Both the position numbers and the translations under genes were made by a program. A stretch of DNA of 64,000 nucleotides, taken from positions 310,001 through 374,000 of the forward strand of contig OZ316896.1 of the NCBI GenBank assembly GCA_973895155.1, given 5' to 3'. This DNA is from Marsupella aquatica (taxonomy: Eukaryota; Plantae; Marchantiophyta). Below, piece after piece: positions 1 to 64,000 of this stretch (within the stretch, counting starts at the first letter, position 1; the number at the start of each line of letters is the position of its first letter). Below the pieces are notes generated by a model that saw only the letters and a program-made list of their open reading frames with translations, was not told where the DNA came from and searched no databases.

Positions 1-1588
1 GGAGACAGAAAAGGCTTTCGCACTTGATTAAAAAAAATTGTAGTGTACGAAAATAAGAGAAACGGAAATAGTCTCCATGGAAATGTATTTTAAGAAGACA
101 GTTAAAGAGAACTGCTGCTTGACGTCAGGAGGAGTCTCGGACAATTCCTCGAGGTTTCCCAGTTCTTTATCTGGTACGAAAGAGTCGATAGAGACTACAA
201 AGTGTTGTTTCTCGTAGAACACCCTGCTTTGGAAGCCCAACATCTACAGCTCTTAAGTCTCCACTGCAAAAAGCAATGACTATCCATGTCATCGTAGCCC
301 TCACCTGCTGCAAACAGTTCTCTCGTGAGCAACTCTCATATGATTTACAGAGAACACGTGAATGGTATTCGAGTAAATAGTCTAAGACGTGAGAAATTTG
401 CTACTTGTTCGACAAATACGAGGCCGTGCCATGTGGGGGTTACAATATCAGCCCCTAAATAGCTACATCTAGCTACATCTCCCACCTGTAGACTAGAGGT
501 TGATTTGGGAAACACATAGGCAGACAGCCCGACCTAGAGATATCTTTCTCCCATCTTAGACGTTTGAAATCATAAATAGTATAATAAATCACAGACAGCC
601 AACCTAATCAGGTCAAAGTTAGACCCAGAGAACAACTCTCCTCGAATGCAGATCTCCGTCTACGGCTGTCCCTCCGACATGTAAAATAGCAATTAATAAG
701 AGCGAGCACTAATATATAATGAGGGAACCCGGTGAAGGTGAATTGTCACGTGTCTATTGTCACATCTATTGAGCGCCATTGCTTGAAGACGGTAATGTAT
801 CACTGTTGTGAAATTTTACTACTAAAACATCCATTTGACACCTTTCCAGTCGGAGACTCTTGCAGTCGATGAGCCAGAGTACCTGTCCCCAAGATCTCTG
901 CCTGAAGGTTGGGTTTAACTTGCTGATGGTCACTTGACTAAGAGATCTCATTTGCTGCAAGAATTCATAACAGTAAATATTTTATAGTTCTCCATTTACA
1001 TGCTGAGCTTGACCTCTGAAGAGGTTCACTTCGGAATGTACCTCACCGAGCTTTTTCTTTAACCGAATTAGCTGCTGGTGGGACAAAGCGAACAGGGATA
1101 GTCATTCCCAGACAGAGGATGTCTCAGTGTGTACTCAGGAATGAGGAATAAGAAAATTAATTAGGCAAACCTCACTCGTATTCTTTCCCACGATGCCGGT
1201 TCGACCCTCGGAAGCAATAAGTTATAAAGAGCCAAAGGGAACTTGCGGGGCTTGCAAGCACTCTGCACATATGATTCTTTCAAATCATGAAGCACCTGCA
1301 GCATCACAAAACCATACGGCTGTGATGGTCCTCATCCACACCAAAGACGCAAAATCTCGTCTAGGGCGACTCCTCGCTGGACTGTATGTTTTGCTGTTTT
1401 CATGACTTTAGACAAGACACAACGTAGCAGCGCTCCATGGTCCATGACCTCCTCTTGTTTGAGACCCAAAAGTTACGAACAGCAAATTTGTCTCAGAATG
1501 AGTGTGAGGTGCGATATACGGAGAAGAGGAATTATCCGCAGTAATAAGCAACAATTCCTCTCTGTTTCCCAGTCGTTCTTGAGTTATC

Positions 1589-4475
1589 TCAAAGCCTTGG
1601 GATTCCCTGCTTTTCTCTCTCTTTCCAAAGTGCCTGAGCTCTCTCAGAACCTCGACGAGGCCCCTGCTTTTGATATCGCTTAAAGTTCCGTTTGGCTCTT
1701 TGAGGATTTTTCCTCTTCAACCGTTGACGACCCTCTGGATCCTGGCCAGCGTTGGCTTTCTTGTCGTTTTCGAGCTTCTCTGCATATTTTGCGTCCAGGA
1801 TGAATCTCATTTTCCCATGAATTGTTGGCTCTGGCGTTAACCCTTTCTCTAGCATTTCTTTGTGATACTTAAAAGCATTGGTAAACTCACGGCGCCTGAT
1901 GAAAGCATATATGATGGTGCAATATGTGAAGGAGTCAGGCTGACAACCTGTAGCTCGCATCTCTAACAATACTTTTCGCAGTTTTGTGCATACACCACCT
2001 CGGGCATATGCATTGAGAAGCATATTGAAAATCATTGTATCAGGCTCCAGGCCACGCTTCCGAAACTCATCCATCACATCCCTCGCCTCGACATAGAACC
2101 CATATTTTGCAAAAGCATCCATGATAGTGCGATAAGTTATCTTGGTCAGTTCGCAGCCATCCACTTTGATCGTATTCCAGACATGCTTAACCATATCCAA
2201 ATCACCTGCCCGTCGGTAACCATCAAGTAGAGCAGTGTAGGTCTCAACTGTTGGCTTTAGTCCTTCTCTTAACATGGTGTCAAAGGCCATTTGTGCTTTC
2301 TCATGCCAGCCTCCTTCTGCGTACGCGTTTATAAGAGCTGTATAAGTCTGAGTATTGGGGATAAGACCACTTTTCCTCATTCTCAGGAAAACATTGAGAG
2401 CTTTCTCACTAGAACAGTCCTTCCCATAAGCACTTATCAATGAAGTGTAGGTGACCACATTTGGGTTCAGGCCTTCCTTCTGCTGCATCTCCAAGAGCAA
2501 CTCCTCTGCAACATCCAGTTGTCCATTTCTCGCGTAACCGTTTATCAAGGCATTATATGTGGATTCTATTGGACGCAAACCTCGCTGTTTCATCTCTAAT
2601 AGAAGGCCTTCAGCGTTCTCAAGCTGTGAGGCCCTGGCATGAGCATCAATGAGCGTGTTGTAAATTAATACGTTTGGATATATGCCCATCTTCTCCATTG
2701 ATAAGGAGACAAGCAGAGCTTGCTTGAGCTGCCCTTCATCACAGAAGGCTTTGATGAGAGCCCCATACACTGAGACACTAGGCTTCACTCCTTCCTTAAG
2801 CAAGTCATCAAATAAGTTCCATACTTTCTGATATCTTTCGTTCACTCCTTTTGTGGCAGTGATGAGTATGCTATACGTGATAGCGTCTCGCCCTATATTC
2901 CTCCTTTCCATTTCTTGGAGTATAATGGAAAAATTCTCTGGCCTGCAGAATAGAAGTACGAAAAATCAGCTTGGTCATAATAGTTAACGTGGGCACTCGC
3001 TCGGGTATATAAGAACTTGACAAGAAAGCGAATGAATTGAAATGGTGTGAAAAATGCCCAGAAACTTATACATAAATTCATTTAAGCTCTTCGCGAAGAA
3101 AATACGGTCATGAAACATCAAGACCCCGTCTCCAGAAAAGCAAATTGGTATATTTAGGGTTTAGGGTTTTAGGGTTTTAGGACACGCAATGCATTTCCTT
3201 TAGATGTCTACAAAACAACCACTAGTAGAGATCTTCAGGCCCGCAATCTGAGGTTCACAAGTCTCTTCAGTGTGTGCTCTATTATGCAAATTCGGTGCAA
3301 GACTCTGATCAAGTATGGAGAAATAACATAGCAGAGACTGGTCCGAATTTATCAAAAACCTAAATACCATTGAGTACATTTGTTTCTGAAAATGTTCACC
3401 TGCGAGATCTTGAAAGAGCTCCGAGTAAGGAGTTGTAGACTTGTACGCAGTGGAAGGTTCCATTTTCTGGCATATTCTCGTACTGAAGGAGAGCTTGATC
3501 CGCCACACGCAGCTTTCCCAGGTAAGTGAAGAGTGTGCAGAAGCTCCGGGAATCTAAAAGGCAGGGGACATGAACCCGCATCCATTGAAAAAAGGACAGC
3601 ATCGGCCATGTGGCCAGGCTTTCTCCTAAGGCTTTCAGCACTAGATTTCCGTCATTCTTACTAATCTGACCGCAAAATGGCATAAGAAAACTTTCCAGAG
3701 AAGCATTTGGAGGGAGATTTTTCACAATGCTCAAAATTTCCTGAATCAGTCCCGTAGGGAAAATACTCTTGCCATCACCCATTAATAAACAGGGACTCTC
3801 TGATAATTGCTCTATTGCCTTAACTTCCGCTGTTGTGGACAAACCCTTCTCTCCAAAAATTTCTTCGGTATTCACTGGGTATTTCTTTTTTTCTAGTATA
3901 CGAATCTTTGGCGAAATTGAAGTTTTACCCACGAATGGTCGAGTTGTGGCACTCCCGAGGGCACCGCGTTTCTTCAAAAACTCTACCAATAAATCCTTGC
4001 CAATTTCTCCTCCAGATATGTCGGCCCTCTCCGACGATAACTGGACTTCTTTTTCCTCCTGTAAAACGTCCTCTTTTTCCTCTCTCTCATCAGAGCGAAC
4101 ATCACCTCCTTTCACAGCTTGCAAAGAGATAATTGACTCTCCAACTTGGGTAACGGAATCCTGTACCTCATCCTCCTCCTCCTCCTCCCTGGGTGATTCC
4201 TGCAACGATCCCGGCAAATGACGCTCTGTCTCGCTCGTTGGCATCCAACGCTTGTAATGCTGCTCTCCGGTCAGAAAGATGTGTCTTCCAGTCTTCAATC
4301 CCTGCCTTCTACCAGAAAATTGATCTGCTGCCCGACACGACGACTGATTGAGACGCCGAGACAAGGAGAAAACCAAGGACGAAGCGATACAGCTGCGACC
4401 CTGCAACCCACGGGATAAGGAAATCGGACTCAGGGCGAGGCAACTCGTCACATTTGCCATCGCTGCACTTGCCAT
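1589..4475 (-). CDS. EMB1006: P-type pentatricopeptide repeat protein, probably plastid-targeted, EMB1006/At5g50280-like; exons 4475-3400 and 2942-1589 (~809 aa)
   Basis: Tandem 35-aa PPR motifs (YNTLIDAHA, YNALINGYA, YTSLISAYG, YTALINAYA). GT donor at 3399 and CAG acceptor ending 2943 join the two ORFs in frame (SRSR-PENFSII). Ser/Ala-rich N-terminus resembles a transit peptide. GWHEKA, EARDV, YARGG and KYHKEM match recalled At5g50280 motifs; orthology is from memory. Confidence 0.9.
3153..3181 (+). repeat. Short interstitial telomeric repeat (TTTAGGG/TTTTAGGG x4) in the PPR intron
   Basis: tttagggtttagggttttagggttttagg. Confidence 0.85.
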
Positions 4476-4872
4476 AACTGAGCTTGCAGTTGCTGTATAT
4501 ACATGTCAGTGGATGCTAACAAATGCCAACGCGGAACAAAGAAAACGAATGCAAATTAGACGAATGCCATGGTCACCGTAGTGTTACCGTGAATAAGCCC
4601 CTTGATCTGAACCTTATAGTTTAGACCAGCGCACCACGCTGTGGTTAGAGGTTCGAGCAGAAGTGACAGGATCGGATCGACGTGGTTGAGATCAGGGCGC
4701 GGTGCTCTAGAGTTGCCAAGTAGACCGACAGGCGCTGGTCTTTGGGGAGTGTCAAACCGAGTGTGTCAACCCGAGTGCACTATTGATGTGAGAGTGTATT
4801 TTAATTTTTTACTTTGCCCCTAAACATGTTCTAATTGATAATATTGTCAGCCATTGCACTATTGATTTGTGA

Positions 4873-4917
4873 ATATATATATATATATATTTATTTATTT
4901 ATTTATTTTATTTATTT
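4873..4917. repeat. Compound microsatellite (AT)n(TTTA)n
   Basis: Seen directly in the sequence. Confidence 0.85.
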
Positions 4918-5250
4918 AAAACTCCACATAAAGGGATAAGCCAGCCACAATAGTAAAACCTAAGATCTATGAGTCTCTAATCAAGTGAGCTACCACAAAG
5001 TCATGCCTCTATGGGCATTTGTGACGGTATTTTAGTTACTTTGCCACTAAATATATTTTAATTGACAATATTGTCACTTTTTTTTTTAAATATCGTTATT
5101 TTGTATATGTATGACAAGTTTACCAGGTAACCAAGGGAACTATATACAGAAATCAGGGTATTTTTATATATACCAAAAACATAATGGTATATTGTACATT
5201 CAAACATCTTTAATGACAATGTAGTTAAATTGTTTGGCACTTATGCTTAG

Positions 5251-6609
5251 GGTTAAAGATTGCTCTAGTCTTGTGACTCATAGGGTATGACAATTAGACT
5301 AACCACAATTAAGGACTTAGCTAAGGTTAGGTTAGTCGTGTGTGACCTTGCACATACCGGGGCTAGACAGTGTAAGTCACTAGTACGTGGTGTTTGCTCA
5401 TTGTAACGGAGCAACTTGAGGAAGAGAGAGAGCTTGTGGGTTTGACTACTCTGAAGTAAAGTTGGAGAATTCATGTGGACGTAGCCTTGGAGAAGAGGTG
5501 AACCACATATGGATTGTGTCAACTACATGAGCATGATATGAGTCATGATCGTATCGTCATGAAGAAAGACGTCATAGTTCAACAATTAGTATCAGAGCAA
5601 GGCTGGGAGTGACGATAGGATTTTTTGTGACGTGTTCATGATGGTTTTTTCCTGAGATTATTGTCAGTGGATTTCAGGGAGTTCCGTCGCATGGAAGTTG
5701 GAGGTGTTGGGCTCAACGGATAGATCGGGGCAAGGGCTTTCTGACAATGCAAAGAAATCTTTGAACGGAGTTTGGGGTGCAGAGGAATTCAAGTTTCTGT
5801 CGTTCTAGATTTTTTGTGAAAAAAGTTGTGTTCAACGGTTTCTTCGGCGGAGGAGGGACCTGAGATTATTTTCTTGACGGTGTGAGCTTTGCGGTGCATG
5901 AGGCGTTGCATGCTATAGCTCAAATCATAGATCGAGCAAAGCTAGTCATTTTGGTATTTGGTTTGTTGTCAAGGGTGACCCGAGTGCGACGCAATGCCAG
6001 TTTAGGGTTTAGGGTTTAGGATATAGGGTCGTTTCTGGTTTTTGTTCATGGCTGTGGAGACATAGCCTTCGCTGAAGTGGGTTTCTTGACATCACGCTTG
6101 GCTCGGGGGGAGAAAAAAACTGCTAAGGCTCAACGGAGAGATTGGAGCGAGGTGGTCATTTTGAGCTCGAGATTGACACTTGACATGAAGCAAAGGAGAT
6201 GCAACGGAGATATTTTTTGCCACAGAACCCGCTGGCGACAAGGAGGCAAAATCCAAAAATGTTTTTTCTTGTCGACAATATTTTTCTTGCCCAAACAACA
6301 TTGGCTAAGGTGTGTTACTTGGCATTTTTTGTTTTGGGCAAAAATATTGTTTAAAGGGGGTTACCCGGCCATATTTGGTGTGTATACACACACACCTATG
6401 GTCCCTCCATACGCTCTCCCCCCCCTGAACGCCATTTTTTAAAGTCATTGGCTGCCTCGCAAAGTGCAGGCTGGTGCTCCTCGCACCACCCCCCCTCCTC
6501 ACGTGGGCCCCTTCTTGCCGGCCTGAGGCCCTCTCACCCCTGCCCGGCTGCTGCGGGGGCCCCGTTTGCCCCGCCCCTGCATTTTACCATCGGTTTTCCC
6601 CCTCCAATG
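5251..6609 (+). mobile_element. Degenerate Ty1/copia 5' end: LTR ~5251-5584, PBS 5587-5598 and 5' leader; interrupted at 6610 and resuming at 23251
   Basis: LTR start (attgctctagtcttgtgactcat) and internal gtggacgtagcc..ggtgaaccac match the LTRs at 37316 and 59640. Ends TCAACA, followed by TAGTATCAGAGC (iMet PBS, one mismatch). Leader aligns with 32761-33800 and 53300-54540. Confidence 0.8.
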
Positions 6610-9600
6610 TGTGATGTCTAGCCAGGAATCATTAGGCCAGTTTAAATAGTAAAATCAGGAGTGTACCCTAGGAAACACCTTAGTATAGTAACAAAACTAG
6701 GGAAATATAAACAATTAAGGGTGACTATGGAACTCGAGCCGAGGCCGAAAGTAAGGACGTCGGGGGAGGGAACACGATTAGGGTTAGGGTGCGCTAAGTA
6801 CCGGCGGCTATGGGTAACCAACGGGAAGGACGACCAGCCAAGGGGGGGTAAGGACCGAGCGCAAGGAATGGCGGCTTATTTGCAAGCACGAGCCAAGCGG
6901 ACGACTACGGGAGGCCAACTACTGTCCGCTACTCAGGCAAGCACTCGGGGTGGAAGTAGACACCGACAATCAACTCAAGAAGGGTATGAGCAACGTCAAT
7001 CAAGCTGCTCATTTTTGGGGATGCGTGTTAGAATGGGCAAATGAGTACATTGGGACCTACGAGGACAAAGAATCGGAGAGAGCGGCTCGAGAACGGCAGG
7101 AGCTTGCTCGACTATGGGAGCTGTAGAAGTCTGCTTTCTTAGGAGGAGAACTCATTACGGCCAAATTCTTGTGGACGCCTACTGCCTACGAACTTGACGA
7201 TCTTCTATTTTGTGAAGACAGAATAGTCGGCATCCGGGAGGCCATCAATCGCTGCAACGACATACACTGGGAGTTGAAGGGTAGCACGGAGGGGTGGACA
7301 AAGGCAACCATGCTAGGAGAAACATCCACGGCAGCCGCTATGAAGAGGAAAGGGAACAACAACGAAGAAGCCACCCCTGCAAAAAGAACGAGGTCGGCGG
7401 CACCCAGGAAACCAGTAGAGCAGGGAAGCAGGAGGCAGGCGGAAGCCAAAGAGGAAGAGGTCGACCCCGTCAATGCCGTTCCAACAAGAGATGACACCTA
7501 GAAAGGCTGGGCGGCGACCCTCCCCGAGGAGGTGCAATTACACTTTGCACGGGAAGAGGATGCATGCTTTACAGCTATGCAGACTCGGAAATACCAAGGT
7601 TTCATGGCCGGATCCGGCTTGGAAGCCTTTGTAAAGTTACCATGGCTGAAGTCGGAGGTGCCGGATTCAGACTTCCTGGAATTCGTGGGATCATGGGAGC
7701 CCGAGACCAATTCCACAAGGGTGTATGGGAAGGATTTCTATCTCACTCCCCGGGTGATTGCCGAAGTGTTTGGCTTGCCAATGGGCAATAAGACCAAAGT
7801 AGATACCAGGAAGACCTTGCCAGACAAGGAGTTCCGGTCGTTTCCAGGGCCATCAACAAAGAATGGCTTCTTCCAAAACACCTGCACCAACCCGCACATA
7901 GGAGAAATGATCGATTTCTTGCGGGTAACCATGCATTGTAACTTGCCGAGGGCAGAGATCGGCAAGGCACCAGTCTATCTGGCGGAGAGGCCAGACCCAA
8001 GCCGAGACTACAACGGGTACCTCCTCACCCAACTAAAGAAGATCTTGAAGGAGGAACAGCTGGTGATCAGCATGGGAAGCGTATCTCGGCTTGGTTATCA
8101 CATGCCACTGTTGTGCCAGTATGCCCGAAGTCAGATATTCACCCCGGTACTGCCCTTGCAGGAAAGAACACCAGAGGAGGTTCCAAAATTGAGGCCGGCA
8201 ACAGAGAAACCGACCCAGCCCGACAGTCCTACAATTGAGTAGGTGTTTAGGCCGAGGAAGGAGGACTTGCCGATGCAGCAACCAGGCATGCAGAATCTAC
8301 TGAAATTGCTGGAGAAGGAAAGGAGAATGGCAACGGCAACGGGACCGGTACAAAATACTGCTCCCAAAGTCGGCCTTAGCCATCTTACCAGGGAAAACCC
8401 CTTTACCGGGGCCAAGGAGAGAAGGAGGCCGGAACACGAGCCGGGAGTCCGAATGTATGTAGGAGCTTCAAGTCTCGAAGCCAAGGAAAAGCAGCCCGAA
8501 GCTCCTAGTCGCGACAGGGAGATGAGATCAACGTGGAACCCGGAGAAACCAGGACCCGTGATCTGTGAGGCCGTGTTCATGGCAGGACCAGGACAGCAGC
8601 GGGAGGAGCCGGTAGTCCAAGCCGAGGAGGAGGCGGTAGAAGGCTACGACAATGATGACTCCGGCTACGGGTCGGACCATCATGTTCCAGGAATAAGGAC
8701 CTATGGCAGGTTCATCCCCATGCTTCCAAGAGTAGTTTGAGGGGACCCGACCCAGCAGAGCAGCCCCGAGTCTCCCCCACCAGATGTCGCTCCCCCGAGC
8801 TTTGACAGCATAAAACAGACAGCACAGGAGTTTCAGGAATGACTCAGGGAGGAAGAAGAGGCAGCCTTGGCTAGGGAGAAGGATTTACCAGGAGGAGAAT
8901 GGCCAGAGCACATCAGGCGGCTTGCAGAAAAACGAAGCAGTCCACCAGCCACGATAGAAGAAATTTGCAAGGCGGCTTGGGAACAAAGGCCGCGGTGGAT
9001 GATGTCGATGACTTCTACTCACTTCGCCTAGGCTAAAAAATGAGCCATGGAGTACGGGGAGATGTGTGGGGAACTTGCACTCGACATCTTTGGGGAGGAG
9101 TTGGAGTAGGGACCCTTTTTCCAGAGGGAAATGTTGAGAAGTGCCAATTAGAAGAAGCGATGGCTTTGGAGAGAAGCAAGAAGGACGAGGTCATCCGTCG
9201 GCTTAAGGCAAGGGAAACCGAGGTAGAAGACTTGAAGGCGTCCAAGAAAGCCCAAGATGAGCTGCGGATTAAGCGGCATGAGCTCAACATCATGCAAGGG
9301 CAATTGGATACTGCGCAGTCTGATAATCAGATTATCAAGGATAAACTGACTCGGACCCAAGGTGAGCTGGCCAATTTGATCAAGAAGAAGGAGAAGTGGA
9401 AGCGAGAGCTGAGAGACGCAGAGGAGGCCCACATAGCAGCCAACAATTGGGCCATGGCGGAAACTCAGAGAAGGGAAAGGGCGCTGAAGGGGGAACTCGA
9501 GGATATCCGCGGAGCCCTTGAGCAGAAGGAGGCCGAGTTAGGGAAATCCTATCAGGCGATTATCATGTTGCGACAGGAGCTCGCATCCATGATGGCCAGC

Positions 9601-9850
9601 TTCAAGGCCGACCTCCGCGAGAAGGATGACCAGCTCGACCAAACTTATGCCAAGATGAATAAAATGGAGTCTGAGGTCATTACAGAGCTCGACAAGGAGC
9701 TGAGAGCAACCCAAGAGGAGAGGGCTACCTTAAAGAAGGAATTAGGGGAAGCCCAGAAGGAGCAGGAGGAGGCGCGCAAGGACCTGGATAAATTGCAGGA
9801 GGAGTTGGAGGAAAGCACGCGGAAGATGGAGATCTTACAACGGCAAGCCG
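6610..9850 (+). mobile_element. Giant coding gypsy LTR, family A copy 1 (3'-truncated, pseudogenised ORF)
   Basis: Starts TGTGATGTCTAGCCAGGAATC like the other copies. ORF pieces 7169-7501, 7532-8242, 8243-8740 and 9040-9855 are colinear with 24248-27871. Cut at 9850 by an element starting TGTGACACC. Confidence 0.88.
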
Positions 9851-10829
9851 TGTGACACCATCGGAACAATGGGTAATGAGTAATTCGGTCTAACCACACT
9901 TAGCACGTGCGTTAGGGGTATCTTAGGCCGTTATTATTAGCATAACGACAGTATTTAGGTAGCCATTATGAGTAGGATATCATTAGTCAATAAGGGGAAT
10001 TCATGTTTGGGCTGGCGGAGGGTCGTCATTCGCACGCCCGGGTTGCGAGCGTGTAATGGGCCCTTTCCTCCCCTCCCTCGGGTCCGTATAACAAACTCCG
10101 GGAGGCGGCCACTGACACGAACTGACCCGGACTAGAGAAGGGGCCGGTACACTACGAGCGTGAAAGGCTCAACCTATAATCGACGAGGAGGCGTCGGGTG
10201 ATCGACGAGCTCTCAAGGTATAAAAGGGGGCCGATCCTTTGCAGTGCACCAAGCTCTCCAGTCCACGCGCCAGCTTTGATCCCGGCTCTCTCACTTTTCC
10301 TTAGTCACCTGCTATCTCCCCTAAATGTCGCACACGATCCTTTCCAATTTGGCCATACAATTCTGGACTCAGTTCCTGTTTATCGGAGGGCACTTGGCCA
10401 ACTCATTGAAACACGCCAATTCGCGCCGATATGAGATCAAATGCGAATACGAGAGAGCCATCCGCCTAGCAGGCCGCCACCACTATCTCCTTAACTTTGA
10501 GTACCCATCCCAGAGCAAGCTTTACCGACCCAAAGAGGTATCAAGGTACTTCTTCGACGGAGGCAAATACATCGGCTTTTGGGAGGCACTACTTAGGCTT
10601 CCGGACGAGGTCTTCAATATTCTGGGCATGATCAACTTACAGCGGCACCACTTTGATCGCATCCCCGCTCGGGTCCGGGCTATCATCAACGGCGAGTTCA
10701 ACACTACCCGAGCGACAGGACCATCTTCACTTGCATCGGAAAACCTCCACCGGCACTTGCAGAACTTCATGGCAACTCTACCATCAACGACCAGTGCCGG
10801 CCAACCCGTGCCCGTACCCGCACCTACAC

Positions 10830-11116
10830 CTCGGGGGGTTAACTTAGTGTATATTTTGGGGTACCACGTGCGATCCTAGCCTAATATAAACACACCTATT
10901 TTATAATGGGAATATTCTAAAACCATTCTCTATTTTCAATATTAATGACCTATTTTACTTTATAAAAGGTATATATTAGAGAATATTCTATAAATATTGG
11001 TCTATAATACCTTCTTTTGCTTTCTACGCTTTTTAAAAATTTAGCTAATTTCTATGAAAAATACCTATTTTGGATCGCACGTGGTTCCTAAGATTTTTGA
11101 TAGTCAACCCCTCGAG
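10830..11116. mobile_element. 287-bp MITE with 15-bp TIRs and 8-bp TSD (hAT-like)
   Basis: TIRs CTCGGGGGGTTAACT / AGTCAACCCCTCGAG; subterminal inverted ccacgtgcgatcc / ggatcgcacgtgg; TSD ACCTACAC at 10822-10829 and 11117-11124; AT-rich core. Confidence 0.92.
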
Positions 11117-12905
11117 ACCTACACCTCCTTGGCCTCGGCCAAGCCGGTCCCCGCCACCGTTTCCACCACCTCTCCGAGTACGATCCATGGTGAATGCGAT
11201 ACATATCAGCTCCAAAGACGAGGAGGCTCACCCTCCTCTGAATTGACGACCGCGGGGTACAAACAACCCCGCACCACCCCAGCAAGCCCGAGGGGACAAC
11301 ACGGTAACGCTAGCGGCCCTGGCACCAATACTCACGGCAGTCATGCTACCACCACCTGACCGAGAGGATGGAGAGATGTCCCCTTCTTCTAGTCACCCCG
11401 GGAATCAGTCTCGGGGTAGGAAGAGGAAGGAGACCGCAGCCTTATCCGGGTTGCCTTTGGCCACGATTGCGGTAGCCAAGTTGACCATGCATCGCATGGG
11501 GGACAACGTTCACAAGAACATCCTCCACCCCAAGCATGCATGCTATCTGAAGACCCAAGGGTTTGAGCACCTCGCCTCTCTCCCTTGGAACGGAAGCAGG
11601 TATTACGGGCAGGATATGATGAAGTTCATTCAAAACTTTGATGAGGCCCGTCAACAAACCCGAGCGCACGGGAGAGTGATGTGTCTCGATGAGGCACGTC
11701 TGAAGATGATTTTCGGCTTACCCGAGGGGATAAACCGGGTAGAGTCGCGGGCTCCTTGGGGCAAGGGAGCTAAATACCAGCCATCTAGCTTCCCGGCTGA
11801 ACGGGTGGTAGACAATGGGTTCTTAATGAGGACGTGCCTCATCCCGGAGGTAGCAGAACGCCTAGAGTTCCGGCGGTATGCCCTCCACATGATGGAACCT
11901 AGAGGAGAACTATCGGCCCAGGAAGTGGGCATCCTTCTTCGTCAAGAAGTTCCACGAGGAGATGGAGCGAAGAAGAAAGACTTTGTACCTTGGTGGGAGG
12001 GCGTACTTCGCTAGCCACGTCGAAATCATCCTCGAGTGGTACGCTCGTTTCGATTGCCGAAGCCTCCCGCATCTCAATGAGCCCAAGCTGACCCCGCCAA
12101 AATGGGTGTTCCCAGCCCAGGTAAGGCAACCGCAGCCCGAGGCCCGAAGTCTGGCAACTGCAAGTCCTGCTACCCCGGCCCCGCAACCCGCCGCTGCCGC
12201 CCCGCCAGGCATACCCATTGACGTTATCGCAACCTTAGACGCGATCAATCGGGACAATGCCATCAAAGTCGGGCCGGATGAAGCCGTACCCAAAGCAGAT
12301 ACCACGGTGGCCGGGGAGATTCCGCCACCCCCCGCGGTGGTGCAGGAGAACCACCCACCTCCAGTGGAACCAGCCCCTTCGACCGACTTACCTCAAGGAC
12401 TGGATGTGTCCACTCCTACTCCCGCACGGGTTGAAGTCTGCCCGTGCCTGAATCCAGAGGGACACAGTCTAGACCATCTGGAACTCTTTGCGTTGGGCAC
12501 TTTTCTGAATGGGTTGTTGGGAGATTTCTTGCAATAGATCTCTCGGGACACCGGGGAATACATGGCCCGGAGGGTGGCCTACTTCTTCAACCAGGAGTTG
12601 GTTGCGGTAGTAAGGGCAGGACATGCGCAGGCAGAGACCGCGCAGAGAATAGAGCGATATCGGGTTGAGTCTGCCTACCTGAAGGATGAAGTGGCAACCC
12701 TGGAGGCTGAACTCCAGCAACTACGGCCTCAGGTAACGGCCACGGAGGACCAGGTCGCCGAGGCTAGAGCCCAAGCACCGTTGGCAATATAGGCTGGGCT
12801 CGGAAAGGACGCCAAGATTGCGCGGCTCCAAACCAAGATTGACGGTTTGCAGGGGCAAGCTGTCAGTTGGTAAAAGGATCTGGAGGAAGCTGACTCCAGG
12901 TCTCA

Positions 12906-15798
12906 TGTGATGCCTTGCCAGGATCATGAAGTAATAACTTAGCCTAAAAAATTGGATAAAATAAGGATAGATAGAGAGTATAAGGTAACAATAAAGACCG
13001 ATGCCGATTCTACGTGTAAATGATGAAGGGAAGGATCCAACGGTTGAGATTCAGCGGGATTGGAGTTATGACCTAATCCATGCTTGATCACAAGGACCCC
13101 TAGGTGGCGGCTTTGGAGTAAGGTGACCAATTCTCTGCCATTTCGCATTCTTGTGTACACGGTTTTGACATTGAGGAGCGACTGTCAGTCGAGTGCATGT
13201 GGTGGATTGGAAGATTGTGCAAGTTCTTGGCATTCGGTGGAATGAACACAGTGAATCAGGCAAGGAAGTTTTGGGGCTGTTTGCTTGAAGAAGCAAGGCA
13301 GCTGATACCTACGTATGAAGACGTTGAGCCGGAGCGCACAGCCAGAGAACGAGCAAAGCTTGCACAATTGTGGGGAATTCACAAAGCGGCATTCGTAGAT
13401 ACGGAGGAGGTGTTGGAAAAGTTCTCGTGGACACCCACCAGTGCGGAGCTTGACGAATTGTTGATTCGAGAGAATAAGGTCGTGGGGATTAGGGAGGCAA
13501 TCAAGAACGTAGGGCAGCCACTTTGGGAATTGAAGGGTCACACTACGAAGTGGACGAAGGAAGCTATTCTCGGGGAGTATTCAGGCGCTGAAGAGATGAA
13601 GCGCAAGGGAGGTTTGGCATCCGCCACTCCAGCAAAGTGAACTAGGTCGGAGAGACCAATCAAGATGGAATCCGGGCCAGTTAGAGATCGGGCTGTAGAG
13701 GATAAAACCATGACAGGGTGGGCGAACAGGTTACCTGCCGATTTACAATTACAGTTCGCAAGAGATGAGGATGAGGTCTTCAGTGCCGTTCAGGATAATA
13801 AATATGCAGGATATATGAATGACACTGGGTTGGAGGGCTTTGTCAGGTTGTCTGGTAGACATACCGGATGAGGATCTGTTGGACTTCGTGGGATGCTGGG
13901 AGGCTTCTTCCAACACGACGCTGCTATATGAAAAGGTGTTCGAACTAACACCTGCGCTTATCAAAGTCGTCTTCGCTTTACCAACAGGAAGAAAGACTAA
14001 GGTGGAGCAGAGGAAGACGTCGTCGGATGACCAGTTCAGGTCATTTCTAGGGCCTTCCACTAAGAATGGGTTTTTCAGGAATCAATGTACCAACCCGCAT
14101 ATAGGGCAGCTGATTGATTTCCTGAGAGTCACGTTGCATTGTACCTTGCCGAGAGCAAAAATCGGCAAAGCCCAGGTATTTTTGGTGGAGAATATCGATG
14201 CAAGCCAAGACTACAATGGCTTAACGATGAAGTTGAAGACGTATCTCAGGAATTGGAGGAGGCCAGGGATAAGATGCTCAAGTTGCAAAAGCGTGCCGAT
14301 AATGAAACGGAGAAATTGAAGAAGTATGCCGAAGCGGGATATGGGTCACCAACTGAAAGGCTTCCCATCAGTAGTATGGTAGGCGGAAATACAGTGAAGC
14401 CAAAGCCAAAGCCGAGCTCACTATTGTCAAGCGTGACTGGGGGCAAAGCCATGCAGTTGGTGGCAGATTTAGCAAAAACATTCATGGGGCCAAGCGATAA
14501 TAAAGTTAAGCCCCTTAAAGCCACTCCGGAGGAAGTCGAGAGCATGGCCGCTCACATTTGTGGTACTGTGGCCCTAAAGGCAGCTGTGGTGTACTGCGGA
14601 TCAACTTGGAGCTGCGGTAACAGGTTCAGACGATGGTACTGCTTCTATGGACGCCCATAACGTGAAGCCGTGGGTTATCAAGACCGAGCGAATCGGGGAG
14701 CAGGCTTGGATTGAGGAAGTTAAGGCAAAAGCTCTCCAAGCCGTTTCCCAGGAGGATGCCGATGCAGCAGCCGATGCCGGGGCCGACAAACCAGAACCCA
14801 AAGTCAAGGAAGCCGAAGGGGTCAAGCGAGAGCCGATGGCAGGAGAAGGTGCAGGGTCGGAAGATTCAAACTTACCCCCGGTCATTTGACAATTAAGGAG
14901 GGCCAGTCATCGATTGGAAGGAGGACGTGGCGGCAAGAGAAGGGCTTGGGCCAGAAGGGCGCGGCCGTTGTAGGATGGGACAGGGCAAGTAGCGCCCTGT
15001 TGGCTTAGGTGGTATTAGATGCTCGGTTCACATAGGGTTCCGGGCTAGTCAAGTTTTTTAGGTGATAGTTCTTTTTGTAGGATTATCGCGGTGGAAGGCC
15101 GTGAGTTGTGGTTAGGATTTTTGCCTTTTCCCCTGGATGCGCTGCAAGGATAAAAACCTGGGCAGCGTGGCTCGGGGGCTTTTTCTTAGTCAAGGCTTTA
15201 GTGTAAATCTGTATTGTTGTGCACAGGAAGCTCTCGGCTAAATCTAGACCGCAGGGTATCAGTAAACCACCAGTTCCCTTGGATTTTTTGAGCAATTGTT
15301 TGAATTGAGTTGGCCTCATTGCATAGTTTGCAGATTCTTGCCATCCAAAGAAGTTGAGTGTTATGATATCTAAATGCTTGATCGATTTAAGTCAGATAGG
15401 GTGAACTGTTGAGCAAAATACAATCGCATTGTCTTGATTGGAGACTGTCCAATCAAACTCTGAGAGAAAAGTGAGGATTGAGAATGTTTAGTCGGTGAAG
15501 TGTGGGTTTAGTCAGTTTGAAAAAGACCTTCAGCCGGCTTAAGAAATTAAGCCGTAGGGGTACATTCCGGGGGCGGAATACAAATATACCTAAAGAAGTT
15601 AAAGAGGAATTAGGTGTCTCAGTTGTGCACAATTCATAAGCCCAGTGAAAGAATCGGTCCGGTAAGTGTGGATCGAAGGGGAGGATCGCGTTTTCAAACC
15701 GAGTAGCTGCCATACGGCAAGAGGACGGACATAAACGAGTGGCTTATGATCGTCTGAGGGTAGTTCTTAGGGTTAGAGGTCTTGGAAAATGCACCACA
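12906..15798 (+). mobile_element. Solo LTR of sister family B (2.9 kb, internally deleted) carrying a degenerate homologous ORF (~13197-14889)
   Basis: Termini TGTGATGC...GCACCACA identical to family A; TSD TCTCA on both sides (12901-12905, 15799-15803). Peptides NQARKFWGCL, LQFARDED, GPSTKNGFFRNQCTNPHIG and QKRADNE align with family A. Confidence 0.9.
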
Positions 15799-16404
15799 TC
15801 TCAGCGGGACACAGCCGAGATTGACGCCCTGAAGGCAGAGGTGGCACGGCTTCAAGGAGAAGCCACTAAACAGGCCCAGTTGGTGGACAAGCTGACGAGC
15901 GACACCCAACAACTGGAGGAGGCATGCCATGAGGCCGCGGAAGAGGCAGACGCGGCGAAGCGGGAAAACGAATCTCTGCTAGACCAGGTCCAGCTACTCA
16001 AGCAGGACGCCGACAGGCTTAGAAGGCAACGGGATAGCCGCTCCCACTCAGGCGGCTCTGGCAAGCGCGCCAGACATTAGCGGCGGAGTAGGATTAGAGT
16101 AGAGTTCGGAATAGCTCAATTAGGCTATAGGGACAAGCACCTGCCCTAGTTAGAGCAACACTGCCATGTTGTACAACCTGTGTAGATTAGGATCTCCTAA
16201 TAAGATAAGTTGTTTTCCGGCCTGACAGCCAGCTTAGTTAGGACCTTAGTTAGCAAATCTTTGGACGTGAGGGCACTCCATTCCTTGGCCCTTAGTATTT
16301 AGTGCACCCCTCGGTAGAGGCAGGGGGTTTTTTAGTCTCAATGTGGGACATCCGCGGTATGTGCGGGGAGTCCCGATCTCTGGGAGTGAAAGAGTACCGA
16401 GGGG

Positions 16405-16719
16405 ATCATCCAACCATTCGTCCGGATCCTCATCTCCTCTCCCATGAAATGCCTTGTAATGTATGCACGACCGCTGGCTCAATCTGGTCCCTGGCCTCTC
16501 GTCTGGCCGTGCCTCTGGTTCCCCCATGTAGGTTGGAGACTCACTTCTCCTTACCGACTCTTCTTCTGGTATGTCTTCTTCGACGCCACTTCCAGTTTCG
16601 GAGCTACCAGCTCTTTCTGCCCTTCTCAGTCGTTGTGTATCATGCCACCCGGCGAGCTGCTGCAGTCGAGCTCTCTCCCGTTGAATCACTCTTTCTTCCC
16701 TCGGCGTAAGGTCAGTCAT
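16405..16719 (-). pseudogene. gag: Truncated Ty3/gypsy gag N-terminus of the family A element
   Basis: ATG 70 bp downstream of the LTR end. YKAFHGRGDEDPDEWLDD fits the gypsy gag/capsid F.G...EDP..WL motif. Homology stops abruptly at ~16405. Confidence 0.72.
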
Positions 16720-16765
16720 TACCTACGCTTCCGTTCTAACTTCATATCTCACAGCTTAAGAAATG

Positions 16766-16784
16766 CCCCCTCCATCTAGCGCCA
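16766..16784 (-). promoter_or_regulatory. Putative primer binding site TGGCGCTAGATGGAGGGGG
   Basis: TGG-initiated motif 4 nt after the LTR 3' end (..GCACCACA tttt TGGCGCTAG..), the canonical PBS position; priming tRNA not identified. Confidence 0.75.
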
Positions 16785-16788
16785 AAAA

Positions 16789-19700
16789 TGTGGTGCATCC
16801 CATGGCTCCCTAAACCCAAGAAACCCCCAGCTCAAGCCGATTCCCGCAGGTTTCACGCTTGGCGAGGCCGTTTCCGCGGCTTAGCGGCATGGGACGCTGC
16901 TAACCTTCTACTACTACTATTAACATTTTACACACATATACTGGACAGATCCTTCATCGGGTCATGAGATACGTAGCCGGCCTAATCTAGGCCTTCCCCT
17001 GTCTTCCCCTTCATCTTGTTAGGTATGTTTGGATTCCGCCGCCGGAATGATCCCCAATAGGCTTGGTTAAGCCGCTAAGACCTCTCTCAGCTCGACACAT
17101 CCAACTCTCACTCCCCTGCTTACTTTCCTTCTGGTTGATGTGGGCACTCTTCACACAAGTTAATGCGACACACAAATAGCAAAATGACTCATTCTGACTG
17201 AGTCATACCATGCACTTGCCATACAAACAGTACATCTCATACACAAGCTCTGCGAACTAAGCCGTGAGGCCAACTCTATTCAGCTCTTAGGCATGAGGAA
17301 ACATGAATATACACAAGGGTCACTGTATGACTAACCGAGAGCTTCTCGTACTACTTGATCCCAGCCCGGCTGGTGCAAACTAAAAACTTGCTAAAGAAGA
17401 GGCCCTGAGCTCCCCGCTGCCCAGGTACTTATCCTGGTACGTAGTGGATCCGCCATTCTTTGCATCGTAAGCCTAATCTACCTAACAGTAATCTACTTGC
17501 CCGAATCTACCTATGTACAGCAAGGTAGGAGCACAAGTGTTACTCCTACCAGTGGAACCGCAATCCCACTAAGCTAAGTGTCAGGGCCGCTCCTGGTCCT
17601 GATCCTAATCCTAAACTTGGAGATCAGCGCCCACCCTGCCCACTCACGCCTCCTCCCTCCACGTCCGCCCTCCCTAAAAGGAACGGCGCCCTTGCACCGT
17701 CACGACACTGGTGGAGGATCCTTAATGGACGCCCCCAACGCTTCCTCCTCAGCCACTGCCGTAGGTTCATTCTCTGACAGATTACCTGCCCTTGACTGAG
17801 TCAACTCTCCATCGGCCTGACTGGGTCCACCATCGGCGTCGGCATCGGCTCGGGAATTGGTTACGGCCTCAGCCTCGGCTACGGTCTCCCCGGCCTGCTC
17901 AAGAGGCGGATCTGGAATACCGGCCTCATTACTGAGTAGTTCGACTTGGGCCGCACCACCCCCACCTGTGATGATAGCGGGATCTATTGTCGTATTCATG
18001 CCGGAGGATGGTGCTGGTTCTACCTCCTTGGTCACCACGGCTTGTGGAGTCGGATTACTCCTTGACCCTGAAGGTTTCCGCTTTTTCTTCTTTTCTAGTT
18101 CGGCAGCTGGTCCCTTCCCCTTCCCACCTACTTCCGGCACTGGTGCAGGTGGCGCGGCTTTTTCTTCGGCCAGTACCACTCCTGGTAACTTGGTTGCCCC
18201 AATTGGAGTTGGGCCTGATGAAGACAAGCACTTAAATACTGCGGCTTGTTTCTTCAGCCGCTCCATTTGGTTGTCGGCCCGCCGCTGGAGGTTCTCCATC
18301 TTCCTCGTGATTTCCTCCAACTCCTCCTGGGTCTCATCCAGGTCCTTGCGTGCCTCCTCTAGTTCCTTCTGGGCTTCCTCCCGTTCTTGTTTCAAGGTAG
18401 TCCTCTCCTCCCGGGTTGCTCTTAGCTCCTTGTCGAGCTTTGCAATGATGACAGACTCCATCTGGTTCATCTTGGCGTAAGTCTGATCGAGCATCTCGTC
18501 CTTCTCCCTTAGGTCGGCCTTGAAGCTGGCCGTCAGGGACGCAAGCTCCTACTGCAGCGCCATAATCCCTTGATAGGATTTCCCTAACTCGGCCTCCTTC
18601 TGCTCAAGGGCTCCGCGGATTTTCTCGAGCTCCCCCTTCAACGCCCATTCCTTTCTTTGGGTCTCCGCCATGGCCCGACTGTTGGCTGTTATGTGGGCCT
18701 CCTCTGTATTCTTCAGCTCTTGCTTCCACTTCTCCCTCTCTTTGATCGCGTCGGCCAACTCTCCCTGCGTATGAGTCAGTTTATCCTTGATATTCTGATT
18801 ATCAGCCTGCGCGGTGTCCAACTGCCCCTGCATGATGTTCAGCTCATGCCGTTTAATCCGCAGTTCATCTTGGGCTTTCTTGGCCGCCCTTAGATCTCAA
18901 TCTCGGCTTCCATCCTCCTAAGCCGCCGAATGACCTCGTCCTTCTTGCTTCTCTCTAAAGCCACCGCTTCTTCTAATTGGTGCTTCTCCAACTGCTCCCT
19001 ATGGAAAAAGGGTCCTACCTCCAACTCCTCTCCAAAGATGCCGAGCGCAAGTTCCCCACACATCTCACCATACTCCATGGCTCTATTCTTACCGTAGGTG
19101 GAGTAAGTAGAAGTGATCGGCATCGCCCATCGTGGCCTTTGCTCCCAAGCCGTCTTGCGGATCTCTTAAATCGTGGCTAGAGGTTTGCTTCCTTTTTTGG
19201 CTAGCCGCCTGATGTCCTCCGGCCAATCTCCTCCTGGTAAATCCTTTTCCCTAGTCAGGGCTGCCTCCTCTTCCTGCCTGATTCGCTCCTGAAATTCCTG
19301 CACCGTCTGTTTTATGCCGTCAAAGCTCGGGGGAGCAACATCTGGTGGGGGAGACTCAGGGCTACTCTGCTGGTTGGGGTCCCCTCGCACTACCCTTGGA
19401 AGTGTGGGGACAAACCGGCCACAGGTCCTTACTCCTGGAACGTGATGGTCCGACCCATAGCCGGAATTATCATGGCTGCAGTCCTCCACTGCCTCCTCTA
19501 CTTCTTGGACGTCCGGCTTCTCCCTCTCCTCTTCGTCGGTAGGAGCTTCAGGCAATTCTACCTCAGATTCGGAGCTTGAGATTCCCACATACATTCGAAC
19601 ACCTGGCTTGGATTCCGGCCTGATTCTCTCCTTGTCTCCAGCAAAGGGGTTTTCTCTTGTGAGCCGGTGTAGGCCTACCTCTGTAGTAGTGTCCTGCATT

Positions 19701-21490
19701 GTTGTCGTTGCCGTTGTTGTTGCCGATGCCGATCTCTTTTCTTTCTCCAGTAGTTTCAGCAGACTCTGCATGCCTGGTTGCTGCATCGGCAAGTCTTCCT
19801 TCCTGGGTCTAAACACCTTCTCGATCGTAGGGCTAACAGGTGTTGAGGCTTCTCAGCCAACGGCCTCGGCGTTGGAGCTTCCTCGGGTGCCCTTACCTGC
19901 AGGGGAAGTACTGGGGCAAAAGTCTGACCTCTGGCATACCGGCACAACAGCGGCATGTGATAGCCAAGCCGCAACACGCTCCCCATACCGATTACCTGCT
20001 ACTCCTCCTTTAAGATCTTCTTCAATTGGTTGAGGAGGTACCCGTTGTAGTCCCGGCTTGGGTCTGGCCTTTCTGCCAGATAGACCTGTGCCTTGCCGAT
20101 CTCTGCCCTTGGCAAGTTACAATGCATGGTCACCCGCAAGAAGTTGATCATCTCTCCTATGTGCGGGTTGGTACAGGTGTTCCGGAAGAAGCCATTCTTC
20201 GTTGATGGCCCGGGGAACGACCGGAACTCCTTGTCAGGCAAGGTCTTTCTGGTATCAACTTTGGTCTTATTGCCTATCGGCAAGCCAAACACTTCGGCAA
20301 TTACCTTGGGAGTAAGATAGAAATCCTTCCCATATATCCTCGTGCAATTGGTCTCGGGTTCCCATGACCCCACGAATTCTAATAGGTCTGACTCCGGTAC
20401 CTCTGGCTTCAGCCATGGTAATCTTACAAAGGCCTCTAAGCCGGATCCGGCCATGAAGCCTTGGTACTTCTTGGTCTGCATGGCCGTAAAGCATGCATCC
20501 TCCTCCCGTGCAAAATGTAGTTGCACCTCCACCGGTAGGGTTGCCGCCCAGCCCTTCCAGGTGTCATCCCTGGTTGGAATGGCCTTGATGGGATCGACCT
20601 CCTCTTCTTTGGCTTCTCCCTGCCTCCTGCTCTGCTGCTCGGCTGGCTTCTTTGGTGCCGCCGACCTCGTTCTTTTTGCCGGGGTGGCTTCATCGTTGAC
20701 GGCTCCCTTCCTCTTCATCTCTGCTGCCGTGGAGGTTTCTCCTAGCACCGTTGCCTGGGTCCACCTTTCCGTGCTACCCTTTAATTCCCAGTGTATGTCG
20801 TTGCAGTTCTTGATGGCCTCTCGGATGCCGACGACGCTGTCGTTGCAGTTCTTGATGGCCTCTCGGATGCCGACGACGCTGTCTTTGCAAAATAGAAGAT
20901 CGTCGAGTTGATTGGAAGTAGGCGTCCACAGGAACTCGTCCTTGATGAGTTCGCCTCCTAAGAAAGCCGTCTTCTGCAGCTCCCACAATCGAGCGAGCTC
21001 CTGCCGTTCTCGAGCTGCCCTTTCTGATTCCTCGTCCTCGTAAGTCTTGATGTACTCAGTTGCCCATTCGAACAGGCATCCCTAGAAATGTGCCGCTTGA
21101 TTGACGTTGCTCATACCCTCCTTAGGTCGATCGTCGGTATCTACTCTCTCCCCGAGTGCTTGCCTAAGCAGCTGACAGTAGTTGGCCTCCCGTAGTCGTC
21201 TGCCTAGTTTGTGCTCGCAAATGAGTCACCATCTCCTGCAAGCGCTCCTTACCCCTCTCCTCTGCCGGTCCTTCTTCCCGTTGATCCTTCCTAGCCGCCG
21301 ACGCTTAACGCACCCTAACCCTAATTGAGTTTTCACCCTCAGCGTCCTTACCTTCGGCCTCGGCCCGGGTTCCATGGTTGCCCCTAATGGTTTATATTTT
21401 CCTTGTTTTGTCCCTATACTAAGGTGTTCCTAGGGTGCCTTCCTGCTTTACCCACTTAACTGGCCGAGTGATTCCTGTCTAGGCATCACA
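16789..21490 (-). mobile_element. Giant coding gypsy LTR, family A copy 2 (complete 4,702-bp 5' LTR)
   Basis: Minus-strand termini TGTGATGCC...GCACCACA; near-identical to 24133-28792; followed by PBS and gag; inserted inside copy 3. Confidence 0.92.
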
Positions 21491-23250
21491 ATCAGTGCCG
21501 TTGCCATTGCCGTTGCCGTTGCCGTTCTTTTTTCCTTCTCCAGCAATTTCAGCAGATTTTGCATGCCTGGTTGCTGCATCGGCAAGTCTTCTTTTCTTGG
21601 CCAAAACACCTGCTCGATCGTCGGACTGTCGGGCTGGTTGAGCTTCTCTGGTGCTGGCCCCTGCTCCGGAACCTCCTCCGGTGCCCTTGCCGATAGGGGA
21701 AGTACTGGGGCAAAGATTTGACTTCTGGCATACCGGCACAATAGCGGCATGTGATAGCCAAGCCGGGACACGCTTCCCACGCCGATCACCTGTTGTTCCT
21801 CCTTCAAGATCTTCTTCAGTTGGTTGAGGAGGTACCCGTTGTAATCCTGGCTTGGGTCTGGCCTTTCTGCCAGGTAGACCTGAGCCTTGCCGATCTCTGC
21901 CCTCGGCAAGTTACAATGCATGGTCACCCGCAAGAAATCGATCATCTCTCCGATGTGTGGGTTGGTGCAGGTGTTCCGGAAGAAGCCATTCTTCATTGAT
22001 GGTCCTGGGAACGACCGGAACTCCTTGTCAGGTAAGGTCTTCCTGGTATCAACCTTGGTCTTATTACCCATCGGCAAGCCAAACACCTCGGCAATCACCC
22101 GGGGAGTGAGATAGAAATCCTTCCCATACACCCTCGTGGAATTGGTCTCGGGTTCCCATGATCCCATGAATTCTAATAAGTCTGAGTCCGGCACCTCCGG
22201 CTTCAGCCATGGTAATCTTACGAAGGCTTCCAAGCCGGATCCGGCCATGAAGCCCTGGTACTTCTTGGTCTGCATGGTCGTAAAGCATGCATCCTCCTCC
22301 CGTGCAAAGTGTAATTGCACTTCCTCCGGTAGGGTCGCCGCCCAGCCTTTCCAGGTGTCATCGTTTATTGGAATGGCATTGATGGGATCGACCTCTTCCT
22401 CTTCGGTTTCTCCCTGCTTCTTGCTTTGCTGCTCTGCTGCTTTGTTGGCTTCCTTGGTGCCGCCGACCTCGTTCTTTTTGCCGTGGTGGCCTCTTCGTTG
22501 TTGTTTCCTTTCCTCTTCATCTCGGTTGCCGTGGATGTTTCTCCTAGCAAGGTTGCCTTCGTCCACCCCTCCGTGTTACCCTTCAACTCCCAGTGTAGGT
22601 CATTGCAGCGATTGATGGCTTCCCGGATGCCGACGATTCTGTTTTCGCAAAATAGAAGGTCGTCGAGCTGATTGGCAGTAGGAGTCCACAAGAACTCGGC
22701 CTTGATAAGTTCTCCTCCTAAGAAATCCGTCTTCTGCAGTTCCTAGAGCTGAGCGAGCTCCTGCCATTCTCGAGCTGCTCTCTCCAATTCTTCGTCCTCG
22801 TAAGTCCTGACGTACTCACCTGCCCATTTGAACAGGCATCCCCAAAAATGTGTCGCTTGATTGACGTTGGTCATACCCTCCTTGAGTCGATCGTTGGTAT
22901 CTGTTCCCACCCCGAGTGCTTGCCTAAGCAGCTGACAGCATTTGGCCTCCCGTAGTCGTCTGCCCAGTTCGTTCTTGCAAATGAGCCACTATTCCTCGCG
23001 AGCGGTCCTTACCCCTCTCCTCCTCTTCTTCCCTCTCGTTGGTCACCCCTAGCCGCCGACGCTTAGCGCGCCCTAACCCTAATCGTGTTCTCTCCCCCGG
23101 CGTCCTTAATTCCGGCCTCGGCCCGGGTTCCATAGTCACCCTTAATTGTTTATATTTTCCTTTGTTTTTGTTCCTATACTAAGGTGTTTCCAGGGTACAC
23201 TCTTGCTTTACCATGTAAAGCGGCCTAGTGATTCCTGGCTAGGCATCACA
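21491..23250 (-). mobile_element. Giant coding gypsy LTR, family A copy 3 (5' 1.76 kb, interrupted by copy 2)
   Basis: Starts TGTGATGCCTAGCCAGG on the minus strand at 23250. The ORF runs to LEKEKRTATATAMATA and is cut at 21491. Confidence 0.88.
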
Positions 23251-23329
23251 TATTGGTTGTGCCGCCTCCCAAGCCTGGTGACCCCGACTTTAACCGCTTG
23301 GACAGGGGGAACGGCCCCCTATGAGTCCT
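23251..23329 (+). mobile_element. Continuation of the copia 5' leader broken at 6609
   Basis: tttaaccgcttggacagggggaacggcccc matches ~33768-33800 and ~54501-54532. Confidence 0.75.
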
Positions 23330-24132
23330 TGATAGGGTAGAAATTTAGCAAGTTAAATTAATAAAATTTTGAAGAGTAAGTATCGATCGAGTTACAATTA
23401 AGTAGAGGTCTACCATTAGAGGGAAATTACTATTTAAACCTTAAAAGAACAACTAGAGCTTCATTTTGTCTAGTCGAGGCTCAGTTTTTGGTTAGTTGGT
23501 AGTTCTATAGCGATGGATCGGTCTGGAGTCATCCGCTTAGTTGGAGTAACGATTGCGGCAATTTAGGGCATGCATGGCAATGACTTAGTTTATGAGGGAT
23601 GCAATATCCTATAGACGATGGAAAGCTATGTGCCTTAGGGCCCAGTACACACAGAGCTAGACTGAGCAAAGGAAATTGGAATGTAGGGTTGCCAATGAGG
23701 AACCGAGTGAATCATTGTTGTTGACCAGTAGGTTCCGGCCAATACATGTACAGTTTCTTTGTGCAAATCAATGATGATGTTTATCAAGTGTGGGAAGAAG
23801 TCGGCTGTCAACTATTTGGAGTCACTGGGCATGAGTTTCATATGCAAGTGGATGCACAGGAACAAAATTGTTATCGTGTCATGAATGAGCGATGGATAGT
23901 GCAAACTGTGGAAAATAGAAGAATCTGACTAAACAAATATTAGGGTTCCACAGGATGAGAACTCACTCAAACTATCAACAAACAGGAGAAGGGACCAGTG
24001 AAACAAGAATGGCACCAGTGGAGACAACAATGCATGAACTTAGCATTGAAGCAACAGACACAAGAGATGGAATCAAAAACGACCGCTCAGGAGAACGATT
24101 AACTGAAGAACAACCAGTCAGGAGGTGCACTA

Positions 24133-27100
24133 TGTGATGCCTAGACAGGAATCACTCGGCCGGTTAAGTGGGTAAAGCAGGAAGGCACCCTAGGAACACC
24201 TTAGTATAGGGACAAAACAAGGAAAATATAAACAATTAGGGGCAACCATGGAACCCGGGCAGAGGCCGGAGGTAAGGCTGAGGGTGAAAACCCGATTAGG
24301 GTTAGGGCGCGTTAAGCGTCGGCGGCTAGGAAGGATCAACGGGAAGAAGGACCGGCAGAGGAGAGGGGTAAGGAGCGCTTGCAGGAGATGGTGGCTCATT
24401 TGCGAGCACGAACTAGGCAGACGACTACGGGAGGCCAACTACTGTCAGCTGCTTAGGCAAGCACTCGGGGAGAGAGTAGATACCGACGATCGACCTAAGG
24501 AGGGTATGAGCAACGTCAATCAAGCGGCACATTTCTGGGGATGCCTGTTCGAACGGGCAACTGAGTACATCAAGACTTACGAGGACGAGGAGTCAGAAAG
24601 GGCAGCTCGAGAACGGCAGGAGCTCGCTCGATTGTGGGAGCTGCAGAAGACGGCTTTCTTAGGAGGCAAACTCATCAAGGACGAGTTCCTGTGGACGCCT
24701 ACTTCCAATCAACTCGACGATCTTCTGTTTTGCAAAGACAGCGTCGTCGGCATCCGAGAGGCCATCAAGAACTGCAACGACATACATTGGGAATTAAAGG
24801 GTAGCACGGAAAGGTGGACCCAAGCAACGGTGCTAGGAGAAACCTCCACGGCAGCAGAGATGAAGAGGAAGGGGGCCGTCAACGATGAAGCCACCCCGGC
24901 AAAAAGAACGAGGTCGGCGGCACCAAAGAGGCCAGCCGAGCAGCAGAGCAGGAGGCAGGGAGAAGCCGAAGAGGAGGAGGTCGATCCCATCAAGGCCATT
25001 CCAACCAGGGATGACACCTGGAAGGGCTGGGCGGCAACCCTACCGGTGGAGGTGCAACTACATTTTGCACGGGAGGAGGATGCATGCTTTACGGCCATGC
25101 AGACCAAGAAGTACCAAGGCTTCATGGCCGGATCCGGCTTGGAGGCCTTTGTAAGATTACCATGGCTGAAGCCGGAGGTACCGGAGTCAGACCTATTAGA
25201 ATTCGTGGGGTCATGGGAACCCGAGACCAATTGCACGAGGATATATGGGAAGGATTTCTATCTTACTCCCAAGGTAATTGCCGAAGTGTTTGGCTTGCCG
25301 ATAGGCAATAAGACCAAAGTTGATACCAGGAAGACCCTCCCTGACAAGGAGTTCCGGTCGTTCCCCGGGCCATCAACGAAGAATGGCTTCTTCCGGAACA
25401 CCTGCACCAACCCGCACATAGGAGAGATGATCGACTTCTTGCGGGTGACCATGCATTGTAACTTGCCGAGGGCAGAGATCGGCAAGGCACAGGTCTATCT
25501 GGCAGAAAGGCCAGACCCAAGCCGGGACTACAACGGGTACCTCCTCAACCAATTGAAGAAGATCTTAAAGGAGGAGTAGCAGGTAATCGGCATGGGGAGC
25601 GTGTCGCGGCTTGGCTATCACATGCCGCTGTTGTGCCGGTATGCCAGAGGTCAGACTTTTGCCCCGGTACTTCCCCTGCAGGTAAGGGCACCCGAGGAAG
25701 CTCCAACGCCGAGGCCGTTGGCTGAGAAGCCTCAACCACCTGTTAGTCCTACGATCGAGCAGGTGTTTAGGCCCAGGAAGGAAGACTTGCCGATGCAGCA
25801 ACCAGGCATGCAGAGTCTGCTGAAACTACTGGAGAAAGAAAATAAATCGGCATCGGCAATAACAACGGCAACGGCAACAATGCAGGACACTACTACAGAG
25901 GTAGGCCTACACCGGCTCACAAGAGAAAACCCCTTTGCTGGAGACAAGGAGAGAATCAGGCCGGAATCCAAGCCAGGTGTTCGAATGTACGTGGGAACCT
26001 CAAGCTCCGAATCTGAGGCAGAATTGCCTGAAGCTCCTACCGACGAAGAGGAGAGGGAGAAGCCGGACGTCCAAGAGGTAGAGGAGGCAGTGGAGGACTG
26101 CAGCCATGATAATTCCGGCTATGGGTCGGACCATCACGTTCTAGGAGTAAGGACCTGTGGCCGGTTTGTCCCCACACTTCCAAGGGTAGTGCGAGGGGAC
26201 CCCAACCAGCAGAGTAGCCCTGAGTCTCCCCCACCAGATGTTGCTCCCCCGAGCTTCGACGGCATAAAACAGACGGTGCAGGAATTTCAGGAGCGAATCA
26301 AGCAGGAGGAAGAGGCCGCCCTGGCTAAGGAAAAGGATTTACCAAGAGGAGATTGGCCGGAGGACATCAGGCGGCTAGCCGAAAAAGGAAGCAAACCTCT
26401 AGCCACGATTGAAGAGATCCGCAGGACGGCTTGGGAGCAGAGGCCACGATGGGCGATGCCAATCACTTCTACTTACTCCACCTACGCTAAGAATAGAGCC
26501 ATGGAGTATGGTGAGATGTGTGGGGAACTTGCGCTCGGCATCTTTGGAGAGGAGTTGGAGGTAGGACCCTTTTTCCATAGGGAGCAGTTGGAGAAGCACC
26601 AATTAGAAGAAGCGGTGGCTTTAGAGAGAAGCAAGAAGGACGAGGTCATTCGGCGGCTTAGGAGGATGGAAGCCGAGATTGAAGATCTAAGGGCGGCCAA
26701 GAAAGCCCAAGATGAACTGCGGATTAAACGACATGAGCTGAACATCATGCAGGGGCAGTTGGACACCGCGCAGGCTGATAATCAGAATATCAAGGATAAA
26801 CTAACTCAGACGCAGGGAGAGTTGGCTGACACGATCAAAGAGAGGGAGAAGTGGAAGCAAGAGCTGAAGAATACAGAGGAGGCCCACATAACAGCCAACA
26901 GCCGGGCCATGGCGGAGACCCAAAGAAAGGAATGGGCGTTGAAAGGGGAGCTCGAGAAAATCCGCGGAGCCCTTGAGCAGAAGGAGGTCGAGTTAGGGAA
27001 ATCCTATCAAGGGATTATGGCGCTGCAGCAGGAGCTTGCGTCCCTGACGGCCAGCTTCAAGGCCGACCTAAGGGAGAAGGACGAGATGCTCGAACAGACT

Positions 27101-28792
27101 TACGCCAAGATGAACCAGATGGAGTCTGTCATCATTGCAGAGCTCGACAAGGAGCTAAGAGCAACCCAGGAGGAGAGGGCTACCTTGAAGAAGGAATTGG
27201 AGGAAGCCCACAGGGAGCAGGAGGAGGCCAAAAACGAGCTGGAGGGGGCACGTAAGGACCTGGATGAAACCCAAGAGGAGTTGGAGGAAATCACGAGGAA
27301 GATGGAGAACCTACAGCGGCGGGCCGACAACCAAATAGAGCGGCTGAAGAAACAAGCCGCAGTATTTAAATGCTTAGCTGCAGCAAGTCCATCTCCCGTT
27401 GGGACAAACCAGTTACCAGGGGTGGTAATTGCCGAAGGACAAGCCGCGCCAACTGCACCAGTGCCGGAAGTAAGTGGGAAGGGGAAGGGACCAGCTGCCG
27501 AGCCACCAACGAAGAAGAAGCGGAAACCTTCAGGGTCAAGGAGTAATACGACTTCACAGGCCGTGGTGATCAAGGAGGTAGACCCAGCACCGACCCCAGA
27601 CAGGGTCACGGCTAAGGATCCAACTACCCTAGGGGAAGGGGAGGCCGAAGCCGAGGGAGTGGCTGAAGCCGAAGCCGTGGGAGTGGCTGAGGCCGAAGCC
27701 GTGGGTATTGCCGAGGCCGGTGTCGAGGCTGAAGCCGAAGGTGGACCCAGTCAGGCCGATGGAGAGTTGACTCAGTCAAGGGCAGGTAATCTGTCAGAGA
27801 ATGAACCTACGGTAGTGGCTGAGGAGGAAGCGTTGGGGGCATCCATTAAGGATCCACCACCGGTGTCGTGACGGTGCAAGGGCGCCGTTCCTTTTAGGGA
27901 GGGCGAACGTGGAGGGAGGAGGCGTGAGTGGGCAGGGCGGGCGCGGATCTCCACGTTTAGGATTAGGATCAGAACCAGGAGCGGCCCTGACACTTAGCTT
28001 AGTGGGATTGCGGTCCCACTGGTAGGAGCAACACTTGTGCTCCTGCCTTGCTGTACATAGGTAGATTCGGGCAAGTAGATTACTGTTAAGTAGATTAGGC
28101 TTACGATGCAAAGAATGGCGGATCCACTACCAGGATAAGTACCTGGGCAGCGGGGAGCTCAGGGCCTCTTCTTTAGCAAGTTTTTAGTTTGCACCAGCCG
28201 GGCTGGGATCAAGTAGTACGAGAAGCTCTCGGTTAGTCATACAGTGACCCTTGTGTATATTCATGTTTCCTCATGCCTAAGAGCTGAATAGAGTTGGCCT
28301 CACGGCTTAGTTCGCAGAACTTGTGTATGAGATGTACTGTTTGTATGGCAAGTGCATGGTATGACTCAGTCAGAATGAGTCATTTTGCTATTTGTGTGTC
28401 GCATTAACTTGTGTGAAGAGTGCCCACATCAACAGAAGGAAGGAAAGTAAGCAGGGGAGTGAGAGTTGGATGTGTCGAGCTGAGAGAGGTCTTAGCGGCT
28501 TAACCAAGCCTATTGGGGATCATTCCGGCGGCGGAATCCAAACATACCTAACAAGACGGAGGGGAAGACAGGGGAAGACAGGGGAAGGCCTATATTAGGC
28601 CGGTTACGTATCTCATGACCCGATGAAGGATCTGTCCAGTATATGTGTGTAAAATGTTAATAGTAGTAGTAGAAGGTTAGCAGCGTCCCATGCCGCTAAG
28701 CCGCGGAAACGGCCTCGCCAAGCACGAAACCTGTGGGAATCGGCTTGAGCCGGGGGGTTTCTTGGGTTTAGGGAGCCATGGGACGCACCACA
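24133..28792 (+). mobile_element. Giant solo LTR, family A copy 4 (4,660 bp)
   Basis: TGTGATGC...GCACCACA termini; perfect 5-bp TSD CACTA (24128-24132, 28793-28797); no gag or pol inside. Confidence 0.95.
24248..27871 (+). CDS. LTR-encoded protein (~1,120-1,207 codons, one internal TAG at 25577-25579): PMD/plant-transposon-like domain, Pro/Glu linker, long coiled coil, KKKRK NLS-like motif, acidic tail
   Basis: ORFs 24248-25579 and 25592-27871 share one frame. The stop is a sense codon (EEQ) in copies 1 and 3. A conserved Met at 24506 is an alternative start. EFVGSWEPET..G..LTPKVIAEVFGLPIG resembles the PMD W.PET...G..T......GLP..G signature. Confidence 0.75.
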
Positions 28793-31499
28793 CACTATCT
28801 AATAGCAAGTAACAATTAAGAGTTACTTGTTTTATTAGACAAGTAACTTTAGTGAAATAAAACGGTTACAAAAACCGAATAAGCAGTTTGACAGTTGCAA
28901 CTGCTAATAGTTAGGAGAAGTTAAGAAAAACCTATCTGTATAGGGATATAGGGTAGGAGAGTAGGAGTGAGAAGGGTCTTTTGTTGTGAAAACTTTCAGG
29001 ATCAGGAAGCTATAGAGGTAGCCCAGGAAGAGGTAGTGTTGAATTGTTAGACCTGGAGGTGGAGAGATAGGAGTCCATGGAAGAACAACCATGTAAAGAA
29101 ATTGATGTGTTCATGGAATGAAAGATGCAATCAAGACATACTGGCAGAACTACAGGGAGTATTCAATTACATAGCTTGTATCTGTTGTATGTTGTATGTC
29201 AGTAGAATTAAAGTTAAGAAGTTAATTGTAAAGAAAAGATGGCTGGAAATATTGACATTTGACAATGGGAAATTCATTTGGATTTGGTTGGAACCTGTTA
29301 AAGGGAGAATAAGAATTGTATGGCATCTAAAAATTGATTTTGCAAACTCTTAAGAAAATCCCTGCAAGATTAGAATAAAGAGTAATTGATAAGAAATGTT
29401 GTAAAAGAGAGACCCAAAGTAGTGGAATATGGAATTAACTACCTTTGATTGGTCATTTAAATTTGAACGCATTCCATTTGGGCTACAGAATGCACCAAAT
29501 GAATGCAAACACATAATTGAAAGTTGGATAAAAATTATTGAAGAAGAAGACTTAGTAATTGATGAACCTACCACAATGGGTCTTGAGATCCTCTTTGAAG
29601 AAACATTAATTGAAGGGTAAATGGAATTTGACCTTCAATTCAGATGACAGTCGGGGTCTGCGGCTAAGGAAAGTTGGATCAATGTCTCGAGTAATTGCAC
29701 AAGTCGTCACTATCTAATTGTCGGAAAGGTTGGATAGCAAATGAAGAGTGCACAAGAAAGTACTATAGGAAGTCGTAATGGGATCAAGAACTGAATTTTG
29801 GATTTTGTTCTTATTTAGTGAGGACAGTGAACTGCTAGTGATAAGTAACTTGAGTGAAGCAAAATACAGAGCGTTGAGCAAAAGAGAGATGAAGATACAA
29901 GGAGGGGAAGTGATTATGCTGATTCATAACTCTTCCACTTATACAAAATTAACTGTTAAAGAATTACAGAAGGGAATTTGGAGACAAGTGAGACAAGCTA
30001 AATACAAGAAGGAGGCGGACGGAAACTAGTTTGCTTTGAGCTAGTAGGATGATGAGCAATTCAAGAAAAGGACTGTGTGTGTCCGTGAGACCACCCAACA
30101 AGAGTAAGGAATTGGAGAAGATTCTAGTTGTATGCTTATGGCAGAGGTTTGAATATCCAACGCCCGTGGCATTGCAAATTGGACGGGTGCTGAGGAGGCT
30201 ATAGAGGAAGTTGAGAGAGAACACAACAAACAAGGATGAGAGTCTGTTCTGGAGCAGAGACGAGGTGTTTGATTATAATATGCTAAAGGAGTTGATGTGG
30301 CTATGCGAGACACAGCTAATGTTACTTGAAGATTGCACCCCAATGTTGAGTGGATAAGGAAATGAGGTGATTAGTCAGAAAAGATAGCCTGGTTTAGCTG
30401 TTATTTTGTGAAGTCAGAACAGTGAGTCAGAATGTCAAATTTTGTGTTTGTAAGTCTGGAAGGGGCTCTGTCAAGCTAACGATGATATTTGTTAGCTAAG
30501 AATTATTTATATACGCAAAGTTGCAATGAGGTTTTCCACGATGGGACAAACTGAGCTCATGAAAAGCTTTCAACTGGAACTCTGGAGTACTCATTGTGAA
30601 CTATATATAATTATAAAGGATTCGAGGAGGAATTATTGACCACTCATGGTGGGAGTATTGGACAAATGGAATAGTGTGGCAACAACGCTATCCAAGAAAA
30701 GTATAGTTAGGTGCGCAACAACGAAAGTGAAGGGCGCGCGACTGGGCAGTAAAAGCGCCAATGATACCTTTGAGAAGGATGAAAATTCCAATTTTTAAAG
30801 GTACATTAGAGGAAGACGCTGACACACATTTGACCAGATTTGAAGAAATGCTTCAAGCTAATCACAAGCAAAATGATGTAACAAGATTGGAACTGTTTTC
30901 AAGTTCTTTGGATAAGGGTGCTTTTGTATGGTACACCCAATACCCACCTGGTCATTTTCAAGAATGGGAACATTTATCAAAAGCTTTCTTAGACCAGTAC
31001 CAGGTGGCTAAAGAAGAAACTGATCTGTATAGCATTTTATAAAATATGACGCAGCAAAAGACAGAATCAGTTCAAAGTTACATAGGATGATTAAAAGTTG
31101 TTATGCGCAGATTGACTCATCAACCATCCGATGCTCAACGGATTAGTTGGATGAGGAGAGCAGTTAAAGAAAATCTAGTAATTAATTGTGGTAAAAAAAA
31201 TCCCACTCAAGATGCTGATGAGTATGAGAGAAGGCTAAACCCTAAACTTATAAGTTGGAAAAGACGGTATTGGCTGATAAGGGAGCAATGGTACACTTAA
31301 ATATAAAAGGAACTTACAAAAAATAAGAATGTATTGTTAGATGGTGGTTCAGCAGTTAATTTAATGAGTGAAGACATATTTTGGAAAACTGCAAAAGTAA
31401 AGATAGTACCTGCACCTTTTAATCTATTAATGGCAGCTCAAAGTAGTTGCCACCCATTGGGTTATATACCAGAATGAGCTCAATACCTGTGCGTTGCAC

Positions 31500-31960
31500 A
31501 AAAGATGGATGTCGTGTCGGCCATGATGTTGTGTCTGTCAAGATGTCGATAAGAAAAAAGAAGTCGTTCTGCCCAAGATGTTGTTATGTGAAGATATTGA
31601 TAAGAAAAAAGATGTCGTGTAACCCAAGATATCGTTATGTGAAAGATGTCACCAAGAATTTTTTTTTGTTAAGAATAAAGAAGTTTTGTCACCAAAGACG
31701 TCGTTATGTGAAAGATATCATCAAGTAAAGAAATGTCATCGAGTAAAAAGATGTCATGGCGCCAAAGATGTCGTGGTGCCAAAGATGTAGTGAAGTAAAA
31801 CGATGTAAAGAAATAAAAAAAGTACCATGGCGCAAAAGATGTTGTATCATGTAAAATGTCGTGAAGTAGAAAGATGTCATGATGCCAAAGATGTTGTCAA
31901 GTAAAACAATGGTGTTATGTCAAAGATGGCGCAAAGTAAAAAGATGTTGAGGTGCCTAAG
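31500..31960 (+). repeat. Degenerate tandem array built on AAAGATGTC(G/A)T
   Basis: aaagatgtc/aaagatgtt recurs at roughly 10-22-bp spacing. Confidence 0.7.
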
Positions 31961-32665
31961 ATGTTAAAGGTTGGAGGTTTTGTTATTTTTGTCTCCTTAG
32001 AGTACTTGGAGTTTGGAGGGAGAGAGGAGCACACCAAAGAGGGCAGCACAACGGGGAGGGGGGAGGAGAGCGACACGTGGTTGCACCACTGTGCATTGAG
32101 GGCCAAGAGGAGAGGGTTGCGGGAAGAGAAGTGGAGGACAATTTTTCCAGATTTATTCCTTTCTTTTTACAGTTTTGGTACATTTTGAAACATCATGTTA
32201 AATTCAAATGATGGTCACGCCATTTTCTGGTGCAATAGTGTATTATATGTTTTGATAGAGATAACAAAAAGCAAAAGCAGTTAACATGAGACTTAATTTC
32301 TTCTAATTGCAAACATTTACAAAGGCTCTCATAATGGAAAGTGGAAATTTTGAGCTATGTTCATATCCTCCAATGCACACATAGATAGTCTTCTTGGACA
32401 TAAAATGCGGAAAAATAGGCCTTTACAATGGCCTTCAAATAAGATAATCTATCTCTTATCACTTTCCTAGCTTAAGCCCTTCATGAATTTACTTTTTACA
32501 ATTAATTTCAGGGCATTTATAAAAAAAATGCACATTCAAAATATGGATCGCCACATTTTTATTTCTCCTCTGCTTTTACTAAAGTGAGGAAAATGAAAAT
32601 ATTTTACTCTTCAGATGTGTTAACTTCTTATTACCTGATTATGAGCAATATTAACTCTCAAAACT

Positions 32666-35600
32666 TCCGCTCAGCCACACACATTTGAGTTTCATGCGAC
32701 GAAACTCCGAATGTGTCACCGACACTGAACGCTGGAAAACCCCCACAAAAAACCAAAAAAATAGGTTAGTGAGAGGGTTTTCTAACGTGGTTAGAACTCG
32801 CTGATCGGTATCCATGGTGCGAAGGAATCAAAGTTTGCGTCGTTCAGGTTTTATTCGTGTTTGACGGTTTTTTGGGGGAGAAACCAGAGTTTGCGTTTTT
32901 CAACGGTGTGAGCTGTGCGGTGCGGGAGGGATTGCACATTATAGCTCAAGTTGAAGGTTGAAGAGAGCTGATCGTTTTGATAGCTGAATTGTTGCCAAGT
33001 TGTTACCGAGTGCGACGTGACGAGTGAAGGAGGCGTTCAGGTTTTTTCACAAGCTATGGAGCTTGTTCCCATCTGAACCGGGTTTCTCTTCGTGACGTCC
33101 GACTCGGTGGAAGAAACGCGAAGTGCTACGGCTCAACGGTTTGATCAAGGCAAGGCACACGGCGGAAATTGGCACTTGACGCGGAGTAAAGGCGACACGG
33201 CGGAAATTGTTTACTCAACTGAAGCTGCAGACTGTGCGTGTGCAATTTGGCAACATTTCCCGTCGGCGGCGTTCACTTTACTCGTGAGAAACGACGGAAA
33301 TTAGGTGAGTTATTCATTCACTTTTTCCCGGGGGTGTTTTTTGGCCTTTTAAGGGGGTTTTAGGGCCCTTATTTTTGTGTATATACACACGAGGTGTATA
33401 CACATCTTGTACCAATACCCCTCGCATACCAAGTCCCCCCGCCCCCCGCACCCCATTTTTTCACGCGCGCGGCAACCCTGCGCAGCGCTGGCCGATGTGA
33501 AAGCAGCCGCCCGATTGCTGCTGCCTTTTTCCCCCTCCCCTTCGGCCGTGCCTTGCTCTCACGCCCCCATGCTCGCCCTTGGGCCGGCCCTGCGCCCCCG
33601 GTCGTCCCTTCTTGCCCTCCCGCCGGTGCCCCTCCTCGGCGCACGACGCAACATTAACCCCCCTGCCCCCGTCTCCTGTTGGCCCCTTTAGGCCCCTTTT
33701 TAAAGCCTCTTTTCATGTTTTTTCCCCGGTTCTTTTAAGTGGCTATCCCGGGACCAGTGACCCAACGTTTTAACTGCTTGGACAGGGGGAATGGCCCCCT
33801 GTGGGCCCTGTCAGACTGTGTGGGAATATTCCCAAAACACAAAGAGCTATTTTTTGGCCGTCCAACAAAAATTCTGCGCGTCGAACAGTCACTTTTTTGG
33901 TTTTTTTTTGGTGAGGTTGTAGCCATGGGATTTAGCAATGCGACGCACCAATCACATCATAATTTCAACTTGGTATTTTGGTTATTCCCTGCGGTGGTCA
34001 AAACGGGGGAGTTTCCCAAGGTTTTACCCACCCCGACCAAAATTTGAATAGCTTTTTCGTCAAATTTTGATTTTGATTTCGGCTTTTGGTATTGGACTCC
34101 TAGATTTGTGGGCTATGCGGCAGTGTTGAGTTTTGAGTTTTATGAGAAGTTTTGAAAAAAGACGTTTTTTTGTGATTGTTTCATATGAGTGACTCGGAGA
34201 ATACTAGAAGAATTGGCGTCGGAGGAGCTTCAGGATCGCGACAATCAGACGGTGAGTCTGAGGAGGAGCTACTACCATTTGAGGAGGAACTAGTTTCACC
34301 GGTACGATCATCGGTGCGGCATGCAGTGGAGGAAGTTGTTCTACTACCAGAGCTGTCGGCAGTGGGGAAGAAGAGGGAGATGGCTAGATTTGGAGGAGTG
34401 AATTTTGAGGTGGAGAAGTACAATGGCCGTACTGACTACTTGCTGTGGGAGAAGCAAGTGAAGGGTGTTCTTCGGGCCATGGGCTTAGCTCACTGCTCTC
34501 TTCGCGAGAGCAATATGATAGAGAGGAAGAGATCTCAAAGAAGCAGTGGAGACAGGAGCAGGTGATTGTTGTTAATGTAGTGATGCTTTATCTCAAGCCG
34601 CACATCATCAAGAAGTTGGATGATTATGCGGATTGTGTGTCACTGTTCAAGGCTCTAAGAGAGAAATACTACCGAGAAGATGCGTCAGATCGGCTATACA
34701 AGGAGTCTCTAGTGAGATACGGCGGTGAATATAGTTCCGGGGAATTTGAAACGTATTGTAAGGAGCAGGGGATTACCCGCCATCTCACAACAAGTTATAC
34801 TCCTCAGCAAAATGGTTTTTTTAAGAGACTCAACCAAACACTATTAGACCGCTCGAGGAGTATGTTGAGTCAATCATGCTTACCACATGAGTTTTGGGCT
34901 GAAGCTGTCAACACTGCAGCTTATTTGGTAAATTTTTCTCAATCCAATTCTATTGGATTCAAGATGCCATTTGAAATGAGGTACGGGCGTCCAGTAGATT
35001 ACTCACATATGAGGATTTTTGGATGTGATGCTTATGTACTTACACCTTCCCAGCTTCGATCCAAGCTGGAGTCCAAGTCAAAGAAGTGCATTTTCCTTGG
35101 CTATCAAAAAGGTGTGAAGGGTTATAGGTTATGAGATCCATTAACCTGTAAGCTAATTGTCAGTAGAGATGTGTCCTTTAATGAATCCAGATCATCAAAG
35201 GAGGGGGAGAGTTCTCAGGACTCCCATACTGACAAGGGGAAATCTCCCATCCCGGATCGGGTTGAGGAGGAAATTAGTCATGATGTTGTTCATGATAGGA
35301 GAGATGGAGAAACTCCGGGCTTGGAGTCGGTTCCTATGTTGGAACAAGAGGAGTAGATTGTTGCTGGGGTACCTCAAATTCAGCCAGCAGCAGCAGCAGA
35401 TCAGCCTGAGTCATCTACTAGAAGAACTTCCAATCATTCTACTAGAGCTCCTACTAGGTATGGTCAATGGACAGACTCATCTAAGCTAGATGATATTGAC
35501 ATTGCACCTGATGAAGATGATATGGCTTTGATCTTGGAAGAATGAGAGCCTTCTTCGTACAGTGAGGCTTGTGCTTCAAAGTAGAAGCATGAGTGGAATG

Positions 35601-37659
35601 CAGCAATGTAGAGGGAGTTGCAATCCTTGAGTGACAACAAGACTTGGGAGCTCGTGGAGCTTCCAAGAGGTCATCAAGTGGTGGACAGCAAGTGGATTTA
35701 TAAGTTGAAGGACATTCCTTCAGAGGGTGGAGACAAGATCTTCAAGGCAAGGCTTGTTGCCAAGGGATTCACTCAGGAAAAAGGAGTGGATTACAATGAG
35801 GTCTTTTCACCGGTGGCTAAGTATTCCACAATTTGGATCTTGTGTCAGCTTGTTGTGTTTTTTGGTTTGGTGATGGATCAAATGGATGTTGTTACTACTT
35901 TTCTCTATGACAACTTGGAAGAGATGATCTTCATGAGACAACCACTAGGCTTTATGAAGAAGGGCCAAGAGAACTTAGTTTGCAGATTGCTCAAGTCCTT
36001 GTATGGATTGAAGCAATCTCCCAGACAGTGGAATAAGCGATTTGATGATTTCATGCTTGCTCAAGGTTTTACAAGGATGGTGTATGATCCTTGTGTGTAT
36101 ACAAAATCAGTCAAGAATGATGTGTTTGATTTCATCATTCTGGTTATCTATGTGGATGATAAGCTGATTGTGGCTAAAGATCAATCTGAGGTTGACAGTC
36201 TCAAGGCAAAATTGAGTTCTCAATTTAGGATGAAGTATCTTGGTAAGGCCAAGAGGATCTTAGGGGTGGAGATTTTTAGGAACTCTGATACTGGACAGTT
36301 GTACGTGCTTGAGTCAAGGCCAGTATCCGAGGAAAGTACTTGCACAATTCAACGTGGAAAACTTTAAGCCAGTGAGTATTTCTTTAGCTTCACATTCAAG
36401 TTATCATCGGCTTTCTCTCCTACGGATGCTGTGGAGAAAGGTCTGATGGCTAAGATTCCTTATGAGAAGGCAGTAGGCAGTCTGATGTATTTAATGACTT
36501 GTACTAGGCCTGACTTGGCCCTAGCGATGGGCAAGGTTAGCAGATTCATGTCAAATCAGGGAAGATACATTGGGAAGCTGTGAAATGGATTCTCAGGTAT
36601 CTGAAGGGAACACAGGACTATGGATTACTATTTGATAACAGATCAGATAGAACGTTGGTTGGATATGTAGATTCTGACTATGGAGGCTGTCTGGATACAA
36701 GGAGGTCTACAACTGGGTTTGTATTTACTCTTGGAGGAGGATGTACCAGTTGGAAATCTACCTTGCAGAAGTGTATATCTCAGTCTACTACAAAAGTAGA
36801 GTATGTTGTAGCAGCAAAAGCAACAAAGGAAGCAATTTGGTTGGACAAGTTGATCGCGGAGATGGGTTTAGAGCATGGCAAAATGACTCTAAACTATGAT
36901 AGTCAGAGTGCTCTTCACTTGGCTGCTAACCAGGTGATGGATAGCAGGGTGAAGCAAATTGATATTAGGTACCATTTTATCAAGCAAGCAGTGTCTGATA
37001 AAACTTTTGAGCTAGTCAAGATTGATGGAAAGCTCAATCCTGCTGATGCTTTTACCAAAGTGATTTCTTTGGAGAGTTTCTCAAGACATCGTGCTACTTT
37101 GCAGGTTTTGCAGTTGTAGTGCAAGTAGAGTTATTTAGCAATGTGTGACTATTTGTATATGGATTACTCATTCCAGTTTGGCTACGACTTAGTTCTAGTT
37201 AACCCTTGTGGTTTTTAGGTGGAGACCTGTTTAGGTGATTGTCTAGAATTTCCCGCTGAGTATGCCATATGGTTGCATTTAGTCCAGTCCCCAAGACAAG
37301 AGTCAAGGGGGAGTTTGTTAGATATTGCTCTAGTCTTGTGACTCATGAGCTAACCATAGTTAGGCTAACTCGGGTTAGGACTTAGCTAATGTTAGCGGTA
37401 GTGTTGTTGTGTATTAAGCCAGGGCTAATGCCAGACCCTGGTGGAACTTAGGCTCATTGTTAAGGAGCTAGTTGAGAGATAGGGAGAGCTTGTGTTGTGG
37501 ATGCTTGGTATGGCCGGTCGGCCTAGAGTGTAGTAAAGCTCTTGTGTGTTCCCGTGGACGTAGCCTCATGTGGAGGTGAACCACGTATCTCTTTGTGTCA
37601 ACTCTTGTACGTTGGATGGTTCATGGGCTTGCAGTTGCAAATGTTGTCTATGCTCAATA
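32666..37659 (+). mobile_element. Ty1/copia copy A: no 5' LTR, internal gag-to-integrase deletion, pseudogenised; PPT plus 3' LTR 37316-37659
   Basis: gag FEVEKYNGRTDYLLW; integrase PQQNG, WAEAVNTA; [24 protein letters not shown]; RNase H IDIRYHF, ADAFTK; AGGGGGAG PPT before TGTTAG. Confidence 0.92.
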
Positions 37660-38429
37660 GTTGTGAGTTTGGGAGGGTGACCTAGTAGGGGTGACCTCTT
37701 CACCCAGGTTACCATGTCTTTGTGCCATGGGGGCATACCTTGGAGAATGAGGATTAGCTCCTCATATATTCTTCCAAGTTGAGCCTCCCGGCATTAGTAG
37801 AGCTATGTGGGTGTGGCTATGGTGAGAGAGAGAGAGTGTATGCCGGTTGGCATGTAGAGTAGAGCGACATTAGCAGGGTTGTGCTATGTGTATAGACTTG
37901 GAGTCCCGCATGGCTAGCGGGTGAGTTTGGCTCGACTTAGTGATACCTTGTGGTGGGGTCCCATTTCGCAAGAGATTGTTATGGATTTTGGCGTACATGT
38001 ATTGTGTGTCGTGTGATTATCTTTTTCTTGTTTACATGGTGTGCCATGATGTGAGTTGTGTATGGATGTGTGTCCACACAACAGATGGATGAAAATACTT
38101 CTTAGGACCAACAAAACCCCACCTCTATCTTACAGGGGCTGGAGAGCTTTCTCCACTTTGACTCACAAACTACAACAACAAAACAACAAGACCTAACTCT
38201 CCACAAAGACCTTCTTGTGAGAGTGCAAGCTTTACTAATGTGCTTCAAATAGGGCGCGTGGCCTAGGGAAAACCTGCAAGCAATTCCCTACTAAAAGCTC
38301 ACAACTAGACACCAAAGCACTATAAAGAATCGCCAATATGATACCAAGGTATACTGCCCAGACCCCGGCCCAGACCAGGGAAAACCTGAAGTCGCAATAC
38401 AACTTCTAGTTGATCTTACATTCCAACAA

Positions 38430-38840
38430 CAAACCCACTGAGAAAATTCTGTCAGGTATCACATAAGCTTATGTTGCCGTGATGCTACAACTCTTGCTCT
38501 TGATCAATTTGTGGCATGGAACTGTCTAGGGGCTAAGCCCATAGGTTTGGACTATAACACGATCTTCAAGCAACACTCTTGAATATTACCTGATCAGATT
38601 GGTACTTCTGGACACCTCCACATCAAGCAATCCATGTAGAAAAGCAATAATTACATCTATACGATCTAACTCAAGATCATATAATGTCATAATTACAAGT
38701 AAAACACAGATAGTAACGAGTTTGACAATTGATGAGAATTTTTTTGTACAGTCCAAGCCCTCTTTCTGGGTGTACCTTTTGGCCACAAGACGTACCTTGT
38801 AAGTGTCATCCTGTTTCTTCTTGTACAACCATCTACATAG
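38430..38840 (-). mobile_element. Decayed copia RT fragment of a different family
   Basis: YKVRLVAKRYTQKEGLD..AFLHGLL in ORF 38586-38828. Confidence 0.7.
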
Positions 38841-40058
38841 AATAGTTAGGGGCTACAATGCTTGCGTGATCCATTCATTGCAGTTATCATTGAGGTTGCT
38901 ACACAGGCCCAACCACGGTATCCTACAACTACTCAGTCGGATTGAAATGTGTGGTGAACAGTTTCACTAGAACATTGTTGGGCCTAAAGATCCACTAGCT
39001 AGGAGGGAATTTGAAAGTTTGGGTCCATTGGGTGAAAATATGTATCTTTTGGTTGGTTAAGTAAGAAAGTTGAGCTTGGAAGTCCATTACGTAACTTTGA
39101 CCACGTTCCCCAAACAGGCTTTAGAAAGGTTGTACGATGTGAGACGAACAAGTAGCAACATAAACTTTTAAGCCTGTTTCCTAGTGCCCACAATTGATAC
39201 AATTTCAGCTAGTTGAGAGTTTTCCATACACTGGCTGGATCGTCAAACATTGATTTTTGTGACAAAATTTATAAATGCCTATGGCAGGGTTGTACAACTG
39301 GTTCATTCCCAGGTAGCTTCATAAAAAATGGTTTTTCAGCTGGAGAAATACTTTATGGACACCAGATTTTAGGCTGTGAAAGCTTTTTGGTGCCAAAGAT
39401 TCATGGACAAGGTTAGTATATCTCTCCCATCCTTCCTTTGGGGGCTCTTGGTTTTTGTCTTTGTTCCTAGGTTGTGATGGGGGACTCCTTGCCTTGCTCT
39501 GTCTCTTGGCTCTTCTTGAGGCCCTTCCCTCTTCTGTTTTTTTCTCGCTTTATTGGGTTGCTTTGCCTTTGGGACCTGTCTCCCTATTTGGAGTTTTTGT
39601 TGCCCTTTGGCACTTTGATATATATCCTTCCCCATAAATGCGAAAAATACAAAGTGAAATTTCAAAAGCGGAAAACCAGGAAGGCATTAGGAGCCGTAGG
39701 GGAGAGAGCCGAGTTTCATAACGGGGTCGTACGCAAGTACATTTATTATTATCATTAGCGGTTGGACAGCTTCGATAAGGGCTAGTGTAGAGAGTAGCAC
39801 AAAGGGACACGAAAGACAACGAACGACGACGGACAGTCGTAGAGACGGACCGGCGAACAGGAAGATATGCGGACAACGAATTGCTGAGTACTGAGAATCA
39901 AATTTGCTGTCGACGAGTCCATCGAGCACCTCATGGGCTTTGTTATTTGGCGCAGATGAAGCTTGAGGTCGCATCGGCAGTCTGGGGAGATGGCAGAGGA
40001 CACTCAAACTTTGCTGGCGATTTGATCGATTGATCATCTGGGTTTTGGATCGGATCAA

Positions 40059-40062
<4 letters not shown>

Positions 40063-40120
<58 letters not shown>
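40063..40120 (+). repeat. (AG)29 microsatellite just upstream of the SEC23D start
   Basis: Perfect dinucleotide run ending about 40 bp before the ATG. Confidence 0.95.
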
Positions 40121-40124
<4 letters not shown>

Positions 40125-40161
40125 AACAATTTAGGACATCAGGTCGGGAAGGTGACACAAA

Positions 40162-43100
40162 ATGGCTGTGCGGCTCTCGTTAGGGCAGAGTCCACAGGAT
40201 GTGGAATTGCAAGAGGGATGTGGACTTCCATGGGGAGCAACAGTGACTCCATTTGCGGCTGTAGATGAGCACCAGAGACCGCCTGCGCGGGGAACACACG
40301 GGGAGCACTTGCCAAGGTGTGAGAGTTGCTATGCTTATATAAATGTCCTCTGCCAGTTGGAACGCTGGGCATGGACGTGTTCACTGTGTGGTGCCTTGAA
40401 TGGTCTACCCAATGAGCTTGCCGAAAAATATAATCACTCCCCCTCATGTCCGGAGTTCTCCTCATCTTTTATTGACTTTGACCTGGACGGTATGGACTCC
40501 TTCACTCGCTCCTCCTGCCTACCCACATAAGCACCTTTTCTCTCCACCTCCAAGTTTTACTTCCTTTGATCTCTGCGCAAGCTGCAAACTGTCGGTGAAT
40601 TTCTGCTCCGGTACTCGTCCAGTGTTCACACCTGTTCTTCCACTCTGCCTTTTCTCCGAAGTATTATGTACGGATGGATTCGGTCTAACCGAATGTTTCG
40701 TGGAAAATTATCTTGGGATGGTTGTCACTCTGATTTTATCGATTTTGTTGCATAGGATGGGATGCAAGCAATCCCACTTGAGCACTTTTGCATCGGGAAA
40801 ATTTGATGTGTTGAATGATCCCGAAATCTTCGATGAGCAGCTTTTGTTGTTGTCTGTTCATCAAAATCTCGCCGGCTATCTTGCCTTAGTCTTTCAAGCT
40901 TGAAATCTGTCAATCTTTCCACCAAAGGCCCCACTGTTTAACTCTTTCAGATATGCAATAGTTGTCCAATGTCGAGGTCCTATACTCAAAACCTTACGCG
41001 TTTAGGAAACTATATCTGTGCTTGCATTTGCGATCCAGTCCGCCAACTCTTCTGACAAATGGCTACAGAGCAGTTCGCTAATTTAACACGATTACACACT
41101 TCTTATAGAATTTATTTTTGTGAGCAGAGGGAGATGACTTAACATCAGGACAGGATTTTGCAGCGCGCCCTGTATTTGTTGCAGCAGTTGATTTGTCAGG
41201 TATCACGTCGTGCCCTAGTACAAGTTGCGTGCGCTGAGTCGTTTCTGCGTTCCGCCAAAATAAAAAACTGAAAGTTCGTTAAGATGTAGTAGCTACTTGT
41301 CATGCTTCACTGAGTTGTATTATTGAGCACATATTTATAGGGTTGTATGTCCCTGTCACAGCTTCTGAAGAGTTCTTGGAGTTAGTCAAGAGTTCCCTTC
41401 TGGCTGCCCTGGAAGGTATTCTGTCCCTACGACCCAAATCTCTCGGCTTTCAATTCTGGTCATGTCGAATCTGGGATCAAAGTCAAGTAGTTAAGAAGTT
41501 CATCTAGCTAATATGTACTTCTACGTACGCTGAGTTATGCTTTGGCATCGCGAGATGTATGTGCGGTTGAAGTTTATGGAGGCCTTTGAGACTGTTTCTC
41601 ACTTAACGGAGGTTTGGCTTATGGCAGCTCTAAGTCCGGGATCACTGTTTGGTCTCGTCACTGTCAGTCACAAAATCGGGCTCTATGACATTCAAGGAGC
41701 AGTTCCGGTTGTTAAGTATGTCATCATCCCGGCAGATAGTGATGGAAAAATCCCAGTAGAACTGGAAGCTATAATGCCACTCCAGTTTTTCCTGGCACCT
41801 GTAAGTTCTCTCAATTCAGTTCGAAGGGGGGTCTCCGTTCTCCCTTTTTTGACTGGAAGGCTGCACCGCAGTAACGCTGCTTGTCTCTCAATTAGTGATT
41901 AGTTATCGAAGTTGGGGTTCACCTAAACTTCTTCCGTGGTCTAGATACTGATGGAGCAAATCTCATTTATTTTCAGAGAAAAGCCCGTGCATTTGTGTAA
42001 TTGCCTGTAGGAGAAGTTGGTTGAAATCGCTTGCATTAGCATAGTCATCTACACTTCTCTTGTCTGTGCCATGCACGGACCGAAAACTAAGCAAACAACA
42101 ACCTGACGTGTGGGTTGGTCTGAAGAATATTTACTCGCTGACATATTTACGGAAGTAAACTGCATTAGAATTAGTAGTGTCTTTGCAAAGTGTGTCGTCT
42201 TTTTGGGTATAGACCTATCTACATGAAGCTGAATCTGCATTTTGATGTCTACAAGACTGCATTAGAAAGGATCTCACAACTGTAATCTCATTCTTGAATG
42301 TACGAGAGGTGCAATCTGGTGCCCAAAATGCAAGTGGATAAGTACGTGGTCAGTCCTCTGATGAAGTCAGTTTTGAAACCAGGTGGAGACCAGTAAGGAA
42401 CTTATTGCAGCCGCTCTTGAGACATTGAGACCGACGAGCTCTTGGGAGAGGACCACAGCAGCTGGACAGACAACCGCGGAAGGCATAGGCCTCGGTGGTC
42501 GAGGCTTTGGTGTTGCCATGGATGCTCTCATCAGGTACTTGGGTGCGGAGCATGGCACCACGTTTGCTCTTGGTAAGTTCCCTACTGCTTTATCTCCCAT
42601 TACTCCGTAGGTATGTCGGGGGATCTCTCCTAGTCATTGCAGTTTCTGTTCTTGACAAACTCCATGCTGTCTTGGATCCGGGTGGAAACTCAAAGTTCCA
42701 TGATCTCGTTATATCAGTGACGGCATTGTGAGAGTAGACTAATGTCCTGGTAGTCAGCTAGTTCCCTGGAAATGGTAACCGATCTGCAACAGTTTTGAGC
42801 GGTTTTATGATGTCTTCCAGGCCTATAAGGGAATGGATATTTAGTTGCCTGTCTTTGTATCCAGGTTTTGCTAGTCCCATTTCTTTCTTTGCTTCCTGAG
42901 ACAGGCTATTGACAGCGTACATTTCCTGCACTTGTGCAGCTAGGGTATTCTCTTTCCTTTCAGGCCCTCCAGACTATGGAGCTGGACAACTAGATACTCG
43001 TCGCTATGGTGAACAATACGCAAGCAAGGGTGAAGATGCAGACAAGGCTCTCCTTCCAGAGCAAACTCCCTTTTACAAAGATCTGGTAAGTTGCATAGTT

Positions 43101-46100
43101 TTAGGGTGCAGCTGTGACCGATGAGAATAAATTTGAGTTATGCTCGAATTCCGCTCATTTTACTTTATGGGAACCGTGGTGAACTGACACTTTTTACATG
43201 ACAACTAGGCTGCGACTGCAGTCCAGTCGGGAGTTTGCATAGATATATTTGCGATCACCAACGAGTATACAGACTTGGCCTCTCTCAAGTTTTTGAGCAT
43301 TGAAAGTGGGGGTGGACTTTTTCTATATTCTAATGCAGACGAGGCAACCTTACCTCAAGACCTGTATGTTCACAAGTCACTTTTGAATTAGTTTAGAAGA
43401 TAAGGACGACAGAATGGACCTCCCCATCATCTCCTGCATTGTTGCATGTTGACATGCTTGTCGTTTGTGTATGTGATACTTGTAGTCATACTTAGCTTCG
43501 GCCGGACTCTCTTTTGGATGTCTGACATTTAATATAAACTTCTATGCAGGTATCGAATGCTTAGTCGTCCGTATGCATTTGGCTGTGCCTTACGAGTCAG
43601 AGCATCTCCGGAGTTGAAAGCAGCTCGTGTAGTAAGTCTACCCTTTTCTGACCTACTTACCTTCCTCGTTAGCCGCTGTCATTAATATACCACATAAGAC
43701 GAGTAAGGTTTTGTCAGATTGCCTGGAAATTATTATTTTTCACAATTTCAAATGTTATTCGGATGGAGTTTGGCGCAATTGACGAACCTGATACGAATAA
43801 CTGAAGCACTTGACTGCCTGGCATTGTGGCAGCTGGGGCACTATTTCCCTGATCCTCAGTATGAGAATCTGCAACACATCATCTGCTGCGACCAATACAC
43901 GACTTATGCGCTGGATTTTGAGTTCACATCTCCGAATGGCCTGAGCAGGTACAACCAGGACTTCACTGCAATGCTCCACTCTACTTCATGTTCTGCAGAT
44001 AGTACAACAATGCCCTGCACTTGAGTGTTTTCAGCCGCACTGAATGGCTCTGGTTTCTCCCTTCCCGTTCCTTCCTGTCACTTCATCATGTTTATTTTTG
44101 TCATTCTCCGCAGCGATGCAAACTCGTGTAAATATATGCAGAGGACGAAAACATTTTAAATTTTGATACGAAGTGCAGGAACAATGAAGCTCCTCCAGTT
44201 ATCCAGATTGCTTTTAAGTATACGGTAATGATTCGTGCTGATGAAGAGGAGAAATACGTTAATGGGAAGACGGATGCTCCTTTGACAGGGAAATGGTATG
44301 TTGCGAAGCGTGCCGACATCTCATGTGTCGTGTGTCTACCAAGTGTAGTGCAGAGCTGACGATGGAAGTGGAAACATATCATATGTACTCAAATCACTTG
44401 TAGTTGTTTTATTTTTATGTGAAATGGAAGCTGTAGACAACTGAAGAACTAGGTACGGGTGTGTTGTGTTCTGCAAAGAAATAGTATTCTGACTCAGATT
44501 TACACTTCATGTGAATCCGTGATATCAGGTACCAGTATGTTTTAAAGAAACGAATCAGAATAAGAACCGTACAGCTTGGAGTTGCGAGCAACATATATGA
44601 TCTTTTTGAGAGCGCAGACCCAGAAGTTATTCTCACTATTCTAACTCACAAGGTTAGCTCTTTCTTTGGGTCGCCCTTTTTGCAAAGATAGTCATGCCTT
44701 GTTAAGTAAGAACAGTCCCGTTAGAGGATTAGTAGGGGAGTTTACTGAGATCATGAATGCATGGGTAGATAGTGCTATATTGTAAAGGCAGCCCTTCGGC
44801 TAGGTTGACTAATATCTGGCTCACTCGTACCCTGCCTTTATCTATATCTGTTGTATGATATATACGAATTCTAGATAGTCCGCCGGTATCTTTCGTGGCA
44901 TGTGGGAGTAGTATTGAACTTTTCCTCTCTTAATCACAGATCATTAAGGCATCGCTAGAGGAAGGTGTTAAAGAGGGCCGGATTCTACTGCACGATTGGC
45001 TGGTTATTTTGACAGCGCAGTATAATGAGTTTTATAAGCTAGCACGCTTTGGAGAATCTGGTTCCTTCAATAGACTGGATGTGGCTTTCTCAAAATGTCC
45101 ACAATTGCAGCCATTGCCTAGACATGTATTCGCCTTACTGAGGAGTCCTCTCCTCCGTTTGCATGAGGAGGGTGTGCACCCAGACTACCGAATTTACCTC
45201 CAATGTCTCGCCAGGTATATTCAAATAACTCGACGGTACTAGTCTTCAACTTGTATTTCTCTGTTAACGCCAAGACTGTAGGGCTCAAGGGAACAATGTC
45301 TACAAGAGAAACCAAAGTCTATGAGGCTGTGTAATTGCATTGCCACAATGTTAGTCATGAGAGTACGTCGAAGTTTGTGGGCCTTACTTTCCCAAATGGG
45401 TTTACAAGACCTCATATCGATAAGACTTGCAAATGACGGGCTCAATTGTTTCATGGGGAGATTATTTGCACCTACACTAATGTGGCTTATCTGGATCGAG
45501 TCTGAATTTTCTTTCGGCTATGTAGTTGGGTCTTATGTGATTGATGTTCTTTGTTTGGCAGTGCCTTGGAGCCGTCCTTTCTTTTGCGACTGCTGTACCC
45601 CGTACTCTCTTCATATACAACTCCAGATAAGCAAGCTTATTCAAGGCATTCTCTAAGTAGAGCAGCTCTCATTACAAGTGGCAGTCCGATCTTCTTCTTG
45701 GACGCGTTCACGACTCTGATTGTGTACTACTCACCCACTGCAGACCCTGCAATACCATTTCCTCCACCTCAAAATTGTAAGCTTGACGATAACTTTCCTT
45801 TCTATTTTCTGTTGTTCATGGCTCTCTGCTACATTTTCTAAAGTCACGAGGCTCACTAGGGGAAGAATTCACCACAGTTCACGAAACAGGGAAATTATGG
45901 TGCTTTGCAGTTTCACATTTAGAATCAGATCTCTTGCATCTAATCCTTCAACTGCGGGAGTCCTAACTGAAACTTACGCTTTTCGCAATTTGGAGGCATC
46001 TTACACTTGTTTTTCATTTGTTTTCTTTTTCTCTCTAGTACACTGCAGATCTCAGAATATTGTTTGAGGTTCGTGTTGGTGTGATGGTATTACTGAGCTT

Positions 46101-46518
46101 TCTTTTGATGAGCATATTGAAACCATTTACTGCTACATTCTTGGGAAGTGTTAGGATTGTACTGAGACCAGAAAAGATGGATGTACGTGATTATTGAGTG
46201 TCAGTGTAAAGCCAGCTAGCTTCGAACGGGGGAGGGCAGCGAGCTATGAAAGTGCTTCGGGAAAATTTGTTTGAAGCTGAACAGGAGTGAATGCTCGATG
46301 TTGCAGGTCAATTGCGAGCAGTTATAAACAAACTGAAACAAGAAAGGAGCATCACACCAAAACTTCTGATGATAAGAGGAGGTCATGACAATACAGAGCC
46401 TTTTGAGCATTATCTTATCGAAGAGCAAGACGTGGACGGGTCTGGTGCTTCAACCGGGCTGGGATTCGTGTCCTTCCTGGATCAAATAGGGCGGGATGTA
46501 CTGCAATACATGAAGTAA
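40162..46518 (+). CDS. SEC23D: COPII Sec23/Sec24-family protein, SEC23D/At2g27460-like; 14 exons: 40162-40489, 41128-41199, 41362-41415, 41628-41800, 42383-42572, 42940-43085, 43209-43363, 43550-43631, 43833-43948, 44179-44295, 44529-44652, 44940-45214, 45562-45776, 46307-46518
   Basis: Zn finger RCESCYAY..WTCSLC, GLPWGATVTPF, trunk RPVFVAAVDLS, GPPDYGAG, gelsolin-like FFLDAFTTLIVYY and C-terminal YLIEEQDVD. All introns are GT-AG and phase-compatible on manual splicing. Confidence 0.9.
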
Positions 46519-48234
46519 CTAGATGAAGCGCATCTCCTTTTACACGTCATGAAGTTCCGTTTTGGAAGAAGTGGGAGCGGTCATTTGATTTGGAGACCTT
46601 CCGCATTGCTTACTTTGGTACATTGCTTACTTTTTGTGAGCATCATCTTCTCTGAGAGACGAGTTTCAATCATTCTCCATGACCATGCCAAGCCATGGAT
46701 GGCTTCTAATGCTAAAGTTGACCTTCAAAGAACGTCATCTTGTCAACATCTGACCAACCGGTGAGGGTTTAGGGTTTTGCCTTCATTCTTGTTAAGTGTT
46801 TCTCTTCATATGTATTTTATGTGGTTTATTATATTGTGGCCCTACGTTTTTTGTTGTCCAAAGCATTGTTCATACCAAACCCTCAAAACTCAGAATTTGC
46901 ACAGAAAATTGCAGTTACTTTCGTGTGAAGAGCTTTGTGATTGATCATCACCACTTCAATACTTGTTCATTGAGGATCCTTGTATACTTGATTTATCGTC
47001 ATTTATCTGGGAACTGCGCAGGTCGTGCTATTCAACAGAAGCTGCCGAGGGAGGAGCTTCCAGAGTTTTTTAGTTTTTTAAGCACGGTATTACTTCTCTT
47101 TAAACCAAGAGGAAGTTCGATTAATTCATCCACGTCAGAAAAATCTCATTTTGACATCAAATTTTGAGTTCAAATGACTGCTGATTGGACATGCATATAT
47201 GTAGATGGCAATTTTTGTCATTTTCTGCCTAGCACAGAACCTTTCCGGAATTCTGGAATAAAAGGTTGAGGGGAGAACTCGTAGCAATTTCAAGCGCTCT
47301 CTTACTGGTCATATTTTGAATTCAGGGACGCATTGAAGATTCTCTGAATGCTGTCAGAATTGGATGCAAGGAACGGCCTCTACTTAAACCCAAAGGAGTT
47401 CAAAGAATAGTCTCAAACTGAATTGAAGACAAGATGGAACGTGATCAGTAGGGAGCCTAGCTGCAGAAAGTGACTAAACGCTTTGTAGCCATCGGTGCTC
47501 CAAAACGGAGCTCGACCTTCGATCACTCATTCATTCGTATCCAATACTCTGCAGTGAATTGCGCAACCATATTCACAGCACGATCCTCACCGTCAGCAGA
47601 ACCATTCGTCGTCAACATTGGCCAGGCAAATTTCGAGAGGCATGCTGCCCGCATTCGTGCTTTCTTAAACAACAGAAAGATGCAGATGTGAAATAACTTT
47701 GTCTCGTAACAAGGTGACTTTACATTGATATCGAGCTCCTCTGCAAGAACGGTGACTACCGAGTCAAACAAACTTGAATTTTAATAATGCACCTTACACT
47801 CGTCACTCGCTGTCCTCGAAGATTGGCATCCACATATTATGCTCAAGACTTACACGCGGTGCTCTATACTTCAAATCAGCTTACTAGTCTCTGGTGCTTC
47901 CCAGAAATGTAATTGGTTGGCACATAAGTGAGCAGACTAGGAGTTCCTCAACTCAGGACGTACCAGAATTTCATGAATAATTTTTACACGCACCAGCTTG
48001 TGGCAAACATGTGAGCCAATGTCTCTGTCCAGAGCATACCGCACGATCGAGTAACAAAAAGGAACATGTGAAGAGGCGATACAGGCGATACAGAGTTGAG
48101 ACTTCGATTGGAAACGTCAAGCTGCACCTCAGTGATCGTCGACGCAGGATGTCGTTCTGCAATGATTGTACTTGTCTGCTCTATGACTATTCTTAACCCA
48201 TGTTTGGATGTGACACAACGTGAACCGGTACAGA

Positions 48235-48798
48235 TCACTGCCTCAAGCTCTCCACGATATAATTGGCGTACAGATCCATCGCGTGACTGACGGCATTAAC
48301 AGCATGCTCAGCACCTAGAAACTCATCAACCGCGACCTCCTTATTCTCGTTCTTTTTATAGTCTTCAAAAAAGCGACGAATTTCGGCAAGCCGATGCGGC
48401 GGAAGCTCCTTGATATCCGTGTAGTGCCGATACTCGGGGTCATCCGCGCAGACAGCGATAATTTTGTCATCCTTCTCACCCTGGTCAATCATCGGCATGA
48501 GACCAATGGCTTTCGCACGCAGGAAACAGCCCGGGATGACAGGTTCCTGCATTAAAACCAATACATCGATCGGATCATTGTCCTCGCAGAGTGTTCTGGG
48601 AATGAAGCCGTAATTGTGCGGGTACACCACCGAGGAGTACAGCACGCGATCAACTTTGATGAGCCCGCTGTTCTTGTCGAGCTCGTACTTTACTTTGGAA
48701 CCCTTACCAATCTCCACCACCGTGTTGAAAACCTTCGGCGCATCGGGCCCGATTTCCAAATCGTGCCACGGATGCGCAGCCACCGAGCGCCTCGCCAT
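48235..48798 (-). CDS. PPA: Soluble inorganic pyrophosphatase (family I, plant cytosolic type), intronless, 187 aa
   Basis: [45 protein letters not shown] (PPase signature), [23 protein letters not shown]. Confidence 0.96.
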
Positions 48799-50752
48799 CG
48801 GAGTCGAATTCGCGCTTCCTTCAGGAATTGGCAGCGTCGCGGTTCTCTTCTTCTTGGGCGGACGCGGTTCAGTTCAGAACTATTTCGGTCCACGCCGCAG
48901 CCACTAGAACAGTGGAACGAGCTGGAGCTGGAGATGAAATGCGAGGAGCGGAGGCACCGATTAGGTCAAGAGGCTGACGAGCACAGGAAATCTTCCTCGT
49001 GAGACCAACTGCTGCAGAACGAGCACCAGAAAGACGAAGTGAAATGAAATCCTCTTTACCATCATCAACGAGGCACAAGCAAAAGAACTTGACAACGGGC
49101 TCAGAACGAGGAACCGAACCTCACATGGAAGCGGAAACAATTACGGTACTCGACGAAGTGGAGAACCGTTGCACGGTCTGCCTTCACCAATGAAGAGAGC
49201 AGGCTCACAAGAGGAGGGGAGGATAGGAGAGGAGAGGACTATCCAGTCAGCTTTGCCTGAATGCACCCTCCATAAGTGCAAGTTTTGGTGTTCTGCAAGA
49301 ATCAACCGTTTTGCACTTTTTATAAGAGTCCTGAGTTCGTCATTAGATGACAAAAAACACGTGTATACACACTTATTCATAAGGGTTTTTATTTAGTTCT
49401 GTGCACTAGTAAAGAGACCAGTTGGGGATAATAAATTTCATTTTTGGCACTGTTTTGCCAAAACCGCTACTGCACCATTTGACACTGTTCAGAAACACAC
49501 CATCCTAGCACGCCAGCACACCAGATTTTCTTCCCGGCATGGCAGACTTGGAGTGCGCCAAGGTCCTGCATGCTACCTTGCTTTCCTATTCAAACAGTTG
49601 AAATGCTCGGTTCTTTTGCATTTGGTTCTGGTCCACTTTGGACCTCTTTGCTTGTTGTTTTGTACTAGGTTTGACACTTTCTGTAAAAAGTTTGTTGTGG
49701 CTTATAAACAAATTTTAAAAAAAATTACGAGTTTGTACTCATCGTACTGTTTCTCTGCTGCTTTGATGACCTTGCATGCTAGAACTCCGCTTTGGGTGGG
49801 GAGTGCTGGCCGCCCACAAGTATCCTACTCACCAATGCACCCACTACGCACCGTGGTACTGTGTCACAAATGGCACCATGGGTGGGAATATTATTATCAT
49901 AACTGTCAATTCTCTGATCATATTGTATATTGCTACACTTGTGCAATAGGGTACATGGTTTTTAGGGACAGATGATGACCTCATCACAAAATGCAATCAC
50001 AAGAATTCACAAGCATTTATCTATAAGTGCAAGATCATCAACGGCTGCACTTATAGATAAGTAATTGCCATTGTCCTTGAAGCATAGGGCAAACAAAATA
50101 GAACACTTTTTTAGTTTCTTAAGAACAATTATCACTAATTATTATCGTAACCTGGATCCACCAGATTTGCTTACTGGCGGTCGAAGTGATTATCTGCAAC
50201 TGTTTCCGAAGAGTGTGCACTTAGAAACGCTAGACTGTACCAAATGACAGGTATAAACTGCAGTACAGTGGGGACAAGCGACTGGAGGATAGTGGGGCCG
50301 AGCGACTCCGAGCGAGTGGCAGAGCGGGGTTGAGTATCCATAATGATGCGTAGAGGATATCACTTTTTATTCCACTGAAAAGTGCAATATTATTGTACTC
50401 CATGTATTCGTAGAAAGGTCTGTCCGTAACCGTAGAGTCTCGAGATAGACGGTTCGCATGAATAACCTTTTCTTGGGGATAGTGTTTTCTAAAACAATTT
50501 GACCGAATGAAAATTTTACCATACCAATAATATTCGGATGGGTGGACCCACACTCAAATCCACTGTCATCTACACAGACAACACGTTTTGGCTTTCCAGA
50601 CCACACAAAGAAGATTTTTCAATAGAATTTGCACCACAAAAAACTTAGGATTTTGTTTTGTGAGCAAAGGTCCCTTTGGCCAACCAAAAGAAGCATATTC
50701 CTGAAATCGAAAGATAGGCCATTCAATCTATCCTTCCTGTTGCTACGCAATT

Positions 50753-50910
50753 GAGGTATTTGTTTGATGGGACCCTAATATAAAAAGTTTTACTTGATAG
50801 GACCCTGAGTGATCCAGATGGTAGATTGACCTTGAACCAATTTACCTATACTTCAGGGGTCCTATCAAATAAAGCTGTTAGTTTTGGGATCCCATCAAGC
50901 AAATATCTCC
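50753..50910. mobile_element. ~158-bp foldback MITE, Mutator-like
   Basis: ~55-bp imperfect TIRs (gaggtatttgtttgatgggaccc.. / ..gggatcccatcaagcaaatatctcc); 9-bp flanking repeat TACGCAATT / TGCGCAATT. Confidence 0.75.
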
Positions 50911-52315
50911 TGCGCAATTACTCTCCAAGTTCCTGCCAAGTGAGTTAAACCAAACCTGGAAAGAAGGGAAAAAACTCAAGATGGGAGAATGGAAGGTTAT
51001 GAAACTTTAGGGTCCAATTTTATTTAGTGGTCATCTCAATCATTGAGAAGACTTGGCCTCCAATTTTTCTAAGTTTTAAATATTTAGACTGTTTGTGTGC
51101 AAAGAGCTTTTCATTACATTTAAAATCCCTTGGGTTCCATTTTAAGATGGTTTAAACCTCGAGTTCCTCTTTCCATTTAGGTGGTAAGAGACTGAATTCA
51201 CACATATCATCTAAAAGAAGAAAGAATGGCCAATCTTTAGCTTTTGTGCCATCAGATGGGGACCCTCCTTCAGCTGTAGATGTTGAATGCTAAATTGCGA
51301 CTGTCCACCATAGAATCCATAGATTCCTCATCATAGGAGTAATGACATTTCTTGCAAGATGTATAAGTTGATCTGTTATTGCCCTTCAATTGAAGGCAAA
51401 TTATCTATAATCACAAAGAGTTCACCATCACTCTTAATGGAATGAGATCCACCAATTTCCAAAGTGCCAAATGGACATCATGTTCTTAGTGAGGTCAACT
51501 AGGTGTTTGACCTTTGCAAGGTCACTAACTATATGAAGGGCCATATATCACGTGCAATAGTTTGGGTTATTTATGATCCCCCTTAGTCACTTTAAATAAA
51601 TTTGTATGACACCAACAATATGATAATAGATATGCATTTTTCAATTTAAAAACCCTATATTTGCACTAACACCCTAACAAGTCTTTGATTCTCAAAATGA
51701 TTTAAATGATCCTATATTTTGTCGCACATGATGTGTCACTTCCGTGAACATGATCCCCCTGACTAACATATGTAAGTTTTTTCACAACACTGTCAAATAT
51801 CCGGAATTTTACAAACCCTATTTCATTAATCATTGAGCAATAGCACTTATTCACATGAAAGACATCAACATTGCACAATGCCACAATAGCAAAGCAAGAA
51901 CACAAATTTCAAAAAAATATTGCCTTCGGTGATTTCCTACTCCAAACAACTTTGTAACAGCATATTGCCGACCAATTCGCCACTCCAAACAGACTGCCAT
52001 TCCCTCTGCACAACAACTAGCCTCCATCCCTGCAGTAGTGGCTGGCCTCCATAGCAATGCTGATCAAGGTTTGCCCTGTGACCTGTCCTAAAGTGAAATA
52101 TTTGTATGAGCCCTTGCCTGCATCCTGGTCCTCCTTTAACCCCACCACGTACGTCAACTTTCGAGCGCTCTAATCTCATTGGTCAAACACAACAAATGGT
52201 AATCACACTGCTAATTTGTGATTATGTGAATTAATCACAATCTTGGTCGTCCGATACGGGGGAGATTCAATCTTCCCCAGTCCCTCCAAACTCACCCCCG
52301 GCTTCGGCTGGTCAT

Positions 52316-55300
52316 TGTTAGATATTGCTCTAGTCTTGTGACTCATGAGCTAACCACAGTTAGGCTAACTCGGGTTAGGACCTAGCTAATGTTAGCGGTA
52401 GTGCTGTTGTGGCTCTGCCCTCGTTGGACCTAGTTCGTTCGCGCCGTATGTCCTAAGATTATTGTAGAAACTTTTTATTTGGATGATCATATCTTTCGGG
52501 TATTCCATGAATTAGACTAAGAAGCAAACAAGGAACCTATTATGCCACATATCCTTTCAAGATTAACTCGATTTAGCCCTTATTTATTACTCTCTCTTGT
52601 AGGTGCTACTCTCCCTCATTGTGTTACTATTAGACGAATAGCCTCAGTTGGTTTTTTTAATTTTCTTTTGTTATTACGCCCATGCCTGTCAAAAAATTAG
52701 AAGCCAGATCAAGTAATTCCATTCCTTCCTAATTAATTTGAATTGGGTAAATACTACTGCTGAGTTTTCTATAGCAATCCTACTTGCTTGGATTTTCCCA
52801 ATTATTTGATTTTTGATTAGTGGTTTATATGCGCCTCTCACTATGGCTCGCACACTGTATGCAGGACGCGGCGGAAAGTAGTCGTCTGCTCAAAGTAGCA
52901 AGTTGACTGAATCTGAGCGTAAACGCGCTCATTCTGAATCCGCTTTAGCTCCTATCCGGGATGTACCACAACCCAACGGAGGGGCGGTACCCCTTTATAA
53001 CTGGCTCCTGGCTTAGACCGGGGGGCTGTATTAAGCCAGGGCTGATGCAAGACCCTGGTGGAACTTAGGCTCATTGTTACAGAGCTAGTTGAGAGATAGG
53101 GAGAGCTTGTGCTGTGGATGCTTGGTATGGCCGGTTGACCTAGAGTGCAGTAAAGCTCTTGTGTGTTCCCGTGAACGTAGCCTCATGTGAAGGTGAACCA
53201 CGTATCTCTGTGTTGACTCTTGTGCGTTGGATGGTTCATGGGCTTGCCGTTGCGAATGTCGTCTATGCTCAACAAGTGGTATCAGAGCATGCCTGGGAGG
53301 TGACAAGGTTTTTTCGTGACAGGTCTTTCCAACGTTCATTGTCGATGGTACATTCAGAGTTTCGTTGCATGAAACTCGAATGTGTGTGGCTGAGCGGATA
53401 GGTTAGTGAGAGGGCATTCTAATGGTGGTTAGAACTTGCTGATTGGTATCCGTGGTGCGGAGGAATTGAAGTTTGTGTCGTTCAAGGTTTATTCGTGTTC
53501 GACGGCTTTTCCGGGGAGAGACCAGAGTTCGCATTTTTCAATGGTGTGAGCTATGTGGTACGGGAGAGATCGCACATTATAGCTCAAGTTGAAGGTTGAA
53601 GCGAGCTGGTCGTTTCAGTAGCTGAGTTGTTGCCGAGTGCGACGTGACGAGTGATGGAGGCGTTCAGGTTTTTTCACAAGCTATGGAGCTTGTTCCCATC
53701 TGAACTGGGTTTGTCTTTGTGACATCCGACTCGGTGGAAGAAACGCAAAGTGATACGGCTCAACGGTTTGATCGCGGCGAGGCGGTTGTTTTGAGCCTGG
53801 GATTGGCACTTGACGCGGAGTGAAGGCAACGCGACGGAATTTTTTTACTCTGCTGGAGCTGTAGACAATGCCGGTGCAATTCGGCAACTTTTTCCGTCGG
53901 TGGCGTTCACTTTTCTTGTTGGAAACAACGGCTTTTCAAGTGAGTTTTTCATTATTTTTCCCGGGGGGAGTTTTTTGAGTTTAAGGGGGTTTGTAACCAC
54001 TTGTGTGTGTTTATGCACACACAATCGTGTGTAATACACACACGATCATGTGTGTACAAACACACGACCCTCCCGCCCCCTTGCACTCCCATTTTTTGTG
54101 GCGCAGAGCCCGCCGGCGCATAAGCTGCCGCTCGACAGCTGCCCGCCCCACGCCCTCCCGCCTTACAACCCTGTTGTGCCCGAGGAGCGCCTTGCCACCC
54201 CTCGCGCCCCTCGTGCTGCCGTGTGGAACGAGCCAGGGGCTCCCTCCGGCCGTCCGTTTCTTCCCCCCCACCTCCTCGCCCGTTCCTCCTTAGTTACGGC
54301 TCGCGACCACAATACATACACGGTTGCGTACTCAGCCGCCCGGGTATGCGCCCGACAATACGCCCCCACGGTATCGATCCCCGACCCCATACGCGGTATA
54401 TATTGGATTTAAGGGACATTGCACCCCATTTAGGGGCCTTTTTTACTCTATTTTTCCTTCTTCCTTTGTTCCCTCTTGTGCTGGGACCTGCCGCCCTCCG
54501 TTTTAACCGCTCCAATAGGGGGAACGGCCCCCTGTGAGACCTGTTGGACTATGTGGGAATATTCCCAAAAAACAAAGAGCTGTTTTTTGGCCGTCCGACA
54601 AAGGTTTTGTCCGCCAAAAGGTAACTTTTTTGGTTCTTTTTTGGCGAGGACGTTGCCACTGGAGTTAGCAACGCGGCGCACCGATCACATTGCAATTCTG
54701 ACGACAGTTTGTACTTGGTATTTTGGTTATTCTCCGAGGTGGTCAAAATGGGGGAGTTTCCCAAGGTTTTACCCACCTTGACCAAAATTTGAATAACTTT
54801 TCCGTCGAATTTTGATTTTGATTTTGGCTTTCAGTATTGGACTCCTAGCTTCATGGGCTACGCGACGGTGTTGAGTTTTGAGTTTTATAAGTAGTTTTGG
54901 AAAAATATGTTTTTTTGTGATTGTTTTATATGAGTGACTTGGAGAATACTGGAAGAATTGGCGTCGGTGGAGCTTCAGGATCGCGACGATTAGACGGTGA
55001 GTCTGAGGAGGAGCTGCTACCGTTTGAGGAGGAACTAGTATCACCGGTACAATCACCAGTGCGGCATGTAGTGGAGGAAGCTGTTCTACTACCAGAGCTG
55101 TCGGTAGTGGGAAAGAAGAGGAAGATGGCTAGATTTGGAGGAGTGAAGTTTGAGGTGGAGAAGTACGATGGTCGTACTGATTACTTGCTGTGGGAGAAGC
55201 AAGTGAAGGGTGTTCTTCGGGCCATGGGCTTAGCTCATTTGCTCTCTTTGCAAGAGCAGTATGATGGAGAAGAGGAGATTTCAGAGAAGCAGTGGAGACG

Positions 55301-58300
55301 GGAGCAGGTGATTACTGTCAATGCAGTGATGCTATATCTCAAGCCGCACATCATCAAGAAGTTGGATGATTATGCGGATTGCGCATCACTATTCAAGGCC
55401 CTTAGAGAGAAGTACTATCGGGAAGATGCGTTAGACCGGCTATACAAGAAGTCTTTCTTGATGAGCCTCAGGCTCAAGGAAGGGAGCAAGTTGCAGGATC
55501 ACCTGGATGAATTTGATAGTCTAGCGGTGGATCTGTCAAACGTGGGAAAAGGAGTTGAAGATGAGGATAAGGCCTTGCTTCTGCTAAGCTCCTTACCGCC
55601 GTCATGTCAAGGCTTGAAACAGGTGCTTTTGTATAGAGATCTGAAGTCCATTTTGTATAATGAGGTGGTGAGCTCTTTACTGTCTGACAGCATCTTCTTC
55701 TGGCACTGCGCTGAACATGAACGGTGGAAGAGCAACGCAATGCACAAATGGGCAGAACAGATTTAGATCTACATCACGAGGGAGATCTAAATCCAGAGGG
55801 AAATTGCAAGAGAGGAAGCCTCTTGCATGTTGGAATTGTGGCAAGCCTTGCCACATGAAAAGGGATTGTCGAGTTTAACCCTAAACCCTAAACCCTAAAC
55901 CCTATTGCATCTGCTAACGCGGCATCGAGCTCGCATGAGGTAGATTTACTCGATGATCATGACATATTGTGATGCCAAGGTTATGCTCTCAACGTAGTGT
56001 CAAATCCAGGTAGTGATGACTGGAATCTAGATAGTGCATGTATCTTTCACATTTGCTCTAGGAGAGATTTTTTCAGTTCTTACACGGTTTCCAACGGGTC
56101 AGTGTTGATGGGAAATGGAATCCCATGTTCAGATGTTTGATGGTGCTGTGAGAACGTTGAGGAATGTAAGACATATTCCCAGCATGATAAAAATCTCGTT
56201 TCACTTGGAGTTTTAGAAGCAAATGGCCATCAATGGAGTTCTGCTAATGGTGTCTTTTAGGTTTCAACTGGTACTAAATTTGTATTGAAGGGAAAGAGAC
56301 ATAACAATCTATACGTTTTGGAGGGCAGTGTAGTCTGTGATGAAGCCAATGTAACCTTATCTCTTGAGGAGACGGCCCAGTTGTGAAACTTTTGTTTGGG
56401 CCACATGAGTGAAAAAGGTTTGGTATTCTTCAGAAGAAATGATTACTTTTTAATTTGCAGTCTTGTAAGTTGGAATTCTGTGAGCACTGTGTGCTTGGGA
56501 AGCAGCACAGGAAACCCTTTGGAGTTGGAACTCACACCAGCAAGGAGATACTTGAGTATGTATATAGTGATGTGTGGGGTCCAGCCCCTACTCCCTCACA
56601 TTCTGGACGGTTATACTATGTCACGTTCATTGACGATTACTCAAGGTATGTGTGGATATACTTTCTACATAGTAAGTCTAATGTTTTTGCCACTTTTAAT
56701 GAGTGGAAAGCCCAAGTTTAAAATCAGACTGGTAATAAGGTGAGATATCTTCGATCGGATAACAATGATGAATACAATTCCAGGGAATTTGGAACGTATT
56801 GTAAGGAGCAGGGGATTACCCACCATCTCACAACAAGTTATACTCCTCAATAGAACAGTGTTTCTGAGAGACTCAACCAAATATTATTGGACCGCTCGAG
56901 GAGTATGTTGAGTCAATCATGCTTACCACATGAGTTTTGGACTGAAGCTGTCAACACTGCAGCTTATTTGGTAATTTTTTCCCCATTCAGTTTTATTGGA
57001 TTCAAGACGCCATTTGAAATGAGGTACGGGCGTCCAACAGATTATTCACATCTGAGGATTTTTGGATGTGATGCTTATGTGCTTACACCTTCCCAGCTTC
57101 AATCCAAGCTGGAGTCCAAGTCAAAAACATGCATTTTCCTTGGCTATCAGAAAGGTATGAAGTGTTATAGGTTATGGGATCCAGTAACCTGTAAGCTAAT
57201 TGTCAGTAGAGATATGCCCTTTAATGAATCCAGATCATCAAAGGAGGGGGAGAGTTCTCAAGACTCCCATACTGACAAGGGGAAATCTCTCATCCCGGAC
57301 CTGGTTGAGGGGGAGATTAGTCATGATGTTGTTCATGACACAAGAGATGGAGAAGCTTCAGGCTTGGAGCTGGTTCTTGTGTTGGAACAAGAGGAGCAGA
57401 TTGTTGCTGGGGTACCTCAAATTCAACCAGCAGCAGGAGATCAGTCTGAGTCATCTACTAGAAGAACTTCCAGTCGTTCTACTAGAGCTCCTACCAGGTA
57501 TGGTCAATGGGCAAACTGATCTAAGCTAGATAATATTGACATTACACCTGATGATGATATGGCTTTGATCTTGGAAGAAGGAGAGCCTTCTTCGTACAGT
57601 GAGGCTTGTGCTTCAGAGGAGAAGCATGAGTGGAATGCAACAATGCAAAGGGAGTTGCAATCTTTGAGTGACAACAAGACATGGGAGCTGGTGGAGCTTC
57701 CAAGAGGTCATCAAGTGGTGGACAACAAATGGATTTACAAGTTGAAGAACAGTCTTTCAGAGAGTGGAGATCTCGGGGGTCTCACTACATGGGGACCTCC
57801 CCATCACCTGCGACGTTTTTAGGCCTCGGACCCCCTAAAATGTAAGAAAAATTGATTATTTTTAACCCTTATAAAGTTGGATTAAAAAGACCCTAATATT
57901 CTTATAAGTCTTAAAATTGAATTTAAAAGACCCCATTGTTCTTCTACAAAAATTCTTAAGTCTTCCCTTACAACCAATAAAATGACCCTATCCTTCGTCG
58001 CACGTGATATGCCATTTTTGTGGAAGTGAAACCCCCAAGGTGGAGATAAAATCTACAAGGCAAGGCTTGTTGCCAAGGGATTCACTCAAGAGAAAGGAGT
58101 GGATTACAATGAGGTCTTTTCACCGGTGGCTAGCTAAGTATTCCACAATTCGGATCTTGTGTCAACTTGTTGTGTTTTTTGGTCTCGTGATGGATTAGAT
58201 GGATGTTGTTACTACTTTTCTCTATGACAACTTGGAAGAGATGATCTTCATGAGACAACCACTAGGCTTTATGAAGAAGGGCCAAGAGAACTTAGTTTGC

Positions 58301-59983
58301 AGATTGCTCAAGTCCTTGTATGGATTGAAACAATCTCCCAGACAGTGGAACAAGTGGTTTGATGATTTCATGTTTGCTCAAAGTTTTACAAGGATGGTGT
58401 ATGATCCTTGTGTGTATACAAAATTAGTAAAAAATGATGTATTTGGTTTCATCATTCTGGTTATCTATGTGGATGATATGCTGATTGTGGCTAAAGATCA
58501 ATCTAAGGTTGACAAACTCAAGGAAAAATTGAGTTCTGAATTCAGGATGAAGGATCTTGGTAAGGCCAAGGGGATCTTAGGGATGGAGATTTTTAGGAAC
58601 TCTGATACTGGACAATTGTGCTTGAGTCAAGGCCAGTATGCGAGGAAAGTACTTGCACAATTCAACATGGAAAACTGTAAGCCAGTGAGTATTCCTTTAG
58701 CTTCACATTTCAAGTTATCATCGACTTTCTCTCCTATAGATGCTGTGGAGAAAGGTCTGATGGCTAAGATTCCTTATGAGAAGGCAGTAGGCAGTCTGAT
58801 GTATTTGATGACTTGTACTAGGCCTGACTTGGCCCTAGCGATGGGCAAGGTTAGCAGATTCATGTCAAATCCAAGGAAGATACATTGGGAAGCTATGAAA
58901 TGGATTCTCAGGTATGTGAAGGGAACACACGACTATGGATTACAATTTGATGCCAAATCAGATAAAACGTTAGTTGGCTATGTAGATTCTGACTATGGAG
59001 GCTGTCTGGATACAAGGAGGTCTACAACTGGGTTTGTATTTACTCTTGGAGGAGGATGTATCAGTTGGAAATCTACCTTGCAGAAGTGTATATCTCAGTC
59101 TACTATAGAAGCAGAGTATGTTGCAGCAGCAGAAGCAGCAAAGGAAGAAATTTGGTTGGACAAGTTGATCGCAGAGATGGGTTTAGAGCATGGCAAAATG
59201 ACTCTAAACTGTGATAGTCAGAGTGCTCTTCACTTGGCTGCTAACCAGGTGATGGATAGCAGGGTAAAGCACATTGATATCAGGTACCATTTTATCAGGC
59301 AAGCAGTGTCTGATAAAACTTTTGAGCTAGTCAAGATTGATGGAAAGCTCAATCCCGTTGATGCCTTTACCAAGGTGATTCCTTTGAATAGTTTCTCAAG
59401 ACACTGTGCTACTTTGCAGGTTTTGCAGTTGTAGTGCAAGTAGAGTTATTTAGCAATGTGACTATTTGTATATGGATTACTCATTCCTGTTTGGCTACCG
59501 CTTAGTTCTAGTTAACCCTTAGTTAACCCTTGTGGTTTTTAGGGGGAGACCTGGTTTGGTGATTATTTAAAATTTCCCGCTGAGGATTCCATATGGTAGC
59601 ATTTAGTTCAATCCCCAAGACAAGAGTCAAGGGGGAGTTTGTTAGATATTGCTCTAGTCTTGTGACTCATGAGCTAACCACAGTTACGCTAACTTGGGTT
59701 AGGACCTAACTAATGTTAGCGGTAGTGTTGTTGTGTATTAAGCCAGGGCTAATGCAAGAGCCTGGTGGAACTTAGGCTCATTGTTACGGAGCTAGTTGAG
59801 AGATAGGGAGAGCTTGTGCTATGGATGCTTGGTATGGCCGGTTAGCCTAGAGTGCAGTAAAGCTCTTGTGTGTTCCCGTGGACGTAGCCTCATGTGGAGG
59901 TGAACCACGTATCTCTCTGTGTCGACTCTTGTGCGTTGGATGGTTCATGGGCTTGCCGTTGCGAATGTCGTCTATGCTCAACA
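52316..59983 (+). mobile_element. Full-length but non-functional Ty1/copia copy B: 5' LTR 52316-53274 (with insert), PBS 53277-53288, ~1.6-kb leader, gag-PR-INT-RT-RH ~54930-59434, 3' LTR 59640-59983
   Basis: TG..CA 344-bp LTRs; TSD GTCAT/ATCAT (one mismatch); PBS TGGTATCAGAGC (tRNA-iMet); zinc knuckle CWNCGKPCHMKRDC; integrase CEHCVLGK, SDVWGP; RT YVDDM; RNase H KHIDIRYHF; several stops and frameshifts. Confidence 0.95.
57772..58039. mobile_element. 268-bp MITE with 8-bp TSD inserted in the copia RT
   Basis: TIRs CTCGGGGGTCTCACT / AGTGAAACCCCCAAG; TSD GTGGAGAT (57764-57771, 58040-58047); empty site in copia copy A at ~35726. Confidence 0.92.
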
Positions 59984-62900
59984 ATCATGCCATTGTAAGA
60001 ACCTGGTCCCAGTAATGGTGGACCAGACCATGATTACCTTGTACTGAAAACAAGTGGCACTGGTTCACTTTTCTCGATGTGATTATAGAGTAAAACTGAT
60101 TCAAGCAACTAAACTATATATTCATAATCATCCTTCAAACTCAAAGTCTTATGTTTTGCCTACAAAAGTGATAGTAATGTGACTACCGTTGACATAATTG
60201 GACTTCATTTTTGGACTTCATTAATTTGCCAATGTTCATGATTGTTATATACCATGCAGAAAAGGCTACCAATACAAATTAGGTCATGGACCCCTCTTTG
60301 ATGCTTGTGAGAAGACTAATGAATGTTCTCACACAAAGGTTGTTGGCGCTTATTTTCCATGTCTAGCTGAAACAATGAATGTAAACCGAGTAGACCATCA
60401 TGGTGAGACATCTCACCATGGATGCTAGCATGGATGTGAACCGAGCAGACCTCCTTTGTACCTTATTACGCGGGCCTCAATGTCATCTGATGGCACTTCA
60501 AGCTGAACATTCCCAACAACCATTGAAATTAGCTCACAAGGAAACTCATGAATTGGCTCAAGAGGCAAGAGACTTGGTCTAAAAATAATGGCATTTTATC
60601 ATGTTTTTGTGTTAAGCCATTGGTAGTGGTTGAATGAGAAAATGTTTATTAAACCCAAACTTGCACTCCCAAATTTTTGCCCACCCTAACCTTCCACCTG
60701 TCCTCCCCCCGCTCCCCCTCCCTCCCCCCCCACATCTTATCTCACTTTTTTCTTTACTTCCTTATTCTCTTTCATCTGATTGGTTTGATGACGAGGGTCA
60801 TTAGAAAGTTTTGGGAAATCCATTTTTTCTTATATTGATTTAGTAAGTAGGTCTCCAAGCTAGGTAGCAATGTAAAAGTCAGCCCAAACAGTCTTGTTCA
60901 AACAACAAAATTATGGCTAAGATATACTTTTGATGCATCTTAGGATGCTGATGTACCCAAGTAGCACAAAAATAACGTCACAACATCCCCAAAAATAACC
61001 TACTAACTTGAAGAACTTGCTTCAAAGTGCACACCGTCACCATTAATTATCAATATTTGATCTTATTTGACGATCCAATCCGATGACATGCATCCTTTCT
61101 TGCTACTATTGTGCACCACTGTCCACCATACTCTTAGTTAGCAGATAATCGATCAAATGAGTTGATCAATCAGATCAAACCACTAAAGTAAATTATTCTT
61201 GTTTGTTATGTAAAAGAATTAATCAGTGGACCCCCATGCCAAGGAATGTGTGTGATGAAATGAAATTAATTTTAAGCAAGACGATAACCAATGGGTTTGA
61301 GTCTCCTGGTGGTCTAAGTGGTGTGTGCTCGTACAAAGAGAACATTCAAAAGATAGAGGAGATTGATCTGGTTGAGATGATCTCTTTAATTGCTGGTTTA
61401 ACAAATGGAAGGTTGAATGTGGAGGAATTGAGATTTTTTACGGTTTTTGCTTACACATTGGAGAAATCGTGTTTCTACCATTCTTGATTGATCATCTGTG
61501 AGTTACATTGAGCATTACCGTCACAAGACAGATTGGAGTACAACACTCAGTTGTTGGCAAAAGAGAGACTGTTGTTTAGGTGGGAAGAACGCACAAAATA
61601 GACAAGCCATCACTTCACATGAAGGTTTTGTGGTTTTTTTTTATTTAAGAAAGTTACGGTGTGAGGGGGAAGGCAATGATTGTTTCTTCAACATAAAGAC
61701 TGCATTTGACGTCAACTTGTGTTCAAAGTGAGCTTCAGTTGAAGATTGGAGGAACGCGAACAATTAAACCTGGGAAGCAAGCATTGCGGACAACCGATGA
61801 CAATGTAATCAAATAAATCAACTTGCAAAGGCTAAGTTTGTGACAGTGATGAGATTGTGACATCTCTTAATTGTTGAGTTGTCACTTGCCTATCCAACGA
61901 TTAATACGTGCAAACCGTACTTTTCCTTGCTTAAACCGTTGGTATCGTATTACGGGGTCGTGGAGGGATGCTATTTGGAGGATTTCCACACCTAAGGATG
62001 AGTATGTTTGATTCCGCTCCCGGAAGTGTACTTTTTGATCAAGTCTACAGACTGGTCTCTCCGTTTTTGATCAAGTCCAAGGGACTGGTCCTACCATCTA
62101 CAACTCATGCCCGCCGGGTGAGTGCTGTCACCACCCCCCTCCTCTCTTGGGCAAGCATACCAACATTTACAATAAGATTTGAACACTAGTGACAAGGGAA
62201 AATATTTCCACAACGACACCGACCACACGCACTAGGGGAGGAAAACAAACAACACAAGCAACAACAAGTGACGCACAAGATATTGGAATCTCAAGCCAAA
62301 TCCATATCTCTTGGTGTTTCTCGTAACACATGCAAGGACAACCCGACCTCCTGCCGTCTGCCCAACTCCTGCCTCCCGGGGACAAGTGCTACGTTCTCCA
62401 CCTCACTACTCTGGCTTGAACTTCTCCTAATCGGTGCGCTACTCACAAAAGCTACTCCAAAGCATCCAAGTACTACGCTGAGTTCCCCCCCAACTACTTC
62501 GGGGCTCTCCCCCTAAATACCAAAAAAAACCACACCAAAGCACCCCTCATGGGGTCACAACGATGGCGGCTACCCTAGCGGCGCCGCTAAAACCCTGCAC
62601 TAAGAAATCCCTAAACTAAAAAGGCATGCGGCACACACATGCTGCTAAAACCCTAAACCCTAAACAAGGGGCCGACGGTGCCTTCGACGGCGCCCCAACT
62701 GTACACAGTGAACCCTGAAATTGCAAGGCACCCCACAATGGCCGAAACTAGGTGCCCTATTAATTGTACTTTTGAGCTCACCCTTGGATAGCCCTTCTCC
62801 TCCTGATCCCGAAGCACTCAGCCGCACTTGCAATGGACATCGGACGCCTGAGTTATGGTCGTTTTCGTATCGCGAAAACACAATTTCGTTGGGCCATAAC

Positions 62901-63039
62901 TTGCTCATCTTGGCTCCGTTTGAGGAGCGCCGCCTCTTGTTGGAATCAGCTCCGCGAGCTCTTTCCAACAAGCCCGTGAGTGACCCCTCACAAAAAAGTT
63001 GGAAATCCAGAGGCCGTACAACCACATCCGTACGACTAT

Positions 63040-64000
63040 CTACTCCTCCTCTTCTTCACTCTCGGTGCCCCGGCTTGTGCCCCGTGAGTGGGCCTCCTCT
63101 TCATCACTCACGGGAGTGAGTGCCACCTCACTTTTCTTCTTCTTTACCGGGGTACCCTTCGTGCTACCGCTCCCTTGCTTCCTCAAAGTGGCCAAGGCCT
63201 GCCACGCCTTGATGTACCCCTCACCAATGGTGTCTTTCCATAGGGTAGCCTCTTCTCCGGACCGCAACTCCAACGGTAGAACTTGCCCGGTGGCCATGGG
63301 AGTCCCGGGGGTGACAGACCTGGGTGGCATCCCTGTACTGACCTGAGCCTCCCGTAATGATTTCCGTACCTCCCGGAGCTTCTTCTCCAAGCCCTTGCTC
63401 TTCTCCTGACTCTTCTTGGCTCCATCCAACAAGGGCCCATACTTCCCACTAACCTCCTTCACCACCATCTCAATAGCCTGGGAGATCAAATCCGGAGAAA
63501 GTGTGGAGCTAGGTGTGCCGGGGCTCTTCCGTTTCCCCAGACTTAAGGCCTCACTCCTCTTTGCTCGTGTCTCAAAGGCGGCCACCTGACTCCGTAGTGC
63601 TCCCACCTGGTTTCTCCACTCCACCACTTCTCCAGAATTCTGCTTCTCTTTGGCCAATGCTTGTCTCAATGCTCCCACCTCTTCTGCTTCCTTGGCCTTG
63701 GTGGACAAGGCTCCCTTCAAGTTGGAGATCTCTACGTGAGCTGCTTGGAGAAGCTTAACCTTCTCATGAATGGTCCCCTCCTTGGCCTTGATCACCTCCT
63801 TCAGAGACAGGGTACTCTGCTCTAACGTCTCTACTCTGGCTGTGGCGTGCTTGAGAGAATCTCTCAATGCGTGGACTAGCTTGAGTCCCTCATGGACTCC
63901 CTCTCTGAATTCCCGTAGCTCTGCCAGGTAAACATCCGGAATGTTGTAGACTAGGGGTTTTTTCGGATCTCCCATGAGTGATTCAAGCCACTCCAACGTG
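63040..64000 (-). CDS. C-terminal part of a probable retroelement-associated coiled-coil protein (runs to the window edge)
   Basis: ORF of at least 318 aa with heptad-rich helices, GKRK and KKKK motifs and an acidic tail; intronless; architecture like the C-termini of the LTR-encoded proteins. Confidence 0.5.
   Translation of the reverse strand, partial: TLEWLESLMGDPKKPLVYNIPDVYLAELREFREGVHEGLKLVHALRDSLKHATARVETLEQSTLSLKEVIKAKEGTIHEKVKLLQAAHVEISNLKGALSTKAKEAEEVGALRQALAKEKQNSGEVVEWRNQVGALRSQVAAFETRAKRSEALSLGKRKSPGTPSSTLSPDLISQAIEMVVKEVSGKYGPLLDGAKKSQEKSKGLEKKLREVRKSLREAQVSTGMPPRSVTPGTPMATGQVLPLELRSGEEATLWKDTIGEGYIKAWQALATLRKQGSGSTKGTPVKKKKSEVALTPVSDEEEAHSRGTSRGTESEEEEE

Follow-up and report, generated by a model that had tools for sequence, protein, structure and literature searches.

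The LTR family in the window

The window, by which we mean the whole 64-kb stretch of DNA analysed, contains a 4,660-bp unit (copy F) with the structure of a solo LTR and a long gene on its sense strand. The features of this unit are as follows.

24128..24132, + strand: left target-site duplication of F, CACTA
24133..28792, + strand: copy F, solo LTR, 4,660 bp, with TG…CA ends and a 7/8 terminal inverted repeat; borders repeated by contigs of run X6
24227..24232, + strand: the only TATAAA in F, 94 bp from its 5′ end, a candidate promoter for the LTR gene; the AT-rich block is also conserved in copies E and A′
24506..27871, + strand: LTR gene, 1,121 codons from its likely start; premature stop in F at 25577-25579 (codon 358)
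27872..28792, + strand: 3′ non-coding part, 920 bp, which would hold the likely poly(A) site, R and U5; blocks conserved in divergent copy C
28793..28797, + strand: right target-site duplication of F, CACTA

The termini of F read TGTGATGC…GCACCACA, with 1 mismatch in 8, and the flanking CACTA forms a perfect 5-bp duplication. These ends, the imperfect 8-bp inverted repeats and the duplication had been described in the initial annotation and were borne out when the coordinates and length were recomputed. The same 7/8 terminal inverted repeat is common to F, C and D. The other copies and elements of the window are listed below.

6610..9850, + strand: copy A′, a sister LTR (82%) represented by its 5′ 3.2 kb and interrupted by element B; numerous stops
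9851..16407, + strand: element B, interrupted by C and by a small inverted-repeat insert; TG start, 3′ end missing
12906..15798, + strand: copy C, a second solo LTR of a divergent subfamily, with the same termini as F, its own duplication (TCTCA) and the same gene with a large internal gap
16408..16719, − strand: start of a gag-like ORF, 104 codons, ATG at 16719, cut at a break near 16407
16767..16784, − strand: PBS-like motif TGGCGCTAGATGGAGGGG, starting with TGG, 4 nt (TTTT) after D
16789..21490, − strand: copy D, 5′ LTR of a truncated element, 4,702 bp, 93.4% identical to F
21491..23250, − strand: copy E, a sister LTR (86%) represented by its 5′ 1.76 kb, with D interrupting it; open core domain

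Copy D is inserted into copy E, and its gene carries the same stop as F, three more stops (4 in all) and two 1-bp deletions. All five copies of the LTR family in the window are broken or truncated. The initial annotation placed a PBS-like motif and a gag start after D. The copy, the motif, a putative complement of tRNA-Asn, and the ATG at 16719 are all there, but the "gag start" is only 104 codons long, truncated, and has no Pfam or PDB match; we call it gag-like on its position and a motif. The PBS-like motif was absent from the literature searched and from the REXdb supplement files, and pattern scans of viral contigs for it gave 0 matches. The window contains no tRNA gene, and 9000-33000 gave no Rfam match. 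The internal sequence of the F family ends after the 104 codons; no RT, integrase, full-length element or pair of units flanking an internal region was found in the window, and the pol present there belongs to copia elements (Pfam). Element B has a TATA box near 10219 and an ORF that begins at 10325 and includes a distant version (27%) of the core domain described below; its N-terminal ORF does not match that of F.

That the unit is the LTR itself, as initially proposed, is supported by the second solo LTR with its own duplication, by matching borders, by the PBS junction and by a PPT-like flank in other sequencing runs. In run X6, which carries another organism label, the alignment of contig 26 begins exactly at 24133, leaving 106 further letters unaligned, loose ends fall at 28792 in two contigs with flanks unlike each other, and contig 25 covers the LTR end, the PBS and the gag-like start. 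A purine tract, AATTAAGTGGGGAG, a short consensus only, lies just before the unit at loose ends at 24130 in X2 (3 contigs) and X3 (1 contig). The family was found under at least four organism labels, and none of the contigs listed from other runs crosses the whole stretch of two units around gag-pol. Seeing neither pol nor a pair of units around an internal region would suit a self-standing non-autonomous element, or a DNA transposon with TG…CA ends, with D lying beside a foreign PBS by chance. We regard this as very improbable: the LTR-PBS-gag junction recurs in the contig of another organism, the PPT-like tract stands before the unit in two runs, and the gag-like part has a high summed depth (50,318 in X1 and 82,215 in X2 at 16530; used qualitatively only, summed contig depth having been rejected as a measure of copy number). 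Nor is there a transposase or integrase match. Shorter true LTRs hidden inside the unit, a possibility raised with the initial annotation, were rejected on self-comparison of F, which contained no suitable internal direct repeat (best same-strand self-match 17/18 bp, E 0.064, none at the two ends). The description of the LTR as "giant" overstated its size; 4.7 kb is unexceptional because plant non-chromovirus LTRs reach about 5 kb (PMC6317226).

The LTR gene and its protein

The initial annotation gave one sense frame of about 1,200 codons covering 78% of the unit. Counted from the first ATG (24248), the stop splits the frame of F into 461 and 763 codons, and in 300 shuffles the longest frame had a median of 173 and a maximum of 335 codons, against 763 after the stop alone. 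A long sense frame beyond chance therefore stands, but it is interrupted and its start should be moved. The 104 codons before 24506 gave dN/dS of 1.91, 1.19 and 0.82 against three copies, two of which have 2-bp deletions, and in substitution pattern they behave like non-coding DNA. Moreover, the similarity of the divergent sister C to F begins at the 24506 ATG. On this comparison of copies the gene likely starts at 24506, giving 1,121 codons and 72% of the unit. Neither of F's two long reading frames matched gag or pol (Pfam), in agreement with the initial annotation, whose further claim that the solo form keeps a "whole" gene fails on the in-frame stop at 25577-25579; D is broken too. In four runs, 99-100% of family depth is open at the stop position. 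Because the family has a sense codon there, programmed read-through was rejected.

Comparing dN/dS across copies, a check suggested with the initial annotation, pointed to purifying selection. Across the ORF we obtained 0.18 for F against A′ (916 codons), 0.22 against E (455 codons) and 0.40 against D (1,105 codons); within the domains values fall to 0.09-0.23, against 0.8-1.9 upstream in the same frame, and the 3′ tail is nearly neutral (0.69, F vs D). Of the family variants listed in 25480-25680, 15/21 are synonymous where 24% would be expected (P 5e-6). Synonymous sites are near saturation between subfamilies sharing the gene-in-LTR layout. Judged by these substitution patterns, the gene is real and under purifying selection in the family, though broken in F. 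The frame could otherwise have arisen as a side effect of a strand rich in purines and poor in stops, or be a captured fragment that is now dead, and the strand is indeed strongly skewed and every window copy damaged. This reading is already largely refuted and we give it next to no credence, in view of the contrast between the domains and a dN/dS of about 1 upstream, the open stop position in the family and the existence of protein relatives. We consider it highly probable that F is an LTR that holds a selected gene.

The protein can be divided as follows.

24506..24835, + strand: N-terminal conserved domain, about 110 aa, of no known family; dN/dS 0.13-0.22; HMMER hits P0004, P0006, P0008 and P0020
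24986..25660, + strand: core domain, about 225 aa, weak PMD/DUF1985 resemblance; dN/dS 0.09-0.13; relatives at 25-48% identity
26501..27370, + strand: charged helical region, predicted coiled coil; dN/dS 0.19-0.21; 1 proline in 290 aa; sub-threshold coiled-coil Pfam hits only
27503..27523, + strand: basic NLS-like motif PPTKKKR

A second basic motif was spotted by eye near residues 119-137. HMMER found relatives at 25-48% identity, two of them from the liverwort Calypogeia fissa (CAM6090539.1 and CAM6122807.1); P0009, one of the 20 hits, was dropped as a bacterial repeat protein. A Pfam search of the protein gave no match, including to PMD, TRP28 and Athila ORF-1, and the N-terminal domain had no match in the Atlas, a language-model resource. 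For the core, the three best Atlas rows were unnamed clusters and the only named leads, in rows 9-10, were one cluster with PMD in 14% of its members and one with DUF1985 in 82%; both scored 0.88, sharing 141-142 features, which is below the 0.9 lead threshold. Of 22 aligned core-domain proteins, none matched PMD (PF10536) or DUF1985 (PF09331) in Pfam at E up to 10. Word-index protein searches, one of which spanned only 1,379-3,935 aa, returned no relatives, a PDB sequence search nothing useful, and a metagenome scan 7 loci that were all noise (best profile E 0.028). Two AlphaFold models were poor (pLDDT 51 and 42). When the first was compared with known folds, no match emerged: the best E was 0.046 in the viral search and 4.9 in the PDB, and the best Z in the wide search was 4.0. 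This null result is uninformative on the fold because the model has a pLDDT of 51.

Of Ogre elements, 57% carry PMD (PMC6317226), a domain similar to VANC's DUF1985 (10.1101/2024.09.27.615353). We read the LTR protein as probably a nuclear regulator; that it is specifically anti-silencing is a more tentative proposal, which we hold to be possible but rather doubtful. The weakness of the PMD/DUF1985 link and the coiled-coil-like quarter of the protein would also fit a cofactor of RNA export, of the particle or of integration targeting that oligomerises by its coiled coil and is no chromatin regulator, roles that have been suggested for the extra ORFs of plant elements with retroviral accessory proteins as the model (PMC7264820). 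PMD and DUF1985 being the sole named leads for the core, we think such a cofactor fairly unlikely. An env-like membrane role is unlikely as well, since the protein has no hydrophobic span (maximum 19-residue hydropathy 0.98, with no env-like transmembrane segment).

Placement of the gene within the LTR

The gene may lie in U3 or in R/U5, and the TATAAA upstream of it fits both placements equally well. Were it in R/U5, a single promoter near 24227 would make the gene the first cistron of the genomic RNA, with gag expressed via splicing or a second start. The gene itself would descend from an extra ORF on the 5′ side (of the Ogre ORF1 or Retrosat2 ORF0 type) that came to lie before the PBS. Consistent with this, the TATAAA near the 5′ end is the sole one in F and is conserved in both E and A′. 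In element B a canonical TATA box stands 370 bp into the unit, and a CT-rich leader separates it from the ORF; no PBS was seen there. Long-LTR elements also carry 5′ extra ORFs (PMC3485330). However, R/U5 placement would require about 4.5 kb of minus-strand strong-stop DNA and would leave gag behind 1,121 codons, and the 3′ 920 bp contains blocks that are conserved in both F and C, together with two TATATT motifs, a possible second promoter. We judge R/U5 a minority prospect, and on balance favour U3.

Proposed mechanism and known systems

With moderate confidence, we propose that F is the solo LTR of a high-copy plant retrotransposon, likely of the non-chromovirus Ty3/gypsy group, with a sense gene of 1,121 codons that is selected in the family and stopped in F, and whose predicted nuclear protein may aid escape from chromatin silencing. 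Both "gypsy" and "two gene copies" per element are what we infer, because no full-length element, RT or RNA was seen. The long LTR, the extra ORF and the candidate non-Met PBS are consistent with OTA (PMC6317226), whose clades are set by polyprotein trees and aRH, both absent from the window. An extra ORF that once lay in the internal region, with a promoter of its own, may have been absorbed into U3 as plus-strand priming shifted to a polypurine tract upstream of the ORF. Reverse transcription would then put the gene into both LTRs, and LTR-LTR recombination would leave one copy. The gene transcript would run from the TATA box near 24227 to the LTR's poly(A) site in the 3′ 920 bp, within which the genomic-RNA promoter may also lie. 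The protein has NLS-like motifs, a PMD/DUF1985-like core and a predicted coiled coil, and we propose that it binds chromatin or the DNA of the element, much like VANC in the case of Mutator-like elements. A bolder version, which we think quite improbable, is that in an old non-seed-plant Ty3/gypsy lineage the LTR became a self-contained anti-silencing cassette, so that each solo LTR left by host recombination, usually an element's dead end, would go on supplying a VANC/PMD-like protein to de-repress the family in trans.

Plant LTRs are regarded as non-coding and solo-LTR formation as the host's deletion of element genes, yet here a selected gene makes up 72% of the LTR. If copies are transcribed, recombination would keep the accessory gene rather than delete it. 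The family also offers an easier test case for the role of plant extra ORFs, because promoter, gene and likely target share one 4.7-kb unit. In genome annotation, a gene-bearing LTR would likely pass for an orphan host gene, and LTR finders set to low length limits may overlook full elements.

Among plant elements, OTA (Ogre/Tat/Athila) are similar in having LTRs up to about 5 kb, 5-bp duplications, a non-Met PBS, as the candidate here would be, and a lineage-specific extra gene, such as PMD in Ogre and TRP28 in Retand, some of these being nuclear or coiled-coil (PMC6317226, PMC7264820, PMC11963269). However, their extra ORFs are described as internal, up- or downstream of gag-pol and often antisense, whereas here the gene is sense and within the LTR; the LTRs of Retand, moreover, are only 315-1,194 bp. 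Rice Retrosat2/RIRE3/RIRE8 have LTRs >3 kb, numerous solo copies and an additional ORF0 that evolves fast, but they are classed under Tekay chromoviruses, and PMC3485330 describes ORF0 as upstream of gag-pol and used LTR and ORF0 as separate queries. VANC (DUF1985) and PMD proteins are transposon-linked chromatin proteins, to which the core is weakly similar by language model (10.1101/2024.09.27.615353; PMC5418596); VANC differs as a DNA-transposon protein, and the core has no Pfam match to DUF1985.

A close parallel in layout is sag of MMTV and related betaretroviruses, a protein gene mostly within U3 with an internal U3 promoter (PMC4667437). There the product is an immune superantigen of an animal retrovirus, whereas the plant element would encode a soluble, likely nuclear protein of 1,121 codons, and no sequence relation was found. 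The sag gene is also shorter than the LTR gene. The literature searched held no plant precedent for a gene inside an LTR; papers with wording such as "ORFs within the LTRs" were set aside, LTR there meaning the whole element (PMC6673714, PMC1560396, 10.64898/2026.05.04.722472). Gene survival in solo LTRs is already known, since sag persists mainly in them (490/527 sag contigs, PMC4667437). Therefore, the new part is the occurrence of this arrangement in a plant retrotransposon.

Structure and copies of the LTR

The unit under study, F, had been proposed to carry solo-LTR ends within a target-site duplication, and both its termini and the CACTA on either side bear this out. Self-comparison found no internal repeat in F able to serve as a shorter LTR. 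In its near-identical copy D, four T come after the LTR end, then a PBS-like 18-mer beginning with TGG, and further on an ORF opens with the ATG at 16719. The PBS-like motif of the initial annotation stands. The ORF breaks off at 104 codons and had no match in Pfam or PDB; it is presumably gag from its position and a motif.

Related copies in the window outnumber those first listed.

LTR-related features of the window
24133-28792, plus strand: F, solo LTR of 4,660 bp, start TGTGATGC, end GCACCACA, CACTA on either side
21490-16789, minus strand: D, 93.4% identity to F
12906-15798, plus strand: C, divergent second solo LTR, termini as in F, own perfect duplication TCTCA
23250-21491, minus strand: E, interrupted 5′ part of a sister LTR, 86%
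6610-9850, plus strand: A′, interrupted 5′ part of a sister LTR, 82%
9851-12905 and 15804-16407, plus strand: B, member of a distant family that shares the core domain, TG start and canonical TATA box present
10860-11090: MITE-like AT-rich insert of ~230 bp within the ORF of B, inverted ends sharing CCACGTGCGATCC

For each solo, a perfect 5-mer duplication has a chance of ~1 in 1,000, and because F and C each have one, coincidence is negligible. C also carries the LTR gene, at 51-64% amino-acid identity and with a large internal gap, and its 3′ non-coding part shares colinear conserved blocks with that of F. The ORF of B is in pieces (roughly 870 codons) and the 3′ end of B is missing. Its core is a distant copy of the LTR-gene core (27%, E 9e-11) behind the TG start and TATA box, and B is possibly a third gene-bearing LTR.

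The region 6610-23250 forms a nest of five related insertions. Its plus-strand half holds A′, B and C, its minus-strand half the gag-like piece together with D and E, and the two meet at a break near 16407. The other ends of both halves are missing, which suggests that an inversion or a deletion took place or that the assembly joined them here. On either side the nest is flanked by sequence that matches the copia-associated repeats of the window, with the orientation being the same on both sides. The window itself is plant nuclear DNA; it also contains a PPR gene and a pyrophosphatase as well as two copia elements.

Other features of the window
1589-4505: host gene, PPR protein, split over two frames
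48235-48873, minus strand: host gene, soluble pyrophosphatase in one unbroken frame, perhaps a retrocopy
32600-37660 and 53000-59980: two copia elements, related (87-93% identity) and both decayed, with gag and RT matches
31508-31965: degenerate 17/51/69-bp tandem array downstream of F

The unit was found, whole or in part, in 13 of the 15 sequencing runs listed, and at least half of its words in six of these, under four organism labels. Four of these runs (X1, X2, X3 and X6) were compared, throughout as contigs. In X6, one contig aligned from exactly 24133 with its other 106 letters unaligned, two had loose ends at 28792 with flanks unlike each other, and LTR end, PBS and gag-like start lay within one contig. 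Polypurine-tract-like AATTAAGTGGGGAG directly preceded the unit in three contigs of X2 and one of X3. The unit is thus seen in all three LTR contexts: on its own as a solo, ahead of a PBS, and behind a PPT-like tract; a record spanning the whole element was not found among the contigs of these four runs. In X1 and X2, summed depth was three to four orders of magnitude higher on the unit than on flank contigs, a figure that is not copy number. The flanks of F are almost unchanged in both runs, which may come from the same species as the window or a close one. Contigs of X1 and X2 also join 24113 to 29706 (window 24114-29705), and F may lie inside a further insertion of ~0.9 kb absent from other copies or alleles.

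The LTR gene and its protein

The frame in F spans 24194-27871 with a single stop at 25577-25579, which is shared by D; E and A′ read through. A sense codon occupies this position in 99.2-100% of depth (four runs), thus the family gene is open there and F's own is not. The first 104 codons show the pattern of non-coding sequence, with dN/dS of 0.82-1.91 and 2-bp deletions in two copies. The solo had been held to keep a whole gene of ~1,200 codons; the copy in F is not whole, and the gene is more likely 1,121 codons long.

The dN/dS comparison across copies that the initial annotation proposed favours a coding gene from ATG 24506. Values were 0.13-0.22 in the N-terminal domain, 0.09-0.13 in the core and 0.19-0.21 in the coiled region, against 0.82-1.91 upstream of 24506, our internal control; linkers gave 0.23-0.41 and the tail 0.69 (Nei-Gojobori counting without transition correction; F versus C, being saturated, was left out). 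Moreover, of 21 family variants listed for a stretch of 201 bp, 15 were synonymous versus 24% expected (P 5e-6, stop left out). The tail (27371-27740) has a dS between F and D of 0.29, versus 0.05-0.09 in the rest of the gene, hinting at template switching between subfamilies; the tail includes a 24-bp tandem repeat.

The protein (1,121 residues from the likely start at 24506) has basic NLS-like motifs, a charged, proline-poor segment of 290 residues and no membrane span. It matched no Pfam family. HMMER against 1.84 billion proteins returned 20 matches, of which 19, mostly unnamed fragments, were kept and one, a bacterial repeat protein, was dropped; the only named relatives (two matches) are from the liverwort Calypogeia fissa, from which a non-seed-plant host can be no more than guessed. 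The top ESM Atlas hits were three unnamed clusters (0.89-0.90), two of them from Streptophyta, followed at 0.88 by PMD-bearing and DUF1985 clusters, a lead only. Predicted models were of poor quality, and fold searches with the first of them gave no match.

Proposed layout, function and known systems

Because reverse transcription regenerates LTRs, each end receives a copy of whatever lies from the PPT to the PBS; on this general knowledge full elements are therefore expected to hold the gene twice, and solos once. We favour a gene in U3 that would use its own promoter, TATAAA at 24227, with genomic RNA starting within the 3′ 920 bp of the LTR, since gag then stays first on its RNA and minus-strand strong stop stays short. 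A gene in R/U5 behind a single 5′ promoter fits the lone TATAAA of F and the layout of B equally well. For the protein we favour a nuclear role, in which it would act on the chromatin of the element, with the countering of silencing as the likeliest effect. This weak suggestion draws on PMD, the commonest named domain of Ogre extra ORFs (PMC6317226), and on PMD-C, which resembles the DUF1985 domain of VANC, an anti-silencing protein (10.1101/2024.09.27.615353; also PMC5418596).

The gene-bearing LTR is a real and unusual architecture. In the mostly open-access literature searched, we met no description of a plant element whose LTR contains a gene, although REXdb element tables may hold unremarked cases. 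According to reviews, the extra ORFs of plant elements lie in the internal region (PMC7264820, PMC6317226, PMC11963269), and LTRs of about 5 kb are already known (PMC6317226). In Retrosat2, the position given for ORF0 is upstream of gag-pol (PMC3485330), whereas the gene of F lies within the LTR. The idea of an undescribed architecture holds for plants within that literature, but the layout itself has a precedent in MMTV sag, which lies mostly in U3 and is preserved mostly in solo LTRs (PMC4667437).

Follow-up and report, generated by a model that had tools for sequence, protein, structure and literature searches.

An accessory gene inside the LTRs of a liverwort retrotransposon family encodes a protein with a predicted VANC/PMD-type fold and a possible role against silencing

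We analysed a stretch of 64,000 nucleotides from the liverwort Marsupella aquatica (contig OZ316896.1, positions 310,001 to 374,000; the window below). It is nuclear plant DNA, and its features are collected in Table 1. The protein under study is encoded in a solo LTR, copy A of a family that we call family A, which was inserted into an older, unrelated gag-bearing element. Copy A has TG...CA ends and a 5-bp target-site duplication, and a PBS-like site follows the 5' LTR of copy B, as in the LTR of an LTR retrotransposon. The PBS-like site TGGCGC... presumably matches tRNA-Asn. The ORF that starts behind it is probably the start of gag, judged by its position and by F.G..EDP..WL, which we take to be a gag motif. 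One contig from the public run X6 spans the junction of the LTR end, the PBS and the next ORF, and the LTR end exits into unlike flanks in 17 contigs from run X1 and 33 from run X2. Family A is abundant, with 15,437 contigs in X1 and 26,938 in X2. No pol of families A, B or C was found within the 64-kb window. Together, copies A and B make up an inverted repeat of 4.7 kb with 2.6 kb between its arms.

Two related families are also present. The gene in the family B LTR is decayed and has an internal deletion, and the family C gene is split by an AT-rich segment that is probably a MITE. Three blocks recur in the 3' non-coding LTR sequence of both family A and family B, and they may be promoter, poly(A) or protein-binding signals. 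Outside these families, the window holds a PPR gene, a soluble inorganic pyrophosphatase domain, a copia-type element that is present twice and decayed both times, and short arrays of plant telomere-like 7-mers; TTAGGGTTAGGG was found too in the 5' part of the family A LTRs. The PPR gene product is 81% identical to a protein of the leafy liverwort Calypogeia fissa and at most about 51% identical to those of the other plants listed; this one gene thus makes a leafy liverwort the likely host.

Table 1. Features of the window (positions count from its first letter)
Feature	Position	Strand	Remarks
PPR gene	1589-4505	-	related to Arabidopsis At5g50280; two long ORFs
Telomere-like 7-mer arrays	3153-3181; 6000-6029; 55877-55904
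Copy D (family A)	6610-9850	+	incomplete LTR with ~81% identity; family C sits within it
Family C element	9851-16240	+	TG at start; right end not found; two insertions interrupt it
Family C parts	10325-10879; 11460-12011; to 16080		N-domain ORF; fold domain; coiled-coil pieces
AT-rich segment (probable MITE)	10860-11090		~230 bp; short inverted ends; lies behind the N-terminal domain of the family C gene
Family B solo LTR	12906-15798	+	TG...CA; target duplication TCTCA; gene inside, start 13242
Shared 3' LTR blocks	within 27872-28792 (A) and 14880-15798 (B)		three blocks, 18-31 bp, 90-94% identical
Internal ORF start after PBS	16249-16722	-	truncated; no Pfam match
PBS-like site	16767-16784	-	4 bp past the LTR of copy B
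Copy B (family A)	16789-21490	-	5' LTR, 93% identical to copy A; gene with stop and frameshifts
Copy C (family A)	21491-23250	-	5' part of LTR, interrupted by copy B; domain stop-free
Target-site duplication of copy A	24128-24132; 28793-28797		CACTA
Copy A (family A)	24133-28792	+	solo LTR, 4,660 bp, TGTG...CACA
TATA-like ATATAAA	24226-24232	+	LTR +94; kept in 4/4 family A copies
Accessory gene	24506-27871	+	1,121 codons; ATG at 24506
N-terminal domain	24506-24820	+	~105 aa; common to families A, B, C and outside relatives
Bipartite NLS-like motif KRK-x10-KRTR	24863-24913	+	aa 120-136, upstream of the queried domain; pattern match
Queried globular domain	25019-25672	+	~215 aa (aa ~172-389)
In-frame stop of copy A	25577-25579	+	codon 358
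Predicted coiled coil	26588-27364	+	~260 aa; heptad and composition profile
KKKRK monopartite NLS-like motif	27512-27526	+	acidic low-complexity tail after it
Weak Retrotrans_gag match	30731-31039		in the element that hosts copy A
Copia-type element, two decayed copies	32761-37657; 53398-59981		83-93% identical; CpG-depleted
Soluble inorganic pyrophosphatase domain	48235-48873	-	intronless; CpG-rich stretch; Pfam E 5e-59; CpG ratio 1.27
Open-ended ORF at window edge	63040-64000	-	319 aa; coiled coil, KRK/KKKK motifs, acidic tail

The accessory gene lies entirely within the LTR, in sense orientation to the element, with 373 bp of LTR before it and about 920 bp after it. Therefore, both LTRs of an element and every solo LTR carry the gene. 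The ATATAAA near the left LTR end is a candidate promoter of the gene. Behind the N-terminal domain, in which the A/B group aligned with the C group in HHalign (probability 88.7%, E 2.6e-6, 97 columns), comes KRK-x10-KRTR, which resembles a bipartite NLS. A low-complexity linker joins the queried domain to the coiled-coil stretch (aa ~695-953), which is without proline and rich in heptads and in E, K, Q and R. No transmembrane segment was evident in the protein, the highest mean hydropathy over 19 residues being 0.98. The ORF cut at the window edge resembles the 3' end of an accessory gene and would be the fourth that an LTR carries here; Pfam gave it weak coiled-coil matches only.

The original prediction described a single protein with a domain, a coiled coil and a KKKRK motif. 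This is true of the family, and an outside relative of 906 aa (P0176) has the N-terminal domain, the core domain, a coiled coil and a basic end in one chain, but it is not true of copy A, where the last helix of the domain, the coiled coil and KKKRK lie beyond an in-frame stop at a CHG site. In the four public runs that were checked out of 15 listed, a sense codon stood at this place in 99.3% (X1), 99.7% (X2), 100% (X3) and 100% (X6) of the depth, and copies C and D have a sense codon as well. Thus the gene is continuous in nearly all family copies, and copy A is a decayed member. Since the stop is rare in the family, programmed read-through was rejected. Copy B has the same stop, and we considered whether copies A and B form one stop-bearing sub-lineage. 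This was rejected as well, because copy B has just 2 of the 21 minority letters of copy A (places among the 40 of 410 rows listed); a more likely origin is CHG deamination that hit each copy separately, or conversion from one inverted copy to the other. Among the same 40 of 410 rows, 15 of 17 private C>T/G>A changes of copy A fall in CG or CHG, against 38% expected (p 3e-5), and thus copy A was methylated.

The LTR gene is under purifying selection. For the queried domain, dN/dS of copy A against copies B, C and D was 0.10, 0.10 and 0.08, and pairwise values were 0.18-0.29 for the N-terminal part and 0.20-0.22 for the coiled coil. Most segments gave 0.08-0.3; between the closely related copies A and B, linker and tail reached 0.63-0.70.

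All residues quoted for the domain in the original prediction were found in copy A (GLEAFVRLPW from 25136, WEPETN at 25214, GLPIG at 25292), and conservation in the other two families was borne out. Identity was 63% across 133 aa for family B (13858-14253) and 27% across 167 aa for family C (11460-11942; E 2e-11). The domain is present where it had been marked (25095-25320), but it is larger, about 25019-25672. A profile search with the domain found 54 relatives at E<=0.001, and two of the ten relatives of the LTR protein that were looked up are named Calypogeia fissa, which also speaks for a leafy-liverwort host. Calypogeia relatives include CAM6090539.1 and CAM6082161.1. An alignment (A2) was made from four window segments, 48 of the 54 profile hits and two cluster mates; two repeat proteins (apparent false hits) and three partial matches were dropped, and one hit was swapped for a longer cluster mate. 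The pattern conserved in A2 is GL..F..L.W...EF..N...T.V.G..L...F.L..G...R...F...NGY...C...ERL.F.R...W...F...SH..II. The W.PET...GLP..G core by which the domain had been compared with the plant mobile domain does not hold up, since the W.PET letters are not conserved across the 54 aligned rows, in which F91, L93 and G96 are.

Membership in a known family was not found by profile. No window protein had a match to PF10536, PF09331 or PF20167 that reached the cutoff, and PF10536 gave none at E<=10. Among 53 relatives scanned at E<=0.1 (the set without one protein of 4,384 aa), PF10536 and PF09331 matched 0 of 53 each, PF03078 matched none and PF20167 matched one, weakly and below its cutoff (E 0.059, 13.7 bits vs 45). 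Hence the two profiles proposed for checking, PF10536 and PF20167, had no match at cutoff in the window proteins or in any of the 53 relatives. Sequence-profile searches of the PDB returned coiled-coil noise only, and a domain-rich profile gave no match there. A word-indexed homolog search with the 357-aa ORF confirmed 0 of 1,915 candidates, a homolog search with A2 gave 0 of 2,282 among proteins of 1,587-4,530 aa only and is uninformative, and scans of metagenome contigs gave no confirmed locus of the outside relatives. In a language-model atlas, the neighbours included a DUF1985 cluster at 0.90 and 0.89 (82% of members; only 138-141 shared features) and a cluster with 14% PMD members at similarity 0.88-0.89; these neighbours come from one source and are leads only.

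The stop-free domain of copy C, 93% identical to that of copy A, was modelled with AlphaFold2 on A2 (pLDDT 91.7, pTM 0.88); an earlier model from five sequences was discarded (pLDDT 39.9). In model numbering, R104, R142, R151 and H201 are basic residues that are conserved. The top PDB match in Foldseek was VANC21 with DNA (9lnj; probability 0.75, TM 0.47), with an E of 0.15 that is not significant alone. VIA-align of the model with VANC21 gave Z 8.6 and rmsd 4.2 with 206 of 218 residues aligned, and a Foldseek-independent search of 48,161 chains gave VANC21 at Z 8.4 (rmsd 4.2, 207/218 residues); a best Z of 7-8 is common according to the tool, and about 8.5 is near that range. In the same search the next chain was a designed protein at Z 2.2, and no others reached Z 2; over both comparisons the runner-up stood at Z 2.2-2.3. 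Identity to VANC21 was 9-11%. In a viral structure library nothing was found at E<=0.001, the best match having E 0.025 and rmsd 18. No PMD-named chain was among the structure matches, an absence that is uninformative. The queried domain is thus predicted to have the VANC21 (DUF1985/PMD-type) fold. The term PMD-like in the original prediction is appropriate at the level of the fold, with VANC21 as the only clear structural match, but not at the level of the family, where Pfam gave no match. Because VANC21 is matched and structural homology of VANC and PMD proteins is published, a complete lack of structural similarity, on which the prediction was to be given up, was not what we found.

The match might be due to chance or to an analogous fold, and the protein could then be an unrelated scaffold or an env-like movement factor. 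The missing HMM match to PMD or DUF1985, the empty PDB sequence-profile search and the Foldseek E value would fit this explanation. However, VANC21 aligns with 95% of the model and leads the next chain by more than 6 Z units, the atlas neighbours independently bring DUF1985 or PMD, and the lack of a transmembrane segment disfavours an env-like role. We therefore regard this as the least probable of the explanations considered.

Three known systems resemble the LTR protein. The first is VANC21 and its relatives (DUF1985, PF09331), with which it shares the predicted fold over the whole domain (residues 289-533 of VANC21, presumably its DUF1985 domain) and the arrangement of a transposon-encoded accessory protein with a coiled coil beside that domain. 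VANCs belong to VANDAL Mutator-like DNA transposons and are described as dicot-specific (PMC13547354), whereas the carrier here is a liverwort LTR retrotransposon with TG...CA ends, a 5-bp duplication and a PBS-like site. Unlike VANC, the LTR protein has an extra N-terminal domain and no PF09331 match, at the low identity given above. The second are the extra ORFs of Tat/Ogre Ty3/gypsy elements (PMD-A; PF10536), in which a PMD-type domain is followed by a coiled coil, a likeness that here exists at the fold level only. PMD and PMD-CC extra ORFs have been described in Tat elements, with none reported in moss or Selaginella elements (PMC4408406). PF10536 is present in 57% of Ogre elements (PMC6317226), and such ORFs are reported first in gymnosperms (PMC4408406, PMC6317226). 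Tat/Ogre ORFs have been described either ahead of gag or in the stretch from pol to the 3' LTR; in contrast, in families A and B the gene is wholly inside the LTR, survives in solo LTRs and has no PF10536 match. The third are the host proteins MAIN, MAIL1 and MAIL2 (PMD-C), which would have the same fold by the published VANC-PMD similarity, but these are angiosperm host genes, whereas the LTR protein is element-borne and multi-copy. In a survey of PMD proteins in angiosperms, the ancestry of element-borne versus host PMDs is left open (PMC5418596). Other plant elements have accessory ORFs of unknown function (PMC7264820, PMC11963269 and PMC11728184). In the literature searched, to which most subscription papers did not belong, no plant ORF inside an LTR and no LTR elements of leafy liverworts were reported. 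The LTR-internal position and the non-seed host are thus what notably set this gene apart from known PMD-CC accessory ORFs.

Retroviruses have genes in or overlapping the LTR, such as MMTV sag and HIV nef. The gene in family A is likewise an accessory gene coded in LTR sequence; the two retroviral proteins are unrelated, much shorter animal-virus proteins, and we claim no homology.

Sharing a fold does not by itself show a function. Nevertheless, published work on this fold suggests one. VANC21 recognises a 9-bp motif amplified in tandem repeats and brings about demethylation of its own TE family (PMC5735166). VANC and MAIN are structurally homologous, and VANC is predicted to oligomerise via its coiled coil (PMC13547354). 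PMD-C proteins counter Polycomb silencing at DNA motifs and are similar to the VANC DUF1985 domain (bioRxiv 2024.09.27.615353), and in bryophytes TEs are repressed by PRC2 (bioRxiv 2022.10.24.513474). By analogy, a nuclear modulator of silencing, as originally proposed, is the leading hypothesis. The LTR protein most likely works like VANC/PMD proteins, though profiles place it in none of PF10536, PF09331 and PF20167. In our preferred reading, to which we give a probability of roughly 0.55, it is a nuclear DNA-binding protein with a VANC/PMD fold, oligomerised by its coiled coil, that is likely to bind its own element and to sustain the element's expression in the face of silencing. Transcription would start from a promoter near the left LTR end, the basic motifs would direct nuclear import, and the coiled coil may mediate oligomerisation. 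The protein would bind a short motif within the element and locally relieve DNA-methylation or Polycomb silencing, and it might act in trans on copies with their own gene broken. Such protection would be partial or stage-limited, since copy A was later methylated and decayed.

Evidence for a target and for an effect on methylation was sought in the window. Unlike VANC targets, the non-coding LTR had no tandem array and no 7-8-mer in more than three copies, except for a 10-bp unit present 2.8 times; repeats of a target motif were not above chance level in the non-coding LTR parts, and the internal region lies outside the window. The CpG observed/expected ratio was 0.67-0.83 in the LTR-gene elements vs 0.41-0.43 in the two copia elements, a weak hint that is confounded by base composition, coding constraint and age. 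The PPR host gene, at 0.69, is like the LTR-gene elements, and CG/CHH transition ratios overlap in the comparison with the copia elements (0.9-3.2 vs 2.1-5.4). Nor was RNA seen among the public runs listed, which also counts against the preferred reading.

Two other roles might be considered. The protein might be a life-cycle accessory factor that binds element DNA, RNA or chromatin, its coiled coil helping to bring the integration complex into the nucleus, to export RNA or to choose target sites. The NLS-like motifs, the coiled coil and purifying selection fit this role equally, a life-cycle role has been proposed for other plant accessory ORFs (PMC7264820), and the methylation footprint of copy A indicates no lasting protection. 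However, the sole structural match is a proven anti-silencing factor whose host relatives also act on silencing, and we consider this role rather unlikely, though the strongest of the competing explanations. Alternatively, the protein might be a chromatin regulator of opposite or broader sign, that is, a self-repressor, a binder of host genes or a mimic of host PMD proteins. MAIL1 and MAIN entered the literature as silencing factors (PMC5418596), copy A is methylation-marked, and no clustered self-target motif was seen in the non-coding LTR. In contrast, later work has the direct action of MAIL1/MAIN as anti-Polycomb (bioRxiv 2024.09.27.615353), and the abundance of the family fits a benefit to the element; such a regulator seems improbable to us.

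The preferred reading, a protein that keeps its own element expressed, has a bolder form. In this form, the protein is a sequence-specific retrotransposon anti-silencing factor, its gene is in the LTR, and solo LTRs stay complete genes that can reactivate the family in trans. We hold this form only tentatively.

[quoted passage not shown] It touches two open issues, namely the function of PMD-type retrotransposon ORFs and whether host PMDs came from transposons or the reverse (PMC5418596). If the bolder form is true, a transposon-borne VANC/PMD fold would have been present close to the base of land plants, well ahead of angiosperm MAIN/MAIL and VANC, and its presence in a liverwort would favour a retrotransposon origin of the fold. 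A direct test is possible in a tractable liverwort model. Solo LTRs are normally the dead remains of element removal. Here, LTR-LTR recombination would remove the element yet leave the accessory gene intact, which changes what a solo LTR is, and any repeat that stays behind would probably bring with it a means of its own to resist host silencing.
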